From assembly GCA_902623255.1 (NCBI GenBank), contig CACNSY010000001.1:17463-81462 (forward strand): 64,000 nt of DNA, in the 5' to 3' direction. Both the position numbers and the translations under genes were made by a program. The notes beneath the pieces were generated by a model. That model had not been told where the DNA came from and did not search any database. It saw nothing but the letters and a program-made list of their open reading frames with translations. The stretch comes from an uncultured Alphaproteobacteria bacterium (GTDB lineage Bacteria; Pseudomonadota; Alphaproteobacteria; HIMB59; GCA-002718135). Position 1 is the stretch's first letter, and the number at the start of each line of letters is the position of its first letter. Positions 1 through 64,000 of the stretch are shown here, one piece after another.

Positions 1-662
1 ACTTTCGTATTTCTTGCGATTTTTTTTCTCATCTTAGAATTTATACCACTACTACCATGTAAAACTAAAGGTAGTTTAGATATTTTTTGAATTTTTAAGA
101 TTTTATTATAATCTATTTTTGCTATCTTTGATTGTTGCAAATGTGTATTACCAACTGATATTGCCATAGCATCTACTCCACTCTCTAAACTATATTTTTT
201 TGCTTCCTCAATATCTGTTCCAAAAGATGTATTGCCATTATGATAGCCTACTATACCTACTTCACCTTCAACTGAAATATTATGTTTATGAGCAATATTT
301 GATATTTTTGAACTAATTTTGATATTTTTATTTAATGGAAGTTTTGATCCATCGAACATTACAGATGTAAAACCACATTCTATTCCTTCGATACATTCAT
401 CATATGAAAATCCATGATCTAAATGACAACAAATAGGCGTTTTAGTTTGTTCAGCAAGATGTCTAAACATTTTTCCCAAAATAGAAACAGGAGTATATTG
501 TCTACAAGAAGGTCCTGCTTGTAAAATAATTGGAATTTTTGTTTCATGTGCAGCCTCTGTATAAGCAATAGCATCTTCCCAACTAATTACGACTAATCCA
601 GCTACAGAATAATTATTACGATTAGCTTTAGTTAGTAATGTTTTTAAATTTACCGCTGTCAT
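1..662 (-). CDS. class II fructose/tagatose-bisphosphate aldolase family protein, IolJ-like. This is the 5' part; the 3' end lies beyond the left edge.
   Basis: Absent from the ORF track because it runs off the window. Manual minus-strand translation from ATG 662-660 gives MTAVNLKTLLTKANRNNYSVAGLVVISWEDAIAYTEAAHETKIPIILQAGPS...CCHLDHGFSYDECIEGIECGFTSVMFDGSKLP...LVLHGSSG, which carries the class II aldolase motifs HLDHG, VMxDGS and LHGxSG. ATGA start/stop overlap with iolB. Confidence 0.8.
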   Translation of the reverse strand, partial: MTAVNLKTLLTKANRNNYSVAGLVVISWEDAIAYTEAAHETKIPIILQAGPSCRQYTPVSILGKMFRHLAEQTKTPICCHLDHGFSYDECIEGIECGFTSVMFDGSKLPLNKNIKISSKISNIAHKHNISVEGEVGIVGYHNGNTSFGTDIEEAKKYSLESGVDAMAISVGNTHLQQSKIAKIDYNKILKIQKISKLPLVLHGSSGINSKMRKKIARNTK

Positions 663-1501
663 TTATATTTAGCAATCATATCTTTAATACCAGGTATGGT
701 TTCAACTTGATATGCATGTTCAGGTTGAAAAAATTGCACAAGAGATCTTTGAGATAGTCCCCCAAGAATTGTGAAATAATACATCTCATATCCTGGTGCC
801 ACAACACAAGGATGATAGCCCGTTCTAATCATAATGGTAGAGCCATCAATTATATGCTCAGCTTTACCAACCTTATCATTAACTTGTTGAAACATTTGAA
901 AGCCAAATCCATTATTAGGTTTAAATCTGTAATTATATGTTTCATCATGTCTAGTTTCATCAGGTAAACGATCTGTATCATGCTTATGAGGTGGAAACCC
1001 TGACCAACCTCCCTGCCCTACGGTATAAAGCTCATTACAAAGCAATCTTCCAACTTTATCATGATGCTTAGCGCCTAAAATATGTTTAATTTTTCTATGA
1101 GTTTTTGTATCATCAGAGCCGTACTGAACTAAATCAATTTCATTTGTTCGAACAGCAAATGGTTCAAGAGTTTTATCATACTTTGCACCAGCAATAAAAA
1201 TTTCTGAATTATTCACTAAAGATGTAAATTGAGCTTTTGTATTAGAAGGAACATATACACCTTCTGGCTCACCATCCCACACATCAACTGTTCTAGTGCC
1301 TAATGACTCAACTTTTATTCCTTCAATTTCTACATTAATTGTTCCAGTAGCAGGTACTATACATGTCTCATAACCAGGGGTTTGATACTCAAAAGATTGA
1401 TCTTTATTTAATTTTACTATGTTAAAATAATTCAAAGGAACTCTATTGTCTTCAATATCTACAATTGGCTTGTTCTTATTATCAAATGGTGGAATATGCA
1501 T
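659..1501 (-). CDS. iolB: 5-deoxy-glucuronate isomerase
   Basis: ORF-track frame 659..1516, a cupin-type IolB-like protein sitting between an IolC-like kinase and an aldolase. I prefer the ATG at 1501 (MHIPPFDNK...) because AAGGAG lies 6 nt upstream of it and it leaves a 1-nt gap after the iolC stop. The ATG at 1516 is the alternative. Confidence 0.85.
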   Translation of the reverse strand: MHIPPFDNKNKPIVDIEDNRVPLNYFNIVKLNKDQSFEYQTPGYETCIVPATGTINVEIEGIKVESLGTRTVDVWDGEPEGVYVPSNTKAQFTSLVNNSEIFIAGAKYDKTLEPFAVRTNEIDLVQYGSDDTKTHRKIKHILGAKHHDKVGRLLCNELYTVGQGGWSGFPPHKHDTDRLPDETRHDETYNYRFKPNNGFGFQMFQQVNDKVGKAEHIIDGSTIMIRTGYHPCVVAPGYEMYYFTILGGLSQRSLVQFFQPEHAYQVETIPGIKDMIAKYK

Positions 1502-1502
1502 A

Positions 1503-2489
1503 TTATTCTCCTTCATTAATTTTATTATATTTCATAAACTCTAAAATTTCATTTAAATTTGGCATTGCTGGTGCACAGCCGACTTTCGTTACTACAATAG
1601 CTGCTGCGGCTGAACCTATTTCTATAGATTTTTCTAAATCATTAGCTTTTAAAATTGATCCTATTAATGAGCCCATAAATGCATCACCGGCTCCAGTTGG
1701 TTTCAAAGGCTTTACGGAAAATATTCCTTTTTTAATTTCTTTGTTCATTGCAAAAGTAATGGAACCTTTTTCACCTTTTTTATAAATAATTAAGCTAATG
1801 TTTTTTGCTAATTGTTTAGCATGATTTAACCCATTATTATAATCACCAGCTAACACTCCAAACTCATCATCATTTCCAATTACACCACTACATTTACTTG
1901 CTGCTAAATTATAAACTTCTTTTGCTTTATTTGATGATTCCCAAGTATACGGTCTATAATCAATGTCCATAATTACAGGAATATTATTTTTATTTGCTAT
2001 ATCTAAAGCATATAAAGTAGCACTCCTTGAAGGTTCAGCTGCAAGAGAAGTCCCAGTAATTAATACACAATCAAAGTTTTGTATATTAGCGTTTTCAATA
2101 TCATCTTTATTTAAAAATAAATCAGAAGCTTTATGTCTGTAAATAATTGATTGATGATCTTTAATTGTGGTTTCAACTATAGCAAAAGAAATTCTTGTCT
2201 CATTTTTTTCAAATTTTACTAATTTATTCTTAACACCATAATGATTTAGTTGATTAATAGCAAATCTTCCTAAAGCATCGTCAGAGACTCTGGTGAGTAG
2301 GTTACAATTACCTCCAAAAAGAGTTAATTGAACACCCATATTTGCAGAAGATCCTCCTAGATGAGTAACAAATGATTTAGCATTTTCAGTTTTTGCTCCT
2401 GGTGGGTCAGGGTATATATCTACTCCTGCTCTACCTATAAGTAAAAAATTATTTTTTTGAATTTTAGAGATTAAAAATTCAAATGACAT
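1503..2489 (-). CDS. iolC: 5-dehydro-2-deoxygluconokinase (PfkB/ribokinase family)
   Basis: 328 aa with PfkB-family signatures (N-terminal GGSSANMG region, C-terminal TGAGDAFMGSLIG). The context with iolB and the aldolase supports the IolC call. Confidence 0.85.
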   Translation of the reverse strand: MSFEFLISKIQKNNFLLIGRAGVDIYPDPPGAKTENAKSFVTHLGGSSANMGVQLTLFGGNCNLLTRVSDDALGRFAINQLNHYGVKNKLVKFEKNETRISFAIVETTIKDHQSIIYRHKASDLFLNKDDIENANIQNFDCVLITGTSLAAEPSRSATLYALDIANKNNIPVIMDIDYRPYTWESSNKAKEVYNLAASKCSGVIGNDDEFGVLAGDYNNGLNHAKQLAKNISLIIYKKGEKGSITFAMNKEIKKGIFSVKPLKPTGAGDAFMGSLIGSILKANDLEKSIEIGSAAAAIVVTKVGCAPAMPNLNEILEFMKYNKINEGE

Positions 2490-2492
2490 AAA

Positions 2493-2834
2493 TTATTTGT
2501 TTTTCATATCAATAAAATCAGCTTTATATTCAAAAGGATCAATTGCATCAATACAACCAATATTTATTGCAGCACCATTTGGATCGCTTCTTCTATTATG
2601 ATGAGTATAAATGCCACAAATTTTACAAAAGAAGTGTTCAGCAATCATTGTATTAAATTTGTATGAAGTTAAATTTTCTTCACCCTTAATAATTGATAAA
2701 GATTCTTTAGATACCATTGCCATTTTAGCATTTTTTCTTTTACAAATTGAACAATTACATTGTTTAATAATATCAAGATCATTATTAACTTCTAATTCTA
2801 CTGCACCGCAATGACATTTAACATTATGTATCAT
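2493..2834 (-). CDS. GFA / CENP-V family zinc protein (glutathione-dependent formaldehyde-activating enzyme-like)
   Basis: 113 aa with the GFA cysteine pattern (CHCGAV..., CNCSICKRK, FCKICG). AAGGAG Shine-Dalgarno 5 nt upstream of the ATG. 3-nt gap to iolC. Confidence 0.8.
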   Translation of the reverse strand: MIHNVKCHCGAVELEVNNDLDIIKQCNCSICKRKNAKMAMVSKESLSIIKGEENLTSYKFNTMIAEHFFCKICGIYTHHNRRSDPNGAAINIGCIDAIDPFEYKADFIDMKNK

Positions 2835-2850
2835 AGATCTCCTTATTCAT

Positions 2851-2926
2851 TGGCGCGCCCGAAATGATTCGAACATTTGACCTACCGCTTAGAAGGCGGT
2901 TGCTCTATCCACTGAGCTACGGGCGC
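2851..2926 (-). tRNA. tRNA-Arg (anticodon UCU)
   Basis: The reverse complement GCGCCCGTAGCTCAGTGGATAGAGCAACCGCCTTCTAAGCGGTAGGTCAAATGTTCGAATCATTTCGGGCGCGCCA folds as a 76-nt cloverleaf. Features: 7-bp acceptor stem, anticodon loop CTTCTAA, TTCGAAT T-loop, encoded CCA. Confidence 0.93.
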
Positions 2927-2974
2927 ATAATTTTTCATTTATCATAGTCTAAAAAATAAAGAAAGAAATTATAC

Positions 2975-3280
2975 TTAGTGTGTCCAAGGCTCTTTTCTAT
3001 TTGTATCGAAATTTGAAGCATAACTTTTTGGCTTAATTTTTCTTTGCTTTGGTTCTTCGACAAAATATTGATAATTATTTTTTTTTGCCCATTCAATGGC
3101 TTGTTCTTTAGTATCAAAAAAAAGTTTAATCTGAGATTTGGTATCTAATGAACTATTCCATCCCATTAAAGAATCTTTTACTTTTTCTACTTCAGAAATA
3201 TATTCCGCTAACCACAATTTAGTTTTTTTAAAACCTGACTGCATAGAAGTTTTTGAAGGTTTATAAATTTTTATAGTCAT
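2975..3280 (-). CDS. ETC complex I subunit conserved-region protein (NDUFS4 / 18-kDa subunit-like)
   Basis: 101 aa. The pattern ...MQSG...W.LE.......D.LMGW.SS.DT..Q..L.F.TKE.AI.WA is typical of alphaproteobacterial NDUFS4-like proteins. 1-nt start/stop overlap with the upstream acyl-CoA dehydrogenase. Confidence 0.75.
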   Translation of the reverse strand: MTIKIYKPSKTSMQSGFKKTKLWLAEYISEVEKVKDSLMGWNSSLDTKSQIKLFFDTKEQAIEWAKKNNYQYFVEEPKQRKIKPKSYASNFDTNRKEPWTH

Positions 3281-5055
3281 TAGATTGCTGTTTCAAAATA
3301 TTTATCATTATAATCATTATAGTATTTTCCACCAGATCTTATGTTTTGACAAAGAAGTTGTGTTTCACCTAATAATTTAGTTAAAAAGAAATTACCAGTT
3401 TCAATTTTGGATTTATAAAAACTTTCATCATGCTTTTCTAATTTTACTAATGAAATTTCTATATATTGTAACCAAATATAACCTAGAGAAATCAAAGATG
3501 ATAAATTTAAAAATTCTACAGCATGAGAATTAATCTCATTTTCATGGCTTAAAGATTTAATATATTCAAAAATACTTTTGTAAGAATCATATGAAGGCAT
3601 AAATAAATCAATATATTTTTTCATATTTTGATTATTAGAAATTTTAACTTGATAATTATCAATCATAGTAAAAAATTCATAAAATAATGCACCATTGTCA
3701 GTTTGTAATTTTCTTCCTATTAAATCAAGAGCCTGAATACCGTTTGTTCCTTCATAGATAGTTGTAATCCTAGCGTCTCTTACTAATTGTTCCATTCCAT
3801 GATCAGTTATAAAACCATGGCCTCCATAGATTTGCATAGCTCGATTTGTATTTTCTACAGATTTATCTGAAGCATATGATTTAATAATTGGCGTCATGAG
3901 TGCTATAAAATTTTCAGATAATTTCTTATCTTTGTCATCTGAAGAATTTTCAATATTATCAAAGTGATTTCCAGCCAATAAAGTTAAACCTCTAACTGCT
4001 TCATTAATCGATTTTATGTACAATAAGTTTTTTCTTATTTCAGGATGAACAATTATGGGATCAGCAACTTGATTGCTGGAAGATAATTTTCCTTGTAAAC
4101 GCTCTTTCGAATAATAAAGTGCTGATTGATAAGCAGTTTCTGATAAGCCTAAACCTTGTATGCCTACAAACAAACGAGCTCCATTCATCATTATAAACAT
4201 CGCTCTCATTCCTTTATTGATATCACCTACTAGCCAGCCCTTAGCTTCATTGTAATGCATTACACAGGTTGGACTAGCATGAATACCCATCTTCTTCTCT
4301 ATTGATCCACATTCAACTTTATTTCTATCAACAAAATCACCACTTTCATTTGGTAAAAATTTAGGAACCAAGAATAAACTTATACCTTTTATACCAGGGG
4401 GTGCATTTGGTGTTCTTGCTAATACTAAATGAATGATATTTTCACTTAGATCATGCTCTCCACAGGTAATAAAAATTTTGGTACCAGTAATGCTATAACT
4501 TCCATCATCTAATGGTGTTGCCATTGTTTTACTTAATCCAAGATCTGTTCCACATTGAGGTTCAGTTAAATTCATTGTTCCTGTCCACTTACCACTAGTT
4601 AAATTTGGCAAATAAGTATTTTTCAAATCTTCATTAGCACTCTTTTCAATTGCATCGATTGCATTTGCTGTAAGACCTGGATAAAGACCAAATGACATAT
4701 TAGTAGAGCTTATCATTTCATCTAAAATCATATTCATAATATAAGGTAGGTTTTGACCACCAAATTCTTCTTTTACTTTGAGTCCCTGCCAGCCATTTTC
4801 AGAAAAAGTTTTATAAGCTTCTTTAAATCCTTTTGGTGCAGTCACAACTCCATTATTAAAAGAACATCCTTCACTATCTCCACTTTGATTAAGAGGGAGT
4901 AAGGTTTCTTCACATAGTTTTGCCGCTTCTTCAATAATAAGCATTAGATCGCTTGTTTCTAAATCTAATTTTTTTAATGTTTGACTTTCTTTAAGATTTA
5001 AAAAATCTTCAATTAGAAATTTAAACTCACGTAGCGGTGTTTTATAAATTTGCAT
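3280..5055 (-). CDS. acyl-CoA dehydrogenase, long form with C-terminal extension domain
   Basis: 591 aa. ACAD core motifs (e.g. QIYGGHGFITDHGMEQLVRDARITTIYEGTNGIQ) plus a roughly 150-aa helical C-terminal domain. Confidence 0.9.
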   Translation of the reverse strand: MQIYKTPLREFKFLIEDFLNLKESQTLKKLDLETSDLMLIIEEAAKLCEETLLPLNQSGDSEGCSFNNGVVTAPKGFKEAYKTFSENGWQGLKVKEEFGGQNLPYIMNMILDEMISSTNMSFGLYPGLTANAIDAIEKSANEDLKNTYLPNLTSGKWTGTMNLTEPQCGTDLGLSKTMATPLDDGSYSITGTKIFITCGEHDLSENIIHLVLARTPNAPPGIKGISLFLVPKFLPNESGDFVDRNKVECGSIEKKMGIHASPTCVMHYNEAKGWLVGDINKGMRAMFIMMNGARLFVGIQGLGLSETAYQSALYYSKERLQGKLSSSNQVADPIIVHPEIRKNLLYIKSINEAVRGLTLLAGNHFDNIENSSDDKDKKLSENFIALMTPIIKSYASDKSVENTNRAMQIYGGHGFITDHGMEQLVRDARITTIYEGTNGIQALDLIGRKLQTDNGALFYEFFTMIDNYQVKISNNQNMKKYIDLFMPSYDSYKSIFEYIKSLSHENEINSHAVEFLNLSSLISLGYIWLQYIEISLVKLEKHDESFYKSKIETGNFFLTKLLGETQLLCQNIRSGGKYYNDYNDKYFETAI

Positions 5056-5060
5056 GATAT

Positions 5061-6200
5061 TTAATTAATATTTTCTAACACAGTTGCAATACCTTGACCT
5101 AAACCTATACATTGTGTCGCTAATCCATACTTTTTATTATTATTATGCAATAAAGTTGCAACTTTACCTGTAATCCTTGCTCCAGTAGCACCTAATGGGT
5201 GGCCTAATGCTATTGCTCCACCATGTATATTTACTTTACTTATGTCCATATTTAATTCTTTAATACATGCTAAAGATTGAGAAGCAAATGCCTCATTTAG
5301 TTCCACAATATCAATATCGGAAATAGATAAATTAGCTCTCTTTAGAGCTTTTTTGGAAGCATTAATTGGGCCAAGACCCATTAATTCTGGAGGACAACCG
5401 ACTACGGCTGTAGATTTGATACGAGCTAAAATATTTAGATTATTTTTTTTTGCGTATTCTTCCTCACACACAATTACTGCAGATGCTCCATCAGTTAATG
5501 GCGATGCTGTACCAGCTGTAACTGTTCCATTTTCATCAAAAGCAAGTTTTAATCCATCTAAAATTTCATGTGAGGTATTAGGTCGAATTCCACCATCTTG
5601 ATTAATTTTCTCATCATTATTTGTAATCGAAACTATTTCATTATCGAATAAATTTGTTTCTCTAGCTAAATTAGCTTTAGAATGGCTGCTAATAGCAAAA
5701 TCTTGTTGTTCTTTTCGAGAAATATTAAATTTTTTTGCAACATTTTCAGCTGTAATACCCATAGACATATATACATTTGGGTTATCTTTACTTAATTGAG
5801 GATGAGGATCGTATGTTAGACCATTCATAGGTATAAATGTCATACTTTCTACACCACAACATAAAAAAACATCTCCAGAGTTAATTGCAATCGCACCAGT
5901 TGCATCATGTATAGCTTGCATTGAAGAACCACACCATCTGTTAACTGTCATACCTGCTACATGTTCTGGCATATCTGTCATGAAAGAAACAATTTTAGCA
6001 ATATTATTTCCTTGAGCTCCTTCAGGATAAGCACAACCAGTAATAATGTCCTCTATGTCATTTTTATTAATTTGTATTTCATTAAGTAATTGATTTATTG
6101 TTTGTGATAGAATGTCCTCTGGTCTAATATTGGCCATTTCACCTTTACGAGCAAAAGTGAATGGTGATCTTTTGTAACCCACAATAACAGCATTTCTCAT
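5061..6200 (-). CDS. acetyl-CoA C-acyltransferase / 3-ketoacyl-CoA thiolase
   Basis: 379 aa with thiolase signatures: active-site Cys in VNRWCGSSMQA, NEAFASQ, and C-terminal GGAIALGHPLGATGAR...CIGLGQG. Confidence 0.92.
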   Translation of the reverse strand: MRNAVIVGYKRSPFTFARKGEMANIRPEDILSQTINQLLNEIQINKNDIEDIITGCAYPEGAQGNNIAKIVSFMTDMPEHVAGMTVNRWCGSSMQAIHDATGAIAINSGDVFLCCGVESMTFIPMNGLTYDPHPQLSKDNPNVYMSMGITAENVAKKFNISRKEQQDFAISSHSKANLARETNLFDNEIVSITNNDEKINQDGGIRPNTSHEILDGLKLAFDENGTVTAGTASPLTDGASAVIVCEEEYAKKNNLNILARIKSTAVVGCPPELMGLGPINASKKALKRANLSISDIDIVELNEAFASQSLACIKELNMDISKVNIHGGAIALGHPLGATGARITGKVATLLHNNNKKYGLATQCIGLGQGIATVLENIN

Positions 6201-6716
6201 TTAAAACTCCATTAAAGAATGTAACTCAATTCCTTTTTCAATTAATTTTTTATCACCATTTAATTCAGGTAAATTTATTATAAAGCCTGCTCCAACAATA
6301 TTTTTATCCTTGAACTTATTTATTAATTCTACTGCCGCAAGTGCAGTTCCGCCTGTTGCTAAAAGATCATCAATAATTAGTAAGTCTTTATGAGCATCTA
6401 AAGCATCAGTATGAATGTGCATTTCAGTTGATCCATATTCTAAATCGTATGAGACTTTGAAAGTATCAAATGGAAGTTTATGAGGCTTTCTCAACGGAAC
6501 AAATGCTGCATTTAAAAAATAAGCTATTGCCCCCGCCATAATGAATCCACGAGATTCTATACTTAAAACTGCATCTATTTTTTTATTTTGCCATGGTTTT
6601 ACCATATCATCAATGACTTGTTTAAAGTGTCCTGCATTTTGCAACAATGTTGTAATATCTCTAAATTGAATTCCTTCGACAGGATAATCAGCAATTGTTC
6701 GAACGTATTCTTTCAT
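6201..6716 (-). CDS. apt: adenine phosphoribosyltransferase
   Basis: 171 aa. Start MKEYVRTIADYPVEGIQFRDIT, and the PRPP-binding motif LLIIDDLLATGGT. Confidence 0.93.
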   Translation of the reverse strand: MKEYVRTIADYPVEGIQFRDITTLLQNAGHFKQVIDDMVKPWQNKKIDAVLSIESRGFIMAGAIAYFLNAAFVPLRKPHKLPFDTFKVSYDLEYGSTEMHIHTDALDAHKDLLIIDDLLATGGTALAAVELINKFKDKNIVGAGFIINLPELNGDKKLIEKGIELHSLMEF

Positions 6717-7276
6717 TAGTTTTTCTCAATGTCTTTTATATCAAATAAAGTAACAGGTGCAAAATTTGAAGAACAATCGTACGTTTTAGTATAAGGGAAT
6801 TTTAAAAATGAATTTGAGATTTGATTGCTAACATCTAATTTCTTTTCAAAGTGATTTATCAATAACTTATTTGGGTTTGCATGGGGTGCAAGATTACGAA
6901 TATATTTAATTGTATTTTCAATATTAGTTTTGTTTTCTCTACATAGTAAATAGGTAGCTGTTGCCATTGATCTTGAGACACCACACCAACAATGGATAAC
7001 AACATCTTCGTCATAAGTATAAGTAGAAGTAAAATTAGCTATTGAATTTACATGCTCTTCCCCAGGAAGAATTTGTGGTATTTCATCTGTATTCAATCGA
7101 AATATTTTATTATTGCTACTAATTTCAATAATATCGTCAAATCCTAACTTTAAATGATTTTTTACACCTTTGGGTGTTTCCGGAGCATATCCTGGATCAA
7201 TAACTGATATAAGATACTTAGGCTGTATGCTTTCACAAACATTAGATAAATCACTAAGAGAACAAACAATAATCAT
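6716..7276 (-). CDS. predicted protein-tyrosine/dual-specificity phosphatase-like protein
   Basis: 186 aa with a CX5R-type P-loop (HCWCGVSRS). Otherwise uncharacterised. Confidence 0.6.
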   Translation of the reverse strand: MIIVCSLSDLSNVCESIQPKYLISVIDPGYAPETPKGVKNHLKLGFDDIIEISSNNKIFRLNTDEIPQILPGEEHVNSIANFTSTYTYDEDVVIHCWCGVSRSMATATYLLCRENKTNIENTIKYIRNLAPHANPNKLLINHFEKKLDVSNQISNSFLKFPYTKTYDCSSNFAPVTLFDIKDIEKN

Positions 7277-7303
7277 AAAAAAAGGGTGGTATAAACCACC
7301 CTT
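7277..7303 (-). terminator. rho-independent terminator/attenuator after the ABC substrate-binding protein gene
   Basis: 9-bp GC-rich stem AAGGGTGGT (7282-7290) / ACCACCCTT (7295-7303) with a 4-nt loop. On the minus strand a U-run follows and ends exactly at the ATG of the next gene (7276). Confidence 0.75.
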
Positions 7304-7324
7304 GATAAAAGTAAATTAATTAAA

Positions 7325-8665
7325 CTACTCTGCAGTTGCATCAGCTAATATTGCATTAGCATCTTCATTTAATTGATTTAATGTTGAAATGATATCGTCA
7401 CCATTAATGATTGCTGCATAAGCTTTTTCAACCTCACCTCTAACTGAATAATAACCAGGAACAGATGGTTCACCTTTTCCGTATTGAACCATTGTTAATG
7501 ATTTATCATATTGAGGTAGTTCAGCTCTTTTTTTAGCAATTAATGGATGATCTGCAGAGGAGGTTCTAACAAAACCATATCCACTTTCAGTTGACCAAAC
7601 TGCTGAGTTCTCAGTGTTAGAAATATATTTCATCCACTGATATGCTGCCACCATTCTATTTGCATCGCCTGAATTTCCCATAATTAAACCTCCGCCATAT
7701 AGGTTAAGCACTGGTTCACTAGTGGTGTATGATATTGGGGCTACATCCCAATTGCCATTATAACCCTCTTCAATGGCTTTCTGGAAATAAGTAATACCAG
7801 ATGTAGAGCCTGCAGCAAATAAAACAGAACCTTGTCCTAAGTATTGCTGATCAGTATATTTACCTCTCGCAACTATTGCGCAACCTTTATTAGCCATACC
7901 TTGTATGAATTCCATAGCTTCAATGGCTTTAGAGCCATTGTAAATATACTGACCATTATCATAGTCAAATACATCACCTCCATGTGCAAATACCCATGCT
8001 GCAAAGTTACTTGCATCAGTATCTATTTCATATCCATAACTTGGAACATCTTCACCCATTTTACCGCTATAATCTTGATTAGTCGCTGCACATGCTGCTT
8101 CCGCAAAATCAGCAGGAGTTTTAGGAGCATCTAAACCAAGTTCCTTTAACCAATCTGAATTGTAATAAAGGATCTCTATTGATTTTCCAACTTCATGTAA
8201 AAGTTTTGGATTTCCATCAAAATATGGTGAAAAGCCAACAGTCCAGTTTGCACCCCAATCTTCTATATCATCTTGAGAAACACCCCATTTTTTACTATTT
8301 GCTAAAATATTTTGATCAATTGAAGCGCCAATTAAGTACATATCTGCAGCAGCATTACCATAACCTCTTGCAACGTCTGCTATATCTTTTGTTCCAGCAG
8401 CAGACATCATAGCTGATTGAACTTTCCCATAATGTCCTTTGTGAACAACATTAACTTTTATTCCTGTTTCAGCTTCAAATCTTTCAGCTCTTGCCATCAT
8501 TGCATCTAATCTTTCATCTGAATATTGTACCCAAAATTCAACAGTTTGACCTGAAGGATCTGCATTTTCAATATCTTGTGCTGTAATTGCGAATGATTGC
8601 GAGGAAATAAAAAATAAAGAAGCTAAGAAGAAATTTAAAATATATTTATAAAATTTCATAATCAC
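7325..8665 (-). CDS. ABC transporter substrate-binding protein, family 1 (CUT1 sugar / glycerol-3-phosphate-like)
   Basis: 446 aa with a signal peptide (…FFISSQSFA/ITAQ). The composition is typical of extracellular solute-binding family 1. Adjacent to two MalF/MalG-type permeases. Confidence 0.85.
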   Translation of the reverse strand: MIMKFYKYILNFFLASLFFISSQSFAITAQDIENADPSGQTVEFWVQYSDERLDAMMARAERFEAETGIKVNVVHKGHYGKVQSAMMSAAGTKDIADVARGYGNAAADMYLIGASIDQNILANSKKWGVSQDDIEDWGANWTVGFSPYFDGNPKLLHEVGKSIEILYYNSDWLKELGLDAPKTPADFAEAACAATNQDYSGKMGEDVPSYGYEIDTDASNFAAWVFAHGGDVFDYDNGQYIYNGSKAIEAMEFIQGMANKGCAIVARGKYTDQQYLGQGSVLFAAGSTSGITYFQKAIEEGYNGNWDVAPISYTTSEPVLNLYGGGLIMGNSGDANRMVAAYQWMKYISNTENSAVWSTESGYGFVRTSSADHPLIAKKRAELPQYDKSLTMVQYGKGEPSVPGYYSVRGEVEKAYAAIINGDDIISTLNQLNEDANAILADATAE

Positions 8666-8729
8666 CCCGTAAAAAATATTAATTAATATAGAGGTAAAAT
8701 TAAAGTTTTGTTACAAAAAATTTACTGAT

Positions 8730-9575
8730 TTATTCTTTTAATCCAAAGTTTGATATACTTTCTATGAATAACTTCTGGGTAAAAAAGTATAAAACTAAAA
8801 TCGGGAAAATTGCAATTAAGCAAGCAGCCATCAATAAATTAAAATTAGGTCCCACTTCTCTCACAAAACTATATATAGAAACTGTTACAGGATACCAATC
8901 ATCTCTAGTTAATATAAGTAAAGGCCAAGCAAAACTATTCCAAGCTATAATAAAAGTAAATAAAGAGACTGTCACAATAATAGGTTTGCTCATTGGGATT
9001 ACTACCTTGAGTAAAAAATTTAAATGAGAAGATCCATCAAGCCTTGCAGCATCCCATAATTCATTTGGTATCTTTTTAAAATATTGTCTTAATAAGAAAA
9101 TTACAAAAATATTACCCATAAATGGAACTGTTAAACCTTGAAGACTATTCATCCAAGAAGGTCCAAATGGCAATGGAATAATTTCCCCTCTAATTATTAA
9201 TAAATGAGGTAATAATGTAATAATTTCTGGAATCATCAATGAAAGTAACAACATGTAGAATATTATATTTTTAAATGGGAATTCTATTTTAGCAAAAGAA
9301 TACGCAGCTGGAATACTAGTTAATAAAACACCAATAACAATTATTGAACTTATTATTAAACTGTTAAATGTATAACGTTGAAATCTATTTGATGTCCAAA
9401 CTTCATAATAATTTTCAAACATCAATTTTTTAGGAAATAAATATTGATTTGATGCTTCTCCAGCTGTCATCAATGATGTTGAGATCATGTAAAAAAATGG
9501 GTAAATTGAAATAATAAAAACTATTAATAAAATTAAATAAGGTATCCTTGTTTCTGCATTAAGAATTTTAGTCAT
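8730..9575 (-). CDS. ABC transporter permease (MalG/UgpE-like)
   Basis: 281 aa, about 6 predicted TM segments, EAA-loop-like motif (WDAARLDGSSHLNFLLKVVIPMSKP). Confidence 0.88.
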   Translation of the reverse strand: MTKILNAETRIPYLILLIVFIISIYPFFYMISTSLMTAGEASNQYLFPKKLMFENYYEVWTSNRFQRYTFNSLIISSIIVIGVLLTSIPAAYSFAKIEFPFKNIIFYMLLLSLMIPEIITLLPHLLIIRGEIIPLPFGPSWMNSLQGLTVPFMGNIFVIFLLRQYFKKIPNELWDAARLDGSSHLNFLLKVVIPMSKPIIVTVSLFTFIIAWNSFAWPLLILTRDDWYPVTVSIYSFVREVGPNFNLLMAACLIAIFPILVLYFFTQKLFIESISNFGLKE

Positions 9576-10692
9576 AACTTAACCTTTTTCTAAAAATTAC
9601 ATATTGCGATATTGCTAAAATATTTAAAAGTATAAATAAAATTACTCCTTCAGCAGCAGCATAACCATATTTAACCCTTCCCCAAAAATGGTCAAAAATT
9701 TCAATTGTAACAACATCCATTGTATCTCCAGCAGATGAAGTTTGCATAACAAAAATACTATTGAAAGCCTGAAAAGTATTTATAAAACCTGTCAACATTA
9801 GAAAAAATATAATAGGCATTAATAGAGGTATAGTTATTTTAATAAATGTTTGCCAGCGACTAGCTCCCTCTGCTTTAGCTGCCTCATACAAGTCAGAAGG
9901 TATAATTGATAAACCCGCAAGTAAAATTATTGCGTAGTACCCAGTATAAGACCATATTCCATATATTATCGATGACATTAGAGCTAAACTTGGTCCAGCT
10001 AGTAGACCTTCTATTTTGATACCAAATAAAACTTCGGTAATTGATCTTTTATCAAATAACCACATTTGAGGCTCAAAACCAAATATTCCTATTAGTTGAT
10101 TTAAAAAAGAATTTTCAGCTTTACCAAATATTAAAAAAAATACTGCAGCACCCATTACTGCTGGAGTAATGTAAGGAAATAGTAAAATCATTTGAAAGAA
10201 TTGTTTACCAGCTAATTTTTGATACAAAGCAAATGCTATTATTAAACCTAATCCAACCTCAAAAATAATAGTAAAAAACGAATAATAAAAAGTATAAATA
10301 AGAGAATAAAGATAGTCTTCATCACCTGTTAAAAGCATTTTTTCCCAGTTGATATTAATTAATATTATTCCAATAATTAATATTACTATAGATAAAAATG
10401 CTAAATAGATTTTATTTTTTACTTTATTTTTAAATTCACTCCACAGTCCATAACTCAATATCAATAATAATAATCCTAAAACAAATAACCAAAAAGCTGG
10501 TATGTCTCCTAGTATTCTTTGGTAATTCTCAAATCCTAAAAATCTCCCTTTAAAAACTTTCCACTTGTGTACACTCATGTACATTCCAAAAAAAACAGGA
10601 AAAATTCCAAATAGACTGATTATTAAAAAAGCAGGAAGAATTAATAGATATCCTGTAAGTTTTTCTGAATGATTTAATAAGAATTTATTCAT
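9568..10692 (-). CDS. ABC transporter permease (MalF/UgpA-like, with extended N-terminus)
   Basis: 374 aa, multiple TM segments, EAA motif (YEAAKAEGASRWQTFIKITIPLLMP). 8-nt overlaps with both neighbours. Confidence 0.88.
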   Translation of the reverse strand: MNKFLLNHSEKLTGYLLILPAFLIISLFGIFPVFFGMYMSVHKWKVFKGRFLGFENYQRILGDIPAFWLFVLGLLLLILSYGLWSEFKNKVKNKIYLAFLSIVILIIGIILININWEKMLLTGDEDYLYSLIYTFYYSFFTIIFEVGLGLIIAFALYQKLAGKQFFQMILLFPYITPAVMGAAVFFLIFGKAENSFLNQLIGIFGFEPQMWLFDKRSITEVLFGIKIEGLLAGPSLALMSSIIYGIWSYTGYYAIILLAGLSIIPSDLYEAAKAEGASRWQTFIKITIPLLMPIIFFLMLTGFINTFQAFNSIFVMQTSSAGDTMDVVTIEIFDHFWGRVKYGYAAAEGVILFILLNILAISQYVIFRKRLSYD

Positions 10693-11443
10693 TAATTTTT
10701 ATAAGATCACCTTTATTTATTTTACCATCATTTAAAGGATCTAAATATATTCCTAAATTTATATGGTTGTATATTTTTTTTAAGTTTAAAGGAATATTAA
10801 GATTTATATCAGAAGTTTTGGGCTTAATATTAGTTGCTGAACATCTGGGAATTTCTTTAATAACTTTAAATTTTATATCACCGATTGATAAAACTTTATC
10901 TACCAGGTTCCTTTCTTCCCATTTATCTAAATCTTCTATATATATATTTCCTCTAAAACGCTCATGTTCAACTTGATGATTAGATAGGTTTTCAAAGTCT
11001 TTAATACTGTTTAAATTTATTAATGATATTGATTTATTTGGCATTGTATCAAAAAAAGGATTCACTCTATCTTTTAATAAATTAATTTTATTTATATTTG
11101 GTAAAATATCCTCAAGTTTACTACATAAGATTTTTACTTCATGTTGATTATCAATATCTGTTTTTAAAATTATTTTATTTTCAAATTCTAGTATTAAAAA
11201 ATTATCTTCTAATAAAAAATTATATTGATTTAATTCAGGATATTTTTTTAATGATAAAAATTTGTATATTTCTCGTTTTAAAGGATTATTTTTTATTATT
11301 TCTATATCTTTAAGATTAAGATTATTAGTGAAAGCAAATATTCGATCATTTTTTATACCAATATTTTTAATTATCTCTAAGTTATCTACATTATTAAAAG
11401 AAAGAGATTTTACAGGTGAAAAATATAGGTTTTTAATTTTCAC
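10685..11443 (-). CDS. MOSC domain-containing protein (MOSC_N + MOSC)
   Basis: 252 aa. N-terminal MKIKNLYFSPVKS... beta-barrel region, RFRGNIYIED, and the conserved MOSC cysteine in IPRCSATN. Confidence 0.75.
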   Translation of the reverse strand: MKIKNLYFSPVKSLSFNNVDNLEIIKNIGIKNDRIFAFTNNLNLKDIEIIKNNPLKREIYKFLSLKKYPELNQYNFLLEDNFLILEFENKIILKTDIDNQHEVKILCSKLEDILPNINKINLLKDRVNPFFDTMPNKSISLINLNSIKDFENLSNHQVEHERFRGNIYIEDLDKWEERNLVDKVLSIGDIKFKVIKEIPRCSATNIKPKTSDINLNIPLNLKKIYNHINLGIYLDPLNDGKINKGDLIKINE

Positions 11444-11455
11444 TTATATTAGCAT

Positions 11456-12154
11456 TTAAGTTTTTTTTAAAAAATACTGATCTAAAAATGAATCTAACCA
11501 ATTTGATATATTTTTATTATATTTGTAACGATAATAAAGTTGAACAAATATATTTTGAGCACCTTTAACAAATAATTTTTTAGGATTCTTTAATAATACT
11601 AAATATAACCATCTTATATGAAGTTTAAAATTTACTTCAGGATGAAATTGGAGCGCATAACAATTTTGATATTTAAATGCTTGATTATTAAAAATATCAC
11701 CCCTTGCCAATAACTCACAGCCTGTAGGAAGAGAAAATCCTTCAGAATGGAATTGAAAAAAAATCTTTTGAGAATTAAAAAGATTTTTTGCATTTTCAGT
11801 TGGTTCAATTTTATAAAAACCAATTTCTGAAAGCCCGTCTTTATTAGTTGTTATTTCTGAACCTAAACATTTAGCTAATAATTGTGCGCCAAAACAAATT
11901 CCAAGATAAGGAATGTCAGTTTTTATAACTTTGTTTATCCATTCTAATTCTTTATTTATATATTCATCTTCATCGTTTATGCTTCCAGGGGCACCAAATA
12001 CAACTATAGCTGAGTATTGGTTAATATTTAAAGGAAGTTCTTCACCTAAAGGTGGTCTACATATTTCAGCAACATATCCCCTATCTCTAAATTTATTTCC
12101 TACATCTCCTGGAACTGAAGTTTTTTGATGTAATATAAACAAAACTTTATTCAT
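11456..12154 (-). CDS. class I glutamine amidotransferase-like protein (GuaA-type GATase1 domain only)
   Basis: 232 aa. Nucleophile elbow LGICFGAQLL and the His/Glu pair in LQFHPE. Confidence 0.8.
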   Translation of the reverse strand: MNKVLFILHQKTSVPGDVGNKFRDRGYVAEICRPPLGEELPLNINQYSAIVVFGAPGSINDEDEYINKELEWINKVIKTDIPYLGICFGAQLLAKCLGSEITTNKDGLSEIGFYKIEPTENAKNLFNSQKIFFQFHSEGFSLPTGCELLARGDIFNNQAFKYQNCYALQFHPEVNFKLHIRWLYLVLLKNPKKLFVKGAQNIFVQLYYRYKYNKNISNWLDSFLDQYFLKKT

Positions 12155-12244
12155 ACTAAATTATTAATAATAAATATTTTATTAATATGAAAATATTATT
12201 TCATAAAAATTGTAAGTATTTTGTATATTAATTTACAATGATAT

Positions 12245-12655
12245 TTATGTGACAAAATAATCAATATCTAAAATCTTTATATAAAACATAAGAGTAAAAT
12301 AACCAAAATTCATCATTACAACAAAACTAATAAGCATATTGATTGATTTAGGGAGTGAATTTCCTAAAAAATCATCCCAAAAAACCTTTTCTAAATATAG
12401 AGCTAATTCAAAGTATATAAGTGTAATAATTGCGGCATTAAAAATTATTAAAGAAGTCAATCCATTAAGACTCAATAAATAATTAATAAAAATTAATATC
12501 AAAAAAGAAAAAGAATAAATAAATAAATTTAATAAGATTTTTTTATTTTTTGAAAATTTTTTGAAAAAAATAATGTATCTTGTGTTTAAAAATAACGAAA
12601 TCAATATCGAGCTAAAAAAAGAAATAATTAATATTTTTGTTATTTGATATTCCAT
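12245..12655 (-). CDS. hypothetical membrane protein
   Basis: 136 aa, four hydrophobic segments, no recognisable family. The long open frame in AT-rich DNA supports it being coding. Confidence 0.5.
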   Translation of the reverse strand: MEYQITKILIISFFSSILISLFLNTRYIIFFKKFSKNKKILLNLFIYSFSFLILIFINYLLSLNGLTSLIIFNAAIITLIYFELALYLEKVFWDDFLGNSLPKSINMLISFVVMMNFGYFTLMFYIKILDIDYFVT

Positions 12656-12704
12656 TTATATGTATTTTTTATATAACTAAAAAATATATAAGAAAAATAA
12701 GAAA

Positions 12705-13475
12705 ATGAAATTTGATAATGAAACTAGTATTATTCAACAAAAAATAGCGAATGGTTATGCTGGAGTTTCACGAAGATTAGCTATTGTAAATGCCTTAAAT
12801 TTAGAGACTAATGAAACTGTTATTGATATTGGATGTGGTGGTGGTCATTTAGTCGAAGAAATTTCATTATCTATTGGAGAACAAGGCAAAGTAATAGGAA
12901 TTGATCCCAGTCAAGATCAGTTAGATGTTGCAAGCGATAAATGTAAAGATCAAAGTAATGTGGAACTTATTTGTACTACAGCCGATGAAATCAATATAGA
13001 AGATGCTTCATGTGATAAAATTACAGCTACTCAAACATTAGAATATATCGAAGATATAGATACGTCCTTAAAAGAAATAAAAAGAATTTCTAAAACTAAT
13101 TCTAAATTTGTTAACGTCTCAATTCTCTGGGACTATTTTAGATTTTATGGACCAGAAAAAGAAATTAATGATCTTATTCATGAGGCATTTAGAGCCCATT
13201 GTTTTCACCAAATGCTTCCACTTGATTTAAATGGTAAATTAAAAAAACTTGGGTATAAAAATATAAGTTCTCAAAATTTATCGTATTTAATTACAAATAG
13301 AGATAATAATTCACCAGCAATTTTTTATGAAACTATGTTAAGTAAGTTTGCTTTAAGCCAAGGTGTTTCAGAAGACAAAGTAGATGATTGGAAAAAACAA
13401 TTAAATAAATCTGAAAAAGTAGGTAATTTCGGATTTACAAGTTTTCCAGTATTAACTGCAGCATATTTAGGTTAA
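12705..13475 (+). CDS. class I SAM-dependent methyltransferase
   Basis: 256 aa. Motif I VIDIGCGGGH and an acidic post-I residue (VIGIDPS). Confidence 0.85.
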   Translation: MKFDNETSIIQQKIANGYAGVSRRLAIVNALNLETNETVIDIGCGGGHLVEEISLSIGEQGKVIGIDPSQDQLDVASDKCKDQSNVELICTTADEINIEDASCDKITATQTLEYIEDIDTSLKEIKRISKTNSKFVNVSILWDYFRFYGPEKEINDLIHEAFRAHCFHQMLPLDLNGKLKKLGYKNISSQNLSYLITNRDNNSPAIFYETMLSKFALSQGVSEDKVDDWKKQLNKSEKVGNFGFTSFPVLTAAYLG

Positions 13476-13483
13476 TTTAAAAA

Positions 13484-13933
13484 ATGAAATTAAAAGTTTA
13501 CTTATCAGGTGAAATTCATTCTAATTGGCGAGATGAGATTATAGATAAATGTAAATCTAAGAATTTAGAAATAGAATTTTCAAGCCCGACTACCAATCAT
13601 GAATTATCAGATGATGTTGGTGTAAAAATACTTGGTGATGAAGAAAAAAAATTTTGGCACGATAACAAAGGAGCCAAAATAAATGCTATACGAACTAGAA
13701 ATTCAATTGAAAAAGCAGATATAGTTGTAGTACGTTTTGGTGAGAAATATAAACAATGGAATGCTGCTTTTGATGCAGGGTATGCATCAGCCTTGAATAA
13801 ATCTCTCATAATAATGCATAGTGATGAACATCAACATGCTTTAAAAGAAGTTGATGCAGCAGCTCATGCTATAACAAAAAATACTGATGAAGTTGTAAAA
13901 ATTTTACAATATAGTTTACAAGGTAAAATATAA
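13484..13933 (+). CDS. YtoQ family protein (nucleoside 2-deoxyribosyltransferase-like fold)
   Basis: 149 aa. The YLSGEIHSNWR and FGEKYKQWNAAFDAGYA blocks match my recollection of B. subtilis YtoQ. Confidence 0.8.
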   Translation: MKLKVYLSGEIHSNWRDEIIDKCKSKNLEIEFSSPTTNHELSDDVGVKILGDEEKKFWHDNKGAKINAIRTRNSIEKADIVVVRFGEKYKQWNAAFDAGYASALNKSLIIMHSDEHQHALKEVDAAAHAITKNTDEVVKILQYSLQGKI

Positions 13934-13934
13934 A

Positions 13935-14390
13935 TTAATTATTTTCTTTTTCTGACAGTCTTCTTAAGCTCTCTTTTGGCCAAGTTGTTTCTCGATCATA
14001 CATGGCTTCATGGCAAATATCTTTGTTAATAATTTCAATCCAAGGATCTTTATCTTTCACAAAAATATGTGCTTGCGGTGTTATTGGTTGGTCGAGTGTA
14101 GCTGTTCTGATTGCAATTCGAGATTTTGCAACATTGTATTTACAATATAAATAAACACCGCAATTATTACAAAAATATGCTCGATAACCTTTTCCACTAC
14201 CTGTAGGGAGCAGTGTAGATTCAACATTACCATTTAATTCAAAATCATCTTCAAAAATCATTGTATGTATAACAAAAGAAGAGCCTGTAGAAATTTTACA
14301 GTTATTACAATGACAAGCTTGAGTGAACAAAGGTTTATCTTTTATTTTATAATTTACTGAACCGCACGCGCATTTACCGATAAGAGTCAT
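13935..14390 (-). CDS. GFA / CENP-V family zinc protein (second paralogue)
   Basis: 151 aa with the cysteine pattern CACGSV..., CHCNNCK, FCNNCG. Confidence 0.8.
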   Translation of the reverse strand: MTLIGKCACGSVNYKIKDKPLFTQACHCNNCKISTGSSFVIHTMIFEDDFELNGNVESTLLPTGSGKGYRAYFCNNCGVYLYCKYNVAKSRIAIRTATLDQPITPQAHIFVKDKDPWIEIINKDICHEAMYDRETTWPKESLRRLSEKENN

Positions 14391-14434
14391 TTCAACTAAA
14401 CGTTATATTTTGGAATTTAAAAAGCAAGAATTAA

Positions 14435-16045
14435 TTATTTACCAAATATGCCAAGCTTAACACTATAATCTACAGCTATACCGTAATCAGGATCATCATC
14501 ACTATCAACTATTAATTGACCTGTTTTTCTTAAAAGGCTGTGGCAGTCCTTCGTAAGACGTCTTAACTTTACTTGTTTGCCTAATTTGGAATATCTTTCT
14601 GCAATATCCTCAATTGCTTTTAAAGCAGATTGATCAATTACTTTTGAATTTGCAAAATCTATTATTACTAAATTAGGATCTTCGGCGGGCTTAAAAATAT
14701 CTAAAAAACTATTAGTGGAACTAAAAAAAAGTGGTCCTTCAATTTCATATACCTTGGCGCCCTTTTCTGTTCTTGATTGTCTCTCAATTGCTCTAATTCT
14801 TGAAGCAGATTTCCACGCAAATACTAGTGCATTAATAATAACACCAGCAACTACAGCAACTGCTAAATCTTCTAATACAGTTATTAAAGTAACTAAAACA
14901 ATTACCAATGCATCCGAACGAGGAACAACAAATAATAATTTTAGTGAATTCCAAGCAAATGTTCCAATTACGACCATAAACATAACCCCTACTAATGATG
15001 CTATAGGAATAAGTTCAATTAAATTTGATGTATAAAGAATAAAAATTAGTAAAAAAATTGCTGCTGATATGCCTGCAATTCTTGTTCTGCCTCCTGATTT
15101 TACATTTATCATTGATTGTCCAATCATTGCGCAACCACCCATACCGCCAAAAAATCCTGTGATACCATTAGCGACACCTTGCGCTAAACACTCTTGTCTT
15201 GTCCCACCCTTTTTGTTCGTTATTTCTCCTACAAGATTAAGAGTTAGAAGACTTTCAATTAATCCAATAGCTGCCAAAATAATTGCATAAGGAAAAATAA
15301 TGAAAAAAGTATCTAAATTAAGTGGAACTGTTGGAATAGAAAAATTGGGAAGCCCTCCTGCTACACTTGCTAAATCCCCTACTCTTGGAACAGGTAAATC
15401 TAAAAGTAAAACTAATAAAGTCACAAGAAGAATTGCAGCTAATGTAGATGGTATAAATTTAGTAACCCTTGGTAAGTACCATATGATTAACATGGTTAAG
15501 AAAACTAATACTAAAGAATATGTAAGCACCTCCCCAGACATCCATGTAAATGTTCCATCAAAATTATATATTTGAAATTGATGTAATTGAGATAAACCAA
15601 TTACAATAGCTAAACCATTTACAAAACCTAGCATTACAGGTTGAGGAACCATTCGCATAAATTTTCCTAATTTAAAAATTCCTGCAAGAAATTGTAAAAT
15701 TCCCATAAGTATTACTGTGGCAAATAAATATTGAACTCCATGTTCCGATACTAATGAAACCATAACAACAGCCAATGCTCCTGTTGCCCCCGAAATCATT
15801 CCAGGTCTCCCACCAAAAATTGCAGTTACTAATCCTACTATGAAAGCTGCGTACAAACCTGAAAGAGGTGCTACACCTGCTACAAAAGCGAATGCAATTG
15901 CTTCTGGAACAAGAGCGATTGCAACAGTTAATCCTGATAGAATTTCAATTTTAAACAGTGAAAAGGAAGCTCTGCCCTCTGGAATATATTCATCTTTGTT
16001 TAACCCAAGAGAATTTGCAAATTGATTAACTGTTGATTTTATCAT
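14435..16045 (-). CDS. SulP family inorganic anion transporter with C-terminal STAS domain
   Basis: 536 aa. N-terminal SulP motif (LSGLTVAIALVPEAIAFAFVAGV), more than 10 TM segments, STAS-like C-terminus (YEIEGPLFFSS...). Confidence 0.9.
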   Translation of the reverse strand: MIKSTVNQFANSLGLNKDEYIPEGRASFSLFKIEILSGLTVAIALVPEAIAFAFVAGVAPLSGLYAAFIVGLVTAIFGGRPGMISGATGALAVVMVSLVSEHGVQYLFATVILMGILQFLAGIFKLGKFMRMVPQPVMLGFVNGLAIVIGLSQLHQFQIYNFDGTFTWMSGEVLTYSLVLVFLTMLIIWYLPRVTKFIPSTLAAILLVTLLVLLLDLPVPRVGDLASVAGGLPNFSIPTVPLNLDTFFIIFPYAIILAAIGLIESLLTLNLVGEITNKKGGTRQECLAQGVANGITGFFGGMGGCAMIGQSMINVKSGGRTRIAGISAAIFLLIFILYTSNLIELIPIASLVGVMFMVVIGTFAWNSLKLLFVVPRSDALVIVLVTLITVLEDLAVAVVAGVIINALVFAWKSASRIRAIERQSRTEKGAKVYEIEGPLFFSSTNSFLDIFKPAEDPNLVIIDFANSKVIDQSALKAIEDIAERYSKLGKQVKLRRLTKDCHSLLRKTGQLIVDSDDDPDYGIAVDYSVKLGIFGK

Positions 16046-16095
16046 TAAGGTCTATTTTATTTAAATAGGTAAATTAAGTTATAAGTAAACAAAAT

Positions 16096-17253
16096 CTACC
16101 AAACAGATTTGTATATATTAAAGGCGTCAGATTCTTCAATTTTACGCGGATTATTAACTAATAATCTAGTTTGTTTCATTGCTTCACTAGCCATCAATTG
16201 GCAAGCTTCCTTAGGAATTTCTAAATCTCTTAGCCTATAAGGTAATTTAAGTTCCTTAGACAAACTTTCTAAACTGTCTATAAAATTGTTACACACAATC
16301 TCATCACTTTTGCTATTATCTAAATCTTTAAATACAAATGGTGCAAGATTAGCGTAATTTTTTTTTGTTTCTTTATTTATGGAATTGAATTTCATAACAC
16401 TTGAAAGAACTAACGAGTTTGAAAGTCCATGAGATATATTAAAGAGACCTCCTATAGGATATGCCAAGGCATGTACTGCTGCTACTGGAGAATTTGCAAA
16501 AGCTTTACCTGCTAACATTGATCCATATAGCATATTTGATCTGGCATTTATATTATGCCCCTCAAATACAGCAGTTTTAATTGATGATCCGAGAAACTTG
16601 AGTGCTTCTATAGATAACATTTTTGAAATAGGATTGTTGTTAGGATTTATAGAAGTGTAAGCTTCGATTGCATGAACCATAGCATCTATTCCAGTTGATG
16701 CAGTTATATTTGGAGGTAGATTAATAGTTAATAATGGATCTAAAATAGCAAGATCAGGTAAAATAAGTTTTGAAGAAACACCTTTTTTTTCTTTGTCATC
16801 CATCGTTATTATTGAAATTGGTGTAACTTCTGAACCAGTTCCTGCTGTTGTAGGAATTAGTACAAGTGGTATCCTTGGACCTTTTGCATTGTTAACCCCC
16901 CATATCGTATCGATATTCTGATTAGACCCAAGAAGTAAAGATATAAGTTTTGCAACATCCATAGATGAACCGCCTCCAAAACCTAAAACTCCAGTTGATT
17001 TGAAATCTGCTGCTTCATCAAATGCTTTTAATAAAGTAGATTTTGAAGGATCAGACTCAACTTTATTAAATATTTTTATATTTGAGTATGATTGAAGTTT
17101 TTTAATTGTTTTATCGTACAATCCTAATTCTGTTAATCTTTCATCACTTATTAAAAAAATATTTTTTCCTAACAAATTTACAATTTGATCAGTTGAATTA
17201 ACTGCTGTTTCATTACCAAAAATCAAGCTAGCTGTTGAATGAAAGTTAAACAT
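16096..17253 (-). CDS. iron-containing (group III) alcohol dehydrogenase family oxidoreductase
   Basis: The track ORF 16096..17304 reads through tRNA-Pro, so the start is trimmed to ATG 17253 ([15 protein letters not shown]...). That start matches the usual Fe-ADH N-terminus. Motifs [12 protein letters not shown] and metal-binding His residues ([14 protein letters not shown]) are present. Confidence 0.88.
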
Positions 17254-17260
17254 TTTTCTA

Positions 17261-17337
17261 TGGTCGGGGAGAAAGGATTCGAACCTTCGACCCCCTGGTC
17301 CCAAACCAGGTGCGCTACCAGGCTGCGCTACTCCCCG
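17261..17337 (-). tRNA. tRNA-Pro (anticodon UGG)
   Basis: The reverse complement CGGGGAGTAGCGCAGCCTGGTAGCGCACCTGGTTTGGGACCAGGGGGTCGAAGGTTCGAATCCTTTCTCCCCGACCA folds as a 77-nt cloverleaf with anticodon loop TTTGGGA and an encoded CCA. Confidence 0.93.
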
Positions 17338-17415
17338 AAAAAAATTTGTTATATTGATAAATAAGCTAAAAACAATTCTTTTATGTTTGTTTTCTAAAAT
17401 AATATTTATTATAAT

Positions 17416-17487
17416 AATTTTAGGGGTGCTTAAATGCTGAGATTTATACCCTTTTAACCTGATCTGGATAATGCCAGCGGAGGAAAA
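17416..17487 (+). promoter_or_regulatory. TPP (THI-box) riboswitch, compact form, controlling thiB-thiP
   Basis: Conserved THI-box blocks appear in order: GGGGUGC (17423-29), CUGAGA (17437-42), ACCC (17448-51), AACCUGAUCUGGAUAAUGCCAGCG (17456-79). P3 is reduced to a few nt. The aptamer 3' end overlaps the GGAGGA Shine-Dalgarno (17479-84), just before ATG 17488. Confidence 0.88.
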
Positions 17488-18471
17488 ATGAAAACATTAC
17501 TAATTTTTTTAACTACCTTATTTATCTCTTTCTCAATCTATGCTGAGAAATTAACTATTTATACCTACGACTCTTTTGTTTCAGAGTGGGGTCCTGGGCC
17601 CATAATTGAAAAAATATTTGAAGAAAAACATAATGCAGATGTAGAATTTGTTGCTGTAGACAGTGCCGCAACATTATTGAATAAAGTTATTTTAGAAGGT
17701 GATACTTCTAAGGCAGATATAGTTTTAGGTCTTGATATGAATTTATTTGATTTAGCTGAACAATCTGGGCTTTTTACAACTCATAATATCAAAGACATAA
17801 ACAACTTAATTAATTTACCATTAAATTGGGAAAGTAATAAATTTGTTCCATATAATTATGGATACTTTTCTTTTGTGTATAATGAAGCAAATTTAGAAAC
17901 ACCTCCTAAATCAATGGACGAGTTGATTAATTCTACTAATGCCAGAATTGTAATTCAAGACCCGAGAACTTCTACCCCTGGATTAGGATTATTAACTTGG
18001 ATGAAAGCATTATATGGAGAAAAAGCTGGAGATGAATGGAAAAAATTAAATAAGAAAATTATTTCTGTTACCAAAGGATGGACAGATGCATATTATAATT
18101 TTTTTATGGCAGGAGAAGCTGACATGGTTTTAAGTTATACTACATCTCCAGCTGCACATATTATGTTTGAAGAAAGGTATGATATTCTTGCTACAACTTT
18201 TGAAGAAGGAAATTATATAACAATTGAATTTGCAGGTATTTTGAATAATTCACAAAATAAAGATTTAGCAAATAAATTTCTTAACTTTATGTTGTCAGAA
18301 GAATTTCAATCAGTAATACCATCAACAAATATTATGTATCCAATTACAAATATAAAAGATTTACCTGAGGCATTTGATAAACTAGATGTTCCTAACTTTA
18401 TTCAAATGGATCCAAAAGAAATTAATAAGAATAAAGAAAAATGGATTGATGAGTGGCTTAATGCCTCGTAA
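17488..18471 (+). CDS. thiB: thiamine/thiamine-pyrophosphate ABC transporter substrate-binding protein
   Basis: 327 aa with a signal peptide, ThiB/TbpA-like (family 1 SBP). Located directly downstream of the TPP riboswitch and upstream of a ThiP-type double permease. Confidence 0.85.
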   Translation: MKTLLIFLTTLFISFSIYAEKLTIYTYDSFVSEWGPGPIIEKIFEEKHNADVEFVAVDSAATLLNKVILEGDTSKADIVLGLDMNLFDLAEQSGLFTTHNIKDINNLINLPLNWESNKFVPYNYGYFSFVYNEANLETPPKSMDELINSTNARIVIQDPRTSTPGLGLLTWMKALYGEKAGDEWKKLNKKIISVTKGWTDAYYNFFMAGEADMVLSYTTSPAAHIMFEERYDILATTFEEGNYITIEFAGILNNSQNKDLANKFLNFMLSEEFQSVIPSTNIMYPITNIKDLPEAFDKLDVPNFIQMDPKEINKNKEKWIDEWLNAS

Positions 18472-18476
18472 ATAAA

Positions 18477-20066
18477 TTGTATTATAAATATAATTATTCA
18501 GTATTATTTATTTTTGGATTAATTATCCTATTACCTTTCATAGGTATTTTTTCAAAAATTAACTTTGATTTAAACAATATTTATAATTTTTTTCAAAATT
18601 CATACACGCATCGTCTAATCTATTTTTCATTATATCAAGCTTTTCTTTCAGCACTATTAAGTTGTTTTTTAGCTATTCCATTCGCATTAGCATTAAATAG
18701 ACATAAGAATTTAAAAATTATTAAATTTATCATTTCTCTTTGTGGTTTTTGCTTTGTGATACCAACAATCTTAATTGTGTTTGCAGTCATTAAACTCTTT
18801 GGAAATAATGGTTTTTATAACTCATATTTTAATTTGTACGAGAATTTATCAATAGAAACAATTTTTGGAATAAAAGCAATTTTAATTGCCCATATACTTC
18901 TAAATACACCATTTGCTACCCGATTATTTTTTCAATCCTTAAATAGTATTCCTTTAAAATATTATGAAATATCTAGCTCTCTAAACATTACTTTTTTTGG
19001 CAATCTTCTAAAATTAGAGATGCCTTATATAAGACAAAATTTTTTTACTGTGTTCTCAATAATATTCTCTCTTTGTTTTTTAAGTTTTGCAATAGTAATG
19101 GCGTTAGGTGGTGGACCTATGTATTCTACAATTGAGGTGGCAATTTATCAATATGCACTTTTTGAACTAAATTTTAATAAAGCAATATTACTCAGTTTTT
19201 TACAAATTTTTATCTGTTTATTTTTTTTATTTATTGGTTTTTACAAATTAAAAGGTTCAAATTTTTTTGAAATAGATCAAATTAATTTTATTCATCCTCA
19301 TAAAGAATACAAAGCTATAAAAATTATAGATTTTTTAATAATTGTATTTTTTTCGATATTTCTTTTTTCTCCAATAATTTCTATAATTTATCATTTTATA
19401 AATAATGGTATTTATTTATCTTTAATTAATGAAAAATTTTTAGGATCTTTTTTTAATTCTCTTATTATTTCAGTTACTACAGGAATAATTGTTAGTATAT
19501 CAGGGTTTATAATTTCATCTATACTTGTAATAAATTATAAAAATATGATTTTTCAGCAATCAATTTTTTTAATAAGCTCTTCAATAATAATTATTTCTCC
19601 AATTATATTTAGTCTTGGTTATTTTATTATATTAGGTGAATTAAGATATGTGCAATTTTTTAAATATTTTGTGATAGTTTTGATAAATTGCCTATTCTTA
19701 TTACCTTTTTCAATATTAATACTTTTTAATAACCTGAAAAATATTTTTTTAAATTTTGAAAATTTTCAGCAAACTTTCCGAATAAGCTTAAGAAATTATT
19801 TTATTATTTTGCTACCAATGATTAAAAAAAATATAATTTTTGTTTTTGCATTTTCGATGGTTATTACTTTTGGTGATTTTACAATAATATCATTTTTTAA
19901 AGATCAAAACTTTGATACCTTGCCATCTTACTTATATAAATTGATTAGTGTCTATAAATTTAACGAAGCTTCTTTTGTTGCTGGTGTAATTTTAATACTA
20001 AGTATGATTATTTTTTTATTAATTGATAATTTAAACTACCAAGGCAAATCAGCCATTAAAACGTGA
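18477..20066 (+). CDS. thiP: thiamine ABC transporter permease (duplicated 12-TM type)
   Basis: 529 aa and extremely hydrophobic, with two permease repeats as in ThiP. Apparent TTG start at 18477, and no in-frame ATG for about 190 codons. Confidence 0.8.
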   Translation: MYYKYNYSVLFIFGLIILLPFIGIFSKINFDLNNIYNFFQNSYTHRLIYFSLYQAFLSALLSCFLAIPFALALNRHKNLKIIKFIISLCGFCFVIPTILIVFAVIKLFGNNGFYNSYFNLYENLSIETIFGIKAILIAHILLNTPFATRLFFQSLNSIPLKYYEISSSLNITFFGNLLKLEMPYIRQNFFTVFSIIFSLCFLSFAIVMALGGGPMYSTIEVAIYQYALFELNFNKAILLSFLQIFICLFFLFIGFYKLKGSNFFEIDQINFIHPHKEYKAIKIIDFLIIVFFSIFLFSPIISIIYHFINNGIYLSLINEKFLGSFFNSLIISVTTGIIVSISGFIISSILVINYKNMIFQQSIFLISSSIIIISPIIFSLGYFIILGELRYVQFFKYFVIVLINCLFLLPFSILILFNNLKNIFLNFENFQQTFRISLRNYFIILLPMIKKNIIFVFAFSMVITFGDFTIISFFKDQNFDTLPSYLYKLISVYKFNEASFVAGVILILSMIIFLLIDNLNYQGKSAIKT

Positions 20067-21337
20067 AGATAAATACTTGCTACATAACCAATAAATATAA
20101 CTGGAGTCCATTTTAAATGTCCAAAAAAAGTGTAATATCCTCTTGCTTGTCCCATAAGTGCTACACCTGCAGCTGAACCAATTGACAATAGGCTACCACC
20201 CACTCCTGTTGTTAATGTAACTAATAACCACTGATCAATTGACATTTCCGGTCTCATAGTAATTACAGCAAACATCACTGGTATATTATCTACGATAGCT
20301 GAAAGAACACCTACTATAGAATTTGCCATTGTTGGGCCAAGACCAATATATAAGAATTCTGAAACAACAGTTAAGTAACCTATAAATCCTAAACCACCTA
20401 CACTTAAAATGACTCCAAAGAAGAATAATAAAGTGTCCCATTCAGCTCTTGAAACTTTTCTAAAGAAATCAAATTTTTCGTCTTCAACAGATGGATCATG
20501 TGTTATTTGCAAATAAAAAGAATATAACCCAAGAAGACCAAGACCAAACATCATGCCAAGCATTGGAGGCAAGTGAAGAATATTATGGAAGTTTACAGCA
20601 CTAAAAATTGTAAGCAAACCTAAAAAGATAATTACTCGTCCGCCTCTTTTCATATATTCTCTATCAGAACTAATTTGTGGTTTTTCATTTGGAATAAAGA
20701 AATACATAACTGCTGCAGGAATTATGTAATTAACCACAGAAGGAAAAAATATTTTAAAAAATGTAAAAAATTCGACAATACCAGCCTGCCATACCATTAA
20801 GGTAGTTATATCTCCAAATGGACTAAAAGCACCACCTGCATTTGCTGCAACAACTATATTAATACAACCAATCGATATAAATTTTGTATTACCTTTACCA
20901 CAGGCCATTACTACAGAGCACATGACTAGTGCAGTTGTTAAGTTATCAGCTATAGGAGATAAGAAAAAAGTAATTATACCTGTGAATATAAATAATTGTC
21001 TAAAGCTAAATCCCCTTGATGTTAATTGATATCTGACTACATCAAAAACTTTTCTTTCTTCTAAAGCATTGATGTAAGTCATAGCAACGAGAAGAAATAG
21101 GAAAAGTTCTGCAAATTCTAAGATATTATGCTCTAAAGCATACTCAATTTCTTTGGCATATTGCTTATCAGAAGAAAAATGGAAAGCTATAATGCCCCAT
21201 ATTACAGCAGCTGAAATAATAACTGGTTTAGATTTTCTTAGATGGCTAAATTCTTCAGCCATTACAACAGCATATGCAAGAACAAATACAATAAGGCTTA
21301 AAATGCCTACATATGATGTTGTTAGATCTATTTCCAT
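20036..21337 (-). CDS. nhaD: NhaD/ArsB-superfamily Na+/H+ antiporter-like permease
   Basis: 433 aa with about 12 TM segments. NhaD-like blocks (…NLTTALVMCSVVM…, …GGAFSPFGDITTLMVWQ…). Confidence 0.75.
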   Translation of the reverse strand: MEIDLTTSYVGILSLIVFVLAYAVVMAEEFSHLRKSKPVIISAAVIWGIIAFHFSSDKQYAKEIEYALEHNILEFAELFLFLLVAMTYINALEERKVFDVVRYQLTSRGFSFRQLFIFTGIITFFLSPIADNLTTALVMCSVVMACGKGNTKFISIGCINIVVAANAGGAFSPFGDITTLMVWQAGIVEFFTFFKIFFPSVVNYIIPAAVMYFFIPNEKPQISSDREYMKRGGRVIIFLGLLTIFSAVNFHNILHLPPMLGMMFGLGLLGLYSFYLQITHDPSVEDEKFDFFRKVSRAEWDTLLFFFGVILSVGGLGFIGYLTVVSEFLYIGLGPTMANSIVGVLSAIVDNIPVMFAVITMRPEMSIDQWLLVTLTTGVGGSLLSIGSAAGVALMGQARGYYTFFGHLKWTPVIFIGYVASIYLHVLMADLPW

Positions 21338-22125
21338 AGTTTTAAATTAAAGCCAATTACGTCTTTTTCAATCCCGAAATCATATAGATTATTGTGTATT
21401 GCTTCGTCAATAAAAACACTCTTTTTTATTACTTTTGCTTTATCATAAAGCTTAATACTGTGTTCATGCGGTACAATTTCATCCTTTTTTCCACTAATAA
21501 TAAGTAATGGCGAAGTTATTTTATCAATTTTACTGAAGTTATCGAATTTATCTTTAACTAAATATTTTGTTGGAAATATTTTATATCTTTTTTTTGCAAT
21601 ATCATTGATAGATGTAAATGGCGCTTCTAAAACAATAGATAAAAATTCGTACTTTGTACCCATTTCTACTGCAGCACCAGATCCGAGTGATTCTCCATAA
21701 ATCACTAATTCTTTGAATTTAAATTCAGTATTATTTTTAATCCATTTTAATACTGCTTCTGCATCTTTATATAAATTTTTTTCTGTTGGATTTCCTTTGT
21801 TACCTCCAAAGCCTCTCCAGGAAACTAAAAGTACGCTCCAATTTTTTTCGATATACCTCTGGATTCTGTAAGCTCTATCTCCGATATGAAAAGAATTACC
21901 ATGAAAATAAACTAGTAAAGGGAGTGAATTATTACCTTTATAATACCATGATAATAGCTTTAAGTTATCCTCAGTTTTAATATAAACTTCTTCTGTATTA
22001 TCCAAGTTATAATCCTTTGGTACGCCTGGATGTCCTGATTTATTAAAAACAATGCGTCTTTGAAAGATATACAAGAGAAAACCTAAAAAAAAATATAGAA
22101 AAATTGCAGAAAAAATGTAATTCAT
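21328..22125 (-). CDS. membrane-anchored alpha/beta hydrolase (BEM46/ABHD13-like)
   Basis: 265 aa with an N-terminal TM anchor. Nucleophile elbow GESLG, an Asp in GKKDEIVP, and a His in EAIHNN. Confidence 0.8.
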   Translation of the reverse strand: MNYIFSAIFLYFFLGFLLYIFQRRIVFNKSGHPGVPKDYNLDNTEEVYIKTEDNLKLLSWYYKGNNSLPLLVYFHGNSFHIGDRAYRIQRYIEKNWSVLLVSWRGFGGNKGNPTEKNLYKDAEAVLKWIKNNTEFKFKELVIYGESLGSGAAVEMGTKYEFLSIVLEAPFTSINDIAKKRYKIFPTKYLVKDKFDNFSKIDKITSPLLIISGKKDEIVPHEHSIKLYDKAKVIKKSVFIDEAIHNNLYDFGIEKDVIGFNLKLWK

Positions 22126-22141
22126 TACTTATTATAATATT

Positions 22142-22597
22142 ATGAGAATAGAAAACAAAGTAATTGATCCTCTAAGTCCTTACAGCCGCGCACTGAAAAA
22201 AATAGAGGAAAGTGGCATAAGACCTACAAAACAAAGAAGAATTTTAGCTAAATTAATTTTTGAAAAAGGTGACAGGCATATTTCTGCTGAAAATCTTTTT
22301 GATGAAGTAAAAAAAGAAGATAGAAAAATTTCTATGGCTACAATTTATAACACTTTAAAACAATTTACCTCATTAGGATTAATAAGAGAAATAGTTGTTG
22401 ATCAAAATAAATCACTCTATTGTAATAATAATAAATCTCATTATCATTTGTATATTGAAGATGAAGGTAAGATTCATGATATACCTACGAAAAATATTAA
22501 TCTTGATATACCTTCTATTCCTGCTTGTCTCTCATTGCATAATATTGATGTTATTGTCAGAGTTAGATCTCTTAAAGAAGACCAAAAAAAGAATTAA
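22142..22597 (+). CDS. Fur family transcriptional regulator (Irr-like; lacks CxxC zinc motifs)
   Basis: 151 aa. The winged-helix region (RPTKQRRILAKLIF...HISAENLFDEV...ISMATIYNTLKQFTSLGLI) is typical of Fur/Irr. There are no CxxC pairs, and an HYH motif is present. Confidence 0.8.
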   Translation: MRIENKVIDPLSPYSRALKKIEESGIRPTKQRRILAKLIFEKGDRHISAENLFDEVKKEDRKISMATIYNTLKQFTSLGLIREIVVDQNKSLYCNNNKSHYHLYIEDEGKIHDIPTKNINLDIPSIPACLSLHNIDVIVRVRSLKEDQKKN

Positions 22598-22603
22598 ATT
22601 GTT

Positions 22604-24553
22604 ATGCACAACATAAAGTTGTGGTCTCCAAATAATAAAAAAACAAACCTCCACAAGTTTATTAATCAACTAGATAAAAGTTTAAATATAAAAAATTATG
22701 CTGACTTGCATAATTGGAGCATAAAACATAAAAATGAATTTTGGACTAATGTTTGGGATTTCACAAATTTTGTTGGTGAAAAAAAAGGTAAAATTTTTAA
22801 ATCAGCACCTGAATTTACTAATAATAAATTTTTTGATGAATGTAAGATAAATTATGCTGAAAATTGTTTAACAAGAGATGATAATGATGATGCAATAATA
22901 TTTCACTCTGAAAAAAAAATTAAAAGAAATTACTCTTGGAGAGAGCTTAAAAGTGCAGTTTTGAAATTTGCAAATTATTTAAAAAATAATAACATTGAAA
23001 AAAATGATAGGATAGCTGCTATACTTCCTAATATACCTGAAACTGTAATTTCATTTTTATCTACAGCACAATTAGGTGCTATTTGGTCATCATGTTCATC
23101 AGATTTTGGTAAAAAAGCAATTATAGATAGATTTAAACAAATTGAACCAAAAGTATTATTATTTTCAGATTATTATTTTTATAACAATAAAAAAGTTGAT
23201 ACGACAAAAATTATAAAAGATGTTGTATATAATATCCCAAGTATAGAAAAAATTATTTTAATACCATATGAATTTAATGAAACAGATTATCAATTAGATT
23301 TTGAATACGATAATTTGTGCAAGATTTTACAACAAGAAATTGCGTATAGTAAATTTGAAAGGTTTAATTTTAATCACCCACTGTATATTCTTTATTCGAG
23401 TGGAACTACTGGAGTACCAAAATGTATTGTTCACAGTTCTGGCGGAGCGCTAATACAACATAAAAAAGAACACGTATTACATTGTAATATTAATGAAAAA
23501 GATAGAGTTTTTTATTTTACTACTTGTGGGTGGATGATGTGGAATTGGTTAGTTTCTGCTTTGGCGTCAAAAGCAACAATAATTTTATATGATGGATCGC
23601 CTTTTATTCCCGATAATAAACATCTTTTTGAAATAGCAGAAGAAGAAGACATTAATTTTTTTGGCACTGGTGCAAAATATTTAGATACTTTAAAAAATAA
23701 TAAAATTAAAATTAAAGAAAGTTTTAAATTAAATAGTTTAAATACACTAGCTTCAACAGGATCTCCTTTGGTTAATGAATCATTTGAATACGTTTATGAA
23801 AACATCAAATCAAATATTCATCTTGAATCTATAAGTGGTGGTACTGATTTAGTTTCGTGTTTTGTTACCGGTAATCCGTTAATGGATGTCTATAGTGGTG
23901 AAATTCAGTGTAAAGCTCTTGGAATGGATGTTGATGTATTTGATGAAAAAGGAAATTCAATTGAAAATCAAAAAGGAGAGCTAGTATGTAAATCTTCTTT
24001 TCCATCAATGCCTTTATATTTTTGGAACGATCATGATAATAAAAAATATTTTAATTCTTATTTTAGTAAATATGAAAACATTTGGTATCATGGGGATTAT
24101 ATTGAAAAAACTATAAATGGTGGTTATGTAATTTATGGCCGATCAGATGCAACTCTAAATTCTGGAGGAGTAAGAATAGGTACTGCAGAAATTTATAGAG
24201 TAATTGAAAATATTACAGAAGTTCAGGAAGCTGTTGCAGTGGAATATAAATTAAAAAATGATACACAAATTATATTATTTGTTGTCTTGAATAATAATTT
24301 TGAATTTAATGAAAATTTAAGGTCTAAAATTATAGATGAAATAAAAATTAATCTTTCTTACAAGCATATTCCCTCACAAATATATGCTATTAGTGAAATA
24401 CCAAGAACTAGAAGTGGTAAAATAGTTGAAATTTTAATTAAAAAATTAATTAATGGTGAAAGTATTGAAAATGAAGAATCATTGGCTAATCCAGAATGTT
24501 TAAAAGAATTCGAATTAGTGTATAAAAACTTAAAGAATAATTATGCCAAATAG
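22604..24553 (+). CDS. acetoacetyl-CoA synthetase (acetoacetate-CoA ligase)
   Basis: 649 aa. The N-terminal region (…LHNWSIKHKNEFWTNVWDF…) and the AMP-binding motif (YILYSSGTTGVPKCIVHS) match the acetoacetyl-CoA synthetase subfamily. Confidence 0.88.
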   Translation: MHNIKLWSPNNKKTNLHKFINQLDKSLNIKNYADLHNWSIKHKNEFWTNVWDFTNFVGEKKGKIFKSAPEFTNNKFFDECKINYAENCLTRDDNDDAIIFHSEKKIKRNYSWRELKSAVLKFANYLKNNNIEKNDRIAAILPNIPETVISFLSTAQLGAIWSSCSSDFGKKAIIDRFKQIEPKVLLFSDYYFYNNKKVDTTKIIKDVVYNIPSIEKIILIPYEFNETDYQLDFEYDNLCKILQQEIAYSKFERFNFNHPLYILYSSGTTGVPKCIVHSSGGALIQHKKEHVLHCNINEKDRVFYFTTCGWMMWNWLVSALASKATIILYDGSPFIPDNKHLFEIAEEEDINFFGTGAKYLDTLKNNKIKIKESFKLNSLNTLASTGSPLVNESFEYVYENIKSNIHLESISGGTDLVSCFVTGNPLMDVYSGEIQCKALGMDVDVFDEKGNSIENQKGELVCKSSFPSMPLYFWNDHDNKKYFNSYFSKYENIWYHGDYIEKTINGGYVIYGRSDATLNSGGVRIGTAEIYRVIENITEVQEAVAVEYKLKNDTQIILFVVLNNNFEFNENLRSKIIDEIKINLSYKHIPSQIYAISEIPRTRSGKIVEILIKKLINGESIENEESLANPECLKEFELVYKNLKNNYAK

Positions 24554-25529
24554 AGTTGTAGTCAGTAAACTAGGTGGTCCAGAAGTTTTAAAATATGAAA
24601 ACTATGACTTACCTAAAAATATTGAAGAAAATATGGTCAGAATTAACCAAACTTCAATTGGTATTAATTACATAGATACGTATCATAGAACAGGAATATA
24701 TCCGTTACCTATAGAAATCCCTTTCTGTTTAGGAGTAGAAGCAGCAGGAGATGTTATAGAAATTGGAGATAATGTATCGAACTTAAAAGTTGGTGATAGA
24801 GTAGCTTACTCCTTTAGCCCTCCAATTGGTGCTTATTGTGAAGTTAGAGATTTTGATGCCCGAAGGGTTGTAAAATTACCAGAATATATTTCAAATGATG
24901 AAGCTGCTTCAATATTATTGCAGGGAATGACCGTCGAATACCTTTTTGAAAGATTGTATAAATTACAAAAAGATGAAGTTTTTTTATTTCATGCAGCTGC
25001 AGGAGGTGTTGGCTTAATTGCTAGTCAATGGGCAAAATCCATAGGAGCTAAAATGATAGGCACCGTTAGTACTGATGAAAAAGAATCATTAGCAAAAAAA
25101 AATGGATGTGAATTCACTATAAATTATAAACAAGATGATGTTCATAGTAATGTTTTAAAATTAACAAACAATGAAGGAGTAAATGTTGTTTATGATGGAG
25201 TCGGAAAAGATACATTTAATATATCTTTAAAATGCTTAAAATTTAGAGGGCTAATGGTATCTTTTGGACAATCCTCCGGAATGGTAAATGATGTAAATCT
25301 TCACAGTACATTTAATCCTAAAAGTTTATATTATACTAGACCAACATTAATGCATTATATTCGTAATTCAGAAGAGCTAGAAGAGTGTAGTAACAAATTG
25401 TTTTTAAAAATTAAAAATAAAGAAATTAAGCCTAATATATTCAAAAAATTTAAATTATCCGAAGCTAGTGAGGCTCATGAGCTAATTCAATCAAGGAATT
25501 CAGTGGGGTCAATAATTCTGTGCCCCTAA
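24543..25529 (+). CDS. qor: NADPH:quinone oxidoreductase (zeta-crystallin / MDR family)
   Basis: 328 aa. GVNYIDTY-like block (IGINYIDTYHRTGIYP) and the nucleotide motif AAAGGVG. Confidence 0.88.
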   Translation: MPNRVVVSKLGGPEVLKYENYDLPKNIEENMVRINQTSIGINYIDTYHRTGIYPLPIEIPFCLGVEAAGDVIEIGDNVSNLKVGDRVAYSFSPPIGAYCEVRDFDARRVVKLPEYISNDEAASILLQGMTVEYLFERLYKLQKDEVFLFHAAAGGVGLIASQWAKSIGAKMIGTVSTDEKESLAKKNGCEFTINYKQDDVHSNVLKLTNNEGVNVVYDGVGKDTFNISLKCLKFRGLMVSFGQSSGMVNDVNLHSTFNPKSLYYTRPTLMHYIRNSEELEECSNKLFLKIKNKEIKPNIFKKFKLSEASEAHELIQSRNSVGSIILCP

Positions 25530-25534
25530 ATTAG

Positions 25535-25609
25535 TGGCATCCCCTAGGAGAGTCGAACTCCTCTTTTCAGGATGAAAACCTGATGTCCTAACCGATAGAC
25601 GAAGGGGAC
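25535..25609 (-). tRNA. tRNA-Glu (anticodon UUC)
   Basis: The reverse complement GTCCCCTTCGTCTATCGGTTAGGACATCAGGTTTTCATCCTGAAAAGAGGAGTTCGACTCTCCTAGGGGATGCCA folds as a 75-nt cloverleaf with a G1:U72 wobble, anticodon loop TTTTCAT and an encoded CCA. Confidence 0.9.
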
Positions 25610-25653
25610 ACGTGGTTGGTATATAGTAGATATTTTGATTTTTTTCAAATTAT

Positions 25654-27399
25654 TTAATTGATTACTTTCACGTCATGAATCAGTATTTGGGGCATCTGAG
25701 TATTTGAAAAGTTATCTTTTTTAATAGAACACAAGATATGAAATTTAAATTTATTAAACTTCATAAGATAATCACCAACTGGAGTATTAATACTATTGAA
25801 TGAAATCCCCTTTATATTTTCACCTAAATCATTTTTAAAAAAAATTAAAATATGTTTATTTTTTAGATTTTTAACCTGATCAATTACTATATCTTTGATT
25901 AAAAATTGAGGTTCTTCATTTCCTTTGCCGTGAGGTTCTAATAATTCTAAATTATCTAAAAAATCTTTGTTTATTTGATTTACAGAAATTTCACTGTCAT
26001 AAAATATTTTTTTTTCAAAAAAATTATCATGATATGAATCAAATTTTTTAACTAAAAAATTATCTATTTTATCTAATTTTTTTTTATTTATTTTTAAGCC
26101 TACGGCCATTGTATGACCGCCACCATCTTCTATTAAATCATTTGCCTTAAGTTCAAGAACAATACTACCAATATCAATTTGATCTATAGATCTGCCTGAG
26201 CCAGATCCAATATTATTAATAAAAGAAAATACAAATGTTGGCTTGTTATAAAGAGCTACTATTTTACTGGCAACTATACCTAGAACACCTTGGTGCCAAT
26301 TCTCTTTATAAACAATAATAAATTTTTTATTTTCTTGATCTTTTATTTGCTCAATTGCTTCATTGAATATATTTTGTTCAATTAATTTTCTTTTTTCATT
26401 AATTAAAAATAGTTTTCTAGAAATAGTTTCTATTTCAGAATCATCATTTGATATCAGAAGTCTGGAGGATAAAGAAGAGTCATCAATTCTACTCGCAGCA
26501 TTAATTTGTGGTCCCAAGACAAAACCAATATCTTTAGCTAAAGGTTCATGATTGATATTAGAGTTATCTAATATTTTTGTTATTGATTTATTTTTTCGAC
26601 TTCTAATGAGCTCCAAACCTTTACTGACAATTGATCTGTTATAATTATTAATATTAACAATATCGCAAATTGTTCCAACAGCAACTAAGTCTAAATAGGA
26701 CATTAAATTTGGTTCTTTTATATTTGGAAATAATTTTAATTCTCTAATTTGCTTTCTTAAACCCATTAAAAAAAGAAAGGTTACTGCTACTGCAGCAAAG
26801 TCTTTATAATCATTGTTTTCATCAAATCTATTTGGATTAATTACCGAGTGAACTTTTGGCAGTTTAAATTCACTTAAATGATGATCTATAACTATAACTT
26901 CAATATCTTTGTAATTTGGCAAATCAATTGAGTTAAATGCTGATGTACCACAATCTAGTGTAAACAATAGTGTAATTTTTTCATTAAGCATTTCATTCAT
27001 AAGCCTAACATTTGGACCATAACCCTCCGATAATCTATGCGGAATTTTACAAACAATATTATTGGTAAAATTATTTAAAAATTTATATAAAATTGAAGCA
27101 GAAGTAGATCCATCAACATCATAATCAGCGATTATTCCAATCTTTTCATTATTTTTTAAAGCCTCAATACATCTTTCAATTCCTTTTTTCATATCTTTAA
27201 GTTCAAAAGGATCTGGAAGATTATTTAAAAAATTGGGATTTATATAGTTATCATAATTATCTTCGAAGACACCTCTTGAAATTAGAAGTTTTGAAAAAAT
27301 TTCAGATATTGATTTTTTTTGTGAAAGAGCTTGTATGTGCTTAAAGTCTATTTGCTTTTCTTCCCAAAATTTATCAGATAGTGATTTTTCAATATTCAC
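25654..27399 (-). CDS. recJ: single-stranded-DNA-specific exonuclease RecJ
   Basis: 581 aa with DHH motifs (IIADYDVDGSTS, VIVIDHH) and a DHHA1 motif (GGGHTMAVG). Confidence 0.93.
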   Translation of the reverse strand: MNIEKSLSDKFWEEKQIDFKHIQALSQKKSISEIFSKLLISRGVFEDNYDNYINPNFLNNLPDPFELKDMKKGIERCIEALKNNEKIGIIADYDVDGSTSASILYKFLNNFTNNIVCKIPHRLSEGYGPNVRLMNEMLNEKITLLFTLDCGTSAFNSIDLPNYKDIEVIVIDHHLSEFKLPKVHSVINPNRFDENNDYKDFAAVAVTFLFLMGLRKQIRELKLFPNIKEPNLMSYLDLVAVGTICDIVNINNYNRSIVSKGLELIRSRKNKSITKILDNSNINHEPLAKDIGFVLGPQINAASRIDDSSLSSRLLISNDDSEIETISRKLFLINEKRKLIEQNIFNEAIEQIKDQENKKFIIVYKENWHQGVLGIVASKIVALYNKPTFVFSFINNIGSGSGRSIDQIDIGSIVLELKANDLIEDGGGHTMAVGLKINKKKLDKIDNFLVKKFDSYHDNFFEKKIFYDSEISVNQINKDFLDNLELLEPHGKGNEEPQFLIKDIVIDQVKNLKNKHILIFFKNDLGENIKGISFNSINTPVGDYLMKFNKFKFHILCSIKKDNFSNTQMPQILIHDVKVIN

Positions 27400-27404
27400 A
27401 TTAA

Positions 27405-28703
27405 TTAATTATCATGAATAGCAAGAACAGTAATTTTTTCTTTTACAAATTCTAAACCTTCAATTTTATTAATTACATTACTTAATTTTTCTTTCTGAAT
27501 ATTATGAGTAGTTATTATAATAGGTATAGGTTTGTCTGCTTCAAAACTCTCGGGAAGTTGAAGTATTTTTTTAACAGATATATCAAAATCACTAAAATAA
27601 TTAGTAATTGATGAGAGAACGCCAGGTTTGTCTTCTGTCATTATTCTTAGGTAATAGCTATTAATTATATTTTCTGCTGAATATTTTTCAAAGTTTTTTA
27701 ACTTATCAATTTTAAAACCTAAATTATCAAATTTTTCATTCTGAGATATATCATATAAATCAGACAAGACAGAGCTAGCGGTTGGCTTCCCCCCTGCGCC
27801 TTCACCCTCTAAAAATAAATTTTCTAAATGTATAGTTTCAATATTAATCGCATTAAGAGCATTATCAACACTTGCTAAAGGATTATTCATTGAAACTAAT
27901 TTTGGTGAAGTAAAATTTGAAATCTTTCCTTCAATTATGCAAGCTTCAGATATTAATTTTATCTTATACCCTAATTTTTCAGCAAAATTAATATCTTCAA
28001 TTTTAATATTAGAGATTCCTTCAATATAATTATTTTTAAAGTTTAAATTTGATTTAAAACATAGAGTTGATAATATTGTTAACTTGTGCGCAGCATCATA
28101 TCCGCCAATATCTAATTTTGATTCCTGATCAGAAGTAAATCCTTTATCTTTAGCAATTTTAAGAACTGCATCAAAGGACAAATTATCTTGTTGCATTTTT
28201 GTTAAAATGTAATTTGTAGTTCCATTTAAAATCCCAGAAATTTTATTAATTCTATCTAAACTAATAGAATTTTTTATTGTTTTTATTACTGGTATACCAC
28301 CTGCAACAGCAGCTTCATATGATAAAGCTAGTGAATGTGTGTTAGCTAATTTAAATAATTCTTTTCCATGATTAGCTATTAATGCTTTATTTCCTGTTAC
28401 AACATGTTTTTTATTTTTTAATGCTGTTTCTATAATTTCATAGCTAATTCCTTTTTCTTCACCAATTAATTCAACAATTACGTTACAATTATCATCTTTA
28501 GACATTTCTCTTGGGTCATCATACCAAGTATAATTTGATATATTAAAATTTCTTTTTGTATTTTTTGTTCTTGCAGATATTCCAACTATGTTCATTTCTA
28601 CATCTGTTTTATCAAAGAAATAATTTTTATTTTCTTCAATTGTTTCAACTAGTGCTGATCCAACATTTCCTAATCCCGCTATACCAATATTGAGTTTACA
28701 CAT
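27405..28703 (-). CDS. hom: homoserine dehydrogenase
   Basis: 432 aa. NAD-binding N-terminus (IGIAGLGNVGS), catalytic domain, C-terminal ACT domain. Confidence 0.92.
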   Translation of the reverse strand: MCKLNIGIAGLGNVGSALVETIEENKNYFFDKTDVEMNIVGISARTKNTKRNFNISNYTWYDDPREMSKDDNCNVIVELIGEEKGISYEIIETALKNKKHVVTGNKALIANHGKELFKLANTHSLALSYEAAVAGGIPVIKTIKNSISLDRINKISGILNGTTNYILTKMQQDNLSFDAVLKIAKDKGFTSDQESKLDIGGYDAAHKLTILSTLCFKSNLNFKNNYIEGISNIKIEDINFAEKLGYKIKLISEACIIEGKISNFTSPKLVSMNNPLASVDNALNAINIETIHLENLFLEGEGAGGKPTASSVLSDLYDISQNEKFDNLGFKIDKLKNFEKYSAENIINSYYLRIMTEDKPGVLSSITNYFSDFDISVKKILQLPESFEADKPIPIIITTHNIQKEKLSNVINKIEGLEFVKEKITVLAIHDN

Positions 28704-28711
28704 AACTAAAT

Positions 28712-28897
28712 TTAACTTTTATAATCATTAATACATTTATCTATATCTTTTTTATGAGTATTAGAAATACTACAATAATCTAATAATTCTTCTTCAGTTA
28801 ATTTGGCGTCTTTAAAATCAGGAACATTATCAATATCAGGATATCCGCATGAAACAATAAAAAGAAATAGAAGGAAAACTGCAAAAAATTTAATCAT
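28712..28897 (-). CDS. small putative lipoprotein, cysteine-containing
   Basis: 61 aa with a signal peptide and lipobox-like FIVSC. ATGA overlap with the argC stop suggests translational coupling. Confidence 0.5.
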   Translation of the reverse strand: MIKFFAVFLLFLFIVSCGYPDIDNVPDFKDAKLTEEELLDYCSISNTHKKDIDKCINDYKS

Positions 28898-29922
28898 ACT
28901 AAAGATACTGTTTCTTCAATATTTTCTGCTATATTAAAGCATTGTACTGCTTGACCTGCAGCACCTTTGATAAGGTTATCTATTGCGCTAACAATGATGA
29001 TTTTATCCTCACTATGATGATTAAAAATTTTAATTTTACAATAATTAGAATTTTGAACAGAAAAAAAATCAAGGGTTTCATCATTATCGATATATTTTAT
29101 AAAAGGATTTATTTTTTGTAAGTCTTTGAAGAGATTTATGACATCAGTTTTTTTTATACTATTATTGAGATTGCAATAAATTGTAGAAATCATACCTCTA
29201 AAATTAGGAAGAATGTGAGGATTAAATGAAAACTTTACTTCATTTTCTGAACTATGTTTATTAAGTTCTTGTTTAATTTCTGCAATATGTCTATGATTAT
29301 TTGTATTATAATTGTAAAAATTATAATCATTTTTTGATTTCATTTTATTGAAATCAAATTTCTTTCCTGCTCCACTGTAACCTGATTTAGAGTCAATAAT
29401 TATATTCTTGATATCAATTAATTTATTTTTTATTAAAGGTATTAATGGTAATAAAATAGAAGTTGGATAACATCCAGGTACCGCTATATTTTTAGAATTT
29501 TTTATTTTATCTCTATTTATTTCAGCGAGACCGTAGATAAAATTGTTTAAATGCTCTTTGCACTTATGTTCATTGCCATAATTTTCTTTATATATATCAA
29601 AATTATCTAATCTAAAGTCAGCTGATAAATCTATAATATTAATTTTATTAAAATATTTTTTTACATATTTATTAGATACTGCATGTGGTAAAGCTAAAAA
29701 TACATAACCACAATCTTTAGCATCGAAACTATCATTTGGTTTTAAAAGAGGAAGTTGATTATATTCTTTTGTATTATCAATATTATTTAGATAACTACCA
29801 TGAATAGTTTCTGATCCTAAAAAATTTATATCTACATAAGAATGATTTGATAAAATTTTAACTAATTCCATTCCGACATAGCCAGTTGAGCCTAAAACGG
29901 CTACTTTAATTTTATTTTTCAT
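28894..29922 (-). CDS. argC: N-acetyl-gamma-glutamyl-phosphate reductase
   Basis: 342 aa. Start VAVLGSTGYVGMEL and the active-site block IAVPGCYPTS. Confidence 0.92.
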   Translation of the reverse strand: MKNKIKVAVLGSTGYVGMELVKILSNHSYVDINFLGSETIHGSYLNNIDNTKEYNQLPLLKPNDSFDAKDCGYVFLALPHAVSNKYVKKYFNKINIIDLSADFRLDNFDIYKENYGNEHKCKEHLNNFIYGLAEINRDKIKNSKNIAVPGCYPTSILLPLIPLIKNKLIDIKNIIIDSKSGYSGAGKKFDFNKMKSKNDYNFYNYNTNNHRHIAEIKQELNKHSSENEVKFSFNPHILPNFRGMISTIYCNLNNSIKKTDVINLFKDLQKINPFIKYIDNDETLDFFSVQNSNYCKIKIFNHHSEDKIIIVSAIDNLIKGAAGQAVQCFNIAENIEETVSLV

Positions 29923-29928
29923 GAAAAT

Positions 29929-30357
29929 TTATCTTTTGGAGAATTGATAACTTCTTCTAGCTTTTGCTAAACCAGCTTTCTTTCTTTCAACAACTCTAGA
30001 GTCCCTAGTAAGAAAACCAACTTTTTTTAGAGGTGGTCTATTTGCTTGATCGTATAAACTTAAGGCCTTGCTAATACCATGTCTTATAGCACCTGCTTGG
30101 CCTGATAGGCCGCCACCTTTTACAGAAGCCATAATTTCATAGGAATTATCAGCTTTTACAACTTCTAGTGGTTGATTAACTATCATTTGAAGCACTGGTC
30201 TTGCAAAATATTTATCTAACGGTTTTCCATTAATTTTTATTTCACCGTTACCTCTTTTTAACCATACTCTGGCAATAGAGTTTTTTCTTTTTCCAGTAGC
30301 GTATGCTCTGTCTTTGTTATCTAAAATATTTTCAGTTTGATTTTCTTGATTTTCCAT
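29929..30357 (-). CDS. rpsI: 30S ribosomal protein S9
   Basis: 142 aa. [19 protein letters not shown] and the C-terminal ...[11 protein letters not shown]. Confidence 0.96.
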
Positions 30358-30359
30358 TT

Positions 30360-30818
30360 TTAAATTTTATTTTTTTTATTCATTGATGCTAAATCTACAA
30401 CTATAGGGTTTTGAGCTTCATGTTTATGATTTTCATCCCTATATATCTTGCAGTTAGATAATTGTTGTCTTCCTAAAGGACCTCTAGGAATCATTCTTTT
30501 AATTGCAAGTTTAATAATTTCATCTGATTTATTTTTTTCTTTCATTTTGTTTGGAGTTGTTTCTTTTATTCCTCCAGGATAACCAGTATGTCTGTAATAA
30601 ATCTTATCTTTTTCTTTTTTCCCTTTAAGATGAATTTTGTCGGAGTTAATTATTATTAGGTTATCTCCACAGTCTTGGTTAGGTGTATATTCAGGTTTAT
30701 TTTTACCTCTTAGGATGTTTGCAGAAATAACAGCAAGTCTTCCTAAAACTGCATCTTTAGCATCAATTAAGACCCACTTTTTATTAATGTCATTTTTTTT
30801 TAAAGTGAATGTTTTCAT
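30360..30818 (-). CDS. rplM: 50S ribosomal protein L13
   Basis: 152 aa. [26 protein letters not shown]. Standard rplM-rpsI pair. Confidence 0.96.
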
Positions 30819-30861
30819 CGCGTGCCAAATACATATATTGAAAAATTAAGTCAATGTTTTA

Positions 30862-30894
30862 ATAAAAAAAACCCTCTAAAAAGAGGGTTTTTCA
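30862..30894 (-). terminator. bidirectional-looking rho-independent terminator downstream of proteorhodopsin
   Basis: Stem CCCTCT (30872-77) / AGAGGG (30882-87) with an AAAA loop, extendable by A:T pairs. An A-run lies on one side and a T-run on the other. It sits 20-50 nt past the PR stop and before the rplM promoter region. Confidence 0.75.
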
Positions 30895-30912
30895 TAATAT
30901 TTATAAGTAAAA

Positions 30913-31677
30913 TTATGCAGTTGCTGAGTCTTTAGCAGCAGCGTTCCAGATAATTAAACCAAATAAGATTTTGTTAATAAAATCAGCAAGGTTATAGATC
31001 CAGTTTAGAGTATCAGCATCAACTGAACCCATCATTAAACCAAATACATATCCAAGAGGGTAAATTGCCCATCCAACTAATACAATTAATCTCATTGCAT
31101 TAAATGCTGAAGTTACTGACTCTTTAGTTGTAGCAGCTTGACTTGCTTCACCTCGGAAAATTTCCCAAATGATTACAGCCCAACCGATCATACCAATGAT
31201 GAAGCCAAGTAATACCGAAATATGACCTGCTTCTCCAAGATATCCACCAACAATCATAACAAGTGTACCAATGAGCAATCTGTAGAAAGCACCACTAGAT
31301 ACAGCTGCGCCGGCAGCAACTAGAATTAAAAAGAATTCAACCATTTGAAGTGGTACAGTTAGTATCCAGTCAATATATCTATATACTGTTGGTGACTCAC
31401 CTGTAGCAACCCAAAAGTCTCTCATATACATGTAATGTACAGCGGCTATAAAAGTAATTAACCCTGCAACAACCATTGAAGTTCTCCATTTAGAAGAAAC
31501 TCTCATACCTTCATAGAAAAAGAAGATTGTAGATGCCCACATTCCGATTGAAACAATCCAGAAAGTAATACCTACGAAATCACCTTCACCTAAGAAAGTA
31601 TCGGCAGCAAATGCTGGAACAGCTATAAATGCTATTGTTGCAGCAATGATACCTATTAGACTAGTCTTATTTAACAT
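30913..31677 (-). CDS. proteorhodopsin (light-driven proton pump), blue-tuned variant
   Basis: 254 aa with 7 TM segments. RYIDWILTVPLQMVEF supplies the D97/T101/E108 equivalents and Gln at the position-105 tuning site (codon 31347-31345 = CAA). The retinal lysine lies in NLADFINKILFGL, and His75 in VHYMYMR. Confidence 0.95.
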   Translation of the reverse strand: MLNKTSLIGIIAATIAFIAVPAFAADTFLGEGDFVGITFWIVSIGMWASTIFFFYEGMRVSSKWRTSMVVAGLITFIAAVHYMYMRDFWVATGESPTVYRYIDWILTVPLQMVEFFLILVAAGAAVSSGAFYRLLIGTLVMIVGGYLGEAGHISVLLGFIIGMIGWAVIIWEIFRGEASQAATTKESVTSAFNAMRLIVLVGWAIYPLGYVFGLMMGSVDADTLNWIYNLADFINKILFGLIIWNAAAKDSATA

Positions 31678-31835
31678 AAAAACTCCTTATAGTTTGTTTC
31701 CTTACTAATAAGATGAGGTTCATATATTTTAATTGACGGACAAATAAAACATTAAAAATAACTTTTTTTTTCTTATTTTTTGTATAAATTTATGTTTTAA
31801 ATTACTGAAATATATATATTTTTTTTTTATAAATA

Positions 31836-32216
31836 TTATCTGTTATTATTTTTCAACAATAATCTCATTTTATTAAGAATCTGTTCAATTTTTTTATGGT
31901 TATCTGAAACTCCTAAATAAGAAATATTTTGGTCATTTTTTTTAGAATACCTAAGATTTGAAGATATTATTTTGTCTGCCAGTTTAATTGAGTAATTGCG
32001 ATTTTTGCCATCATGTAAAATACTTTTAAGTTTTTCTAATTTCTTTATATTTTCTTTATTAAAATATCTTGTACCACCCTTACTTTTTGTTGAAATACCC
32101 TCAATCCTATATTTGTTTGTTTTAGGATCAATTGAATCCCAGTATCTAATTTTATGCTCTTCAATTTGAAGTATTTTAGAAACCTGAGATATATTTAAGT
32201 ATTTTTTTTTAATCAT
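31836..32216 (-). CDS. MerR family transcriptional regulator
   Basis: 126 aa. N-terminal HTH (LNISQVSKILQIEEHKIRYWD) in the conserved position after ihfA. Confidence 0.8.
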   Translation of the reverse strand: MIKKKYLNISQVSKILQIEEHKIRYWDSIDPKTNKYRIEGISTKSKGGTRYFNKENIKKLEKLKSILHDGKNRNYSIKLADKIISSNLRYSKKNDQNISYLGVSDNHKKIEQILNKMRLLLKNNNR

Positions 32217-32519
32217 TTAGTTATTAATTTTACCATTAATATATTTTAATAATATTTTACTAGCTTTAAAAGTTATGACATTTCTACTAGATATATTAAA
32301 TTCTTCTTTAGTTTTTGGATTTCTACCGATTCTACTTTTCTTGGCATTCATTTTAAAGGTGCCAAAGTTATGAATTTTTACTTTTTTATCTGATTGTAAA
32401 CCTTCAATTATTATATCAACTATGTCATTAACAATGTCCAAACATAACTTTCTATTAAATCCAAATTCAGATTTAATTGCATCAGCAATTTCATCTCGGG
32501 ATATATTTTGTTTTTCCAT
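32217..32519 (-). CDS. ihfA: integration host factor subunit alpha
   Basis: 100 aa with the HU/IHF fold (…FGTFKMNAKKSRIGRNPKTKEEFNISSRNVITFKAS…). Confidence 0.9.
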   Translation of the reverse strand: MEKQNISRDEIADAIKSEFGFNRKLCLDIVNDIVDIIIEGLQSDKKVKIHNFGTFKMNAKKSRIGRNPKTKEEFNISSRNVITFKASKILLKYINGKINN

Positions 32520-33532
32520 TAAATATTTTTTATAGAATTAATAATTTGTTTGTTAAGATTATTAGTAATAAAATTATGACATTGTTTCAATGCATAACTA
32601 AAAGCAATCGGATTTGCGCTTCCATGACTTTTTACAGAAATACCATTTAAGCCAATTAATGTAGCTCCATTATAAATATCTGGATTAACTTGATCTTTTA
32701 AAATTTTTAAGTCTTTTTCTATAAGTTTATATGCAACTTTGTTTATTAATGATTTATTAAAAATATCTCTTAAATTAGATGTTATAAAGTTTGAAATACC
32801 CTCTGCAGATTTAAGCATAATATTACCTGTATAACCATCAGATATAATAATATCACAATCACCAGCAGTTATTTTGTTAGGTTCTATAAATCCTATAAAG
32901 TATTTTTTTAAAAAACTTGTAAGAATTAAATCTGCTCCTTCTTGAAGAAATTCTAAACCTTTATTGTTTTCCGTACCAATATTTAAAATTCCTATTTTTG
33001 GTTCTTTATTTTTATTTATTATTGAATAATAGCAAAAACCCATCAAAGCAAATTGAAACAGATTTGATCCACTTACTGTAACATTTGCCCCTAAATCTAA
33101 CATGAGTGAATAATTTTTTTTATTTGGAACTAAAGAACAAATAGCAGGTCTATCAATACCCTCAATCATTCCCATATGAAGCCTGGAAAGAACCATAATA
33201 GCTGCTGTACTCCCAGCAGAGACAAAACCTGAATATTCATTATTTTTTGCAAACTCTAAACCTTTAAAAATACTACTATTTTTTTTTGACCTTAAAATAG
33301 TATTGACACTATCTTCATCAGATATAATATCTTGAGTATTCACAACCTCAAAGTTAAAAATTTTTAAATTATTTTTTTTGATATTCTTATAAATAGATTT
33401 TTCATCTCCAAAGAATATTATTTTAGTATTTTTTTCTTTTTTAAGAAAAATTTCTACACCTTTTAAGACTTTGTAAGGGCTATTTTCCCCACCCATTGCA
33501 TCGATGGCAATTAATACTTGCCGTTCAGACAT
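32519..33532 (-). CDS. plsX: phosphate acyltransferase PlsX
   Basis: 337 aa. IAIDAMGGENSP and GYTGNIMLKSAEG motifs. Follows rpmF as usual. Confidence 0.93.
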   Translation of the reverse strand: MSERQVLIAIDAMGGENSPYKVLKGVEIFLKKEKNTKIIFFGDEKSIYKNIKKNNLKIFNFEVVNTQDIISDEDSVNTILRSKKNSSIFKGLEFAKNNEYSGFVSAGSTAAIMVLSRLHMGMIEGIDRPAICSLVPNKKNYSLMLDLGANVTVSGSNLFQFALMGFCYYSIINKNKEPKIGILNIGTENNKGLEFLQEGADLILTSFLKKYFIGFIEPNKITAGDCDIIISDGYTGNIMLKSAEGISNFITSNLRDIFNKSLINKVAYKLIEKDLKILKDQVNPDIYNGATLIGLNGISVKSHGSANPIAFSYALKQCHNFITNNLNKQIINSIKNI

Positions 33533-33536
33533 TATT

Positions 33537-33728
33537 TTAGTTATTTTCTTTTGTGTTCTTTTTTAGAATTTCCCGACCCTTGTACATACCTGTAGATAGA
33601 TCTATCCTATGAGATAGTCTTGGCTCACCTGAGTCTTTATCCAAAATTACGTTTATTTTTTTCAAAGAATCATGAGATCTTCTCATATTTCTTTTTGAAA
33701 CACTTGTTTTTCTTTTTGGAACTGCCAT
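33537..33728 (-). CDS. rpmF: 50S ribosomal protein L32
   Basis: Track ORF 33537..33776 trimmed to the internal ATG at 33728, which gives the canonical [19 protein letters not shown] start. Confidence 0.92.
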
Positions 33729-33798
33729 TTTTTCCCAATTATTTGTTTTTAAAATTAATTCAAGATAAATCTGCATTAATTTCGATAATAAATAAATA

Positions 33799-34290
33799 TT
33801 AATTTGAAGAATTCAAAAAATCATCAAATTTATCATTAAATTTTCTTGAAACATTAATATAATCACTACTTTCAATAATATTTGTAATTTTAAGATATTC
33901 TATAAAAGTTTCATTTTTATAAAGATTATTATCATCTGGAAATTTACTTATTCTAAAATAAAATTTTTTAACATATGATTTTACATACTTACCAATAGAC
34001 ATATCTCCTATACCCTTTTCTCTTAAAGATTCATCAAGATCAGATATAAATAATGATACTAATTCATCATTAACTTTTATGTATTTATTTCTATTATCTT
34101 CTAATAAATTTTTACGAATAAACATAATCAAAAAAATACAAATAATTTCAAATGATGTATTATAATTTTTTACTTTAAAAAAATTGCTGTTACTAAGAAA
34201 CAAGTTACTTTCATATAAAATTTTTTTATATTGCTTAGAAGCAATTATTTGCTCTTTATTTTCTTTTTTTTTAAAGTATTGTAAAATCAT
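33799..34290 (-). CDS. ubiquinol-cytochrome c chaperone (CBP3-like) domain protein
   Basis: 163 aa. The block [21 protein letters not shown] is typical of the Ubiq_cyt_C_chap family, and the gene has its usual alphaproteobacterial neighbour bamE. Confidence 0.7.
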
Positions 34291-34293
34291 TTA

Positions 34294-34722
34294 ATGATTA
34301 AAATATTAACTTATATATTTGCTCTTCTAATTTTGGCAAATTGTTCTAATAACACTACATATTCTGGAAAATTATTAAATCAAGATGAATTAGATGATTT
34401 AAATTTTAAAGACAAAAAAAAATTAATTCAAAAACTAGGTTCTCCTAGTTTTGTTGATCCAATTGAAAATAAATTTTTTTATTTTGCTCAAAAAAGTAAA
34501 AAAAAATCAATATTTAAAAGTAAAATAGAATACAGTTATGTTTTTGTCTTTAAATTCAACGAAGAAGAAATAATTATTTCAAGTAAGGTATATGATACAA
34601 AAAATTTAGAAAATATAAAATTTTCAAGTGATAAGACAACTAACGAAATAGTTAAAAGAGGCTTATTAGAAAAAATATTTGGAGGAGTCGGAACTCAACA
34701 AGAATTACCGACTACCCCCTAA
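34294..34722 (+). CDS. bamE: outer membrane protein assembly factor BamE (SmpA/OmlA lipoprotein)
   Basis: 142 aa. Lipobox LLILANC and the SmpA/OmlA-like block (KLIQKLGSPSFVDPIENKFFYF). Confidence 0.8.
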   Translation: MIKILTYIFALLILANCSNNTTYSGKLLNQDELDDLNFKDKKKLIQKLGSPSFVDPIENKFFYFAQKSKKKSIFKSKIEYSYVFVFKFNEEEIIISSKVYDTKNLENIKFSSDKTTNEIVKRGLLEKIFGGVGTQQELPTTP

Positions 34723-34729
34723 ATTTTTA

Positions 34730-36835
34730 TTATAAGGAAATTGCAGCTAAAAGTAACAAAGCTACAATATTAGTAATTTTAATCATTGGATTAACTGCTG
34801 GGCCTGCAGTATCTTTATAGGGATCACCTACAGTATCTCCTGTTACAGCTGCTTTATGTGCTTCACTACCCTTACCACCATGATTACCATCTTCAATAAA
34901 TTTTTTTGCATTATCCCAAGCGCCGCCTCCTGCTGTCATACTTATTGCAACGAACAACCCAGTGATTATAACACCTAATAATAAAGCTCCTAAACATGAA
35001 AGTGCAGCCGATTGGCCAGCAATAAATAAAATAACAAAATAAACTACTATTGGCGATAATACAGGTAACATCGAAGGTATAATCATTTCCTTAATTGCAG
35101 ATTTAGTAAGGATATCAACACAAGTTCCGTATTCAGGTTTTCCTTTACCTTCCATAATTCCAGGAATTTCTTTAAACTGTCTTCTTACCTCTAAAACTAC
35201 AGAACCAGCCGCTCTTCCAACTGCAGTCATACTTAAAGCTCCAAATAGGAAGGGTAATAAGCCTCCAAGCAATAAACCAACGACAACATAAGGATTGGAT
35301 AAATCAAAAGAAACCTCTATTCCATATAAAGGGCTACTTGGATCTTTAGCAAAATGATCAAGATCTTCTGTGTAAGCTGCAAACAACACTAATGCTCCTA
35401 ATCCTGCCGAGCCTATGGCATATCCTTTTGTGACAGCTTTAGTTGTATTACCTACTGCATCAAGCGCATCAGTTGTCTTTCTAACATTATCATCTAAATT
35501 CGACATTTCTGCTATACCACCAGCATTATCTGTCACAGGTCCGTAAGCGTCTAATGCAACTACCATTCCAGCCAAAGCTAACATAGTTGTTACAGCAATC
35601 GCTATGCCAAATAATCCAGCTAGTGAATATGTAGAAATAATTCCAGCGACAATAATTAAGGCAGGAAGGGCTGTAGCCTCTAAGCTGATTGCAAGTCCTT
35701 GTATTACGTTTGTTCCATGACCTGTAGTTGATGATTGAGCAATACTTTGAACAGGTCTGTAATTTGTACCTGTGTAATACTCAGTTACCCAAATAATTAA
35801 ACCTGTAATAATTAATCCCAACAAACCACAAATAAAAAGTGACATTCCAGTGAATTGAGTAGATGTTCCTTCAACGACCAAAACACTATTTAAACCTACT
35901 ATATAATCAGTAACGAAGTATAATAATAAAGCAGATAAGATAGCTGATACTGCAAATCCTCTATAAAGTGCTGCCATAATATTATTATTTTTACCAAGTC
36001 TTACAAAATAAGTTCCAATTATACTCGTTAACGCACAAACTCCTGCAATAGCTAAAGGAAATATCATCATTGTATAAGAATTTTCTATAAAAAATATGGA
36101 GGCCAAAACCATTGTTGCTACAACTGTAACAACATAAGTTTCAAAAAGATCTGCTGCCATACCAGCACAATCACCAACATTGTCTCCAACATTATCTGCG
36201 ATTACAGCTGGATTTCGAGGATCGTCTTCTGGAATACCGGCTTCTACTTTTCCCACTAAATCTGCTCCAACATCAGCACCCTTGGTAAAAATACCTCCAC
36301 CTAGTCTTGCAAAAATTGAAATTAATGATGCTCCAAATCCAAGCGATACTAAGGGAGCAACAATCTCTCTTCCCGGAAATGAACCAGAGTTGTGCAAAAC
36401 AAAATAAAAAATTGCAATAGAAAGAAGTGCAAATCCTGCAACTAGCATTCCAGTTACAGCACCTGCTTTAAATGATACTGATAAACCTTCAGCTAAGCTA
36501 TTACTTGCAGCATGCGTTGTACGAACATTAGATCTAACCGATATATTCATTCCAACATAACCTGCAGCTCCAGAAAAAAATGCTCCAATTAAAAAGCCAA
36601 TTCCGGATGCCAAATCAAAAACTATCCAAATAAGGGCAAAAATGACAACCCCTACAATTGCTATTGTCATGTACTGTCTGTTTAAATAAGCTCTAGCACC
36701 TTCTTGAATTGCGCCAGCAATTTCTTGCATTTTATCATTTCCAGAACCAAGTGATAAAATTTGTCTAGATGTTACTAGACCATATAGTACGGCTGCTAGA
36801 CCGCATAAAACAATTAATACCTGCAGTGTTGTCAT
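34730..36835 (-). CDS. hppA: membrane-bound proton-translocating pyrophosphatase (K+-independent type)
   Basis: 701 aa. [55 protein letters not shown] (Lys at the A/K determinant). Confidence 0.95.
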
Positions 36836-36892
36836 TGAAAACTCCTTAAAATTTTGGCTGATATGTCAGAAACTATTGAAAAAATCAAGTTT

Positions 36893-37870
36893 TTAGAAGA
36901 AATGATCAAATTTCTTGATATTCTTAATATCTAAATGTGAATCGAAATGAATTCCTTTTTTATTTATTATTTTCCCTATTAAAGTAACATTAATATTATT
37001 TTTATTAGCAATATTGAAAATTTTATTTCTATTTTTTTGACTGGATATGATTATCAGTCCGTAATCATCACCAGCATTTAAAAGGTCTTCTAATCTAAAA
37101 TTATTTTTGTTGAGAATTTTTTTTGTTTTAACACTTAATGGAATTTTATTTACATTAATTAACGCACCGTATTTATCATTTAACATATCAGCTAAATCTC
37201 CAATCAGACCATCAGAAATATCTTTCATTGAATTAACATGATTTGCAATTAATGGTCCAAGTTTACAAGGTGTGGGATATAAATATTTTTTAATAAAATA
37301 TTGGTTTAAATTTATATTTGATGAAATTTGTTTTTTTAAAATTTCCAAACCAATCTTTGACTCACCAATATTACCTGTTATTAAAATATCATCGTATAAA
37401 TCAAATTTATTTTGAAATATTTCTAATTTCTTTTTTATAGACCCAAAAAAAGTTGAAGAAACAATAAGTTTATTTGATTTTGATAAATCACCTCCCAAAA
37501 GATAAAATCCATATTTATTTTGTATTTTCTTTAATTGATTTGCAAATAAATTTAACCAATTTTCATTAATATAATTTGGTAAATATAAATTCAAAAGATA
37601 AGAATGAGGTAAAGCTCCCATAGCAAAAATGTCAGATAAATTTACTGTTGTAATTTTTTGGGCTATTGATTTAGGGTCATCATTAGAGAAAAAATCTATA
37701 TCTTCAGAAATATTATCAGTCGTTACAGTTAGTTTATAATTTTTTTTGTTAAAATCTAAATATGCTCCATCATTTTCAAAATCAAATGTTCCCTTATTTT
37801 TAAAATTTAATTTTTTTAAATATTTATTAATTATTAATTTTTCAGATAAATTATGTTTTAATAATTTCAT
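36893..37870 (-). CDS. thiL: thiamine-monophosphate kinase
   Basis: 325 aa with AIR-synthase-like fold motifs (DGAYL...TTD, NLSDIFAMGA, DISDGL). Canonical position after nusB. Confidence 0.85.
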   Translation of the reverse strand: MKLLKHNLSEKLIINKYLKKLNFKNKGTFDFENDGAYLDFNKKNYKLTVTTDNISEDIDFFSNDDPKSIAQKITTVNLSDIFAMGALPHSYLLNLYLPNYINENWLNLFANQLKKIQNKYGFYLLGGDLSKSNKLIVSSTFFGSIKKKLEIFQNKFDLYDDILITGNIGESKIGLEILKKQISSNINLNQYFIKKYLYPTPCKLGPLIANHVNSMKDISDGLIGDLADMLNDKYGALINVNKIPLSVKTKKILNKNNFRLEDLLNAGDDYGLIIISSQKNRNKIFNIANKNNINVTLIGKIINKKGIHFDSHLDIKNIKKFDHFF

Positions 37871-38321
37871 TTTTATCTATATATTTTTGAATTATGGCAT
37901 TAATTAATTTAGTTTCTTTTTCAGAAACAAGACTTTTACTTATATTCAAATAGTCGTTAAGGACAATTTTAAATTTATTTTTTTCAGTAATTTTTAATTC
38001 AGTAATAATAGCAAACATTATTGATTTTAAAATACTATCCCATTTTTCAAATTTTCGATTAATTTCAATAAAGTCATTCAAATCATCAATTATGTTTTTT
38101 TTATCAATATTGTTTTTAAGACTGGAAAAAAGTTTATTTAAAAAATTTTTATTAAACTTGAGTCTAAATTCTTTTTTCTCATCAATTATAGCAATATTAG
38201 TATTATAAAAATGCTTTTGAAAGTCTTCGATACCAACTGAAGAATCTTCATTTAAGAATTCATTCTGAAAAATATATTGAACAAATGCAAGTCTTGTTTG
38301 TGACTTGGTATAATTTTGCAT
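37851..38321 (-). CDS. nusB: transcription antitermination factor NusB
   Basis: 156 aa. N-terminal SQTRLAFVQYIFQ and the ribH-nusB synteny. Confidence 0.85.
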   Translation of the reverse strand: MQNYTKSQTRLAFVQYIFQNEFLNEDSSVGIEDFQKHFYNTNIAIIDEKKEFRLKFNKNFLNKLFSSLKNNIDKKNIIDDLNDFIEINRKFEKWDSILKSIMFAIITELKITEKNKFKIVLNDYLNISKSLVSEKETKLINAIIQKYIDKNEIIKT

Positions 38322-38323
38322 TT

Positions 38324-38725
38324 TTATTTTAATAATTGTATGCAGGCTAAAGCAGCTTCTTGACCTTTATTTTTTTGATTAATGTCACTTCTGATTTTTG
38401 CTTGCTCTAAATCGTAACAAGTTAAGACACCAAATCCAATTGGTATATTAAAATTAACAGATAGATCCATAATTTTTCTAGTAGTTTCATTAGCAATAAC
38501 TTCAAAATGATATGTATCACCTTTAATAATACATCCTAGGGAAATAAATCCATTAAAATTATCAATATTTTTTTTAATTAAATAGGGAATTTCAAAACAA
38601 CCCGGCGCATTAATAACTTCATATTCAAAACCATTTTCTTTAAGGGTATTGATTGCCCCCAACTCAAGATTTTTCGATATTTCTTTATAATAATTTGCTG
38701 AAACTATTAGAATTTTATTATTCAT
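38324..38725 (-). CDS. ribH: 6,7-dimethyl-8-ribityllumazine synthase
   Basis: 133 aa. APGCFEIP and GCIIKGDTYHFE motifs. Confidence 0.9.
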   Translation of the reverse strand: MNNKILIVSANYYKEISKNLELGAINTLKENGFEYEVINAPGCFEIPYLIKKNIDNFNGFISLGCIIKGDTYHFEVIANETTRKIMDLSVNFNIPIGFGVLTCYDLEQAKIRSDINQKNKGQEAALACIQLLK

Positions 38726-39825
38726 ATTTTTCTCTGATCGACTATTTCAATATTAAATCCATCCAAGGCAATAATTCTTTTCTTAGTGTTTGTTAATAAT
38801 ATAATTTTATTTATTTGTATTAATGATAAAATCTGAGCGCCCACACCATATTCTCTTAGCTCTAATTTATTTTTTGATCTTTTTCTTTTATTGAACATTT
38901 TAAGTACATTTGGTGACATATCACTATTTATTAAAACTATAGCTCCTGATCCATTCTTCTCTATAAGTTGAAAGGCAGACTTGATTTCACTTCCAAAAAT
39001 ATTTTTTTCTTCAAATATATCCTTTGTGACATCCAATCTGTGCATTCTAACAAGCACAGGTTCATTTACATCACTTAGATTTTTTACTAGAGCATAATGC
39101 TTTTCACCAGAAATAGAATTTTGAAATACTTTTAAAGTAAATTGCGACCCCATCTCACTTTCAAATGGTCTTTCGGCTATCTGTTCGACAATTTTAGTTT
39201 TTTTAAGTCTAAATTTAATTAAGTCACTAACAGTTCCTACTTTTAAATTATGTAATTTTGCAAACTTAATGATTTCTGGTAACCTCGCCATAGAGCCATC
39301 TTCGCTCATTATTTCACAAATAACACCAGAAGGATTTAGATCTGCTAGTTTTGAAATATCAACTGCTGCTTCTGTATGACCAGCACGTACTAATACTCCA
39401 CCATCCCAAGCCATAAGAGGAAAAACGTGCCCAGGATAAACAAGATCATTTTTGTTTCTATTATTATTTACAGCTACTGATATTGTATGAGCTCTATCAG
39501 CTGCAGATATTCCAGTAGTCACTCCTTCTTTTGCCTCAATAGAAACAGTAAATGCAGTTAAATCATTTTTTATGTTATTTGGATTCATTAAAGGAAGTTC
39601 CAATTCTTCTATTCTTTCCTTAGTTAAAGCTAAACAAATTAATCCTCTTCCGTGTTTTGCCATAAAATTAATTGCTTGCGGGTTAGCATATTGAGCGGGA
39701 ATGATTAAATCACCTTCATTTTCTCTATCAGGATCATCAACAAGAATATACATTTTTCCATTTCTTGCATCTTCAATAATATCTTCAATAGAAGATAGAT
39801 ATTCTTGAATATTATCTTTATTCAT
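38722..39825 (-). CDS. ribBA: bifunctional 3,4-dihydroxy-2-butanone-4-phosphate synthase / GTP cyclohydrolase II-like protein
   Basis: Track ORF starts at 39876. I trimmed it to ATG 39825 (MNKDNIQEYLSSIEDIIEDARNGKMYILVDDPDRENEGDLI), which matches RibB N-termini and cuts the overlap with ribE to 8 nt. Confidence 0.9.
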   Translation of the reverse strand: MNKDNIQEYLSSIEDIIEDARNGKMYILVDDPDRENEGDLIIPAQYANPQAINFMAKHGRGLICLALTKERIEELELPLMNPNNIKNDLTAFTVSIEAKEGVTTGISAADRAHTISVAVNNNRNKNDLVYPGHVFPLMAWDGGVLVRAGHTEAAVDISKLADLNPSGVICEIMSEDGSMARLPEIIKFAKLHNLKVGTVSDLIKFRLKKTKIVEQIAERPFESEMGSQFTLKVFQNSISGEKHYALVKNLSDVNEPVLVRMHRLDVTKDIFEEKNIFGSEIKSAFQLIEKNGSGAIVLINSDMSPNVLKMFNKRKRSKNKLELREYGVGAQILSLIQINKIILLTNTKKRIIALDGFNIEIVDQRKI

Positions 39826-40408
39826 TGTTAAGAATAAAACGTGCAAGATAATCAAATTCAATATTAACTTGATCACTTTTATTTAAATATTTTAAATTTG
39901 TATGATTAAATGTATGGTCTATTACAGAAATCATAAATGTATTATTTTCTACTATAGCTACTGTTAAAGAAATACCATTTATTGAAATAGATCCCTTTTC
40001 TACAATAAACCTATTATTTTTATTAAATTTTTTTTCAAAATAATATTCCCAACTATTCTCAAGTTCTAAAATTTCACTGACAATAGTTGTGGTGTCAACA
40101 TGTCCATAAACAAAGTGACCACTGATTTCATCACCTATCTGAAGTGATTTTTCTAAATTAATTTTTTCATTTTTTAAAATAGAATTAGCTAGATTTGTTC
40201 TTTGCAAGGTTTCTTCTCCTATGTTCACATCAAAGCTAAATGAATTGTTGTTTGATCGAGTTATATTTTTTGCTGTAAGACAAACTCCATTACAAGAAAT
40301 TGAAGAACCTTCCTTACAATTACTCAAATCAAGATTTGTAGATATTTGGTAAAGTCCCACATCTTTGTTCTTTATTGTTCCTAAATCTTGAATAATACCT
40401 GTAAACAT
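39818..40408 (-). CDS. ribE: riboflavin synthase (alpha chain)
   Basis: 196 aa. Start MFTGIIQDLG and duplicated lumazine-binding repeats (NGVCLT / NGISLT). Confidence 0.92.
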   Translation of the reverse strand: MFTGIIQDLGTIKNKDVGLYQISTNLDLSNCKEGSSISCNGVCLTAKNITRSNNNSFSFDVNIGEETLQRTNLANSILKNEKINLEKSLQIGDEISGHFVYGHVDTTTIVSEILELENSWEYYFEKKFNKNNRFIVEKGSISINGISLTVAIVENNTFMISVIDHTFNHTNLKYLNKSDQVNIEFDYLARFILNNE

Positions 40409-41490
40409 TAATTTACCTGATAGTTTGTATATATGTCATCTTTAAATTTTTTTCTTTCATTTAAAGATAAATTTAATTGACTAATTTTTTTTCCAACAAT
40501 TGCTGGTTTTCCATGTTTTCCTATAATAATTTTGGATTTAAATAAATGAATTTCATCTACTAAATTATTATTTAACAATTCTGTAAAAAAAATACCCCCT
40601 GCTTCAACTAATAAATCTGATATTTTTAATGAGTATATTTTACTAAAAATATTTTTTAGATTTAGTTTTTTATTTTTATTTAATTTACAAAAAATAATTT
40701 CACATCCAAATTTAATTAAATTTTCAGATTTTTTATTTTTTTTAGAAGTAAAGATAATAATTCTTTTTTTAGATATATCTTTTAATATTTTTGATTTTAT
40801 TGGTATTTTTAGATTCTTATCAATTATTATAATTGGAATATGTTGTTCTAAAGTTTTTTTTAATCTTATAGTTAATCTTGGATCATCTTTTATTACAGTT
40901 TTTGAAGTAGTTAAAATAGCTTGACTCATTGATCTTAACTTATGCGCATATTCTCTACTTGATTTATTAGATATCCATTTACTTTTATAATTATGCCATG
41001 CAATTTTTTCATCTGTAGAAGTTGCAATTTTGACTTTTGTAAAAGGTTTTTTCTTTAAAACACTTTTAAAAAAAAATTTATTTAAATTATATGTTCTATT
41101 TTTTTCTAAACCTACATTTACAGTTACATTATTTTTTTTTAACTTTTTAATACTTTTATAATTAGTTCTAACATCTGGATCAGCCGCAGATATAAATATT
41201 TCTTTAATTCCTGATCTTAATATTTGATCTGTGCATGATCCATCTTTTGAACTATGAAAACATGGTTCTAAAGTGACATACATTGAAGCTCCTTTAGCTT
41301 TATGACCAGCTTTAGCTAGAGCTATTTCTTCGGCATGAGGCCTACCAGATTTATTTGTTACAGCTTTAGAAATTATTTTTGAATTTTTTGCAATTACACA
41401 ACCCACTGTAGGATTGGGGAAAGTTTTTCCAAATTTTTTTTTAGCAATATCATGCGCTAAATTAATCATCTTTACATTTTGTTGAGACAC
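40408..41490 (-). CDS. ribD: bifunctional diaminohydroxyphosphoribosylaminopyrimidine deaminase / 5-amino-6-(5-phosphoribosylamino)uracil reductase
   Basis: 360 aa. Deaminase zinc motifs (HAEEIAL, LEPCFH) plus a C-terminal reductase domain. Confidence 0.92.
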   Translation of the reverse strand: MSQQNVKMINLAHDIAKKKFGKTFPNPTVGCVIAKNSKIISKAVTNKSGRPHAEEIALAKAGHKAKGASMYVTLEPCFHSSKDGSCTDQILRSGIKEIFISAADPDVRTNYKSIKKLKKNNVTVNVGLEKNRTYNLNKFFFKSVLKKKPFTKVKIATSTDEKIAWHNYKSKWISNKSSREYAHKLRSMSQAILTTSKTVIKDDPRLTIRLKKTLEQHIPIIIIDKNLKIPIKSKILKDISKKRIIIFTSKKNKKSENLIKFGCEIIFCKLNKNKKLNLKNIFSKIYSLKISDLLVEAGGIFFTELLNNNLVDEIHLFKSKIIIGKHGKPAIVGKKISQLNLSLNERKKFKDDIYTNYQVN

Positions 41491-41496
41491 TAAAAA

Positions 41497-41949
41497 TTAT
41501 TTATCTTCTAAATTACCTAAGAAATCTTCAAAATCTTTTGCTTCTCTAAAATTTTTATAAACAGATGCAAATCTGACGTATGCTACCTGATCTAAATGCA
41601 TTAAAGCTTCCATAATGTACTGACCGATAATATTAGATTTTATATCAGTTTCACCTGAGTTTTCTAATTTTCTTACAATAGCATTTACAATTTTTTCAAT
41701 TTTTTCATTATCAACATTTCTTTTTCTTAAAGCTAAAGAAAGAGATCTATACATTTTATCTCTATCAAAATTTTCTTTTTGACCGTTACTTTTCATAACG
41801 ACCAAATCTCTTAGCTGAATTCTCTCAAAAGTTGTAAATCTAGAGCCGCAAGCATCACACACTCTTCTTCTTCTTATAGCTGTATTATCTTCTGTAGGTC
41901 TTGAGTCTTTTACTTGTGTATCTTCATTACTACAGAAGGGGCATCTCAT
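41497..41949 (-). CDS. nrdR: transcriptional repressor NrdR
   Basis: 150 aa. Zinc ribbon MRCPFC...[12 protein letters not shown] followed by an ATP-cone. Confidence 0.95.
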
Positions 41950-43239
41950 TTAAAATGCCTCAGTATAAATTGGATATTTTTTGCAAAGTTCAATTACATC
42001 TTTTCTTGTTTTATTAAAAACTACACTTCTTTCATTTTCTTCAAGTAAAAGACTGTCCAAAATATCAGCAATCATATTTCCAACCTGTTCAAAGTCTTTC
42101 TGATTAAAACCTCTGGTCGTAGCAGCGGCAGTTCCAAATCTAAGTCCACTAGTTATTTTTGGTGGATTAGGGTCATATGGAATTGCATTTTTATTACATG
42201 CCAATCCAACTTCTTCTAAAATTTTTTCAGCTTTATCGCCAGTTAAACCTTTTGGTGTCAAGTCTAACCAAACTATATGTGAATCTGTGCCTCCTGTAAC
42301 AATTCTAAATCCTCTATCAACTAAAGTTTTTGCCATAACTTTAGCACTAGCAATTACATTTTTAATATATTCTTCAAATTCAGGTTTAAGTGCTTCACCA
42401 AAGCAAACGGCTCTAGCCGCAATTACATGCATTAATGGACCGCCTTGTAATCCAGGGAATACAGCAGAATTAATTTTTTTATATAAATCTTCATGATTAG
42501 TTAAAATCATTGCACTTCTTGCACCTCTTAAAGTTTTGTGAGTTGTTGAAGTTACTACATGTGCATGCTCAATCGGATTTGGATATTGTTTACCAGCCAC
42601 CAAACCGGAATAGTGAGCCATATCAACTAAAAAATATGCTCCTACTTTATCAGCTATTTCTCTAAATTTTTTCCAATCTATTGTTCTAGGATAAGCGGAA
42701 GCTCCCGCTATTATCATTTTTGGTTTATGCTCTAAAGCTAAAGCTTCAACTTCATCATAATCAATTAAATCTTTATCATTACCATCTTTTTTTACACCGT
42801 ATTGAACAGCATTAAACCATTTACCAGATAGATTAGGTTTTGCTCCATGAGTTAGGTGACCACCTGATGCAAGAGACATACCTAAAATAGTATCATGTGG
42901 TTGAAGTAAAGCTAGAAAAACTGCTTGGTTTGCCTGTGCTCCACTATGCGGTTGTAGATTTGCAAATTTACAATTAAAAAGTTTTTTAACTCTTTCTAAT
43001 GCAATCTCTTCGGCTTGATCTACGAATTCACATCCTCCATAATATCGTTTACCAGGATACCCTTCTGCATATTTATTGGTCATAACAGAACCTTGAGCAT
43101 TTAAAATTGATCTTGAAGCAATATTTTCAGATGCTATCAACTCTATTTGGTTTTGTTGTCTTTCTAATTCACGGCTTAGTGTTCCATAAACCTCTGGGTC
43201 TGCTTCTTTAATTCCTTTAGTAAACAAATCTGAAATCAT
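41950..43239 (-). CDS. glyA: serine hydroxymethyltransferase
   Basis: 429 aa. [22 protein letters not shown], and the PLP lysine in [10 protein letters not shown]. Confidence 0.96.
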
Positions 43240-43655
43240 AATTTTTTAATCCTTCTTTTATGTCGTCCTGACTCAAACTTTGTAGAAAGAAAAGCCTGAA
43301 CACTTTTTTTTGCCTCGCTAGTATTTATAAATCTACCTGGTAAAACAAGTACATTAGCATCATTGTGCTTTCTTATCAATCTTGCTATTTTTGAATTATT
43401 AGCAAGACCAGCCCTAATTCCTTTTTTTCTATTAGCTGCAATACTCATACCAACACCAGTTCCACAGATTAGAATACCAACGTTTTTCTTATTCTTAAGA
43501 ACCTCTTTAGTTAATTTGTGTGCAAAATCAGGATAATCAACACTCTCATCTGTCTTTGTTCCTAAATCATTAATTTTTGGAAAATTCTTTAACAATTTAG
43601 TTTTGAGGTCAAATCCAGCATGGTCTGAGGCAATGTATATATTCTTATTTTGCAT
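43236..43655 (-). CDS. rpiB: ribose 5-phosphate isomerase B
   Basis: 139 aa. [11 protein letters not shown] and [16 protein letters not shown] motifs. Confidence 0.93.
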
Positions 43656-43706
43656 AATAATTTTTGTGGTTATTTACATCAAAATGATGATATTGCCTAA
43701 TATTGT

Positions 43707-44882
43707 ATGAAAGAAAATAATTGGTTTGATCCATTTTATATTCAAAGTCATTTAAATGAAGAAGAAAGTAATATTCAGAAAAATGTAAGAGATTTTTGTA
43801 ATAATGAACTTAAACCTACAGTAGTTGAAAGAAACAGAAAAAATGAATTTGATCAAAGCCTCTATCCAAAATTTGGATCACTTGGAGTTTTAGGACAAAC
43901 AGTTAAAACACATGGTGGGTCTGGTACATCAAATTTAGCGTATGGAATTGTAGCATATGAATTTGAAAAAATAGATAGCAGCTATAGATCTTCAATATCT
44001 GTTCAATCTTCTCTTGTGATACATCCAATTAATGAATTTGGATCTCAGGAACAAAAAGATAAATACCTTCCTTCATTAATAAAAGGAGAAAAAATTGGTT
44101 GCTTTGGTTTGACAGAAAGCGAAGCTGGCTCTGATCCTACTTCAATGAAAACTTCATTTAAAAAAACTAAAGATGGATATATTATAAATGGATCTAAAAA
44201 CTGGATTACGAATGCTCCAATTGCTGACATATTTATTATTTGGGCTATTGAAGAAAACAAAGATCATAAAAGTATAAAAGGTTTTATAATTGAAAAAAAT
44301 ACTGAAGGATTAAATACTTCAACAATAGAAAATAAGACAAGCTTAAAAATTAGTCCAACTGGTCAAATAATTTTAAATAATGTTTTTGTTCCAAATAATT
44401 CGTGTTTGGAAAATACCGAAGGATGGAAATCAGTTTTTAGTTGTCTCAATAAAGCAAGATTTGGAATTAGCTGGGGTGTATTAGGTTCAGCATCCGAATG
44501 TTGGTTGATTGCAAAAGACTACGTAGAAAATAGAATTATGTTTAAAAAAACTTTAGCATCAAATCAATTAATTCAAAAAAAATTATCTGAGATGCAAATA
44601 GAAATAAATCTAGGACTAGCATCATGTCTTTTAAGCTCTAAAGCTCTAGATGAAGGAAAAGAAATCATTAATGCAATTAGTATTTTAAAAAAAAATAACT
44701 GTAAAAAATCTCTAGATATAATTAGAAATGCCCGTGATATGCTTGGTGCAAATGGCCTATTAGAAGAATATCATATCATGAGACATTTGGTTAATTTAGA
44801 AACTGTTAAAACTTACGAAGGTGCGGAGGATATTCATTCACTTATTTTAGGCAAAAATCAGACAGGAATTTCTAGTTTTTAA
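43707..44882 (+). CDS. gcdH: glutaryl-CoA dehydrogenase (acyl-CoA dehydrogenase family)
   Basis: 391 aa. ACAD motifs (GCFGLTESEAGSDP, YEGAEDIH) and a GcdH-like N-terminus (DPFYIQSHLNEEE). Confidence 0.85.
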   Translation: MKENNWFDPFYIQSHLNEEESNIQKNVRDFCNNELKPTVVERNRKNEFDQSLYPKFGSLGVLGQTVKTHGGSGTSNLAYGIVAYEFEKIDSSYRSSISVQSSLVIHPINEFGSQEQKDKYLPSLIKGEKIGCFGLTESEAGSDPTSMKTSFKKTKDGYIINGSKNWITNAPIADIFIIWAIEENKDHKSIKGFIIEKNTEGLNTSTIENKTSLKISPTGQIILNNVFVPNNSCLENTEGWKSVFSCLNKARFGISWGVLGSASECWLIAKDYVENRIMFKKTLASNQLIQKKLSEMQIEINLGLASCLLSSKALDEGKEIINAISILKKNNCKKSLDIIRNARDMLGANGLLEEYHIMRHLVNLETVKTYEGAEDIHSLILGKNQTGISSF

Positions 44883-44986
44883 TAATTTTCTTATTATTTA
44901 TATTATTTGAAATTGATAGATTTTCTATTTTTGTATAATTCTATTAATAAATTAATTAATTTATTCATATAATCTCGGGAGGACAT

Positions 44987-46093
44987 ATGAAAAAAAACTT
45001 TAAAAGACGTGACTTCCTTAAAAAGGCAGGAATTGGTGCAGCAGCTGCAACAGCCGTTTCATCTTTCCCAGCTCCAGCTATTGCAGCTGATAGAATAGAA
45101 GTCAACTGCGTTGCTACTTGGGGTAGAGGCTATCCTGGACTAGGTACAGGAGCTGAAGCTGTTTCTCAAAGAATATCAGACTTAAGTGATGGTCGTATTG
45201 TTGTAAATCACTTTGCTGGTGGAGAAAGAGTAGGACCATTAGATGTATTCACAGAAGTTACATCTGGAAATGCTCAAATGTATAATAGTGCTGACTACTA
45301 TTGGATTGGACAACATCCAGGCTGGGGTTTCTTTGCAGCAGTTCCTTTTGGAATGATAGCAACTGAAATCAACGGATGGATACGACATGGTGGCGGACAA
45401 GAACTTTGGGATGAACTTGGTGATGAATTTGGTTTGAAAAACTTTATGGCTGGAAACTCTGGTGTTCAAATGGGTGGATGGTTTAATAAAGAAATTAATT
45501 CTCCAGATGATTTCAAAGGTCTTAAAATGAGAATTCCTGGATTAGGTGGAATGATGATGTCTAAACTTGGCTTATCTGTTGTAGGTGTGCCAGGTGGACA
45601 AATATATGAAAACTTAATCAATGGAACCATCGATGCAACAGAATGGGTAGGGCCATGGAATGATGAAAGATCAAGATTCTATGAAGCCGCAAAATATTAT
45701 TACTGGCCTGGATGTCATGAACCAGGAACATTAATAACACTAGGTTGTAATAAATCTTGGTTAACAAGTTTAAGTAAAACAGATCAAATGATTATTGAGC
45801 ATGCTTCAACAGTTCAAAATGAAAGAATGTTGACTGAATATAATGCAAATAATGGAGCTGCATTGCAGAGACTTGTTAATGATCATGGTGTTGAGCTAAG
45901 AGAATTCAACGAAGATGTTATCGACGCAATGGGTGAAGCAGCAGAACAACTGTATGAAGAACTTGCTGAAGGTAATGAACTAACTGGAAGAATTCTTGCA
46001 AGTTTTAGAAAATCAAGAAGTGAAATAAGTGGTTGGCTAGAAAAAGCTGACTCAGCTTTCTTTACTCAAAGAAATAGAGTACTTGAAGGTTAA
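44987..46093 (+). CDS. dctP: TRAP transporter substrate-binding protein (DctP family, mannitol/chloroaromatic-type) with Tat signal
   Basis: 368 aa. Twin-arginine signal KRRDFLKKAGIGAAAATA...AIA/AD and a GGGAGGA Shine-Dalgarno upstream. DctQ and DctM genes follow. Confidence 0.88.
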   Translation: MKKNFKRRDFLKKAGIGAAAATAVSSFPAPAIAADRIEVNCVATWGRGYPGLGTGAEAVSQRISDLSDGRIVVNHFAGGERVGPLDVFTEVTSGNAQMYNSADYYWIGQHPGWGFFAAVPFGMIATEINGWIRHGGGQELWDELGDEFGLKNFMAGNSGVQMGGWFNKEINSPDDFKGLKMRIPGLGGMMMSKLGLSVVGVPGGQIYENLINGTIDATEWVGPWNDERSRFYEAAKYYYWPGCHEPGTLITLGCNKSWLTSLSKTDQMIIEHASTVQNERMLTEYNANNGAALQRLVNDHGVELREFNEDVIDAMGEAAEQLYEELAEGNELTGRILASFRKSRSEISGWLEKADSAFFTQRNRVLEG

Positions 46094-46103
46094 AATTTAA
46101 ATC

Positions 46104-47054
46104 ATGTGGGGAGTTTACTCCCCACTTTTTTTTATGAATATCTCAAATATTTCTAAATTTTTTTCAATTTGTTTAATCTTAATAGTATTTGCATTTATAG
46201 TTAATAACTATTTAACTTTCGCAGGTGATTGGCCTGGAGCGTTTACAATATATAATTCAGCAAATATATATTCATCGTTTCAATTTTTTCTTTATCTATC
46301 AGCAATTATTTTTCCATTAATATTTATTTATTATAATAAAAAACTGGATAATTTGACTCTTGCCAATAACCTTGAAAGAGTTAATGATTTTATAATTAGA
46401 TTTGGTTTTTGGTCAGTATTAATAATAGGTATAATTGACGCCATAATTTCTTTTCTAATAATTGAAGGTTTCCTTGAACAAATGATTGGAAAAAGTTGGA
46501 ACATAAAATTTTCAAATAATTCTTTTCGAGCCCCATATGTTCATTTTCCCCTATTATTTGTATCATTAATATTTGCATATTACTTCAGAGCTCTCAATTT
46601 CTACTGGTTAGCATTTCTTGTTGTAATAGCAGAATTTCAAATTGTCATTTTAAGATTTGTTTTTTCATATGAACAAACTTTAATGAGCGATCTAGTGAGA
46701 TTTTGGTATGGAAGCTTATTTTTATTTGGAAGTTATTATACTTTGATTAAAGATGGTCATGTAAGAGTTGATGTTTTGTATACTAATTTTAGTGAAAAAA
46801 ATAAAGCGAGAGTAAATCTTTTTGGAAGTTTATTACTGGGCATTCCACTTTGCTTAACTGTATTCTTTCTTGGGATGTACTGTAAACAATGTGTTTTAAA
46901 TCAACCAATAATGAATTTTGAAACATCTCAAAGTACTCAAGGAATGAATATCAAATATTTAATGGCGGGTTTTTTAATAATATTTGCTCTTACAATGCTG
47001 ATACAATTTATAATTTATTCATTAAGAAGTTTAGAAGTAATTAGAAAAAATTAA
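46104..47054 (+). CDS. dctQ: TRAP transporter small permease (DctQ-like, enlarged)
   Basis: 316 aa from ATG 46104, or 306 aa if the real start is ATG 46134 just after the hairpin/U-tract. The DctQ hallmark LIKDGHVRVDVLY sits in the C-terminal half, and there are extra N-terminal TM segments. Confidence 0.8.
   Translation: MWGVYSPLFFMNISNISKFFSICLILIVFAFIVNNYLTFAGDWPGAFTIYNSANIYSSFQFFLYLSAIIFPLIFIYYNKKLDNLTLANNLERVNDFIIRFGFWSVLIIGIIDAIISFLIIEGFLEQMIGKSWNIKFSNNSFRAPYVHFPLLFVSLIFAYYFRALNFYWLAFLVVIAEFQIVILRFVFSYEQTLMSDLVRFWYGSLFLFGSYYTLIKDGHVRVDVLYTNFSEKNKARVNLFGSLLLGIPLCLTVFFLGMYCKQCVLNQPIMNFETSQSTQGMNIKYLMAGFLIIFALTMLIQFIIYSLRSLEVIRKN
46106..46133 (+). terminator. intra-operon hairpin plus U8 (attenuating terminator) between dctP and dctQ
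   Basis: Stem GTGGGGAG (46106-13) / CTCCCCAC (46118-25) with loop TTTA, followed by T8 (46126-33) that ends at an in-frame ATG (46134). Confidence 0.65.
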
Positions 47055-47056
47055 TA

Positions 47057-49699
47057 ATGGAATTATTTTTTCTTTTTTTATTAATATTTTTAATGGCATT
47101 TGCACTTGCTTCTGGATATCCATTAGCTTTTGCTCTTCCTGGTTCAGCTATTATATCAATATTTTTAGCTGGTTTAGCAGGATATTTAATTGAAGGTAAT
47201 CCAAACGAATATTTTATATCTGATGGTCCTTTTCAATGGCTTAATGCAGGAATAACAAATTTCCGAGGAGTATATTGGGAAGTAGAAAGAGATACATTGA
47301 TTGCAATACCTCTGTTTATTTTTATGGGAATAATGCTTGAAAAATCAAAAATTGCAGAAGACCTATTAATAAGTATGGGGCAATTATTTGGACCTATTCC
47401 AGGGGGATTAGGAATTTCTGTAATTTTTGTTGGCGCATTATTAGCTGCTACGACAGGCATTGTAGGGGCTACGGTAGTTGCGATGGGTTTAATTTCTTTA
47501 CCAGCAATGATGAAAAATAATTATAATAAATCACTTGCGTCTGGAATTGTTTGTTCTTCTGGTACACTTGGTCAAATAATTCCACCTTCAATTGTCCTTA
47601 TTATTTTGTCAGATCAATTAGCATCTGCTTCAGATGCAGCAGATAATATGAGAATAGAAAATTATAAAAACGTAACTGGTTCTACAAATATACCAAGTCA
47701 ATTTAGTGTAGATTCAGTCAGTGCTGGAAATATGTTTTTAGGAGCTTTCTTACCTGGTTTAGTTCTTGTTGGTCTATACATGTTATATGTTTTACTGATT
47801 GGAATATTTAAAAAAGAAGCAGTACCTCCAGTAGAATATGAAGGAAATTATGACAGAGATTTCTTTAGAAGAGTTTTTCTATCGCTTGTCCCGCCATTAG
47901 CATTAATTTTTGTAGTTTTAGGTTCAATATTACTTGGTATAGCAACAGTAAATCAAGCAGGTGCTATTGGTGCTGTGGGTGCAGGTGTGATGGGTGGTTA
48001 TAGATTGTATGATAAAAAAAACAAATATACACCAGCTTTAATAACTATAATTTCATTAATAGTAATAACCTTTATTGTAATAAATTTTCAACTTAATGTT
48101 AAAAATATTTCATCAACATCAGAAATGGTGGCTTTAGTAATTGCAATATTTGCAGTTATATTTTTACTTGTTGGTGTTGTTTGGAGTTTTTGGAGAACAT
48201 TTAAAATAAATAATGTTTTAAAAAATGTAATGATTGAAACAAGTTTAACTACTTCAATGGTTTTTATAATTCTGATTGGGGCTGCAATGTTAACAGCAGC
48301 GTTTAGAGGTTTTGGAGGTGAAGAAATAGTTAAGGATTTTCTCACTAGTCTTCCTGGAGGTTTTTGGACACAATTTATAGTTGTAATGGCAGTTATATTT
48401 GTACTAGGTTTTTTTTTAGATTTCATAGAAATTGCAATTGTTGTTGTTCCTATAGTTGCACCGATACTATTAGCTGAAACATCAGCAAATGTTACTGCAG
48501 TTTGGCTGGGTGTAATGATTGGTGTAAATATGCAAACTTCGTTTTTAACTCCACCATTTGGGTTTTCACTATTTTATCTAAGAGGGGTAGCACCAAAATC
48601 AATAAAAACGACTGAAATTTGGAAAGGTGCAAGTGTGTTTATTGTACTTCAATTAGTTGGTTTAGGTGTAGTTGGATATTTTCCACAATTAGTAAATTAT
48701 TTACCTCTTAGATCTTATTATTCATCAGAAGTTTCTCCTCCTCCAATTAATCCTAAACTTCAAGAATGTTTAATAGATTATTCTTATAATAAATATGAAG
48801 AAAATTTTTCTGAATCAATATTAATTACAAATGACCTAATGTCTTCTAATATTGATTTTTTACCAGAGAAACAAAATAAAAATTTTACTAATATGATTAA
48901 TAACATCAATGATTCAAAAAATTTAATAGAAGAAGTAAAATTATCACGTAAAAATTTTAACGATTACTCTATTAATTATAAGCCACTTCATACAAAAGTA
49001 AGGAATATTGAAAAAAATATTTATAAAAAATTATCAAAGATAGAAAAAATTAAAAAAGAAATTAGACTTGAAACTAAACTTAATGAAATTCAGAAGTTTG
49101 AAGAGAAAATTTTTGAATTAGAAAATGAAATTGAGAGTATAAAAATGACAATTCCTCTAAATTGGGAAGAGGAAAATAATAATTTCAAAACAATATTAGA
49201 TAAATTTAAGAAAAAGAAACTTAGTTATAATAAATCAGTAGATAACTCATTTAATGATTTACAAAAATTTATCAAAATTTTTCAAAATGCTGAAGAATTT
49301 TCTAAATTAGAAATTAATTTTAATGAGTTATTAAATAATGTTAATGAAGAGAGAGATGGAATTGAAGAAATAATTAAGAATTTTGAGAGATTATTTAATT
49401 CTTTCACTGACACTTCAAACATTACAAAACCAATCAAAAAAGCAAGAAAATTGTTGAAAAAAAATTACAATAAGAAAACAGAAGGATTAGCTTTAATTAA
49501 TGAAGCAAAAAAAATATATAATTTGGAAAAAAATTGGAGATTGGATGGTAATAAAATTATCTTAAGTGATTTAATTAAATTATCTGAAACTGGTAAAGAG
49601 ACTTTTGGATTAAGAAAACAAGAGAAACTTAATAAAGAGCAAGCTATTTATTTAGCTTCGTGTAAATCTGTACATGAAGATATTTCTTTATATTTTTAG
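47057..49699 (+). CDS. dctM: TRAP transporter large permease (DctM family) fused to a C-terminal hydrophilic coiled-coil-like extension of about 330 aa
   Basis: A single 880-codon open frame. Residues about 1-545 are polytopic and DctM-like (…FIFMGIMLEKS…, …MQTSFLTPPFGFSLFYLRGV…). Residues about 546-880 are K/E/N-rich with no TM segments. Confidence 0.85.
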   Translation: MELFFLFLLIFLMAFALASGYPLAFALPGSAIISIFLAGLAGYLIEGNPNEYFISDGPFQWLNAGITNFRGVYWEVERDTLIAIPLFIFMGIMLEKSKIAEDLLISMGQLFGPIPGGLGISVIFVGALLAATTGIVGATVVAMGLISLPAMMKNNYNKSLASGIVCSSGTLGQIIPPSIVLIILSDQLASASDAADNMRIENYKNVTGSTNIPSQFSVDSVSAGNMFLGAFLPGLVLVGLYMLYVLLIGIFKKEAVPPVEYEGNYDRDFFRRVFLSLVPPLALIFVVLGSILLGIATVNQAGAIGAVGAGVMGGYRLYDKKNKYTPALITIISLIVITFIVINFQLNVKNISSTSEMVALVIAIFAVIFLLVGVVWSFWRTFKINNVLKNVMIETSLTTSMVFIILIGAAMLTAAFRGFGGEEIVKDFLTSLPGGFWTQFIVVMAVIFVLGFFLDFIEIAIVVVPIVAPILLAETSANVTAVWLGVMIGVNMQTSFLTPPFGFSLFYLRGVAPKSIKTTEIWKGASVFIVLQLVGLGVVGYFPQLVNYLPLRSYYSSEVSPPPINPKLQECLIDYSYNKYEENFSESILITNDLMSSNIDFLPEKQNKNFTNMINNINDSKNLIEEVKLSRKNFNDYSINYKPLHTKVRNIEKNIYKKLSKIEKIKKEIRLETKLNEIQKFEEKIFELENEIESIKMTIPLNWEEENNNFKTILDKFKKKKLSYNKSVDNSFNDLQKFIKIFQNAEEFSKLEINFNELLNNVNEERDGIEEIIKNFERLFNSFTDTSNITKPIKKARKLLKKNYNKKTEGLALINEAKKIYNLEKNWRLDGNKIILSDLIKLSETGKETFGLRKQEKLNKEQAIYLASCKSVHEDISLYF

Positions 49700-50814
49700 T
49701 TAATTTTTTTTTCTATATCCATTACTATATGAATATAATCCATTGCATGACCTGATGGATTTTCTGTTACTTCCTCAAGATAAGCATTATAAAATTGATC
49801 GACAATTTGATTTATCTCATTAGGATTTCTTTTTTCTAATGCTGTTTTAAATACAGTTTCTGACCAACTTCTCATTGTTGGTATTAATGTTTCAGCATAT
49901 TCTCTTGATGACATAGTAGATTTATTTTTATTATAATGAACTTTAAAAGGGCAATCGGTAAACATAGTTTCGCATCTTTTAAGAATCAACCCAGATTTTG
50001 ATATTTCTGAATTAGGGTCATCAAAAGGTTTTCTAAATTCTTCAACAGTTCTATAATGTTGAGTAAAAGTAGCATTAACAAATTCTTCATTTGTAATAAT
50101 CCCTTTTTGCTCTAAATTTTTCCAATGTTTAGTAAAATTATTAAACATGTTATGACCGCCAGTGTTACCTAAATATCGACCCTTTTCATCTATTCCAAAG
50201 TTTATACAAATAAACCTTCCGCCTGGAACTAATTCACTTGATCTATTTAATAAAATTGTTTCCCAATCTTTTAGAGCTTGGATTTTAAATTGTTTTTTTT
50301 CTTCTTCATTTGAACCTACCATATGAACATGGTTATTTATCAAACATGGTCTTTCTGAAACGTAGTGCATTGCAGTCGCAGAGAATCCTAAGGATAAACT
50401 ATTATTAGACATCAATTGTTTATGAAAACCTGTACCACATCCGTGCACGAAAACATTTTCAAATTTATTCTGGTAAGCAAAATTATCATTACCTTGCATT
50501 CCTTGCATCATTCTAAATAAAACTGAAAAGTCATTAGATGCTAAATCAGTATACAACATTTCAATTTCTCTATTGTCTCCAGATTTTTTTATTTTTTCAA
50601 TAATATTAAACCACATTTCTTGACTTGTACCGCCATCAGCACTGCCAAAATCAGCTATTCTAAGCTTGTCAACTTTAGGAATATTTTTAAAGGCTTTTTC
50701 AATTAATACTTCCATTTTATCTATAGCATTTTTTGCCCCTACAGTTTTCTGAGAGTAATAACCCTCACCTTTCATCGATAAAACAGATTGTGTATTTAGA
50801 TTAGGTTTGTTCAT
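49696..50814 (-). CDS. SABATH-type SAM-dependent carboxyl methyltransferase family protein (Methyltransf_7-like)
   Basis: 372 aa with blocks collinear to plant salicylate/jasmonate carboxyl methyltransferases: LSMKGEGYYSQKT (cf. MKGGxGxxSY), RIADFGSADGGTS (cf. IADLGCSSGPN), LYTDLASNDFSVLF (cf. FLNDLPGNDFN), GCGTGFHKQLMSNNSLSLGFSATAMHYVS (cf. GVPGSFYGRLFPxxSLHFxHSSYSLHWLS). Confidence 0.75.
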   Translation of the reverse strand: MNKPNLNTQSVLSMKGEGYYSQKTVGAKNAIDKMEVLIEKAFKNIPKVDKLRIADFGSADGGTSQEMWFNIIEKIKKSGDNREIEMLYTDLASNDFSVLFRMMQGMQGNDNFAYQNKFENVFVHGCGTGFHKQLMSNNSLSLGFSATAMHYVSERPCLINNHVHMVGSNEEEKKQFKIQALKDWETILLNRSSELVPGGRFICINFGIDEKGRYLGNTGGHNMFNNFTKHWKNLEQKGIITNEEFVNATFTQHYRTVEEFRKPFDDPNSEISKSGLILKRCETMFTDCPFKVHYNKNKSTMSSREYAETLIPTMRSWSETVFKTALEKRNPNEINQIVDQFYNAYLEEVTENPSGHAMDYIHIVMDIEKKIN

Positions 50815-50855
50815 ATAATAATTTTAAACCTATTGAATTATAATAAAAGTATTTA

Positions 50856-53048
50856 TTAATCAAATTTAAGATTTTTATTAAAATATTTAGGGACTTTTTT
50901 TCCCGACTGAGCTCTTTTTCCCATCCAAAACTCAACATCTTCTAACTTTCTATTTTTAGAACCAGTGCTCCATTCTAATCCATCTTCAATAGTTAACTGA
51001 GTGACATCGGATAAAAAATCGTCTTTCTTAATTTTAATTAATTGAACTCCTCCACCCTTTTGTAATTTTGGCAAAGCATCAATTTCAAAAATTAACATTT
51101 TTTGTAAATTTGTAACGCAAGCTATGTGTTTTTTTGAAAGATTTAATACTTTAATAACTACATCATTATTTTTTAAATTAAATAATTGCTTACCTTTCTT
51201 TTGGTTTGTTACTAGAGTTTCAGTATTACTAATAAATCCTTTGCCATTTTTCGATACAATTAAGAGTTCTTGATCGATTGATGAAAGTAATCCAGCAATT
51301 TTATCTTTAGGCATACTATCAACAAAATAAATAAATGATTTAGGATTACTATTTCCACCTGGTAGAATATTTGGATCTATAGTGTAAACTTTACCAGAAG
51401 AAACAAACAAAAGTATTTTTTGGTTTGAATTTAAATTAACTGAAAATAGATTTTCTTTTTTTATTTTTTCAATTTCCTTTTCATCAGTTATCTCTTTAAT
51501 TCTCTTGAGCTGAAAATCTTTATTAATGATAATGGTAAATTTTTCAATTTCTTTAAATTCATCAATGCTAATATCAATATCATTATTTTGTTCTGATGAA
51601 ATTACAGATTTTCTATCCTTTATATCACTATCTAAATCATTTTTTATAAGATCTAATTCACTTACTATAAATTTATCTAATGTTTTTTTATCTTTTATTA
51701 ATTTATTAAGGTATTTTAATTCTTCATTTAATTTTTCGATTTCATCTTTAATATTTTTTTCATCAATCTTTCTAAGAGATCCTAAACGCATACTTAAAAT
51801 TGAATCACATTGTAAATCAGATAATTTATATTTTTTAATTAATTCTTTTTTGGGATTATCTTTTGTTCTTATTATTTTAATTATAGAATTTAAATTTTTA
51901 AAGACGATTTGATAACCTTTAAGAATTTCTAGTCTTTTTTTAATTTTTTCTATATTAAATTTTGATTTTCTTTTAATTGTAACTTTTCGATGTTCTAAAA
52001 AATTAGAAAGTATTTCAATAATTCCAATTTGTTTAGGCTCTATACCATCAATTAAAACATTAAAATTACAAGAGTACTTAATTGATAGGTCAGTTAATTT
52101 AAAACATAAGCTTATTAATTTTTCAGCATCAATATTTCTGGTCTTTGGTTTTAAGACAATTCTAATATTTTCATCTGACTCATCAACTACATCATCCAAT
52201 GGTAATTTTTTATTATTGATGTTATTAGCCAGTTGTTCGATTATCTTAACTTTATTAACTTGATATGGAATTTCAGTAATAATGATTTGATACAAACCAT
52301 TTTTTAATTCTTCTATTTGATATTTAGCATTAATATTAAATGAGCCCTTGCCATTCTTATAAATTTGCTTTTTTTCATTACTATCTAAAATTATTTCACC
52401 ACCTGTAGGAAGATCTGGTCCATTAATGATTTTTAAAATTTCAGTTAATGAAGTTTTATCTTTTTTTATTATCAGTTTTATAGCATCAATTAATTCTACC
52501 ACATTATGAGGAGGAATATTTGTAGCCATGCCTACAGCTATTCCCATTGCTCCATTAATTAAAATATTAGGAAGTTGAGATGGTAGAACCACAGGTTCTA
52601 AATTTTGACCATCATAATTATCTTTAAAATCTACTGAATTTTCTTCGATACCATCAAAAAAATAATTTGTATAATCTTGTAATCTTGCCTCTGTGTATCG
52701 CATTGCTGCAGGATTATCACCATCAATATTTCCAAAATTACCCTGGCCATCTACTAATGTAATTCTTGTAGAAAAATTCTGAGCCATTCTTACCAAACTA
52801 TCATATATAGCTTGATCACCATGTGGGTGAAATTTACCCATTACATCACCAACAATTCTAGCACATTTTTTATAACTTGAACTTTTGAAAAGTTTTAGTT
52901 GATACATTGAATAAATTATTCTGCGGTGAACGGGTTTTAATCCATCCCTCACATCAGGTAAAGATCTTGAAACAATAGTTGATATTGCATAAGAAAGATA
53001 TTTTTCACTAAGAATAGTATCTAAATTGGATTCAATTATTTTGTTCAT
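50856..53048 (-). CDS. parC: DNA topoisomerase IV subunit A
   Basis: 730 aa. RSLPDVRDGLKPVHRRI, the active-site region AAMRYTEARL, and a size typical of ParC rather than GyrA. Confidence 0.88.
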   Translation of the reverse strand: MNKIIESNLDTILSEKYLSYAISTIVSRSLPDVRDGLKPVHRRIIYSMYQLKLFKSSSYKKCARIVGDVMGKFHPHGDQAIYDSLVRMAQNFSTRITLVDGQGNFGNIDGDNPAAMRYTEARLQDYTNYFFDGIEENSVDFKDNYDGQNLEPVVLPSQLPNILINGAMGIAVGMATNIPPHNVVELIDAIKLIIKKDKTSLTEILKIINGPDLPTGGEIILDSNEKKQIYKNGKGSFNINAKYQIEELKNGLYQIIITEIPYQVNKVKIIEQLANNINNKKLPLDDVVDESDENIRIVLKPKTRNIDAEKLISLCFKLTDLSIKYSCNFNVLIDGIEPKQIGIIEILSNFLEHRKVTIKRKSKFNIEKIKKRLEILKGYQIVFKNLNSIIKIIRTKDNPKKELIKKYKLSDLQCDSILSMRLGSLRKIDEKNIKDEIEKLNEELKYLNKLIKDKKTLDKFIVSELDLIKNDLDSDIKDRKSVISSEQNNDIDISIDEFKEIEKFTIIINKDFQLKRIKEITDEKEIEKIKKENLFSVNLNSNQKILLFVSSGKVYTIDPNILPGGNSNPKSFIYFVDSMPKDKIAGLLSSIDQELLIVSKNGKGFISNTETLVTNQKKGKQLFNLKNNDVVIKVLNLSKKHIACVTNLQKMLIFEIDALPKLQKGGGVQLIKIKKDDFLSDVTQLTIEDGLEWSTGSKNRKLEDVEFWMGKRAQSGKKVPKYFNKNLKFD

Positions 53049-53763
53049 TTTTTTCTAAAAAACTGATTATATTTTTTTTAAATAAAATATACTGATTTGG
53101 CAATTTATGATTTAAATTTGATAAATGATTTTTGATAAAAATAATTTCAAAAATTTTAAAGAAATTATTCAAAGAATTATAATCTAATGTAATATTTGAA
53201 TTATTTACAAAAAGATGATGAGGAAAATCAATAGTATAGTTTGAGTAATTTTCTTTAAATTCTAAAGTATCTGTATCAAAATATTTGAATCTATTGTTGT
53301 TAACATAATCTAATTCGTATCCAATATATTTAAGTAAATCAAATAAATAGATGCAGAAAAAATTTAACCATTTTTTTTTATTAATCATGATTTCTAAAAA
53401 CTCTTTTGAAATTTTATATATTTGGTTTATTTTCTGCCCTTCAATTACTGAGGCATTAATTAAAGACACAACAGAAAGTAGGCAGCTTAGTTTATATTTA
53501 TCATTAATAATACTTGATAAATAAGGTTTTGATAATTCAGCTTTTATTGATGGTGGACGAGTCCCAATGTATGTTACATCCAAATTTAAAAAAAAACCAA
53601 GCTGCATTATATTTTTTTTGTTCTTTGAAAGACCACCATATACAATTCCTGAGAACACCTCATCTGTATCTGATAAAAATTTTATTAATAGATCATTATC
53701 TTTGTAAACTTTTGAATATATAAGTATCCCGTTAAATTTTTTTTGCATCTGATGAAATAACAT
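53032..53763 (-). CDS. recO: DNA repair protein RecO
   Basis: 243 aa with an N-terminal OB-fold-like region (GILIYSKVYKDNDLLIKFLS). Conserved position after era. Confidence 0.75.
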   Translation of the reverse strand: MLFHQMQKKFNGILIYSKVYKDNDLLIKFLSDTDEVFSGIVYGGLSKNKKNIMQLGFFLNLDVTYIGTRPPSIKAELSKPYLSSIINDKYKLSCLLSVVSLINASVIEGQKINQIYKISKEFLEIMINKKKWLNFFCIYLFDLLKYIGYELDYVNNNRFKYFDTDTLEFKENYSNYTIDFPHHLFVNNSNITLDYNSLNNFFKIFEIIFIKNHLSNLNHKLPNQYILFKKNIISFLEKNEQNN

Positions 53764-54589
53764 TAATATAAAGATGGGTTTTTACATCTAAAATATTAGA
53801 AATTTCTTTTTGACTTTTTATTCTAATATCTTTTATTTTAGATCCTTTTTTGCCCAATAATATCTTTTTGTATCTGTCATTTTTAATAATAATATCTTGC
53901 TTTATTTTTAGCTGTCCATTTTTTAAATATTTAAACGTTTTATTAGTTACCACTATCTTATATGGAATTTCTTTATGAACTAATGATAGTATTTCATTTC
54001 TTGTACATTCATTAGTGATAAAAATGTCATCTTTGTCAGTGATTTCATCATTCTGATATAACCAGTTCCCATACTGTGATTTTTGTAAAAGATAATCAAT
54101 TAAATTTTCAAAACCTAATTTTTTTTTTGCTGATATATTAAAAAATTTATCAATTTTATATTTTTCTGTAATTAATTTTATATACTTAAGTAAATTTTCT
54201 GCTTTTATTAAATCAGTTTTATTAAAAATAATTGAAATATTCTTTTTTAATTCATAAAGTTTAGGAAAATCATTTTTTAAATCGTTTAATTTAATTCTTT
54301 TTGAATCAATTAAATATAAAATAATATCTGATTGATTTAAACCTTCCCATAAATTTTTCTTCAATTTAGTTTTTTGAGATATATTATCTTTAAGAAAGCT
54401 GATACCAGGTGTATCGTATAAAACTAGCTGAGTATTTTTAATATTAACAATGCCAATTACAAAATCTTCAGTGGTATTTATTTTTTTGTTTGTTATTGAA
54501 ATTTTTTCTCCAACAAGATTATTTAATAAAGTTGACTTACCTGCATTAGTCTTACCAACAAGACTAATTTTTAATATTTTTCTTTTCAT
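53732..54589 (-). CDS. era: GTPase Era
   Basis: 285 aa. G1 GKTNAGKST, G3 DTPG, G4 NKTD, and a C-terminal KH domain. Confidence 0.92.
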   Translation of the reverse strand: MKRKILKISLVGKTNAGKSTLLNNLVGEKISITNKKINTTEDFVIGIVNIKNTQLVLYDTPGISFLKDNISQKTKLKKNLWEGLNQSDIILYLIDSKRIKLNDLKNDFPKLYELKKNISIIFNKTDLIKAENLLKYIKLITEKYKIDKFFNISAKKKLGFENLIDYLLQKSQYGNWLYQNDEITDKDDIFITNECTRNEILSLVHKEIPYKIVVTNKTFKYLKNGQLKIKQDIIIKNDRYKKILLGKKGSKIKDIRIKSQKEISNILDVKTHLYINVISSDAKKI

Positions 54590-55271
54590 TAATTTTTTTT
54601 AATGCAATTTCTGCAGCATTTCTCTCTGCCTCCCTTATTGAAGAACCTTTTGAATTGATTTTATTTAAATTTACCACTTTAACTGAAACAGTGAATGTGG
54701 GTGAATGAGGTGGTCCTTCTTTTTTGATTAATTTATATTCAGGAAGTTTTTTATAAAGTTGTTGTGACATTTCTTGTAATAATGTTTTTGGATCTAAGGT
54801 TTTAGAAACTTCAATATCTAGATATTTTGACCAAAATTTACTTATAAAATTAAAAGAAGGGTTATATCCGCCATCTAAAAATATTGCTCCAATTAATGAC
54901 TCAACTGAATCTGAAAAAATAGAATTTAACATTTTATTGTTTTTTTTCTTAAAGTTGTATTGAAGCACATCTTCTATTTGCAATTCTTGTGAAATTTTAA
55001 ATAAAAATTTTTTTTGAACTAAATAAGAATATTTTTTTGATAAGTCACCTTCATTAAATTTTTTATATTTTGAAAATAATAAATTTGCTATTATTAATCC
55101 TAAAACTCGGTCACCTAAAAATTCAAATCTTTCAAATTCATTGATATTAATTTTTTTTTCATTTTCTAAATAAAAACTTGGATGAGTTAAGGATTGAATT
55201 AACAATTTGTTATTTTTAAACTTATAATTTATTTTTTTCTCAAATAGTTTGAGCTTTTTACTGTCTATCAT
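54564..55271 (-). CDS. rnc: ribonuclease III
   Basis: 235 aa. RNase III signature ERFEFLGDRVLG and a C-terminal dsRBD. Confidence 0.93.
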   Translation of the reverse strand: MIDSKKLKLFEKKINYKFKNNKLLIQSLTHPSFYLENEKKININEFERFEFLGDRVLGLIIANLLFSKYKKFNEGDLSKKYSYLVQKKFLFKISQELQIEDVLQYNFKKKNNKMLNSIFSDSVESLIGAIFLDGGYNPSFNFISKFWSKYLDIEVSKTLDPKTLLQEMSQQLYKKLPEYKLIKKEGPPHSPTFTVSVKVVNLNKINSKGSSIREAERNAAEIALKKINEKKNIKN

Positions 55272-56002
55272 TGAATTTTTTGAAAAATTCTTTCATATCT
55301 TATTGAGTTTGGCCATTTCCATATCTGTAAAAATCTTGCATTTTCTAAAGAAAAAAAAATAAACTGCGCCTTACCAACTAAATTTTCATAAGGAATGAAT
55401 CCAACTGTACTCATAAATCTACTATCTTGTGAATTATCTCTATTATCACCCATTACGAAGAAATGATTTTCAGGAACATTAAAAAGCTGTGTATTGTCCG
55501 CAATACCATTATCAGTTATGTCAAGTATATTAATCTCTTTATTAAAGAAATATTCATTATACATTCTAATTCTTTTATTACTTGTTTTATTATCTGAATC
55601 TATAAAATCATTTAATTTTTTCTGTAAAATTTCTGATCCATTAATAAAAATAATTCCATTTTTAATTTCTATTTTGTCACCTGGCAAACCAATTACTCTT
55701 TTAATATAATCGGTTCTATTATTTTCAGGAGTTTTAAATACTACTACATCACCTCTTTCAGGTATATTTGAGAATATTTTTCCTGGTATCATAGGTATTG
55801 AAAATGGAAGGGAGTGTTTAGAAAAGCCATATGAATATTTTGAAACAAAAATAAAATCTCCCACAAGGAGATTTGGTTTCATTGATCCCGAAGGTATATT
55901 GAATGGCTCAAATATAAATGATCTAATTAGTAAGGCTATAAAGATTGCTATAAGTATTGATTTCAAATTACCAAAAAAACTATTTTTTTTTGATTTAGTC
56001 AT
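55268..56002 (-). CDS. lepB: signal peptidase I
   Basis: 244 aa. Catalytic Ser in IPSGSMKPNL, a Lys box (YIKRVIGLPGD), and GDNRDNSQDSR. Confidence 0.93.
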   Translation of the reverse strand: MTKSKKNSFFGNLKSILIAIFIALLIRSFIFEPFNIPSGSMKPNLLVGDFIFVSKYSYGFSKHSLPFSIPMIPGKIFSNIPERGDVVVFKTPENNRTDYIKRVIGLPGDKIEIKNGIIFINGSEILQKKLNDFIDSDNKTSNKRIRMYNEYFFNKEINILDITDNGIADNTQLFNVPENHFFVMGDNRDNSQDSRFMSTVGFIPYENLVGKAQFIFFSLENARFLQIWKWPNSIRYERIFQKIQ

Positions 56003-56381
56003 AAATTGTCACATTTGCTATCGCATATTTTTTTTCATCAGAAAGCGATACTTCAATTTGTGCATTAGAATTTTTATTCATATTTTTAAAAATTATCTTT
56101 GCTTTACCATACAGTTTTATAAACGGTTTACCATATTGGTTATTTGTAACTTCAATATCTTTCCAAAATACACCTCTAGCCAGACCTGTGCCTAAAGCTT
56201 TAGCGCAGGCTTCTTTCGCAGCGTATCTTTTTGCATAAGATTCTACCGAATTAAATCTTTTTTCTGATCTCTCTATCTCAGAAATACTAAAACATCTTTT
56301 TTTAAATCTATTACCATATTTATCTATTACTATTCTTATTCTATTAATATCAATAATGTCTATTCCGTTGCCAATAATCAT
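55995..56381 (-). CDS. acpS: holo-[acyl-carrier-protein] synthase
   Basis: 128 aa. Start MIIGNGIDIIDINRI and the motif AAKEACAKALG. Confidence 0.9.
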   Translation of the reverse strand: MIIGNGIDIIDINRIRIVIDKYGNRFKKRCFSISEIERSEKRFNSVESYAKRYAAKEACAKALGTGLARGVFWKDIEVTNNQYGKPFIKLYGKAKIIFKNMNKNSNAQIEVSLSDEKKYAIANVTIYD

Positions 56382-56383
56382 AT

Positions 56384-58507
56384 TTAACCTTTTAATCTCT
56401 CTAAAGAGGATACTTCTTTTTCCATTCTTAATGCTGCAATTATATTTTGTAAATGATTAGCGTCTCTAACCTCAATGTCTATTATTATTTCAAAAAAATC
56501 AGGCTTCCTTACTGAAAAAAGAATATTTGAAATATTACCATTATTTTTTGCAATAACTGTTGTGACTTTTCCAAGACTTCCTGGTTTATTAAACAATACG
56601 ACAACAATTCTTGCATTTGATACTGTTTCTAAATTACTTTGATTATCCCAAGAGATATTTAGCCACCTATCTGGAGTATCTTGATATGATACAAGTGTAT
56701 CACAATCAAGTGTGTGAACAGCAACACCAATTCCAGCAGTTACTATACCAACAATACTATCTCCTTTTAAAGGAGAACAACAACCAGCCAGATGGTACGA
56801 CATTCCAGCAGTTAATCCTTTTAATTTTATAGGATTTTGAGTATTTTCATTAAACTTAGAAACTGGAATATAATTATATTCAGGATAAATTTTTTTAATT
56901 ACTGAAAGTGCTGTAATTTCGCCTGATCCTATTGATGCATATACATCGTCTATTGATTTGTAATTAAGATCATTAAGTATTTTTTGTTCAATATTTTTAT
57001 TAAATTCATAATTCTCTTTTTGAAAAAAATTAAGTAATATTTCTCTACCAAATATTATATGCTCTTCTTTCTTTTTAAATTTAAAAAATCTTCTTAGTTG
57101 TGATTTTACCTTTGTTGTAACTGTAAATCTCTGCCAAAGAGGAGAAGGTTGTGAAGACTCTGAAGTAATTATTTCTATTTGATCACCATTATTTAAGATT
57201 GTTTTTAATGGCTGTAACTTATCATTTATTTTAGCTGCTACACATTTATCACCTATCTGACTATGTATTGCGTATGCAAAATCTACAGGAGTTGCATTTT
57301 TAGGTAATTCTATAAGATCTCCTTTTGGAGTAAAAACAAAAATATCATTCTGAAATACTTTCAATTTTGAGTTTTGAATCAATTCATCTTGAGTAACTGA
57401 TGAATTCATTGAATCTATCAAGTCATATACCCACTTATATTCTCTTGCGTCTTTTTCATTTATTTTTTTTGGATCTTTATATTTCCAATGAGAAGCTACA
57501 CCAAAATCAGCAATTTGATCCATTATGTTTGAACGAAATTGAATTTCAATTTTTTTATTTTTTGGCCCCATAACTGAAGTATGCAGTGCTCTATATCCAT
57601 TTGATTTTGGAGCAGAAATAAAATCTTTAAATCTTCCTTGAATATATGGGTATTGTCTATGAATAATACCCAAACACCTATAACATTCTCTAGTTGAATT
57701 AGTAATAACTCTGAAAGCCATAATATCTGAAAGTTGCTCGAAAGAGATATTTTTATTTTTAATTTTATTCCATATTGAATATGGAGATTTAATTCTACCT
57801 TCTACTTTACAAAATAAATCTTCCTGAAAAAAAATATTTTTTAATTCATATCTAATTTCATCAATAATATTATCATCTTTTGATTTCAAATATTCTAATC
57901 TTTCTATAATTGTTTTTTTTGCATCAGGATTAATTACTGTAAATGAAATATCTTCTAATTCATCCTGCCATTCTTTCATGCCTAGTCTTTGAGCTAAAGG
58001 AGCAAACACCTCTATTGTTTCTAAAGCTATTTTAGTTTTTTTATTCTCGTCTTTAATAAATTGAATAGTTCTCATATTATGCAATCTATCAGCTAATTTA
58101 ACTAAAATTACCCTTAAATCCTTTGTTGTAGCTAAAATTAATTTTTTATAATTCTCTCCAAATTTTTGATTATTTACTTTTAAAGAAAATTTATTTATTT
58201 TCGTTAATCCATCTACAAGCTCGACTATTTGACTTCCAAAGTTTTTATCAATTTCTTCTATATTTAAATTCGTATCTTCCAAGGTATCATGAAGTAAACC
58301 TGCAACTATAGAATCAGCATCTAATTTTATAGAAGTCAAAATTTTTGCAACTTCCAATGGATGGGTAATAAAAGGATCTCCTGATTTTCTTAGTTGATTG
58401 CTATGCGCTTCCTCACTTAATTTAAGTGCATGTCTTACCTTATTTTTTTCTTCAGTAGTTAGATATGAAGTAATTAGCTCTATTTCTTTCTGAATTTCTT
58501 TAACCAT
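56384..58507 (-). CDS. spoT: bifunctional (p)ppGpp synthetase/hydrolase (RelA/SpoT homologue)
   Basis: 707 aa with HD domain (HPLEVA...LHDTLEDT), synthetase domain (YRALHTSV), TGS and ACT domains. Confidence 0.93.
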   Translation of the reverse strand: MVKEIQKEIELITSYLTTEEKNKVRHALKLSEEAHSNQLRKSGDPFITHPLEVAKILTSIKLDADSIVAGLLHDTLEDTNLNIEEIDKNFGSQIVELVDGLTKINKFSLKVNNQKFGENYKKLILATTKDLRVILVKLADRLHNMRTIQFIKDENKKTKIALETIEVFAPLAQRLGMKEWQDELEDISFTVINPDAKKTIIERLEYLKSKDDNIIDEIRYELKNIFFQEDLFCKVEGRIKSPYSIWNKIKNKNISFEQLSDIMAFRVITNSTRECYRCLGIIHRQYPYIQGRFKDFISAPKSNGYRALHTSVMGPKNKKIEIQFRSNIMDQIADFGVASHWKYKDPKKINEKDAREYKWVYDLIDSMNSSVTQDELIQNSKLKVFQNDIFVFTPKGDLIELPKNATPVDFAYAIHSQIGDKCVAAKINDKLQPLKTILNNGDQIEIITSESSQPSPLWQRFTVTTKVKSQLRRFFKFKKKEEHIIFGREILLNFFQKENYEFNKNIEQKILNDLNYKSIDDVYASIGSGEITALSVIKKIYPEYNYIPVSKFNENTQNPIKLKGLTAGMSYHLAGCCSPLKGDSIVGIVTAGIGVAVHTLDCDTLVSYQDTPDRWLNISWDNQSNLETVSNARIVVVLFNKPGSLGKVTTVIAKNNGNISNILFSVRKPDFFEIIIDIEVRDANHLQNIIAALRMEKEVSSLERLKG

Positions 58508-58549
58508 AAATAATTTTTAAATTATTTACTTAATTATAATTTATTTTTA

Positions 58550-58969
58550 CTATAATTCTTGAACTTTATCTTCATCTGATAAATTTTCTAAATTATCCTG
58601 TGAAGTTTCAATAGGTGTTTCTTCTACAGACTCATTAGTTTTTTCATATTCTTGGTGTTCCTCAATAGAATCTGAATCATCTTTATCAGATTTATTTTCA
58701 TCACTACCATCCTCTATCTCATTTAAATCTTCATCTTCACCAAAGGTATTAGTTTGATATTCTTCTATTAAATCATTTTTTAATTGTTGAGTCGTAAGTG
58801 CTTCTTCTGCTATTTCTCTAAGTGCAATCACAGTATTTTTATCATTATCAATTTCTACTTTTGCATTTTCTCCTGCATATAGTTTTCTTGCTCTATTAGA
58901 TGCTACTAATACTAATTCAAATCTACTTGGGAATTTATCAATACAATCTTCAACTGTGATTCTAGCCAT
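58550..58969 (-). CDS. rpoZ: DNA-directed RNA polymerase subunit omega, with long acidic C-terminal tail
   Basis: 139 aa. Start [30 protein letters not shown], followed by a D/E/S-rich tail of about 65 aa. Confidence 0.92.
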
Positions 58970-59006
58970 AAAGGGCTTATAGAGATCAATTTTTAAAAGT
59001 AAATAG

Positions 59007-59453
59007 TTAATTATTTTTAAGTAATCTTTGCTTTTTAATATTCCAATCCCTTTGTTTTATTGACTCTCTTTTATCGATTTTTTTCTTACCTTTTGCAATT
59101 CCAAAAGATAGTTTAGCTAAACCTTTATCCGAGAAATATAAAGATATCGGTATTATTGTAAATCCGCCTTGCTTAATAGATCCAGATATTTTATTAAATT
59201 CTCTCTTTGTAACTAATAATTTTCTTTTTCTATTTGGATCATAATTATTATCATTAGAATTTTGATATTTTTTTATAAAAGAATTAGATAGCCAAAGTTC
59301 TCCATTTTGTTCTACAATAAATGACCCCCTAATTGAGCCTGTATTGATGCGTAAAGATTTGACTTCTGATCCAGTTAATACAACGCCAGCTTCAATTTTA
59401 TTAGAAATTGTAAAATTATAATTAGCTCTATTGTTAGCAGCAATAATTTTCAT
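59007..59453 (-). CDS. smpB: SsrA-binding protein SmpB
   Basis: 148 aa. [15 protein letters not shown] and RKRKLL motifs. Confidence 0.92.
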
Positions 59454-60326
59454 CTACAAAAGTTGTAGATCTTGAAGGCAATTTTTGACGAGTTTTTTTG
59501 TATCATCTTTAATTTCTGATAATGGAAGTCTTGTATTTTGATTACACAAACCAAGCAATGAAGCTGCGTATTTAACTGGTCCAGGACTAGATTCTATAAA
59601 TAAAGCATTATGTAATGAAGACAATTTAAGATTAATTTCTTGAGCTTTAGAAATATTTGCTTCTTGCCACGCGGAATGCATTTGTGAACATAATTTTGGA
59701 GCAACATTTGCAGTCACTGAAATACAACCGTGTCCACCTTGAGCTAAATATGCTAAAGCCGTCCCATCTTCACCTGATAGATAACAAAATTCATTTTGCA
59801 TTTTTTTTCTGGTAAGCAATGGTCTAAATAAATCATTAGTTGCATCTTTAACTCCAATAATATTTTTTAACTTTGATAATTCAATCATAGTTTCGATGCT
59901 CATATCAACAATTGATCTACCAGGTATGTTATATATTATTATTGGAATATTTGTTTTGTCAGCAATTGTTTTAAAATGTTCATATAATCCAGATTGAGTT
60001 GGCTTATTATAGTAGGGGGTTACAATTAGAGCAGCATCAGCTCCTGAATTTTCAGCATGATTAGTATATTCTAAGGCCTCTAAAGTATTGTTTGAACCAG
60101 TGCCAGCTATTACAGGAATTCTTTTATCAGCAATTCGTATAGTTTCTTCAATTATTTTTTTATGCTCCTCGTGTGACAAGGTTGGAGACTCGCCAGTAGT
60201 TCCACATGGAACAAGTCCATGAGATCCATTATCTATTAAATATTTTATAACCTTTGATAAAGAATTGTAATCAACTTTATCTTCAACAAATGGTGTAATT
60301 ACTGCTGGTATACTTCCTTTAAACAT
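59454..60326 (-). CDS. dapA: 4-hydroxy-tetrahydrodipicolinate synthase
   Basis: 290 aa. Start MFKGSIPAVITPF, GTTGESPTL, and IIYNIPGRS. Confidence 0.95.
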   Translation of the reverse strand: MFKGSIPAVITPFVEDKVDYNSLSKVIKYLIDNGSHGLVPCGTTGESPTLSHEEHKKIIEETIRIADKRIPVIAGTGSNNTLEALEYTNHAENSGADAALIVTPYYNKPTQSGLYEHFKTIADKTNIPIIIYNIPGRSIVDMSIETMIELSKLKNIIGVKDATNDLFRPLLTRKKMQNEFCYLSGEDGTALAYLAQGGHGCISVTANVAPKLCSQMHSAWQEANISKAQEINLKLSSLHNALFIESSPGPVKYAASLLGLCNQNTRLPLSEIKDDTKKLVKNCLQDLQLL

Positions 60327-60332
60327 TTTAAG

Positions 60333-60424
60333 TGGCGGAGAGAGAGGGATTCGAACCCTCGGAAGGAATTACTTCCTTCGCAGGTTTAGCAAACCTGTGG
60401 TTTAAGCCACTCACCCATCTCTCC
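60333..60424 (-). tRNA. tRNA-Ser (anticodon GCU)
   Basis: The reverse complement GGAGAGATGGGTGAGTGGCTTAAACCACAGGTTTGCTAAACCTGCGAAGGAAGTAATTCCTTCCGAGGGTTCGAATCCCTCTCTCTCCGCCA is a 92-nt class II tRNA with a long variable arm, anticodon loop TTGCTAA and an encoded CCA. Confidence 0.93.
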
Positions 60425-60592
60425 TGTAATTGTTTCATATTGCTTAATTCATGTAATAACGAAAATAGACAGGAATCTCAACATTATTTAATTAATATTT
60501 AAAATATTGTTAGCAATGAAGGAATTATCAAAAAAGCATTTCTTAGTTTGAGTTATAAATTCATTGTGCCCATAGCGTGCCTAAAAATTTTA

Positions 60593-61750
60593 TTAAATTA
60601 AGTTAATTCTTTCAAAAAACCAATATAAACCAATACTAGATATCAATATAGAAGATGGAACTTGAAAAAACATTCTGTAATTTTTATTTTTAGCAAAGTT
60701 TAATGCAATCAATAGATATAGAACCAATACTATAGATATTTGTGCTACTTCAATACCAATATTAAAAGATACAAGATTTATAAATAAGTCTGTACTCCTA
60801 TAACCTATATCACTCAAAACTAATGCAAATCCTAAACCATGAAGTAATCCAAAAAACAAAATTACAATATATCTTAAATATCCTTTTATATATTTTTTAA
60901 AAATATTTTCTAATCCGATATAAACTATAGAAAGTGCAATGATAGGTTCAACAATTTGAGGATTAATTCTCATTAAAGATAAAGAAACAAATATAAGGGT
61001 AATTGAATGAGCAATAGTAAAGATAGTTATTTGAGAAATTAATTTTTTTAAAGATGATGAAAATAAAAAAAGTCCAAATATGAATAAAATATGATCTAAT
61101 CCTTTTGGAATTATATGTTGAATTCCTAAAACAAAAAATTTTGCAAAGCTATTAAATGTTTTACTAAAATTATTTTCCTTAAATGAAAATTGACTTGATT
61201 CAATTCCTGATTGCAAATATTCTGTAACTAATTCATCTTCTAATTTGTTATTATTATTCTCTCTTAAAATAATTGGACCGTAGTTTTTAACCCACCTAAA
61301 TGTAAATTGTTCAGAATTTTCATCTAATAAAACTCTAAAATAAACATGTGTATCTCTACTTATTTCAAAATTTTTTATATCTTCAACTTCAATTTTAATT
61401 AAATTTATTTTCTTTGTTTCATTATTAATTTTAATATCAATATTAGAACTTATTTCACTCCAAGAATTTTGAAAAATTTCTTCAAGGTCTTTTTTGCTTA
61501 AAATTCTAAATTTATCATAAATTTTACTTAGTGATGAAGAGTCTGTATTAGAAACAGTAGATGCATCAATATTAGATAATATCAATTCAGCGTTTAATCT
61601 TATTTTAAAGTTCAAATATTTTTCATCATAAGTAAAATCTGCAATAGATGGCTTGATTTCATGACTAATAGAAGATGTTGAAAATAAATTTAAAAAACAT
61701 ACTAGAATTAAAAATAGATATAACTTTATATTTTTTATATAATAGAACAT
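60593..61750 (-). CDS. HupE/UreJ-like (HupE_UreJ_2-type) membrane protein with an N-terminal periplasmic domain of about 200 aa; putative metal transporter
   Basis: 385 aa with a signal peptide (…NLFSTSSIS/HEIKP). The C-terminal ~6-TM region carries HupE-like motifs: GIQHIIPKGLDHILF, FTIAHSITL, LLHGLGFA. Confidence 0.65.
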   Translation of the reverse strand: MFYYIKNIKLYLFLILVCFLNLFSTSSISHEIKPSIADFTYDEKYLNFKIRLNAELILSNIDASTVSNTDSSSLSKIYDKFRILSKKDLEEIFQNSWSEISSNIDIKINNETKKINLIKIEVEDIKNFEISRDTHVYFRVLLDENSEQFTFRWVKNYGPIILRENNNNKLEDELVTEYLQSGIESSQFSFKENNFSKTFNSFAKFFVLGIQHIIPKGLDHILFIFGLFLFSSSLKKLISQITIFTIAHSITLIFVSLSLMRINPQIVEPIIALSIVYIGLENIFKKYIKGYLRYIVILFFGLLHGLGFALVLSDIGYRSTDLFINLVSFNIGIEVAQISIVLVLYLLIALNFAKNKNYRMFFQVPSSILISSIGLYWFFERINLI

Positions 61751-61751
61751 T

Positions 61752-62561
61752 ATGAAATTTACTTTAAAAAGATTAATATTTGTTATTATCTTAACTTCAA
61801 TAACAAAAATCTCTTTATGTCATGAATTTTGGATTGATCCAAAAAATTATCACTTATCAAATAATGAAAAAGCTGTGGCGAATATCTTTATAGGAGAAAA
61901 TTTTGAAGGATCACCAATACCATTTACAAAAGAATATTTTAAAATTGCATTCCTGCATGCTGAAGATAATAAATTAAAAATTAAAGGTAGATTAGGTGAT
62001 ATTCCCGCTCTTAATATTAAAAAAGCATTCAAAGGATTAAATGTAATACAAGTTGAATCAGTTACTAAATATGTTGAGTATGAAAAATTAGTAAAATTTG
62101 AAATTTTCACAAGAGAGAAAGGATATCCAAATTTAGCTCAAAAACATAAAGAAAATAACTACCCAGAAAATTTTTTTGAAAGTTATAAAAGATATGCAAA
62201 GTCATTAATTAGTGTGGAAAATTTTGATGGTAAAGATATCGATACAAATATGGACTTTGAATTAATTTTTTTAGATAATCCTCTTAAAAATTTAAATGAA
62301 AGTAAAAGAATTCTATTAGAATATAAAAATAAAATACTAGCTGATCATAAGGTTTCTATTATGAGTTTAAATAATGGTTATTTTAGAAAAGAATATGTTA
62401 GAACAAACAAGGATGGATATTTTGATTACTTATTTAAAGAAAACACAAAATATCTAATTGAAAGTGTTGTTATAATCGAAGGCAGTAATAAGAAAAAAGA
62501 TAATTATGCTAAATGGCATTCTTTGTGGACTTCTTATACATTAAAAACATCCAATAAATGA
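61752..62561 (+). CDS. DUF4198-like periplasmic protein (Ni/Co-uptake-associated family); putative metal-binding component
   Basis: 269 aa. A signal peptide is followed by HEFWIDP, which resembles the H-x-F-W mature N-terminus typical of DUF4198 proteins. Divergent from the HupE-like gene. Confidence 0.6.
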   Translation: MKFTLKRLIFVIILTSITKISLCHEFWIDPKNYHLSNNEKAVANIFIGENFEGSPIPFTKEYFKIAFLHAEDNKLKIKGRLGDIPALNIKKAFKGLNVIQVESVTKYVEYEKLVKFEIFTREKGYPNLAQKHKENNYPENFFESYKRYAKSLISVENFDGKDIDTNMDFELIFLDNPLKNLNESKRILLEYKNKILADHKVSIMSLNNGYFRKEYVRTNKDGYFDYLFKENTKYLIESVVIIEGSNKKKDNYAKWHSLWTSYTLKTSNK

Positions 62562-62625
62562 TTTAAGAGTGTTGAATTGCTATTAAAAATTTTATGAATA
62601 ATTATAATATTAAAGATAAATAAAA

Positions 62626-62970
62626 ATGACTAATACAAATATAATAAAAGATTTTTTTGAAGGAAAAATAAAACTCTGGAAATCCTATTGGTTAGTTGGT
62701 GAACTACTAAATGGTATTGTTTTGCTTGTTATATTTAATCTTGAAATTTATTTTTTTAATACAGATAGCTCTGTTTCGCAAATACCTTTTTTAGATTTTA
62801 CTAATCTTGCGCTAATCTCAAAAATTTTTATTTTTATTTGGACAATATTTATTTCTATTGGAATTTGGAGAGCAGCAGAAAATTACAAAGGAAGTATTAT
62901 TTGGATAGTTTTAACATTTATAATTGTTGCTTATAGATGCTATTCTTTACGTTTAATTTTTTTTATTTAA
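62626..62970 (+). CDS. hypothetical small membrane protein
   Basis: 114 aa with three hydrophobic segments. Motifs LWKSYWLVG and IWRAAENYKGSIIW are present, but I cannot name a family. Confidence 0.5.
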   Translation: MTNTNIIKDFFEGKIKLWKSYWLVGELLNGIVLLVIFNLEIYFFNTDSSVSQIPFLDFTNLALISKIFIFIWTIFISIGIWRAAENYKGSIIWIVLTFIIVAYRCYSLRLIFFI

Positions 62971-64000
62971 TTTTTGTTTTAAAATATCATTTAACATTTT
63001 TGGATTAGCTTTTCCTTTAGTTAATTTCATAGCTTGGCCAACAAAGAAACCTAATAACTTGTCTTTACCTGCTAGATACTGTTCGACCATTTTTGGATTT
63101 TCTGCAATGACCTCATCAATAACTTTTGCTATTTCACCCTGATCTGTAACTTGTTGCAAACCCTTTTCATCTACGATTTGTCTAGCTGTTTTTCCTGAAG
63201 AAAACATGTCTTCCAATACATCTTTTGCAATTTTGCCAGAAATTTCATTTGTAGAAATTAACTTTATAAGTTGTCCTAAGTTTTCAGGTGATACTGGAGA
63301 GTTATTTAAATCTTGATTATTTTTATTTAATAATGAAAACAATTCAGACGTAATCCAATTTACAACTATTTTTGCATGATTTTTTAATTCTGGATCTGAA
63401 TTAATTGTTTCATTAAAATAATCAGATGTTTGTTTCTCTGCAGTTAATACTGAGGCATCATAATTAGACAATTTATAAGTCTCAATAAATTTATTCTTAA
63501 GCTCATCTGGAAGCTCTGGAATTGATGATTTAATTTTCCCTATTTCTTCTTTAGAAATTTCTAGTGGTAATAAATCTGGATCAGGAAAGTATCTATAGTC
63601 ATGAGCTTCTTCTTTATTTCTCATGGGTCTAGTTTTGCCAGTAGATGTATTAAAGAGCATTGTGTTTTGTTCAATAGAACCGCCAGACTCCAATATTTCT
63701 ATTTGTCGTTTTGCTTCATAATTAATAGCCTGCTTTATAAACTTAATAGAGTTTAAGTTTTTAATTTCACATCGAGTTCCATATTCATCTCCAGGTTTTC
63801 TTACTGAAATATTTACATCTGCTCTTAAAGAACCTTCTTGCATATTTCCATCACATGTATCTAAATACATTAAAATAGATCTGATTTTGGATATATACAT
63901 TCCAGCTTCATCAGGAGTTCTAATGTCAGGCTCACTAACAATTTCCATTAAAGCAACACCAGACCTATTAAGATCTACATATGTTTTTGAAGGATTTTGA
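62953..64000 (-). CDS. gatB: Asp-tRNA(Asn)/Glu-tRNA(Gln) amidotransferase subunit B. This is the 3' part; the 5' end lies beyond the right edge.
   Basis: The track shows 62953..63948, but the frame stays open to the window edge. Codons 63999-63949 read ...QNPSKTYVDLNRSGVAL before MEIVSEPDIR, matching the GatB core. The C-terminal GatB/YqeY domain is present. Confidence 0.92.
   Translation of the reverse strand, partial: QNPSKTYVDLNRSGVALMEIVSEPDIRTPDEAGMYISKIRSILMYLDTCDGNMQEGSLRADVNISVRKPGDEYGTRCEIKNLNSIKFIKQAINYEAKRQIEILESGGSIEQNTMLFNTSTGKTRPMRNKEEAHDYRYFPDPDLLPLEISKEEIGKIKSSIPELPDELKNKFIETYKLSNYDASVLTAEKQTSDYFNETINSDPELKNHAKIVVNWITSELFSLLNKNNQDLNNSPVSPENLGQLIKLISTNEISGKIAKDVLEDMFSSGKTARQIVDEKGLQQVTDQGEIAKVIDEVIAENPKMVEQYLAGKDKLLGFFVGQAMKLTKGKANPKMLNDILKQKLNKKN

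What the first reader, a model, noticed from the sequence alone, without database searches (positions are those of the whole stretch)
48700..49699. TRAP large permease (DctM) fused in frame to a lysine/glutamate/asparagine-rich coiled-coil-like tail of about 330 aa
ORF 47057..49699 is one uninterrupted 880-codon frame.
- **Permease part:** residues about 1-545 are a polytopic DctM-type permease ending ...GYFPQLVNYLPLRSYY.
- **Tail:** the remaining ~335 codons are hydrophilic and have no TM segment. They contain heptad-like runs such as KLSKIEKIKKEIRLETKLNEIQKFEEKIFELENEIESIKM, and I recognise no family in them.
- **Why I think it is coding:** in DNA this AT-rich, non-coding frames hit TAA/TAG/TGA every few dozen nt. 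About 1 kb of open frame is therefore evidence of selection for coding.
- **Why it is unusual:** canonical DctM subunits are roughly 420-450 aa, and I know of no characterised TRAP permease with a large soluble domain. The partner DctQ (46104..47054) is also about twice the usual size.
- **Possible role (speculation):** if the DctM C-terminus is periplasmic, as in solved SiaQM structures, the tail could tether or gate the substrate-binding protein. If it is cytoplasmic, it could be a regulatory or scaffold domain.
Basis: partly seen in the sequence, partly recalled or inferred. Interest (0 to 1): 0.66.

Follow-up and report, generated by a model that had tools for sequence, protein, structure and literature searches.

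The report
TRAP permease with conserved periplasmic helical tail
A nutrient-uptake permease of the abundant ocean bacterium SAR11 carries a real, conserved 334-residue helical domain of unknown function that almost certainly sits outside the cytoplasmic membrane, marking an undescribed subfamily of TRAP transporters.

Summary
Window 47057..49699 is one 880-codon frame: a DctM permease (residues 1-546) followed by a 334-residue tail, with chance odds of about 5e-17.

- **Not an artefact.** Every genome locus that covers the gene shows one 880-896 aa frame, including a Gammaproteobacteria MAG whose tail is only 24-26% identical.
- **Selection.** Tail dN/dS is about 0.2-0.3 and there are no indels among SAR11-type copies.
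- **Fold.** AlphaFold2 gives a confident all-helical bundle (pLDDT 87). It has no Pfam, NCBIfam, PDB-sequence or significant Foldseek-PDB relative.
- **Cysteines.** 259 of 260 distinct tails have exactly two cysteines; the other has none. With DctM topology and the positive-inside pattern, this places the tail in the periplasm, stapled by a disulfide.
- **Module set.** The tail always follows the last DctM helix. It comes with a TakP-type binding protein, a DctQ with about 165 extra N-terminal residues (about four helices), and two extra helices in DctM. Tail-less relatives have ordinary DctQ.
- **Composition.** Lysine richness is only SAR11 base composition (family pI 4.4-10.5).

Function is inferred: most likely an accessory module at the binding-protein docking face. 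It is a new variant of a known kind.

The parts
44987..46093 (+). DctP solute-binding protein of the TakP (alpha-keto-acid) type, with a twin-arginine signal peptide
   Evidence: Pfam DctP E 3e-49 and a TAT signal. The best solved relative is TakP 2hzk, E 1e-72, aligned over residues 6-358. This exact sequence is seen on at least 1000 contigs.
46104..46598 (+). DctQ N-terminal extension (~165 aa, about four predicted TM helices) that is specific to tailed systems
   Evidence: It is absent from canonical DctQ of 166-192 aa and conserved in all tailed loci (WPG, FW..G..D..ISFL and FR....H.PL motifs). It has no detectable similarity to the canonical half. The true start is probably at 46134.
46599..47054 (+). 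Canonical four-helix DctQ part
   Evidence: Pfam DctQ matches residues 180-305, E 4e-11. It aligns to the Sulfitobacter DctQ, E 2e-19.
47057..48694 (+). DctM permease core (residues 1-546)
   Evidence: Pfam DctM E 2e-63; TIGR00786 scores 261 bits. It is 42% identical to tail-less DctM of 463 and 516 aa. dN/dS is 0.00-0.05.
47999..48232 (+). Two-helix insertion in DctM (residues ~315-392), with Lys/Arg-rich ends
   Evidence: It appears as a gap against the 463-aa Sulfitobacter DctM and is present in the tail-less 516-aa Phaeobacter DctM. The YRLYDKKNK and WRTFKINNVLK flanks indicate that both ends are cytoplasmic.
48695..48769 (+). Linker NYLPLRSYYSSEVSPPPINPKLQEC, holding an invariant PPP-x-N and the first conserved cysteine (Cys571, 48767..48769)
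   Evidence: These columns are invariant in alignments A1-A4. pLDDT is low in both AF2 models.
48770..49672 (+). All-helical bundle of the tail, including the second conserved cysteine (Cys869, 49661..49663)
   Evidence: AF2 gives pLDDT 87 and pTM 0.76, with helices 26-50, 58-125, 129-150, 157-197 and 258-288 in tail numbering. The region is again at pLDDT ~88-92 in the full-length model. DCA couplings fit the predicted hairpins. The family-wide invariants (tail numbering) are H99, R103, P154, D183, W281, G305, R307, Q309 and L312 within this part, plus L56 (F55 in the window); W157 is nearly invariant.
49673..49699 (+). Strictly conserved extreme C-terminus H-x-D-[IVL]-S-L-x-F-COOH (HEDISLYF here) plus the stop codon
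   Evidence: The last residue is Phe in 258 of 260 distinct tails and Leu at -3 in 259 of 260. All 52 inspected cluster representatives with a complete tail end at this motif.

Best explanation
**Shown.** The tail is a genuine protein domain. It is a ~334-residue all-alpha bundle, permanently fused to the C-terminus of the TRAP large permease DctM, and conserved under purifying selection from SAR11 to Gammaproteobacteria.

**Strongly inferred.** It lies in the periplasm. Its two ends are stapled by a disulfide between Cys571 and Cys869. This brings the invariant N-terminal PPP linker and the invariant C-terminal ...SLxF-COOH together next to the periplasmic face of the permease.

**The subfamily it marks.** The tail is one of three add-ons that define a distinct TRAP subfamily:
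- a TakP-type binding protein with a Tat signal;
- a DctQ with about four extra N-terminal helices;
- a DctM with two extra helices;
- the tail itself.

Long DctQ and tail always occur together.

**Inferred, not shown.** The tail and the enlarged DctQ/DctM membrane platform form one accessory module on the face where the binding protein must dock. Most likely this module captures, positions or retains the (probably dimeric) TakP-type binding protein at the transporter, so that substrate hand-over to the elevator domain is more efficient at the very low substrate levels of oligotrophic seawater.

The confidence given is for this functional reading. The structural and locational part alone I put at about 0.85-0.9.
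For: **Real fusion.** One open frame of 880-896 aa is found in every locus that covers the gene. There is a 530-member cluster plus 120 listed relatives of 880-881 aa.

**Selection.**
- Tail dN/dS is 0.19-0.33, against 0.00-0.05 for the core.
- There are no indels at 45-96% identity.
- 552 cluster representatives (50% identity) match the tail profile at E <= 1e-3.

**Fold.** AF2 gives pLDDT 87 and pTM 0.76. DCA couplings 109-150, 113-146, 123-135 and 45-71 agree with the predicted hairpins.

**Periplasmic location.**
- The DctM end aligns to the end of HiSiaQM.
- The DctM N-terminus is periplasmic, and the M domain has 10 membrane-crossing helices plus two non-crossing hairpins (PMC5812351, PMC9352664).
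- The insertion adds an even number of helices with basic flanks.
- The loop before the last helix is Lys/Arg-rich.
- Natural M-P fusions put a periplasmic domain on M (PMC9352664).
- 259 of 260 tails have exactly two Cys at fixed sites, and the only exception lost both.

**Module co-occurrence.** Tailed loci have DctQ of 305-351 aa and a TakP-like DctP. Tail-less relatives have DctQ of 166-192 aa.

**Link to the binding protein.** The DctP matches TakP at E 1e-72. TakP is a helix-swapped dimer for which a permanently membrane-bound mode was proposed (PMC1839085).
Against: - No direct evidence links the tail to the binding protein.
- DctPs of tailed and tail-less systems are collinear, with no tail-specific insertion.
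- TakP-like binding proteins work with ordinary DctQM in Sulfitobacter, Phaeobacter and Qingshengfaniella, so the tail is not required for this class of binding protein.
- The full-length AF2 model was poor in the membrane part (pLDDT 30-60). It left the linker and the C-terminal motif at low confidence, so it gave no support for packing onto DctQM.
- No model coordinates were available, so Cys-Cys proximity and the orientation of the bundle were not checked.
- A bulky domain on the docking face could just as well hinder docking.
Confidence: 0.35

Rival explanations
1. Structural outrigger or scaffold. The tail, together with the six extra membrane helices (four in DctQ, two in DctM), enlarges and stiffens the immobile scaffold against which the elevator domain moves, or it drives oligomerisation of DctQM. 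It does not touch the binding protein.
For: - Tail and long DctQ always co-occur.
- DctP shows no tail-specific feature.
- The most conserved parts of the tail are its two ends, next to the membrane domain.
- In TRAP transporters DctQ is understood as a scaffold extension (PMC9971032).
Against: - A 334-residue soluble bundle with invariant polar residues (H99, R103, D183, R307, Q309) is a lot of protein for a passive brace.
- The two-helix insertion occurs without the tail in Phaeobacter.
- There is no evidence of self-association.
Confidence: 0.25
2. Regulatory or sensory module. The bundle binds a small molecule, or uses its free ...SLxF-COOH end as a plug or as a ligand for another periplasmic protein such as a PDZ-domain protease. 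This would gate binding-protein access or couple the transporter to envelope quality control.
For: - The invariant Arg/His/Gln/Asp/Trp residues could line a pocket.
- The extreme C-terminus is conserved to the last residue: all 52 inspected cluster representatives with a complete tail end at the motif, and Phe is last in 258 of 260 tails.
- From my own knowledge, hydrophobic-x-Phe-COOH resembles the outer-membrane-protein C-termini read by DegS-type PDZ domains. This is a lead only.
Against: - There is no similarity to known periplasmic sensor folds or families in Pfam or the PDB.
- No conserved partner gene lies next to the operon in distant loci.
- The pocket is conjecture without coordinates.
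Confidence: 0.15
3. Envelope-spanning stalk. The ~100 Å long helices project across the periplasm to contact peptidoglycan or an outer-membrane channel, positioning the transporter under a porin.
For: The model contains a 68-residue helix and several of 30-40 residues. The weak Foldseek neighbours are elongated bundles such as ClyA and AhlC.
Against: - The inferred Cys571-Cys869 disulfide would bring the N- and C-termini together.
- DCA pairs helix 26-50 with only the first part of the long helix. This places both termini, and probably most invariant residues, near the middle of the rod, which argues for a bar lying along the membrane rather than a stalk (weak).
- There is no peptidoglycan-binding or OM-docking motif.
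Confidence: 0.08
4. Cytoplasmic regulatory or scaffold domain.
For: The SAR11 tail is Lys-rich, with net charge +6.
Against: - Homology-based topology puts the DctM C-terminus outside (PMC5812351; PMC9352664).
- Family tails range from pI 4.4 to 10.5, so the charge is compositional.
- The strictly paired cysteines fit an oxidising compartment.
Confidence: 0.05
5. Assembly or annotation artefact: two genes joined by a sequencing error, or non-coding DNA that happens to stay open.
For: Many database entries for the tail are 350-570 aa fragments.
Against: - Those fragments come from N-gaps and long-read frameshifts.
- Independent single-cell genomes, MAGs and at least one complete isolate genome carry the single frame.
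- P(open by chance) is about 5e-17.
- dN/dS is well below 1.
Confidence: 0.01

Closest known systems
Canonical DctP-type TRAP transporters, in particular TakPQM of Rhodobacter sphaeroides and related 'mannitol/chloroaromatic' (COG4663-4665) systems
   Same: - Same three genes in the same order.
- The DctM core is 42% identical to tail-less relatives.
- The DctP matches TakP at E 1e-72 and keeps its long C-terminal region.
- The likely substrate class is therefore small alpha-keto or related organic acids bound with a cation (PMC1839085).
   Different: - Canonical DctM ends 4-5 residues after the last helix, at 427-516 aa.
- Canonical DctQ is 166-192 aa.
- Here DctM has a 334-residue periplasmic tail and DctQ has about 165 extra residues.
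- I could not retrieve the length of R. sphaeroides TakM itself.
Natural DctM-DctP fusions, e.g. Acidaminococcus intestini G4Q5D7 (cited in PMC9352664)
   Same: A large soluble periplasmic domain is joined to DctM. This shows that the M subunit tolerates such a fusion.
   Different: There the fused domain is the binding protein itself. Here the tail has no DctP similarity (no PF03480 hit) and a separate DctP gene is kept.
TPAT systems (TRAP with the accessory periplasmic TPR protein TatT, Treponema pallidum; reviewed in PMC5812351)
   Same: A fourth, all-helical periplasmic component accompanies a TRAP transporter. In that case it binds the P subunit.
   Different: TatT is a separate trimeric TPR lipoprotein. 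The tail is covalently part of DctM, has no TPR signature, and is built of long helices.
Fused DctQM permeases such as HiSiaQM
   Same: Extra membrane helices are added to the basic Q4 + M architecture (PMC9352664).
   Different: HiSiaQM adds one connecting helix and no soluble domain. Here Q and M remain separate genes, about six helices are added, and there is a periplasmic domain as well.

Membership tests
TRAP transporter large permease DctM (Pfam PF06808 / TIGR00786) | Significant match to the family profile | tested here: met
   PF06808 E 2e-63, 215 bits against a cut-off of 23.8. TIGR00786 scores 261.1 bits, just under its 268.45 cut-off, because the match is split by the insertion.
TRAP transporter large permease DctM (Pfam PF06808 / TIGR00786) | Encoded with DctQ and DctP partners | tested here: met
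   dctP-dctQ-dctM are adjacent and co-oriented, with Pfam hits for all three. The same order is found in all related loci.
TRAP transporter large permease DctM (Pfam PF06808 / TIGR00786) | Binding-protein-dependent, ion-gradient-driven uptake | not testable with these tools
   Needs transport assays.
TakP-type (alpha-keto-acid, helix-swapped dimer) TRAP binding proteins | Close sequence similarity to TakP over its whole length, including the C-terminal extension | tested here: met
   2hzk E 1e-72, query 6-358 against chain 2-352 of 365.
TakP-type (alpha-keto-acid, helix-swapped dimer) TRAP binding proteins | Dimerisation and cation-mediated alpha-keto-acid binding | not testable with these tools
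   These properties are known for TakP (PMC1839085). They were not examined for this protein.
DctM-DctP fusion proteins | The C-terminal domain is a family-7 solute-binding protein | tested here: not met
   No PF03480 or other SBP hit in the tail or in 18 diverse tails. The fold is all-alpha.
TPAT accessory protein TatT (TPR) | TPR repeats | tested here: not met
   No TPR family appears among the Pfam hits for the window tail or in the listed top hits for 18 diverse tails, even at E <= 1. The helices are 22-68 residues long, not 2 x 17-residue repeats.
SMC/Rad50-type coiled-coil ATPases (the name JGI gives to some tail fragments) | ATPase head domains flanking a long antiparallel coiled coil | tested here: not met
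   No such domains are present. The names rest on low-complexity helical similarity.
Known periplasmic helical sensor domains (4HB, HBM) and ClyA-type helical toxins | Significant sequence or fold similarity | tested here: not met

The most novel reading that the evidence does not exclude
The tail and the DctQ extension together form a previously unknown fourth functional element of TRAP transport. It would be a periplasmic cradle that keeps a dimeric TakP-type binding protein permanently docked, which is the 'membrane-bound pathway' Gonin et al. proposed in 2007. One protomer would then fish substrate from the periplasm and pass it to the protomer sitting on the elevator. That would turn a diffusible-receptor transporter into a tethered-receptor machine in the most abundant heterotrophs of the ocean.
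Probability: 0.15. Interest if true: 0.8.

Novelty: new variant of a known kind. Interest (0 to 1): 0.6.

Why it matters
**For TRAP mechanism.** All solved TRAP permeases have an essentially flat periplasmic face on which the binding protein lands. A conserved 37-kDa domain on that face, together with six extra membrane helices, has to be reconciled with that mechanism. It may reveal a new way of coupling a binding protein to an elevator transporter.

**For ocean biology.**
- The system belongs to SAR11 (Pelagibacteraceae) and other marine oligotroph lineages such as SAR116, Rhodospirillales and Arenicellales.
- Transport proteins dominate the expressed proteome of such cells.
- The identical binding protein is seen on at least 1000 contigs.
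- A streamlined genome that keeps about 1.5 kb of extra coding sequence in one transporter implies a real fitness contribution.

**For annotation.** The domain has no family model today and is mislabelled in places as 'chromosome segregation ATPase'. Defining it would improve the annotation of hundreds of marine sequences.

Tried and rejected
- **Tail-based protein searches** returned only fragments of 600 aa or less. This first suggested a split gene. Inspecting the contigs showed N-gaps and frameshifts instead, and a core-based search and exact look-up found the 880-aa proteins. The word index seems not to reach tails of long proteins.
- **Full-length AF2 model** (41-row alignment, shallow over the N-terminal half): the membrane part came out at pLDDT 30-60, so it says nothing about how the tail packs on DctQM.
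- **Plasmid collection searched with a non-SAR11 tail:** no match.
- **DctQ extension as a duplication of DctQ:** no similarity, E 2.3.
- **Tail-specific feature in DctP:** none; the alignment is collinear.
- **Conserved extra partner gene downstream in distant loci:** none.
- **Link to the characterised HTCC1062 TRAP binding protein SAR11_0864** (sulfonates, Ca2+; PMC11485210): could not be tested, because no sequence or supplement was available.
- **Literature:** five full-text searches gave no description of a tailed DctM.
- **DCA on 349 tails (Neff 171):** noisy. N-terminal gap artefacts dominate the top ranks, and two long-range couplings to the C-terminus contradict each other. I used it only to corroborate the helix hairpins.
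Full report
**1.

ORF 47057..49699 (+) is a single 880-codon frame.
- Pfam DctM covers roughly residues 12-545 in three stretches. No family reaches significance on residues 547-880.
- The tail DNA is 21% G+C. Base composition predicts about 35 stop codons in 334 codons, so the probability of none is about 5e-17.
- None of 20,000 shuffles stayed open, and the other five frames carry 15-68 stops.
- The neighbouring DctQ (46104..47054) is 316 aa, or 306 aa from the Met that relatives use. Related tail-less systems have DctQ of 166-192 aa.

**2. The fusion is real and conserved**

A first search with the tail alone returned 37 proteins of 45-96% identity, but all were 185-570 aa. Looking at their contigs explained why:
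- Tara and other scaffolds have runs of N in the middle of DctM, so gene callers restart at an internal Met (L003, L006).
- Long-read assemblies have frameshifts (L001, L004).

A scan of one genome per GTDB species found 47 loci. In every locus that covers the whole gene, a single frame of 880-896 aa runs from the DctM start to the end of the tail. That is 33 complete genes after excluding L027 (ambiguous bases) and L018 (in-frame deletion). This includes the distant members:

| Locus | Source | Tail identity to window |
|---|---|---|
| L039 | MarineAlpha5 MAG | 35-36% |
| L045, L050 | Pelagibacterales MAGs | 26-32% |
| L041 | Gammaproteobacteria MAG | 24-26% |

Further support:
- The exact window protein is in the public collection (NCBI, a 236,639-nt contig), in a 530-member cluster of mostly 880-aa proteins.
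- A search with the permease core listed 120 relatives, nearly all 880-881 aa.
- Cluster names identify the window's organism as Pelagibacteraceae, i.e. SAR11.

**3. The tail is under selection and is a folded domain**

- *No indels.* Among the 21 search hits that retain the LRSYY junction and a complete tail (49-96% identity), the tail is exactly 325 residues after that motif, as in the window.
- *dN/dS.* Pairwise Nei-Gojobori dN/dS is 0.19-0.33 for the tail, against 0.00-0.05 for the permease core.
- *Relative rate.* The tail therefore evolves about ten times faster than the core, but clearly not neutrally. Protein identity to the Gammaproteobacteria copy is 72% in the core and 24% in the tail.
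- *Family size.* A profile of nine tails, searched against 1.84 billion cluster representatives, found 552 at E <= 1e-3 and 110 at E <= 1e-30.
- *Position in the protein.* All 52 representatives with a complete tail end at its last residue, and wherever upstream sequence is present it is the last DctM helix. Two apparent exceptions, P0143 and P0151, are frameshifted high-GC reads.
- *Structure.* AlphaFold2 on the nine-sequence alignment gave pLDDT 87 and pTM 0.76. The model is all-helical, with helices at tail residues 26-50, 58-125, 129-150, 157-197, 258-288 and several shorter ones. The tail kept pLDDT of about 88-92 in a full-length run.
- *Independent check.* A mean-field DCA that I ran on 349 tails (Neff 171) is noisy. 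Its best long-range couplings do fit the predicted antiparallel hairpins: 109-150, 113-146, 112-146, 123-135 and 98-156; and 45-71 and 49-72.
- *No known relatives.* Nothing turned up in Pfam or NCBIfam, in PDB sequences, or in Foldseek against the PDB (best E 0.2, TM below 0.3; generic long bundles such as ClyA).
Across 260 distinct tails the pI runs from 4.4 to 10.5.

**4. Where the tail sits**

Four lines of evidence point to the periplasm.
- *Homology.* The end of the DctM part (query 425-550) aligns to the very end of HiSiaQM (491-611 of 616). In TRAP permeases the DctM N-terminus is periplasmic (PMC5812351). The M domain crosses the membrane ten times, with two hairpins that do not cross (PMC9352664). 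Its C-terminus is therefore periplasmic too.
- *The insertion keeps the topology.* Relative to a 463-aa relative, the window's DctM has one insertion of two hydrophobic helices whose flanks are basic (YRLYDKKNK......WRTFKINNVLK). The insertion starts and ends in the cytoplasm and leaves the topology unchanged. The loop before the last helix is basic as well (RGVAPKSIKTTEIWK).
- *Precedent.* Natural M-P fusions show that a periplasmic domain can be attached to M (PMC9352664).
- *Cysteines.* Of 260 distinct complete tails, 259 contain exactly two cysteines: one 25 residues into the tail and one 12 residues from its end. The single exception has lost both.

The cysteine pattern is what a structural disulfide in an oxidising compartment looks like. 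I could not confirm the Cys-Cys distance because model coordinates are not exposed.

The disulfide would bring together the two most conserved segments of the tail:
- the linker S-E-x-x-P-P-P-x-N-P-x-L-Q-x-C;
- the extreme C-terminus H-x-D-[IVL]-S-L-x-F-COOH, with Phe last in 258 of 260.

**5. The tail is one part of a larger set of add-ons**

All tailed loci, near and distant, share four features:
- a Tat-signal DctP of the TakP type (E 1e-72 to TakP 2hzk);
- a DctQ of 305-351 aa, whose first ~165 residues form a conserved extension of about four predicted helices;
- a DctM with the two-helix insertion;
- the tail.

Tail-less relatives on plasmids of cultured bacteria have similar DctPs (37-40% identity) but ordinary partners:

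| Organism | DctQ (aa) | DctM (aa) | Two-helix insertion | Tail |
|---|---|---|---|---|
| Sulfitobacter | 192 | 463 | no | no |
| Qingshengfaniella | 191 | 461 | not examined | no |
| Phaeobacter | 166 | 516 | yes | no |

So the insertion can occur alone, whereas the long DctQ and the tail were always seen together in this sample. The DctQ extension is not a detectable duplicate of DctQ.

**6. What it does**

This is inference. The domain is anchored at the periplasmic face, where the binding protein must dock. It is accompanied by a much larger immobile membrane platform.

TakP-type binding proteins are helix-swapped dimers, for which a permanently membrane-associated mode of action was proposed (PMC1839085). 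My preferred reading is that tail plus DctQ extension form an accessory module that captures, orients or retains the binding protein. I put this at about 0.35.

Against it:
- DctPs of tailed and tail-less systems are collinear.
- TakP-like proteins work with ordinary DctQM.
- The full-length model gave no information on packing.

The rivals are:
- a purely structural outrigger or oligomerisation element (0.25);
- a regulatory or ligand-binding element, possibly using the invariant free C-terminus (0.15);
- a periplasm-spanning stalk (0.08);
- a cytoplasmic domain (0.05);
- an artefact (0.01).

**7. Comparison with what is known**

The system is a member of the DctP-type TRAP family (see the membership table). 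The tail itself is not a DctP domain as in M-P fusions, not a TPR protein as in TPAT systems, not an SMC-like coiled coil as some JGI names suggest, and not a recognisable periplasmic sensor fold.

Proteins of this length are already deposited as 'TRAP transporter large permease subunit' or 'C4-dicarboxylate ABC transporter permease'. Named sources include Thalassospiraceae LMO-SO8, Roseibium, Hyphomonas, Magnetovibrio, Rhodospirillaceae, Puniceispirillaceae, Arenicellales and Gammaproteobacteria.

The sequences are therefore not new. However, five full-text searches found no description of the domain. Neither a recent study of SAR11 TRAP diversity (PMC11796062) nor the SAR11 binding-protein survey, as far as I searched its main text (PMC11485210), mentions it.

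**8. Verdict**

This is a real and well-conserved but undescribed domain architecture: a new variant of a known kind of transporter. It has a solid structural and locational description and an open mechanism. Interest 0.6.

Noticed in passing
window 49696..50814 (-); also L001, L002, L005, L059: The convergent neighbour is a SABATH-type SAM-dependent carboxyl methyltransferase (Pfam Methyltransf_7, E 5e-33). Its end overlaps the DctM stop by 4 nt. A Methyltransf_7 gene also lies near the tailed TRAP operon in a distant lineage (L059). This may be a link to the organic-acid substrate.
   Followed up: partly
L003 and L006 (metagenome scaffolds), corresponding to window ~47990..48230 and ~46104..46600: Scaffold gaps (runs of N) fall in the fastest-evolving membrane segments: the two-helix DctM insertion (L003 and probably L006) and apparently the DctQ N-terminal extension (L006, inferred from the gene calls). 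Gene callers then produce many spurious 'complete' proteins of 470, 480, 489 or 570 aa.
   Followed up: yes
L018 (SAG AG-893-E11), equivalent to window 47759..48163: There is an in-frame 135-residue deletion of DctM residues 235-369, between the short repeats LVGL and LVGV. It is either a single-cell amplification chimera or a dead allele.
   Followed up: partly
window 46104..46133: The DctQ ORF probably starts ten codons later, at the Met at 46134 (MNISN...). Relatives begin there, and cluster members are 306, 316 or 317 aa.
   Followed up: partly
window 44987..46093: The exact 368-aa DctP sequence occurs on at least 1000 contigs in public assemblies, so it is a very abundant and invariant SAR11 protein. 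Whether it is the orthologue of the characterised sulfonate-binding SAR11_0864 could not be tested.
   Followed up: partly
proteins P0368, P0369, P0374, P0380 and others: JGI annotation names tail fragments 'chromosome segregation ATPase', 'DNA repair exonuclease SbcCD ATPase subunit' or 'predicted nucleic acid-binding Zn-ribbon protein'. These are misannotations caused by helical low-complexity similarity.
   Followed up: yes
window 43707..44882 (+): An acyl-CoA dehydrogenase gene lies directly upstream of dctP. It is syntenic in SAR11-type loci (L001, L003). It may be related to catabolism of the transported acid.
   Followed up: no

What the first reader, a model, noticed from the sequence alone, without database searches (positions are those of the whole stretch)
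49696..50814. Plant-type SABATH carboxyl methyltransferase homologue, with its stop codon overlapping the TRAP permease stop
The 372-aa protein is collinear with the signature blocks of plant salicylic/jasmonic acid carboxyl methyltransferases (Methyltransf_7). The matches are MKGEGYYSQ, RIADFGSADGGTS, YTDLASNDF, and GCGTGFHKQLMSNNSLSLGFSATAMHYVS. This family is mainly a plant small-molecule family (volatile methyl esters, N-methylation of xanthines). Bacterial members are few and mostly uncharacterised, and I know of no assigned function in SAR11-like bacteria. The gene converges on dctM with overlapping stop codons (TAG 49697-99 on the plus strand, TAA 49698-96 on the minus strand), so no terminator can sit between them. 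TRAP binding proteins typically recognise carboxylates. A functional link between carboxylate uptake and methyl-ester formation or detoxification is possible, but it is purely inferential because the genes are not co-transcribed.
Basis: partly seen in the sequence, partly recalled or inferred. Interest (0 to 1): 0.6.

Follow-up and report, generated by a model that had tools for sequence, protein, structure and literature searches.

The report
SAR11 methyltransferase paired with keto-acid importer
This is a real, conserved SAR11 gene for a small-molecule methyltransferase of the family best known from plant scent and hormone chemistry, and comparison with other bacteria shows it is kept next to a 2-oxo-acid uptake system, so it probably methylates what that transporter brings in; the substrate and product are untested.

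Summary
ORF 49696..50814 (-) encodes a 372-aa protein that matches Pfam PF03492 (E=5e-33, full length). Its AlphaFold model (pLDDT 90.5) matches only SABATH structures well (TM 0.71-0.87), best the mycobacterial fatty-acid O-methyltransferase. Its stop codon overlaps the dctM stop in a 4-nt tail-to-tail overlap.

The protein is not "plant-type", and bacterial relatives are not few: they form at least 1,428 clusters at 50% identity. It belongs to an uncharacterised subfamily that keeps the SAM site but has Ala in place of the carboxylate-anchoring Gln.

The suspected link to the TRAP system is now supported. The same methyltransferase sits beside the orthologous TRAP in three orientations: convergent in SAR11, as an operon in SAR116, divergent in Arenicellales. 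More distant relatives have an orphan dctP directly downstream.

The binding protein keeps all six TakP residues that bind Na+ and pyruvate. Relatives are fused or adjacent to MSOX-type oxidases, Phe/Leu-type amino-acid dehydrogenases and Ldh_2 reductases.

Best reading: it methylates a TRAP-imported 2-oxo (or 2-imino) acid in the cytoplasm. Whether the methyl goes to O or N, and why, is unknown. I class it as a new variant of a known kind, of moderate interest.

The parts
49696..50814 (-). SABATH-fold SAM-dependent methyltransferase gene (372 aa), 'Y-type' subgroup (G129/Y151/H253)
   Evidence: ORF. PF03492 E=5.3e-33. AF2 model pLDDT 90.5, and Foldseek TM 0.84-0.87 to 5f2k. SAM-site residues conserved. 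dN/dS 0.08-0.20.
49696..49699 (.). 4-nt tail-to-tail overlap of the two stop codons (TAG of dctM, TAA of the methyltransferase)
   Evidence: Sequence. Identical arrangement in 27 related loci; 0-11 nt spacing in more distant SAR11-type loci.
50815..50855 (-). 41-nt spacer between the parC stop and the methyltransferase start; no promoter-like site found on this strand
   Evidence: ORF coordinates; promoter and terminator scan.
47057..49699 (+). dctM, TRAP large permease (880 aa): permease core of about 540 aa plus a C-terminal extension of about 340 aa (48677-49696)
   Evidence: PF06808 E=2e-63 and TIGR00786. The extension is conserved in SAR116 and Arenicellales, with two invariant Cys and one invariant His. 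It occurs in TRAP M subunits of many phyla.
46104..47054 (+). dctQ, TRAP small membrane subunit (316 aa, unusually long)
   Evidence: PF04290 E=4e-11, matching residues 180-305 only.
44987..46093 (+). dctP, TakP-type 2-oxo-acid binding protein with a twin-arginine signal peptide
   Evidence: PF03480. PDB 2hzk/2hzl TakP E=1e-72 and 7ug8 'Ketoacid-binding protein'. All six Na+/pyruvate ligands conserved: Y105, Q161, R182, E219, W220, E245.
43707..44882 (+). glutaryl-CoA dehydrogenase gene, directly upstream of dctP on the same strand
   Evidence: Acyl-CoA_dh domains. Best PDB matches are all glutaryl-CoA dehydrogenases, E about 1e-122. Adjacency conserved in SAR11-type loci.
50856..53048 (-). 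parC-like topoisomerase IV subunit A gene, upstream neighbour on the methyltransferase strand (lepB-rnc-era-recO-parC-MT string)
   Evidence: ORF. The orthologue in L041 carries PF00521 DNA_topoisoIV. Synteny across SAR11-type loci.

Best explanation
The gene encodes a functional cytoplasmic SAM-dependent small-molecule methyltransferase with the SABATH fold. It belongs to a large, uncharacterised, mainly proteobacterial subfamily. It works together with the adjacent TakP-type TRAP transporter.

Proposed mechanism:
1. The periplasmic DctP captures a hydrophobic 2-oxo monocarboxylate together with Na+.
2. DctQM moves it into the cell.
3. The methyltransferase transfers the methyl group of SAM onto that compound, or onto its immediate 2-imino or 2-amino derivative.

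By family precedent the most likely product is a carboxyl methyl ester. Because the canonical carboxylate-anchoring Gln is missing, N-methylation cannot be excluded.

Shown here: family, fold, an intact SAM site, purifying selection, conserved linkage to the TRAP system, and a 2-oxo-acid signature in the binding protein. Inferred: the identity of the substrate, the atom that is methylated, and the physiological purpose. Given the cost of SAM, the purpose is more likely detoxification, or production of a specialised or volatile compound, than bulk catabolism.
For: Family and fold:
- PF03492 E=5.3e-33.
- AF2 pLDDT 90.5, pTM 0.90.
- Foldseek hits 1-29 are all SABATH enzymes (TM 0.66-0.87). The next class I methyltransferases reach at most 0.45.
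- SAM ligands are kept: K15, T24, D55, D90, L91, F130.
- Real gene under selection: dN/dS 0.08-0.20. One 90%-identity cluster alone holds 983 member sequences.

Linkage to the TRAP system:
- 33 of 33 SAR11-type loci have dctM convergent on the methyltransferase.
- In SAR116 (L033) dctP-dctQ-dctM-MT lie on one strand with a 28-nt gap.
- In Arenicellales (L044, L046) and metagenome locus L134 the TRAP genes are divergent from the methyltransferase, with dctP closest to it. DctP is 59% and DctM 52% identical to the window's proteins over their full length.
- W-type relatives carry an orphan TakP-family dctP 81-235 nt downstream in 9 loci (plus L043).
- One SAG (L039) lacks the stretch from methyltransferase codon ~50 to dctP codon ~12, which looks like a single deletion.

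Substrate class:
- DctP keeps all six TakP ligands for Na+ and pyruvate, and a pocket like that of the keto-acid binders.
- Relatives are fused to an MSOX/NikD-like oxidase and a Phe/Leu-dehydrogenase-like domain, or lie next to DAO and Ldh_2 genes. All these enzymes make or reduce 2-oxo or 2-imino acids.
- Pocket positions are invariant across the subfamily (T147, H150, F206, M223, W317, Y360; F224 in 53 of 55), which implies a narrow substrate class.
Against: - There is no biochemical evidence for any member of this subfamily.
- The Gln that positions the carboxylate in SAMT, LAMT and FAMT is Ala, and Trp151 is Tyr, so ester formation is not assured.
- Some orthologues (56-64% identical) have no TRAP nearby: L031/L032 and L035.
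- Orthologous TRAP systems with the same binding-site residues occur without the methyltransferase: L049-L051. The coupling is therefore facultative.
- The fusion and M19/p550 evidence comes from the W-type subgroup (33-46% identical), not from the SAR11 type. Ldh_2 and DAO do occur beside some Y-type genes (L053-L055).
- No Ldh_2 or DAO partner was found in this window.
- Spending one SAM per imported small acid is costly, and a neutral ester would tend to leak out of the cell.
- In SAR11 the two genes are convergent and cannot share a transcript.
Confidence: 0.5

Rival explanations
1. It is an N-methyltransferase acting on a ring-nitrogen 2-carboxylate: a cyclic imino acid or pyridine-2-carboxylate such as proline, pipecolate, piperideine-2-carboxylate or picolinate. 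It would make N-methyl imino acids or betaines such as homarine. The TRAP system would supply the precursor.
For: - The carboxylate-anchoring Gln is replaced by Ala. SABATH enzymes include N-methyltransferases with the same fold.
- Partner enzymes act on secondary amines or cyclic imines. The fused oxidase domain matches MSOX, NikD and MTOX. NikD turns piperideine-2-carboxylate into picolinate (established knowledge, recalled). Ldh_2 is the family of the DpkA imino-acid reductases (recalled), and Ldh_2 genes sit beside the methyltransferase.
- An MttB-family gene lies 2 kb upstream in L053-L055. The MttB family includes quaternary-amine methyltransferases (recalled). An OYE-like oxidoreductase (Oxidored_FMN) gene converges on the methyltransferase in L045; I read it as resembling N-methylproline demethylase StcD from memory.
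- The Phreatobacter dctP next to the methyltransferase shares 13 of 15 site residues with BB0280/4yic. I recall that structure as a picolinate complex, but could not verify this.
- Homologues occur in a jellyfish and a red alga.
- No homarine synthase turned up in the paper library.
Against: - The SAR11, SAR116 and Arenicellales DctPs have the Tyr-Tyr keto-acid signature, not the BB0280 one.
- Most of the supporting contexts belong to the W-type subgroup.
- An N-methyl-amine oxidase fused to an N-methyltransferase for the same amine would form a futile cycle.
- The neighbouring p550/DUF3726 genes could not be equated with the published homarine catabolic genes.
Confidence: 0.22
2. The adjacency to the TRAP genes in SAR11 is a by-product of genome compaction. 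The methyltransferase is simply the last gene of the lepB-rnc-era-recO-parC string and acts on an unrelated endogenous metabolite.
For: - The gene lies 41 nt downstream of parC on the same strand, with no promoter-like site in between.
- Synteny with parC holds in all SAR11-type loci.
- The methyltransferase and dctM are convergent and cannot be co-transcribed.
- Some orthologues lack a TRAP neighbour, and some TRAP orthologues lack the methyltransferase.
Against: - The parC neighbourhood is confined to SAR11, and another gene (3-hydroxybutyrate dehydrogenase) is inserted between them in L041.
- The TRAP or dctP neighbourhood recurs in SAR116, Arenicellales, a Hyphomicrobiales MAG, Phreatobacter and many metagenome loci, in convergent, co-directional and divergent arrangements.
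Confidence: 0.15
3. It is a fatty-acid O-methyltransferase like its closest solved relative, M. marinum FAMT, making fatty-acid methyl esters.
For: Best sequence and structure match: 5f2k, E=5e-21 for the single sequence, 5e-46 for the profile, TM 0.84-0.87.
Against: - Only 21% identity in the structural alignment.
- The substrate residues of FAMT are not kept: Q31 becomes A27, W151 becomes T147, Q154 becomes H150.
- The predicted pocket positions are aromatic, polar and invariant, which does not suggest a lipid tunnel.
- No lipid-metabolism genes recur among the neighbours.
Confidence: 0.05
4. It is a plant-like aromatic-acid carboxyl methyltransferase (benzoate, salicylate, indole-3-acetate, phenylacetate).
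For: - Aromatic-lined pocket, and an H-Y/W motif at the position of the SABATH 'HW' motif.
- One database source names a homologue 'indole-3-acetate O-methyltransferase'.
Against: - The Gln anchor is missing.
- Plant enzymes are much more distant than FAMT.
- The linked binding protein has the 2-oxo-acid plus Na+ site rather than an aromatic-acid site.
- The database name is an automatic annotation.
Confidence: 0.08

Closest known systems
Mycobacterium marinum fatty acid O-methyltransferase (FAMT; PDB 5f2k, 5f2n, 5f2o)
   Same: A bacterial member of Methyltransf_7 with the same fold (TM 0.84-0.87, rmsd 2.6-3.5 A) and the same SAM-binding residues. It is the best sequence match among solved structures.
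   Different: Only about 21% identical. The substrate residues Q31, W151 and Q154 of FAMT are A27, T147 and H150 here. The C-terminal H-x-M-D-Y-x-H motif, invariant in the subfamily, falls outside the part of FAMT that the profile aligned. The genomic partners are transporters and amino/oxo-acid enzymes, not lipid genes.
Plant SABATH methyltransferases (SAMT 1m6e, IAMT 3b5i, LAMT 6c8r; caffeine-type N-methyltransferases 2efj, 2eg5, 6lyh)
   Same: Pfam family, two-domain fold (TM 0.66-0.80), SAM site, and a His at the position of SAMT Met150, as in IAMT and LAMT.
   Different: E-values of only 1e-10 to 1e-5 for the single sequence. Gln25 is Ala, and Trp151 is Tyr in the SAR11 type. The gene is prokaryotic, chromosomal and linked to a transporter.
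TakP TRAP transporter of Rhodobacter sphaeroides (2-oxo-acid uptake; PDB 2hzk/2hzl; PMC1839085)
   Same: The partner DctP is 38% identical to TakP (E=1e-72) and keeps Tyr100, Gln156, Arg177, Glu214, Trp215 and Glu240, the residues that bind pyruvate and Na+. Its pocket is similarly hydrophobic.
   Different: No methyltransferase has been described with TakP. Here DctM carries a C-terminal extension of about 340 aa and DctQ is long. The ligand has not been measured.
Carboxyl methyltransferases paired with a pathway as a protecting or detoxifying step (BioC in biotin synthesis; trans-aconitate methyltransferase Tam). Recalled from general knowledge.
   Same: The concept: SAM-dependent esterification of a small acid in order to change its fate.
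   Different: They are unrelated class I families. BioC appears only as a weak structural hit (TM 0.39-0.41). No esterase partner is conserved here; the single alpha/beta-hydrolase neighbour (L035) is a haloalkane dehalogenase.

Membership tests
SABATH / Methyltransf_7 (PF03492) | Full-length match to the family HMM above the curated threshold | tested here: met
   E=5.3e-33, 115 bits against a cut-off of 29.8; residues 47-368 match model positions 12-334 of 335.
SABATH / Methyltransf_7 (PF03492) | Two-domain fold (Rossmann core plus helical cap), shared specifically with solved SABATH enzymes | tested here: met
   AF2 model pLDDT 90.5, pTM 0.90. The 29 best Foldseek hits are all SABATH enzymes (TM 0.66-0.87). 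The next hits, generic class I methyltransferases, reach at most 0.45.
SABATH / Methyltransf_7 (PF03492) | SAM-binding residues (SAMT K10, S22, D57, D98, L99, S129, F130) | tested here: met
   They correspond to K15, T24, D55, D90, L91, G129 and F130. T24, D55, D90 and F130 are invariant in 55 subfamily sequences. The SAMT sequence was verified against 1m6e. The list of SAMT residues is recalled from Zubieta et al. 2003.
SABATH carboxyl O-methyltransferase subclass | The Gln25/Trp151 pair that orients the substrate carboxylate towards SAM | tested here: not met
   Gln25 corresponds to A27 (Ala in 54 of 55). Trp151 corresponds to Y151 in the SAR11 type (Tyr in 25, Trp in 30 of the 55). Membership of the carboxyl subclass is therefore not claimed.
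SABATH carboxyl O-methyltransferase subclass | SAM-dependent formation of a methyl ester | not testable with these tools
   Needs an enzyme assay.
Mycobacterial FAMT-type fatty-acid O-methyltransferase | Conservation of the fatty-acid binding residues (Q31, W151, Q154, W155) | tested here: not met
   They correspond to A27, T147, H150 and Y151.
TakP-type 2-oxo-acid TRAP binding protein (for the partner gene dctP) | The six residues that bind pyruvate and the cation (Y100, Q156, R177, E214, W215, E240) | tested here: met
   Y105, Q161, R182, E219, W220 and E245. The same holds in the SAR116, L041 and Arenicellales orthologues.
TakP-type 2-oxo-acid TRAP binding protein (for the partner gene dctP) | Measured binding of 2-oxo acids | not testable with these tools
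   Needs DSF or ITC. The single-sequence AF2 model was unusable (pLDDT 34.6).
Homarine catabolic operon homABCDER (considered for the neighbours of W-type relatives) | HomA with an FAD-binding motif next to HomB, plus a peptidase, an aldehyde dehydrogenase and a regulator (PMC13236597) | tested here: inconclusive
   A peptidase (M19), an aldehyde dehydrogenase and a LysR regulator are present. However, the conserved 550-aa protein has no Pfam, NCBIfam or PDB match and no N-terminal Rossmann motif. The paper's gene tables were not available.

The most novel reading that the evidence does not exclude
This uncharacterised SABATH subfamily may be an 'import-and-methylate' module, and could include the missing biosynthetic N-methyltransferase for marine N-methyl imino-acid or pyridinium zwitterions such as homarine. 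On this reading, the three-domain proteins (Phe/Leu-type dehydrogenase, NikD/MSOX-like oxidase, methyltransferase) would run amino acid to cyclic imine to aromatic acid to N-methyl product. SAR11, SAR116 and Arenicellales would methylate a 2-oxo or 2-imino acid delivered by their TakP-type TRAP system. That would make the most abundant marine bacteria a source of a methylated infochemical, osmolyte or volatile ester.
Probability: 0.15. Interest if true: 0.8.

Novelty: new variant of a known kind. Interest (0 to 1): 0.55.

Why it matters
SAR11 genomes are extremely streamlined, so a conserved methyltransferase under purifying selection, present in very many ocean sequences, should do something that matters. 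2-Oxo acids are common photochemical and algal products in surface seawater (general knowledge). If the most abundant marine bacteria methylate them, that would be an unrecognised fate for this carbon pool and a possible source of volatile esters or methylated zwitterions.

More broadly, the work defines a large subfamily with an altered active site and conserved partners: TakP-type binding proteins, Ldh_2 reductases, MSOX-type oxidases and an unknown 550-aa/DUF3726 pair. The subfamily has at least 1,428 clusters and includes bacteria, a red alga and a jellyfish. No member has an assigned function. This turns a vague annotation ('SAM-dependent methyltransferase') into a short list of substrates that can be tested.

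Tried and rejected
1. DMSP synthesis (methionine to 4-methylthio-2-oxobutyrate, then the hydroxy acid, then S-methylation). It fits the chemistry, but the known S-methyltransferase DsyG is PF08241 and TpMMT is its 31%-identical relative, not Methyltransf_7, and nothing here points to sulfur. Kept only as a remote possibility.

2. CheR-like methylation of the DctM C-terminal extension. The extension occurs in TRAP permeases of many phyla, and three distant examples have no methyltransferase nearby. Rejected.

3. Equating the neighbours of W-type relatives with the homarine hom operon. This could not be verified.

4. The SDR next to the gene in L041 as a 2-oxo-acid reductase. It is a 3-hydroxybutyrate dehydrogenase. 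Rejected.

5. The alpha/beta-hydrolase neighbour in L035 as a methylesterase. It scores as a haloalkane dehalogenase.

6. Structure of the DctP, wanted in order to read PDB ligand titles. The single-sequence AF2 model failed (pLDDT 34.6) and the Foldseek output was meaningless. The ligands of 4pet, 5cm6 and 4yic therefore remain recollections.

7. The systematic SAR11 binding-protein study (PMC11485210) and the SAR11 paralogue study (PMC11796062). Neither says anything about this TRAP system or the methyltransferase.

8. Database names for the protein: only 'SAM-dependent methyltransferase' or 'hypothetical protein'.

9. Searches of the window for Ldh_2, DAO, M19 or p550 partners: none found.

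10. Literature search for a homarine synthase: none in the library.

Full report
**1. The observation**

The plus-strand ORF 47057..49699 ends with TAG at 49697-49699. The minus-strand ORF ends with TAA, read from tta at 49696-49698. The two genes therefore overlap tail to tail by 4 nt and no intergenic DNA is left.

The same 4-nt overlap is found in 27 closely related single-cell genomes. More distant SAR11-type loci have abutting stops (0 nt) or an 11-nt gap. The overlap is thus one state of a very tight convergent junction, not a conserved element in itself. The region has about 21-39% G+C. Its nearest relatives are uncultured marine alphaproteobacterial single-cell genomes. Assigning it to SAR11 is my inference from composition, synteny and the kind of samples involved.

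**2. Family and fold**

The protein matches Pfam PF03492 (Methyltransf_7) end to end: E=5.3e-33, 115 bits against a cut-off of 29.8. No NCBIfam model matches it.

Among solved structures the best sequence match is the Mycobacterium marinum fatty-acid O-methyltransferase (5f2k, E=5e-21). Plant SABATH enzymes follow at 1e-10 to 1e-5. With a subfamily profile the values are 5e-46 and 4e-27.

An AlphaFold2 model built on 55 diverse homologues is confident (pLDDT 90.5, pTM 0.90). In Foldseek its 29 best PDB matches are all SABATH enzymes: FAMT at TM 0.82-0.87, and plant O- and N-methyltransferases at 0.66-0.80. After these the list drops to generic class I methyltransferases at 0.45 or less. Membership of the SABATH family is therefore established. 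'Plant-type' is not: the protein is closer to the bacterial enzyme.

**3. Size and nature of the subfamily**

An exhaustive HMMER search of 1.84 billion cluster representatives finds 1,428 clusters at E<=0.001 and 143 at E<=1e-30. One 90%-identity cluster of the SAR11 protein alone holds 983 member sequences. Named carriers include Phreatobacter, Mesorhizobium, Arenicellales IMCC55707, Shewanella surugensis, the red alga Porphyridium purpureum and the jellyfish Rhopilema esculentum. Database names are only 'SAM-dependent methyltransferase' or 'hypothetical protein'.

Pairwise dN/dS between the window gene and seven relatives is 0.08-0.20, so the gene is under purifying selection.

**4. Active site**

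I aligned the subfamily with SAMT and with FAMT residues 23-353. The SAMT sequence was verified residue by residue against 1m6e.

- The SAM-binding positions are kept: K15, T24, D55, D90, L91, G/S129, F130.
- The Gln that holds the substrate carboxylate in SAMT (Q25), FAMT (Q31) and LAMT is Ala in 54 of 55 sequences.
- The partner Trp (SAMT W151) is Tyr in the SAR11 type.
- Positions that line the SAMT pocket are invariant here: T147, H150, F206, M223, W317 and Y360. F224 is present in 53 of 55.
- A C-terminal H356-x-M-D-Y-x-H362 motif is also invariant, even in fused and eukaryotic members.

This pattern indicates one narrow substrate class and a pocket that is aromatic and polar, not a lipid tunnel. 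The C-terminal half of this alignment is less certain, and I could not inspect the model coordinates.

Two subgroups emerge:
- 'Y-type' (G129, Y151, H or Y at 253): SAR11, SAR116, Arenicellales and other marine lineages.
- 'W-type' (S/T129, W151, F253): the Rhizobiales, soil and freshwater members. The fusion proteins and the jellyfish protein also have W151 but Y at 253.

**5. The link with the TRAP system**

- In all 33 SAR11-type loci with enough flanking DNA, the gene order is lepB-rnc-era-recO-parC-MT, converging on dctM-dctQ-dctP-acd.
- In a SAR116 genome (L033) the orthologous dctP, dctQ, dctM (883 aa) and the methyltransferase lie on one strand, with 28 nt between dctM and the methyltransferase.
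- In the gammaproteobacterial Arenicellales (L044, L046), and in metagenome locus L134, the TRAP operon is divergent from the methyltransferase, with dctP about 250-280 nt away. Their DctP and DctM are 59% and 52% identical to the window's proteins over the full length, including the DctM C-terminal extension.
- A Hyphomicrobiales MAG (L037) has a different TRAP system upstream on the same strand.
- In W-type relatives, 8 of 41 informative metagenome loci have an orphan TakP-family dctP 96-235 nt downstream on the same strand. Three more loci have a full dctPQM. Phreatobacter cathodiphilus has the orphan dctP arrangement too.
- One single-cell genome (L039) lacks exactly the stretch from methyltransferase codon ~50 to dctP codon ~12. 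This is either one deletion that removed both units or an assembly artefact.

Adjacency that survives three different orientations across two proteobacterial classes is the classic signature of functional coupling. By contrast, the parC neighbourhood is confined to SAR11 and is interrupted by a 3-hydroxybutyrate dehydrogenase gene in L041.

The coupling is not obligatory. Orthologues in L031/L032 and L035 have no TRAP nearby. TRAP orthologues with identical binding-site residues occur without the methyltransferase.

**6. What the transporter carries**

The DctP matches R. sphaeroides TakP (2hzk/2hzl) at E=1e-72 and a marine 'Ketoacid-binding protein' (7ug8) at 6e-67. The TakP paper defines the ligand contacts: Arg177 and Tyr100 hold the pyruvate carboxylate, while Gln156, Glu214, the Trp215 carbonyl and Glu240 bind a Na+ ion that bridges the keto and carboxylate oxygens (PMC1839085).

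All six residues are conserved here (Y105, Q161, R182, E219, W220, E245). The side-chain pocket is hydrophobic, as in the keto-acid binders. The SAR116, L041 and Arenicellales proteins have the same signature.

The Phreatobacter dctP instead resembles Bordetella BB0280 (4yic) at 13 of 15 positions. I recall 4yic as a picolinate complex and 4pet and 5cm6 as pyruvate complexes, but I could not verify these ligands.

Upstream of dctP lies a glutaryl-CoA dehydrogenase gene (E about 1e-122 to solved GCDHs). In Arenicellales the TRAP operon continues into an aldehyde dehydrogenase and an acyl-CoA synthetase. One methyltransferase-free TRAP relative is followed by an isopropylmalate/homocitrate-synthase-type gene. 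All of this fits oxo-acid catabolism but does not name the compound.

**7. Enzyme partners of the subfamily**

- Relatives 33-38% identical are fused to a DAO domain, alone or together with an ELFV amino-acid dehydrogenase domain. Examples are Shewanella surugensis (1,170 aa) and Porphyridium purpureum (876 aa).
- The oxidase domain matches monomeric sarcosine oxidase, NikD and N-methyltryptophan oxidase. The dehydrogenase domain matches Phe, Leu and Trp dehydrogenases.
- A Rhizobium plasmid has the methyltransferase and a DAO gene as separate neighbours.
- Y-type genes in L053-L055 are followed, after 8 nt, by an Ldh_2 gene, and in L054 and L055 then by a DAO gene. An MttB-family gene and a binding-protein gene lie upstream.
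- In W-type loci the conserved operon is (M19 dipeptidase)-Ldh_2-p550-DUF3726-MT-(dctP). Among 41 informative loci, p550 occurs in 22, Ldh_2 in 21 and M19 in 16.

These partners produce or reduce 2-oxo or 2-imino acids. This is the same chemical class that the TakP-type binding protein recognises.

**8. Interpretation**

The best-supported mechanism is a two-step module. The TRAP system imports a hydrophobic 2-oxo (or cyclic 2-imino) monocarboxylate with Na+, and the methyltransferase methylates it, or its immediate derivative, in the cytoplasm.

By family precedent I favour a carboxyl methyl ester. The missing Gln anchor and the amine-oxidase partners keep N-methylation of an imino or pyridine 2-carboxylate as a serious rival.

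The purpose is inferred only. SAM is too costly for bulk catabolism, so detoxification or production of a specialised, possibly volatile or zwitterionic, product is more plausible.

Confidence:
- SABATH membership: about 0.97.
- A real functional link with the TRAP system: about 0.7.
- A 2-oxo or 2-imino acid as substrate: about 0.5.
- An ester as product: about 0.35.

**9. Novelty**

The fold and the general chemistry are known. Four things appear to be new: the subfamily, its altered anchor residues, its conserved coupling to a TakP-type importer in the dominant marine bacterioplankton, and its fusions. None of these was found in the papers searched. I class the finding as a new variant of a known kind, of moderate interest. 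It would rise sharply if the product proves to be an ecologically relevant methylated compound.

Noticed in passing
window 48677-49696 (+), 3' part of dctM: DctM carries a C-terminal extension of about 340 aa with no Pfam, NCBIfam or PDB match. It is conserved in SAR116 and Arenicellales. It starts with an invariant SPPPxNPxLQxC motif just after the last membrane segment and ends with WR...GLRxQ...EQ...C...H..SLxF. Two Cys and one His are invariant, which suggests a disulfide or a metal site. It occurs in TRAP M subunits of many phyla (191 hits), including Desulfobacterota and Planctomycetota.
   Followed up: partly
window 46104-47054 (+): DctQ is 316 aa, about twice the usual size. Only residues 180-305 match the DctQ model, so the first 180 or so residues form an uncharacterised hydrophobic extension.
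   Followed up: no
L039 8001-8300 (SAG AG-899-B06): Relative to the window, the stretch from methyltransferase codon ~50 to dctP codon ~12 is missing, so most of the methyltransferase and all of dctM and dctQ are gone. This is either a natural co-loss of the module or a single-cell amplification or assembly artefact.
   Followed up: partly
L043, L045, L047 and 22 of 41 informative metagenome loci (L057-L126): A conserved operon of unknown function in Rhizobiales, soil and freshwater bacteria: (M19 dipeptidase)-Ldh_2-550-aa protein with no detectable domain-DUF3726-methyltransferase-(orphan TakP-family dctP). LysR and aldehyde dehydrogenase genes often lie nearby. It resembles the published homarine (hom) operon in gene types, but I could not show that it is the same.
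   Followed up: partly
P0222 (Shewanella surugensis, 1170 aa), P0241 (Porphyridium purpureum, 876 aa), P0189, P0207, P0211, P0248: Multidomain proteins that join a Phe/Leu-type amino-acid dehydrogenase, an MSOX/NikD-like FAD oxidase and this methyltransferase. They look like a complete small pathway in one polypeptide.
   Followed up: partly
L053-L055, about 3200-10300: Y-type methyltransferase in the cluster MttB-family methyltransferase - SBP_bac_5 - MT - Ldh_2 - DAO. MTHFR and corrinoid/pterin methyltransferase genes lie upstream, which suggests a link to quaternary-amine or N-methyl metabolism.
   Followed up: no
L021 (NYXO01000065.1): A 7-kb contig filed under a 'Methanobacteriota archaeon' MAG carries parC-MT-dctMQP-acd at 85-99% identity to the SAR11-type window. 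This is most likely a binning contaminant.
   Followed up: no
L041 7142-7924: In a more distant SAR11-type lineage a 3-hydroxybutyrate dehydrogenase gene is inserted between parC and the methyltransferase. This shows that the parC-MT junction is not fixed.
   Followed up: partly
window 49656-49679 (+): A terminator-like hairpin followed by a T-rich tail lies inside the last codons of dctM, 18 nt before its stop. It is one of two such sites in 1.8 kb, against 0.4 expected. It could end dctM transcripts within the coding overlap zone.
   Followed up: no
P0319 / P0566 (Rhopilema esculentum, 15-Mb scaffold): A jellyfish nuclear genome encodes a stand-alone homologue, 37% identical to the window protein, with the invariant pocket motif. 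It could be a horizontally acquired gene or contamination. Scyphozoan jellyfish are reported to contain homarine (title and hit counts).
   Followed up: no

Follow-up and report, generated by a model that had tools for sequence, protein, structure and literature searches.

A divergent Ang-1–HupE/DUF4198 gene pair with abutting start codons, a putative periplasmic metal-capture and uptake module of SAR11

Organization of the locus

The window (the whole stretch of 64,000 nucleotides that was analysed) carries two genes arranged head to head, one on the minus strand for a HupE fusion protein with a signal peptide, a periplasmic domain and a permease core, and one on the plus strand for a secreted DUF4198 protein (Table 1). 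Both start codons are fixed, because neither signal-peptide region contains any other in-frame ATG, GTG or TTG and neither open reading frame can be extended upstream. In profile searches the fusion protein matched PF13795 (HupE_UreJ_2; E = 2.7e-43, score 147.8 bits, cut-off 24.5, residues 205–350 covering positions 1–151 of the 156 in the profile) better than PF04955 (2.6e-09), and the plus-strand product matched PF10670 (3e-17, score 63.9 bits, cut-off 34, residues 24–238). No NCBIfam model was found for either protein. An earlier note, made from the DNA letters, had claimed the two reading frames with their coordinates and the one-base separation of the ATGs, the fixed starts, the two families, a membrane topology for HupE and a secreted one for DUF4198; ORF calls, codon positions and profile matches over the Pfam gathering cut-offs bear out this description throughout.

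Table 1. Coordinates of the features at the HupE–DUF4198 locus (positions in the window)
Feature	Position	Strand	Remarks
HupE fusion gene	60593..61750	-	ORF, 385 aa; signal peptide / Ang-1 / HupE-UreJ-2
HupE/UreJ-2 permease core	60596..61150	-	PF13795 and invariant columns; six hydrophobic segments
Ang-1 (anglerase-1) periplasmic metal-capture domain (putative)	61151..61663	-	Starts at mature His1 = His30 codon, 61661-61663; phmmer against 9gce_A
HupE signal-peptide codons 1-29 (MFYYIKNIKLYLFLILVCFLNLFSTSSIS)	61664..61750	-	-3 S, -1 S; variable segment, then invariant HEIKP; the plus strand holds the candidate DUF4198 promoter here
Candidate DUF4198 promoter in HupE codons 3-12	61715..61743	+	TAGATA, 17 nt, TATAAT; ends 8 nt before ATG (near-leaderless); consensus scan 10/12
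Alternative -10 for DUF4198, TAACTT	61721-61726	+	Position homologous to the roseobacter element
Single nucleotide between start codons (CAT-T-ATG)	61751..61751	.	T; CAT 61748-61750, ATG 61752-61754
DUF4198 gene, secreted product	61752..62561	+	ORF, 269 aa
DUF4198 signal-peptide codons 1-23 (MKFTLKRLIFVIILTSITKISLC)	61752..61820	+	-3 S, -1 C; mature His1 = His24 codon, 61821-61823
Candidate HupE promoter in DUF4198 codons 8-17	61773..61800	-	TTGAAG (61800-61795), 16 nt, TATTAA (61778-61773); weak -10

The Ang-1–HupE permease and the DUF4198 protein

As judged from homology, the fusion protein consists of an Ang-1 anglerase domain and a PF13795 permease. The periplasmic domain of about 200 aa, present as the earlier note had claimed but left anonymous there, can now be assigned to the Ang-1 domain of structure 9GCE: phmmer aligned residues 30–165 with residues 1–136 of 9GCE chain A (E = 3.7e-13), and His1 of the chain falls on H30. 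The characterized member RbAng-1a binds Cu2+ with a Kd of 74 nM and Ni2+ with a Kd of 220 nM through His1 and Asn41, and His1 is reported to be 100% conserved in the family (PMC12537917). The residue at position 41 is Asp in the window protein (SNTDSS) and D or N in all loci examined; the same paper describes this ligand position as not highly conserved.

In the permease core, the motifs HIIPKGLDH, AHSITL and LLHGLGFA, claimed from the start, were all found in the translation. Residues H212, D219, H220, H248, E268, E281, H304 and E334 are invariant among 10 SAR11 sequences with 76–95% identity to the window protein, and the polar TM-helix residues typical of HupE_UreJ_2 (the H..., DH, AHS and HGLGFA motifs) are kept; the number of TM segments was read from the sequence and not from a predictor. 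About 5600 homologues of the fusion protein, nearly all from SAR11, are annotated as HupE/UreJ family.

Both proteins are predicted to begin with histidine once the signal peptide is removed, in agreement with the earlier proposal. The predicted HupE site (SIS/HEIKP) has small residues at -1 and -3, and the His-Glu that follows is invariant in all 92 HupE sequences. The predicted DUF4198 site (SLC/HEFW) has S, G or A at -1 in relatives, followed by invariant HEFW, and H24, E25 and W27 are invariant in 47 DUF4198 sequences down to 25% identity. Taken over both proteins, the -1 residue is A, S, G, C or T, the -3 residue mostly A, S, V or G, and HE follows in 184/184 homologous sequences. Furthermore, the crystallized homologue 9GCE starts at the histidine that aligns with the predicted mature His1, and an N-terminal His after signal-peptide cleavage is reported for 79% of the DUF4198 family.

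The plus-strand product is a DUF4198 family member with a predicted beta-sandwich fold. Its AF2 model reached a pLDDT of 91.5 and a pTM of 0.87, while an earlier input, a shallow SAR11-only alignment, gave an unusable model (pLDDT 50.7). Foldseek searches with the model returned Zcp (E about 1e-13) and 9gcb (1.4e-8) and nothing else over TM 0.3. The Zcp metal triad H29/H31/H142 is not kept: H142 falls in the region of Asn157, H29 corresponds weakly to the non-invariant H34, and H31 corresponds to Ser. The residue after the conserved Ala43, a candidate for the IsDUF4198 His18 site by positional mapping only, is N, G or K in SAR11 clade I and His in HIMB59-like and Rhodobacteraceae members. No sequence-level alignment of 9GCB to the window protein was obtained, even by bridging from a Rhodobacteraceae member. 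Ligand chemistry is thus not transferable from Zcp or IsDUF4198, because this subfamily lacks H142 and, in SAR11, appears to lack a His18 equivalent as well.

Conservation of the pair and of its start codons

The DUF4198 gene lies adjacent to and divergent from the Ang-1–HupE gene in the window, as it does in almost every related locus. The pairing was found in every SAR11 locus with upstream DNA, in HIMB59-like and Rhodobacteraceae loci, and in 76 of 77 metagenome loci, and it is kept in six contexts whose flanking genes are unrelated. The pairing is near-obligate. A neighbouring gene, orf114, was considered as a conserved third component and rejected, as it occurs in close SAR11 clades only.

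The start codons of the two genes are 1 nt apart in 47 of 50 SAR11 loci. Among 52 roseobacter-type loci, 37 have a CATG overlap and eight have CAT-N-ATG. By this distribution, the abutting or overlapping geometry is ancestral.

Comparison with known systems

The closest known system is the RbAng-1a–HupE/UreJ-2 protein of Rhodobacteraceae (9GCE; Franco Cairo et al., Nat Commun 2025, PMC12537917), which has, like the window protein, a signal peptide, an Ang-1 beta-sandwich with His1, a linker and a PF13795 permease. It also shares the oxygen donor at position 41 (Asn there, Asp in the window) and has a DUF4198 gene as a frequent neighbour; an Ang-1–HupE + DUF4198 gene pair is drawn in Fig. 4a of that paper. 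Full-length identity of the window protein to roseobacter-type proteins is only about 37–42%. Publications of 2025 had already described the two families and how often they are adjacent (Nat Commun 16:9244; PNAS 122:e2426176122). The proteins are therefore not new, and the locus represents, in SAR11, a two-gene module for periplasmic metal capture and uptake built from these families. What is new is the abutting or overlapping starts across alphaproteobacteria, with at least one promoter apparently placed within the signal-peptide codons of the partner; the available text of PMC12537917 makes no mention of head-to-head start geometry or of an embedded promoter.

Two DUF4198 proteins can be compared with the plus-strand product. 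First, IsDUF4198 of Ideonella sakaiensis (9GCB), a secreted Ni2+-binding protein, shares PF10670, the N-terminal His and the fold (Foldseek E = 1.4e-8, TMt 0.73). It differs in sequence (about 10% identity, no sequence-level match), in its second ligand His18, for which SAR11 clade I has no apparent His counterpart by positional mapping only, and in its reported neighbours, which are TonB receptors and NikR, not HupE. Second, Zcp of Neisseria gonorrhoeae (NGO1049; 9MHI-9MHO), a Zur-regulated zinc-capture protein, is the best structural match (E about 1e-13, TM 0.65–0.75) and gives a weak profile match (E = 2e-5); it is likewise periplasmic and binds metal. Zcp is monocistronic with a Zur box and is not needed for uptake, whereas no Zur box was found at the window junction.

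Among the HupE/UreJ proteins, only the canonical HupE, a distant relative, is known to import metal (reference 26 in PMC12537917). These canonical Ni/Co permeases (PF04955; e.g., Rhizobium leguminosarum HupE) are related six-TM secondary permeases with His, Asp and Glu in their TM helices. They are about 190 aa long, have no large periplasmic domain and lie in hydrogenase or urease clusters; the window pair has no Ni client nearby.

A functional likeness exists to copper import by CopC-CopD and YcnJ, in which a periplasmic beta-sandwich binds Cu through the amine and imidazole of an N-terminal His and the CopC-type domain is coupled, and sometimes fused, to an inner-membrane importer. These families are unrelated to the window proteins, and no membership is claimed.

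A model for metal capture and transport

Collectively, these results suggest that the gene pair probably encodes a self-contained two-gene module that captures a transition metal in the periplasm and imports it, and that is transcribed from divergent embedded promoters. In this model, the HupE/UreJ-2 permease would sit in the inner membrane and, once signal peptidase has cut, Ang-1 would form its N-terminus. A divalent metal would be chelated by the free amine and the imidazole of His1 and by the Asp or Asn oxygen at position 41. A flexible linker would then let Ang-1 swing the bound metal onto the mouth of the permease, as has been proposed for the family (PMC12537917). The soluble periplasmic DUF4198 protein, through its own His1, would most likely capture or buffer the same metal and pass it to Ang-1–HupE. 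We infer both the direction of import and this hand-off.

As for the metal, the earlier note had tied these families to Ni and Co and had remarked that nothing in the window is a client of either. The latter point stands: among the window ORFs of 90 aa or more, Pfam identified no Ni or Co client enzyme. The link to Ni and Co alone is too narrow: characterized relatives prefer Cu over Ni (Ang-1) or bind Ni (IsDUF4198, Kd 18 nM) or Zn (Zcp) (PMC12537917 and PMC12663993). The candidate metals are Cu, Ni or Zn.

It is possible, if rather unlikely, that the two proteins are co-regulated with separate functions, DUF4198 acting as a Zcp-like periplasmic buffer or chaperone for envelope metalloproteins and Ang-1–HupE importing metal alone. 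Hand-off to a permease is not the default of the DUF4198 family, because Zcp, its only member with genetics, is dispensable for Zn uptake, associates with envelope-maintenance proteins and serves envelope clients; the anglerase model already supplies HupE with a capture domain of its own. Against such a separation of functions, the near-obligate pairing and the interlocked starts recur in SAR11, HIMB59-like and roseobacter loci despite unrelated flanks, and the DUF4198 subfamily of the window differs from Zcp in its ligand set, with His1 invariant.

Promoters embedded in coding sequence

In the proposed module, transcription would diverge from promoters lying in the signal-peptide codons of the partner gene. 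This would account for start codons that abut (CAT-N-ATG) or overlap (CATG), would place the two promoters face to face and would make the mRNAs antisense to each other in their 5′ portions. Among roseobacter-type relatives, the evidence is strong that the DUF4198 promoter occupies signal-peptide codons of HupE, where rare codons keep it in place. TTGACA occurs in 46 of 55 roseobacter-type junctions, where about 0.05 occurrences per junction would be expected, and its reading frame is NTG-TCA-ANN in every case, so that the Ser codon is TCA in 46/46 compared with a usage of 9.9%. Downstream of it, a 16-nt spacer leads to CAGC[TC]T with A-11 and T-7 in 32/32. Next come a likely +1 A (26/32) and a Shine-Dalgarno motif, AAGG, with the ATG at +56.

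In SAR11 the corresponding signals are weaker, and they support an embedded DUF4198 promoter moderately; both candidate promoters of Table 1 have a -35-like box held by particular codons. TAGATA is kept in 31–33 of 37 loci through HupE codon 12, the rare CTA in 32/37; on the other strand, TTGAAG or TTGAAC is found in all SAR11 junctions, with DUF4198 codon 16 being TCA in 37/37 against a background of 27%, although the SAR11 sequences are related and these codon counts are not independent events. Synonymous diversity in the first 15–25 codons of both genes is about 0.5 times that of the gene body (0.5–0.65, compared with 0.73–1.07 in control genes). The depletion appears real and modestly beyond that of controls, and is not proof of a promoter.

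The earlier note had placed each promoter inside the coding sequence of the other gene. This view is upheld for the DUF4198 promoter, strongly in roseobacter-type loci and moderately in SAR11, and is not upheld for the HupE promoter in roseobacter-type loci, where no conserved -35/-10 element was detected within 80 nt. HupE may instead lack a promoter in the 5′ region of DUF4198, with its transcription starting at a promoter farther away or continuing out of gatB, which lies upstream on the same strand, and running antisense through orf114 and DUF4198. The absence of terminator-like sites in 60300–63000 is in keeping with this explanation. We regard it as unlikely, since in SAR11 a TTGAAG with a fixed TCA codon precedes the HupE ATG by 43 nt, an AGGAG Shine-Dalgarno motif embedded in DUF4198 codons 3–5 of Lutimaribacter implies a HupE 5′ UTR, and the flanking genes vary by lineage, so that read-through from no particular neighbour can be general.

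Known metal-responsive elements were also sought. Within 61600–61900, no match was found to the Fur consensus (at least 14/19), the Neisseria Zur consensus (at least 11/15) or the gamma-proteobacterial Zur consensus (at least 16/23), and each has many equal matches elsewhere in the window. The ICE/Irr box consensus has 40 matches in the window compared with 39 expected, none of them at the junction. There is no Rfam riboswitch near the gene pair, and literature searches found no expression data linking the pair to a metal. The imperfect palindrome GTTATTATCTTAAC (61782..61795), put forward previously as a possible operator, pairs at 5/7 positions, a score of at least 5/7 being found in 2.9% of window 14-mers, and only one of 37 related loci has its first G; it is at chance level and not conserved, and was rejected.

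Separately, an Irr-type regulator is encoded in the window.

Other interpretations

The abutting starts could be a by-product of genome streamlining in SAR11 with no regulatory meaning. This genome has other divergent genes with almost no spacer: a second pair (33799-34290 / 34294-34722) lies 3 nt apart and a further one 16 nt apart, and a promoter-like scan yields fewer sites in the window than in shuffles. Yet CATG and CAT-N-ATG are also found in roseobacters with large GC-rich genomes, in which rare codons maintain the embedded -35 and its distance to the ATG does not vary; streamlining as the whole explanation is quite improbable. That the His1 centres are catalytic, as in LPMO-like redox enzymes, is highly improbable: the N-terminal histidine brace is an LPMO hallmark and Cu-loaded Ang domains show weak oxidase activity, but that activity is similar to that of free Cu2+ and the authors conclude on a binding or transport role (PMC12537917), Ang-1 forms one protein with a permease, and no carbohydrate-active genes lie nearby.

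Implications

The conserved CATG or CAT-N-ATG junction, with its likely promoter in signal-peptide codons, offers a clean natural case of dual-use coding sequence. It is experimentally tractable, for example by synonymous recoding of TCA, in cultivable roseobacters with the same module. Because the promoters would face each other and the mRNAs would be antisense at their 5′ ends, the interlocked bidirectional unit might set the ratio of capture protein to permease, or their mutual exclusion, and in SAR11 it might be a recombining block of the flexible genome that provides the main high-affinity route for scarce metals (Cu, Ni, Zn) and marks trace-metal niches; we regard this wider reading as speculative and doubtful. 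According to two reports, hupE/ureJ genes are present in about 45% of SAR11 genomes (PMC4771312), and certain Pelagibacter populations of the Southern Ocean are distinguished by DUF4198 (PMC12972064). No heterotroph of the surface ocean is more abundant than SAR11, whose known repertoire for trace-metal uptake is very small. A compact module of a His1 capture protein and a HupE-type permease is a candidate route by which these cells may take up Cu, Ni or Zn when their concentrations are very low.

Gene pair and family assignments

The window has a low GC content and belongs to SAR11 (Pelagibacteraceae); its nearest database proteins, named from Pelagibacteraceae, are 95-97% identical, and the genes near the divergent pair include spoT, rpoZ, smpB, dapA, tRNA-Ser(gct), and gatB. 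The two ORFs and their 1-nt start spacing lie exactly where the earlier note had placed them. Neither signal-peptide region contains a further in-frame ATG, GTG, or TTG, and neither ORF can be extended upstream; therefore, both starts are fixed by the sequence itself. The predicted membrane ORF directly downstream of the DUF4198 gene (orf114) has no Pfam or NCBIfam match, overlaps the gatB 3′ end by 18 nt, and is kept only in close SAR11 clades.

Features of the window, in window coordinates
Feature	Coordinates	Strand	Details
HupE ORF	60593-61750	-	385 aa
DUF4198 ORF	61752-62561	+	269 aa
Start junction	CAT 61748-61750; single T 61751; ATG 61752-61754		
orf114	62626-62970	+	114 aa
HupE-DUF4198-orf114 block	60593-62970		
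dapA, smpB, rpoZ	58550-60326		
Candidate SAR11 DUF4198 promoter	61715-61743	+	TAGATA, 17 nt, TATAAT; ends 8 nt before ATG
Candidate -35-like TTGAAG	61800-61795	-	
Palindrome (rejected as operator)	61782-61795		
Ubiq_cyt_C_chap family gene	33799-34290	-	
142-aa ORF without Pfam match	34294-34722	+	
Irr-type Fur-family regulator gene	22142-22597	+	NCBIfam IrrA 150.3 bits, cut-off 150
Alpha/beta-hydrolase gene	21328-22125		divergent from Irr-type gene
TPP riboswitch ahead of solute-binding protein gene, proteorhodopsin-type gene, H+-pyrophosphatase, signal peptidase I	17412-17502, 30913-31677, 34730-36835, 55268-56002		

Profile searches bore out the HupE/UreJ-like and DUF4198-like families proposed earlier: the minus-strand protein matched PF13795 HupE_UreJ_2 (2.7e-43, residues 205-350; PF04955 matched more weakly), and the plus-strand protein matched PF10670 DUF4198 (3e-17). 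The periplasmic part described for the minus-strand protein is present but not anonymous; it is an Ang-1 domain, with residues 30-165 matching PDB chain 9gce_A (E = 3.7e-13) and chain residue 1, a histidine, aligned to His30. Franco Cairo et al. (Nat Commun 2025, PMC12537917) describe 9GCE as RbAng-1a, an "anglerase-1" domain from a HupE/UreJ-2 protein of Rhodobacteraceae, with affinities (Kd) of 74 nM for Cu2+ and 220 nM for Ni2+ and a mono-histidine brace formed by His1 and Asn41; the domain is proposed there to swing on a flexible linker and feed the permease. Where RbAng-1a has Asn41, the window protein has Asp, and all related loci have D or N.

A structure model of the DUF4198 protein from a shallow alignment was useless (pLDDT 50.7), and a model from a 47-sequence alignment (down to 25% identity) reached pLDDT 91.5 and pTM 0.87. 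When the latter was compared with the PDB by Foldseek, the matches with TM >0.3 were of only two kinds: the Zn-capture protein Zcp (entries beginning 9MH; E ~1e-13, TM 0.65-0.75) and Ni-bound IsDUF4198 (9GCB; E = 1.4e-8, TMt 0.73). The Zcp chains 9MHI-9MHO are named "Phosphoribosylglycinamide formyltransferase" in the PDB sequence file, a name that does not fit the protein; look-ups by name would miss these chains.

Histidine-first mature termini

Signal peptidase I is the type of enzyme that would generate termini beginning with histidine (His1). The predicted cleavage exposing His1 in both proteins held up in SAR11 and other lineages (92 sequences each of HupE and DUF4198), with A, S, G, C, or T at position -1, mostly A, S, V, or G at position -3, and a variable signal peptide followed by an invariant His-Glu (HE[IV]xP in HupE, HE[FYM]W in DUF4198). 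Furthermore, the crystallized Ang-1 homologue (9GCE) starts at the aligned His, and PMC12537917 gives His1 conservation of 100% for Ang-1 and 79% for DUF4198. The Cys at -1 in the window's DUF4198 protein does not belong to a lipobox; relatives carry Ser, Gly, or Ala there.

A conserved module with abutting starts

The two genes form a conserved and autonomous module. The divergent pair was found in all SAR11 loci that extend far enough upstream, in HIMB59-like and Rhodobacteraceae MAGs, in cultured Ruegeria aquimaris and Lutimaribacter marinistellae, on four further contigs with unrelated flanking genes, and in 76 of the 77 roseobacter-type metagenome loci that had 400 nt or more of upstream sequence. 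In HIMB59-like loci, a conserved 111-aa membrane ORF without Pfam match lies just downstream of DUF4198 (L057 2792-3127, L058 2768-3103, L061 338-673), and a 116-aa ORF, similar by eye, lies downstream of HupE in another locus (L053 5206-5556); such an ORF may represent an accessory component or a coincidence.

Among 23 matched SAR11 genomes (loci L001-L055), synonymous-codon divergence of the HupE-DUF4198-orf114 block was 0.15 versus 0.34-0.39 in dapA, smpB, and rpoZ, roughly 3-fold lower, while its amino-acid divergence was similar to that of dapA and smpB. This pattern is consistent with a flexible block beside tRNA-Ser that recently spread by recombination or underwent a gene-specific sweep. 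The same low synonymous divergence is seen in orf114.

In SAR11, 47 of 50 loci have 1 nt between the start codons, two have 2 nt, and one has a CATG overlap; in roseobacter-type loci, whose genomes are large and GC-rich, the in-frame starts form a CATG overlap in 37/52 and CAT-N-ATG in 8/52. The abutting or overlapping geometry is ancestral and not a streamlining accident. Shine-Dalgarno-like motifs of each gene sit within the partner's first codons. Other divergent pairs in the window are 3 nt and 16 nt apart, and tight spacing alone is therefore common in this genome. Near-zero divergent spacers recur: the Ubiq_cyt_C_chap family gene and its partner have 3 nt between called starts. In HIMB59-like junctions (L057 ~3992-4014; L058, L061), the sole plausible ATGs give a ~24-nt 5′ CDS overlap, more extreme than in SAR11.

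Predicted embedded promoters

Of 55 non-redundant roseobacter-type junctions, 46 carry a perfect TTGACA on the DUF4198-sense strand, inside HupE signal-peptide codons, compared to a background of 0.00029 per nt (~0.05 expected per junction). Its frame is constant (NTG-TCA-ANN), the first residue being M, L, or V and the third codon always starting with A, and the Ser codon is TCA in 46/46 junctions, although these genes use TCA for only 9.9% of the Ser residues in their mature part. A 16-nt spacer and CAGC[T/C]T follow, in which A-11 and T-7, the key -10 positions, do not vary (32/32), partly through use of the rare AGG codon for Arg. The likely transcription start is an A located seven to eight nt further on (26/32); an AAGG Shine-Dalgarno motif comes next, and the distance between the T of TTGACA and the ATG is exactly 56 nt in 32/45 loci. 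Collectively, these patterns provide strong comparative evidence for a sigma-70-type DUF4198 promoter written into the HupE coding sequence of roseobacter-type loci. No mirrored promoter element for HupE was found in these junctions.

The SAR11 promoter signals are weaker. In 32/37 loci, CTA, a rare codon for Leu (9% usage), preserves the G of the candidate TAGATA, and in 37/37 TCA (27% usage) preserves the candidate TTGAAG, among related sequences whose counts are not independent. Over their first 15-25 codons, both SAR11 genes have about half the synonymous diversity of the gene bodies; control genes gave 0.73-1.07 of the gene body, so the excess 5′ constraint is modest. With each gene's promoter inside its partner's coding region, the geometry implies that the promoters would face each other and the transcripts would overlap at their 5′ ends. 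The imperfect palindrome earlier suggested as an operator was rejected, as only 5/7 positions pair, 2.9% of window 14-mers are equal or better, and its first G is found in only 1/37 relatives.

Metal and regulation

The earlier Ni/Co framing was too narrow: IsDUF4198 binds Ni via His1 and His18, Zcp binds Zn via H29, H31, and H142 (PMC12663993), and Ang-1 binds Cu more tightly than Ni (PMC12537917). Invariant in the window's DUF4198 subfamily are His1, Glu2, Trp4, H132, E143, Y145, and E170, and Zcp's H142 is absent. The candidate His18 position (after conserved Ala43), mapped by position only because 9GCB gave no sequence-level alignment, is His in HIMB59-like and Rhodobacteraceae proteins, whereas SAR11 clade I has Asn, Gly, or Lys. 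As the earlier note had observed, no recognizable Ni or Co enzyme occurs among window ORFs of at least 90 aa. No riboswitch was found near the pair; Fur, Zur, and Irr-box matches at the junction did not exceed background, and ICE-box matches across the window were at chance level. The Irr-type regulator gene is only 16 nt from its divergent hydrolase neighbor. The transported metal, a putative hand-off between the HupE fusion and the DUF4198 protein, and the regulation of the pair are all what we infer.

Relation to the published system

The published Ang-1-HupE/UreJ-2 plus DUF4198 system has its SAR11 orthologue in the window pair, and PMC12537917 already lists DUF4198 as a prevalent neighbor of Ang-1-HupE genes. 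The earlier observation was confirmed and its interpretation was largely right, but it had been overtaken by the literature. Several aspects appear to be undescribed in the literature searched. First, a distinct HEFW-type DUF4198 subfamily is paired near-obligately with Ang-1-HupE. Second, the abutting or overlapping start codons of the pair are conserved. Third, there is codon-level evidence for a promoter within signal-peptide codons.
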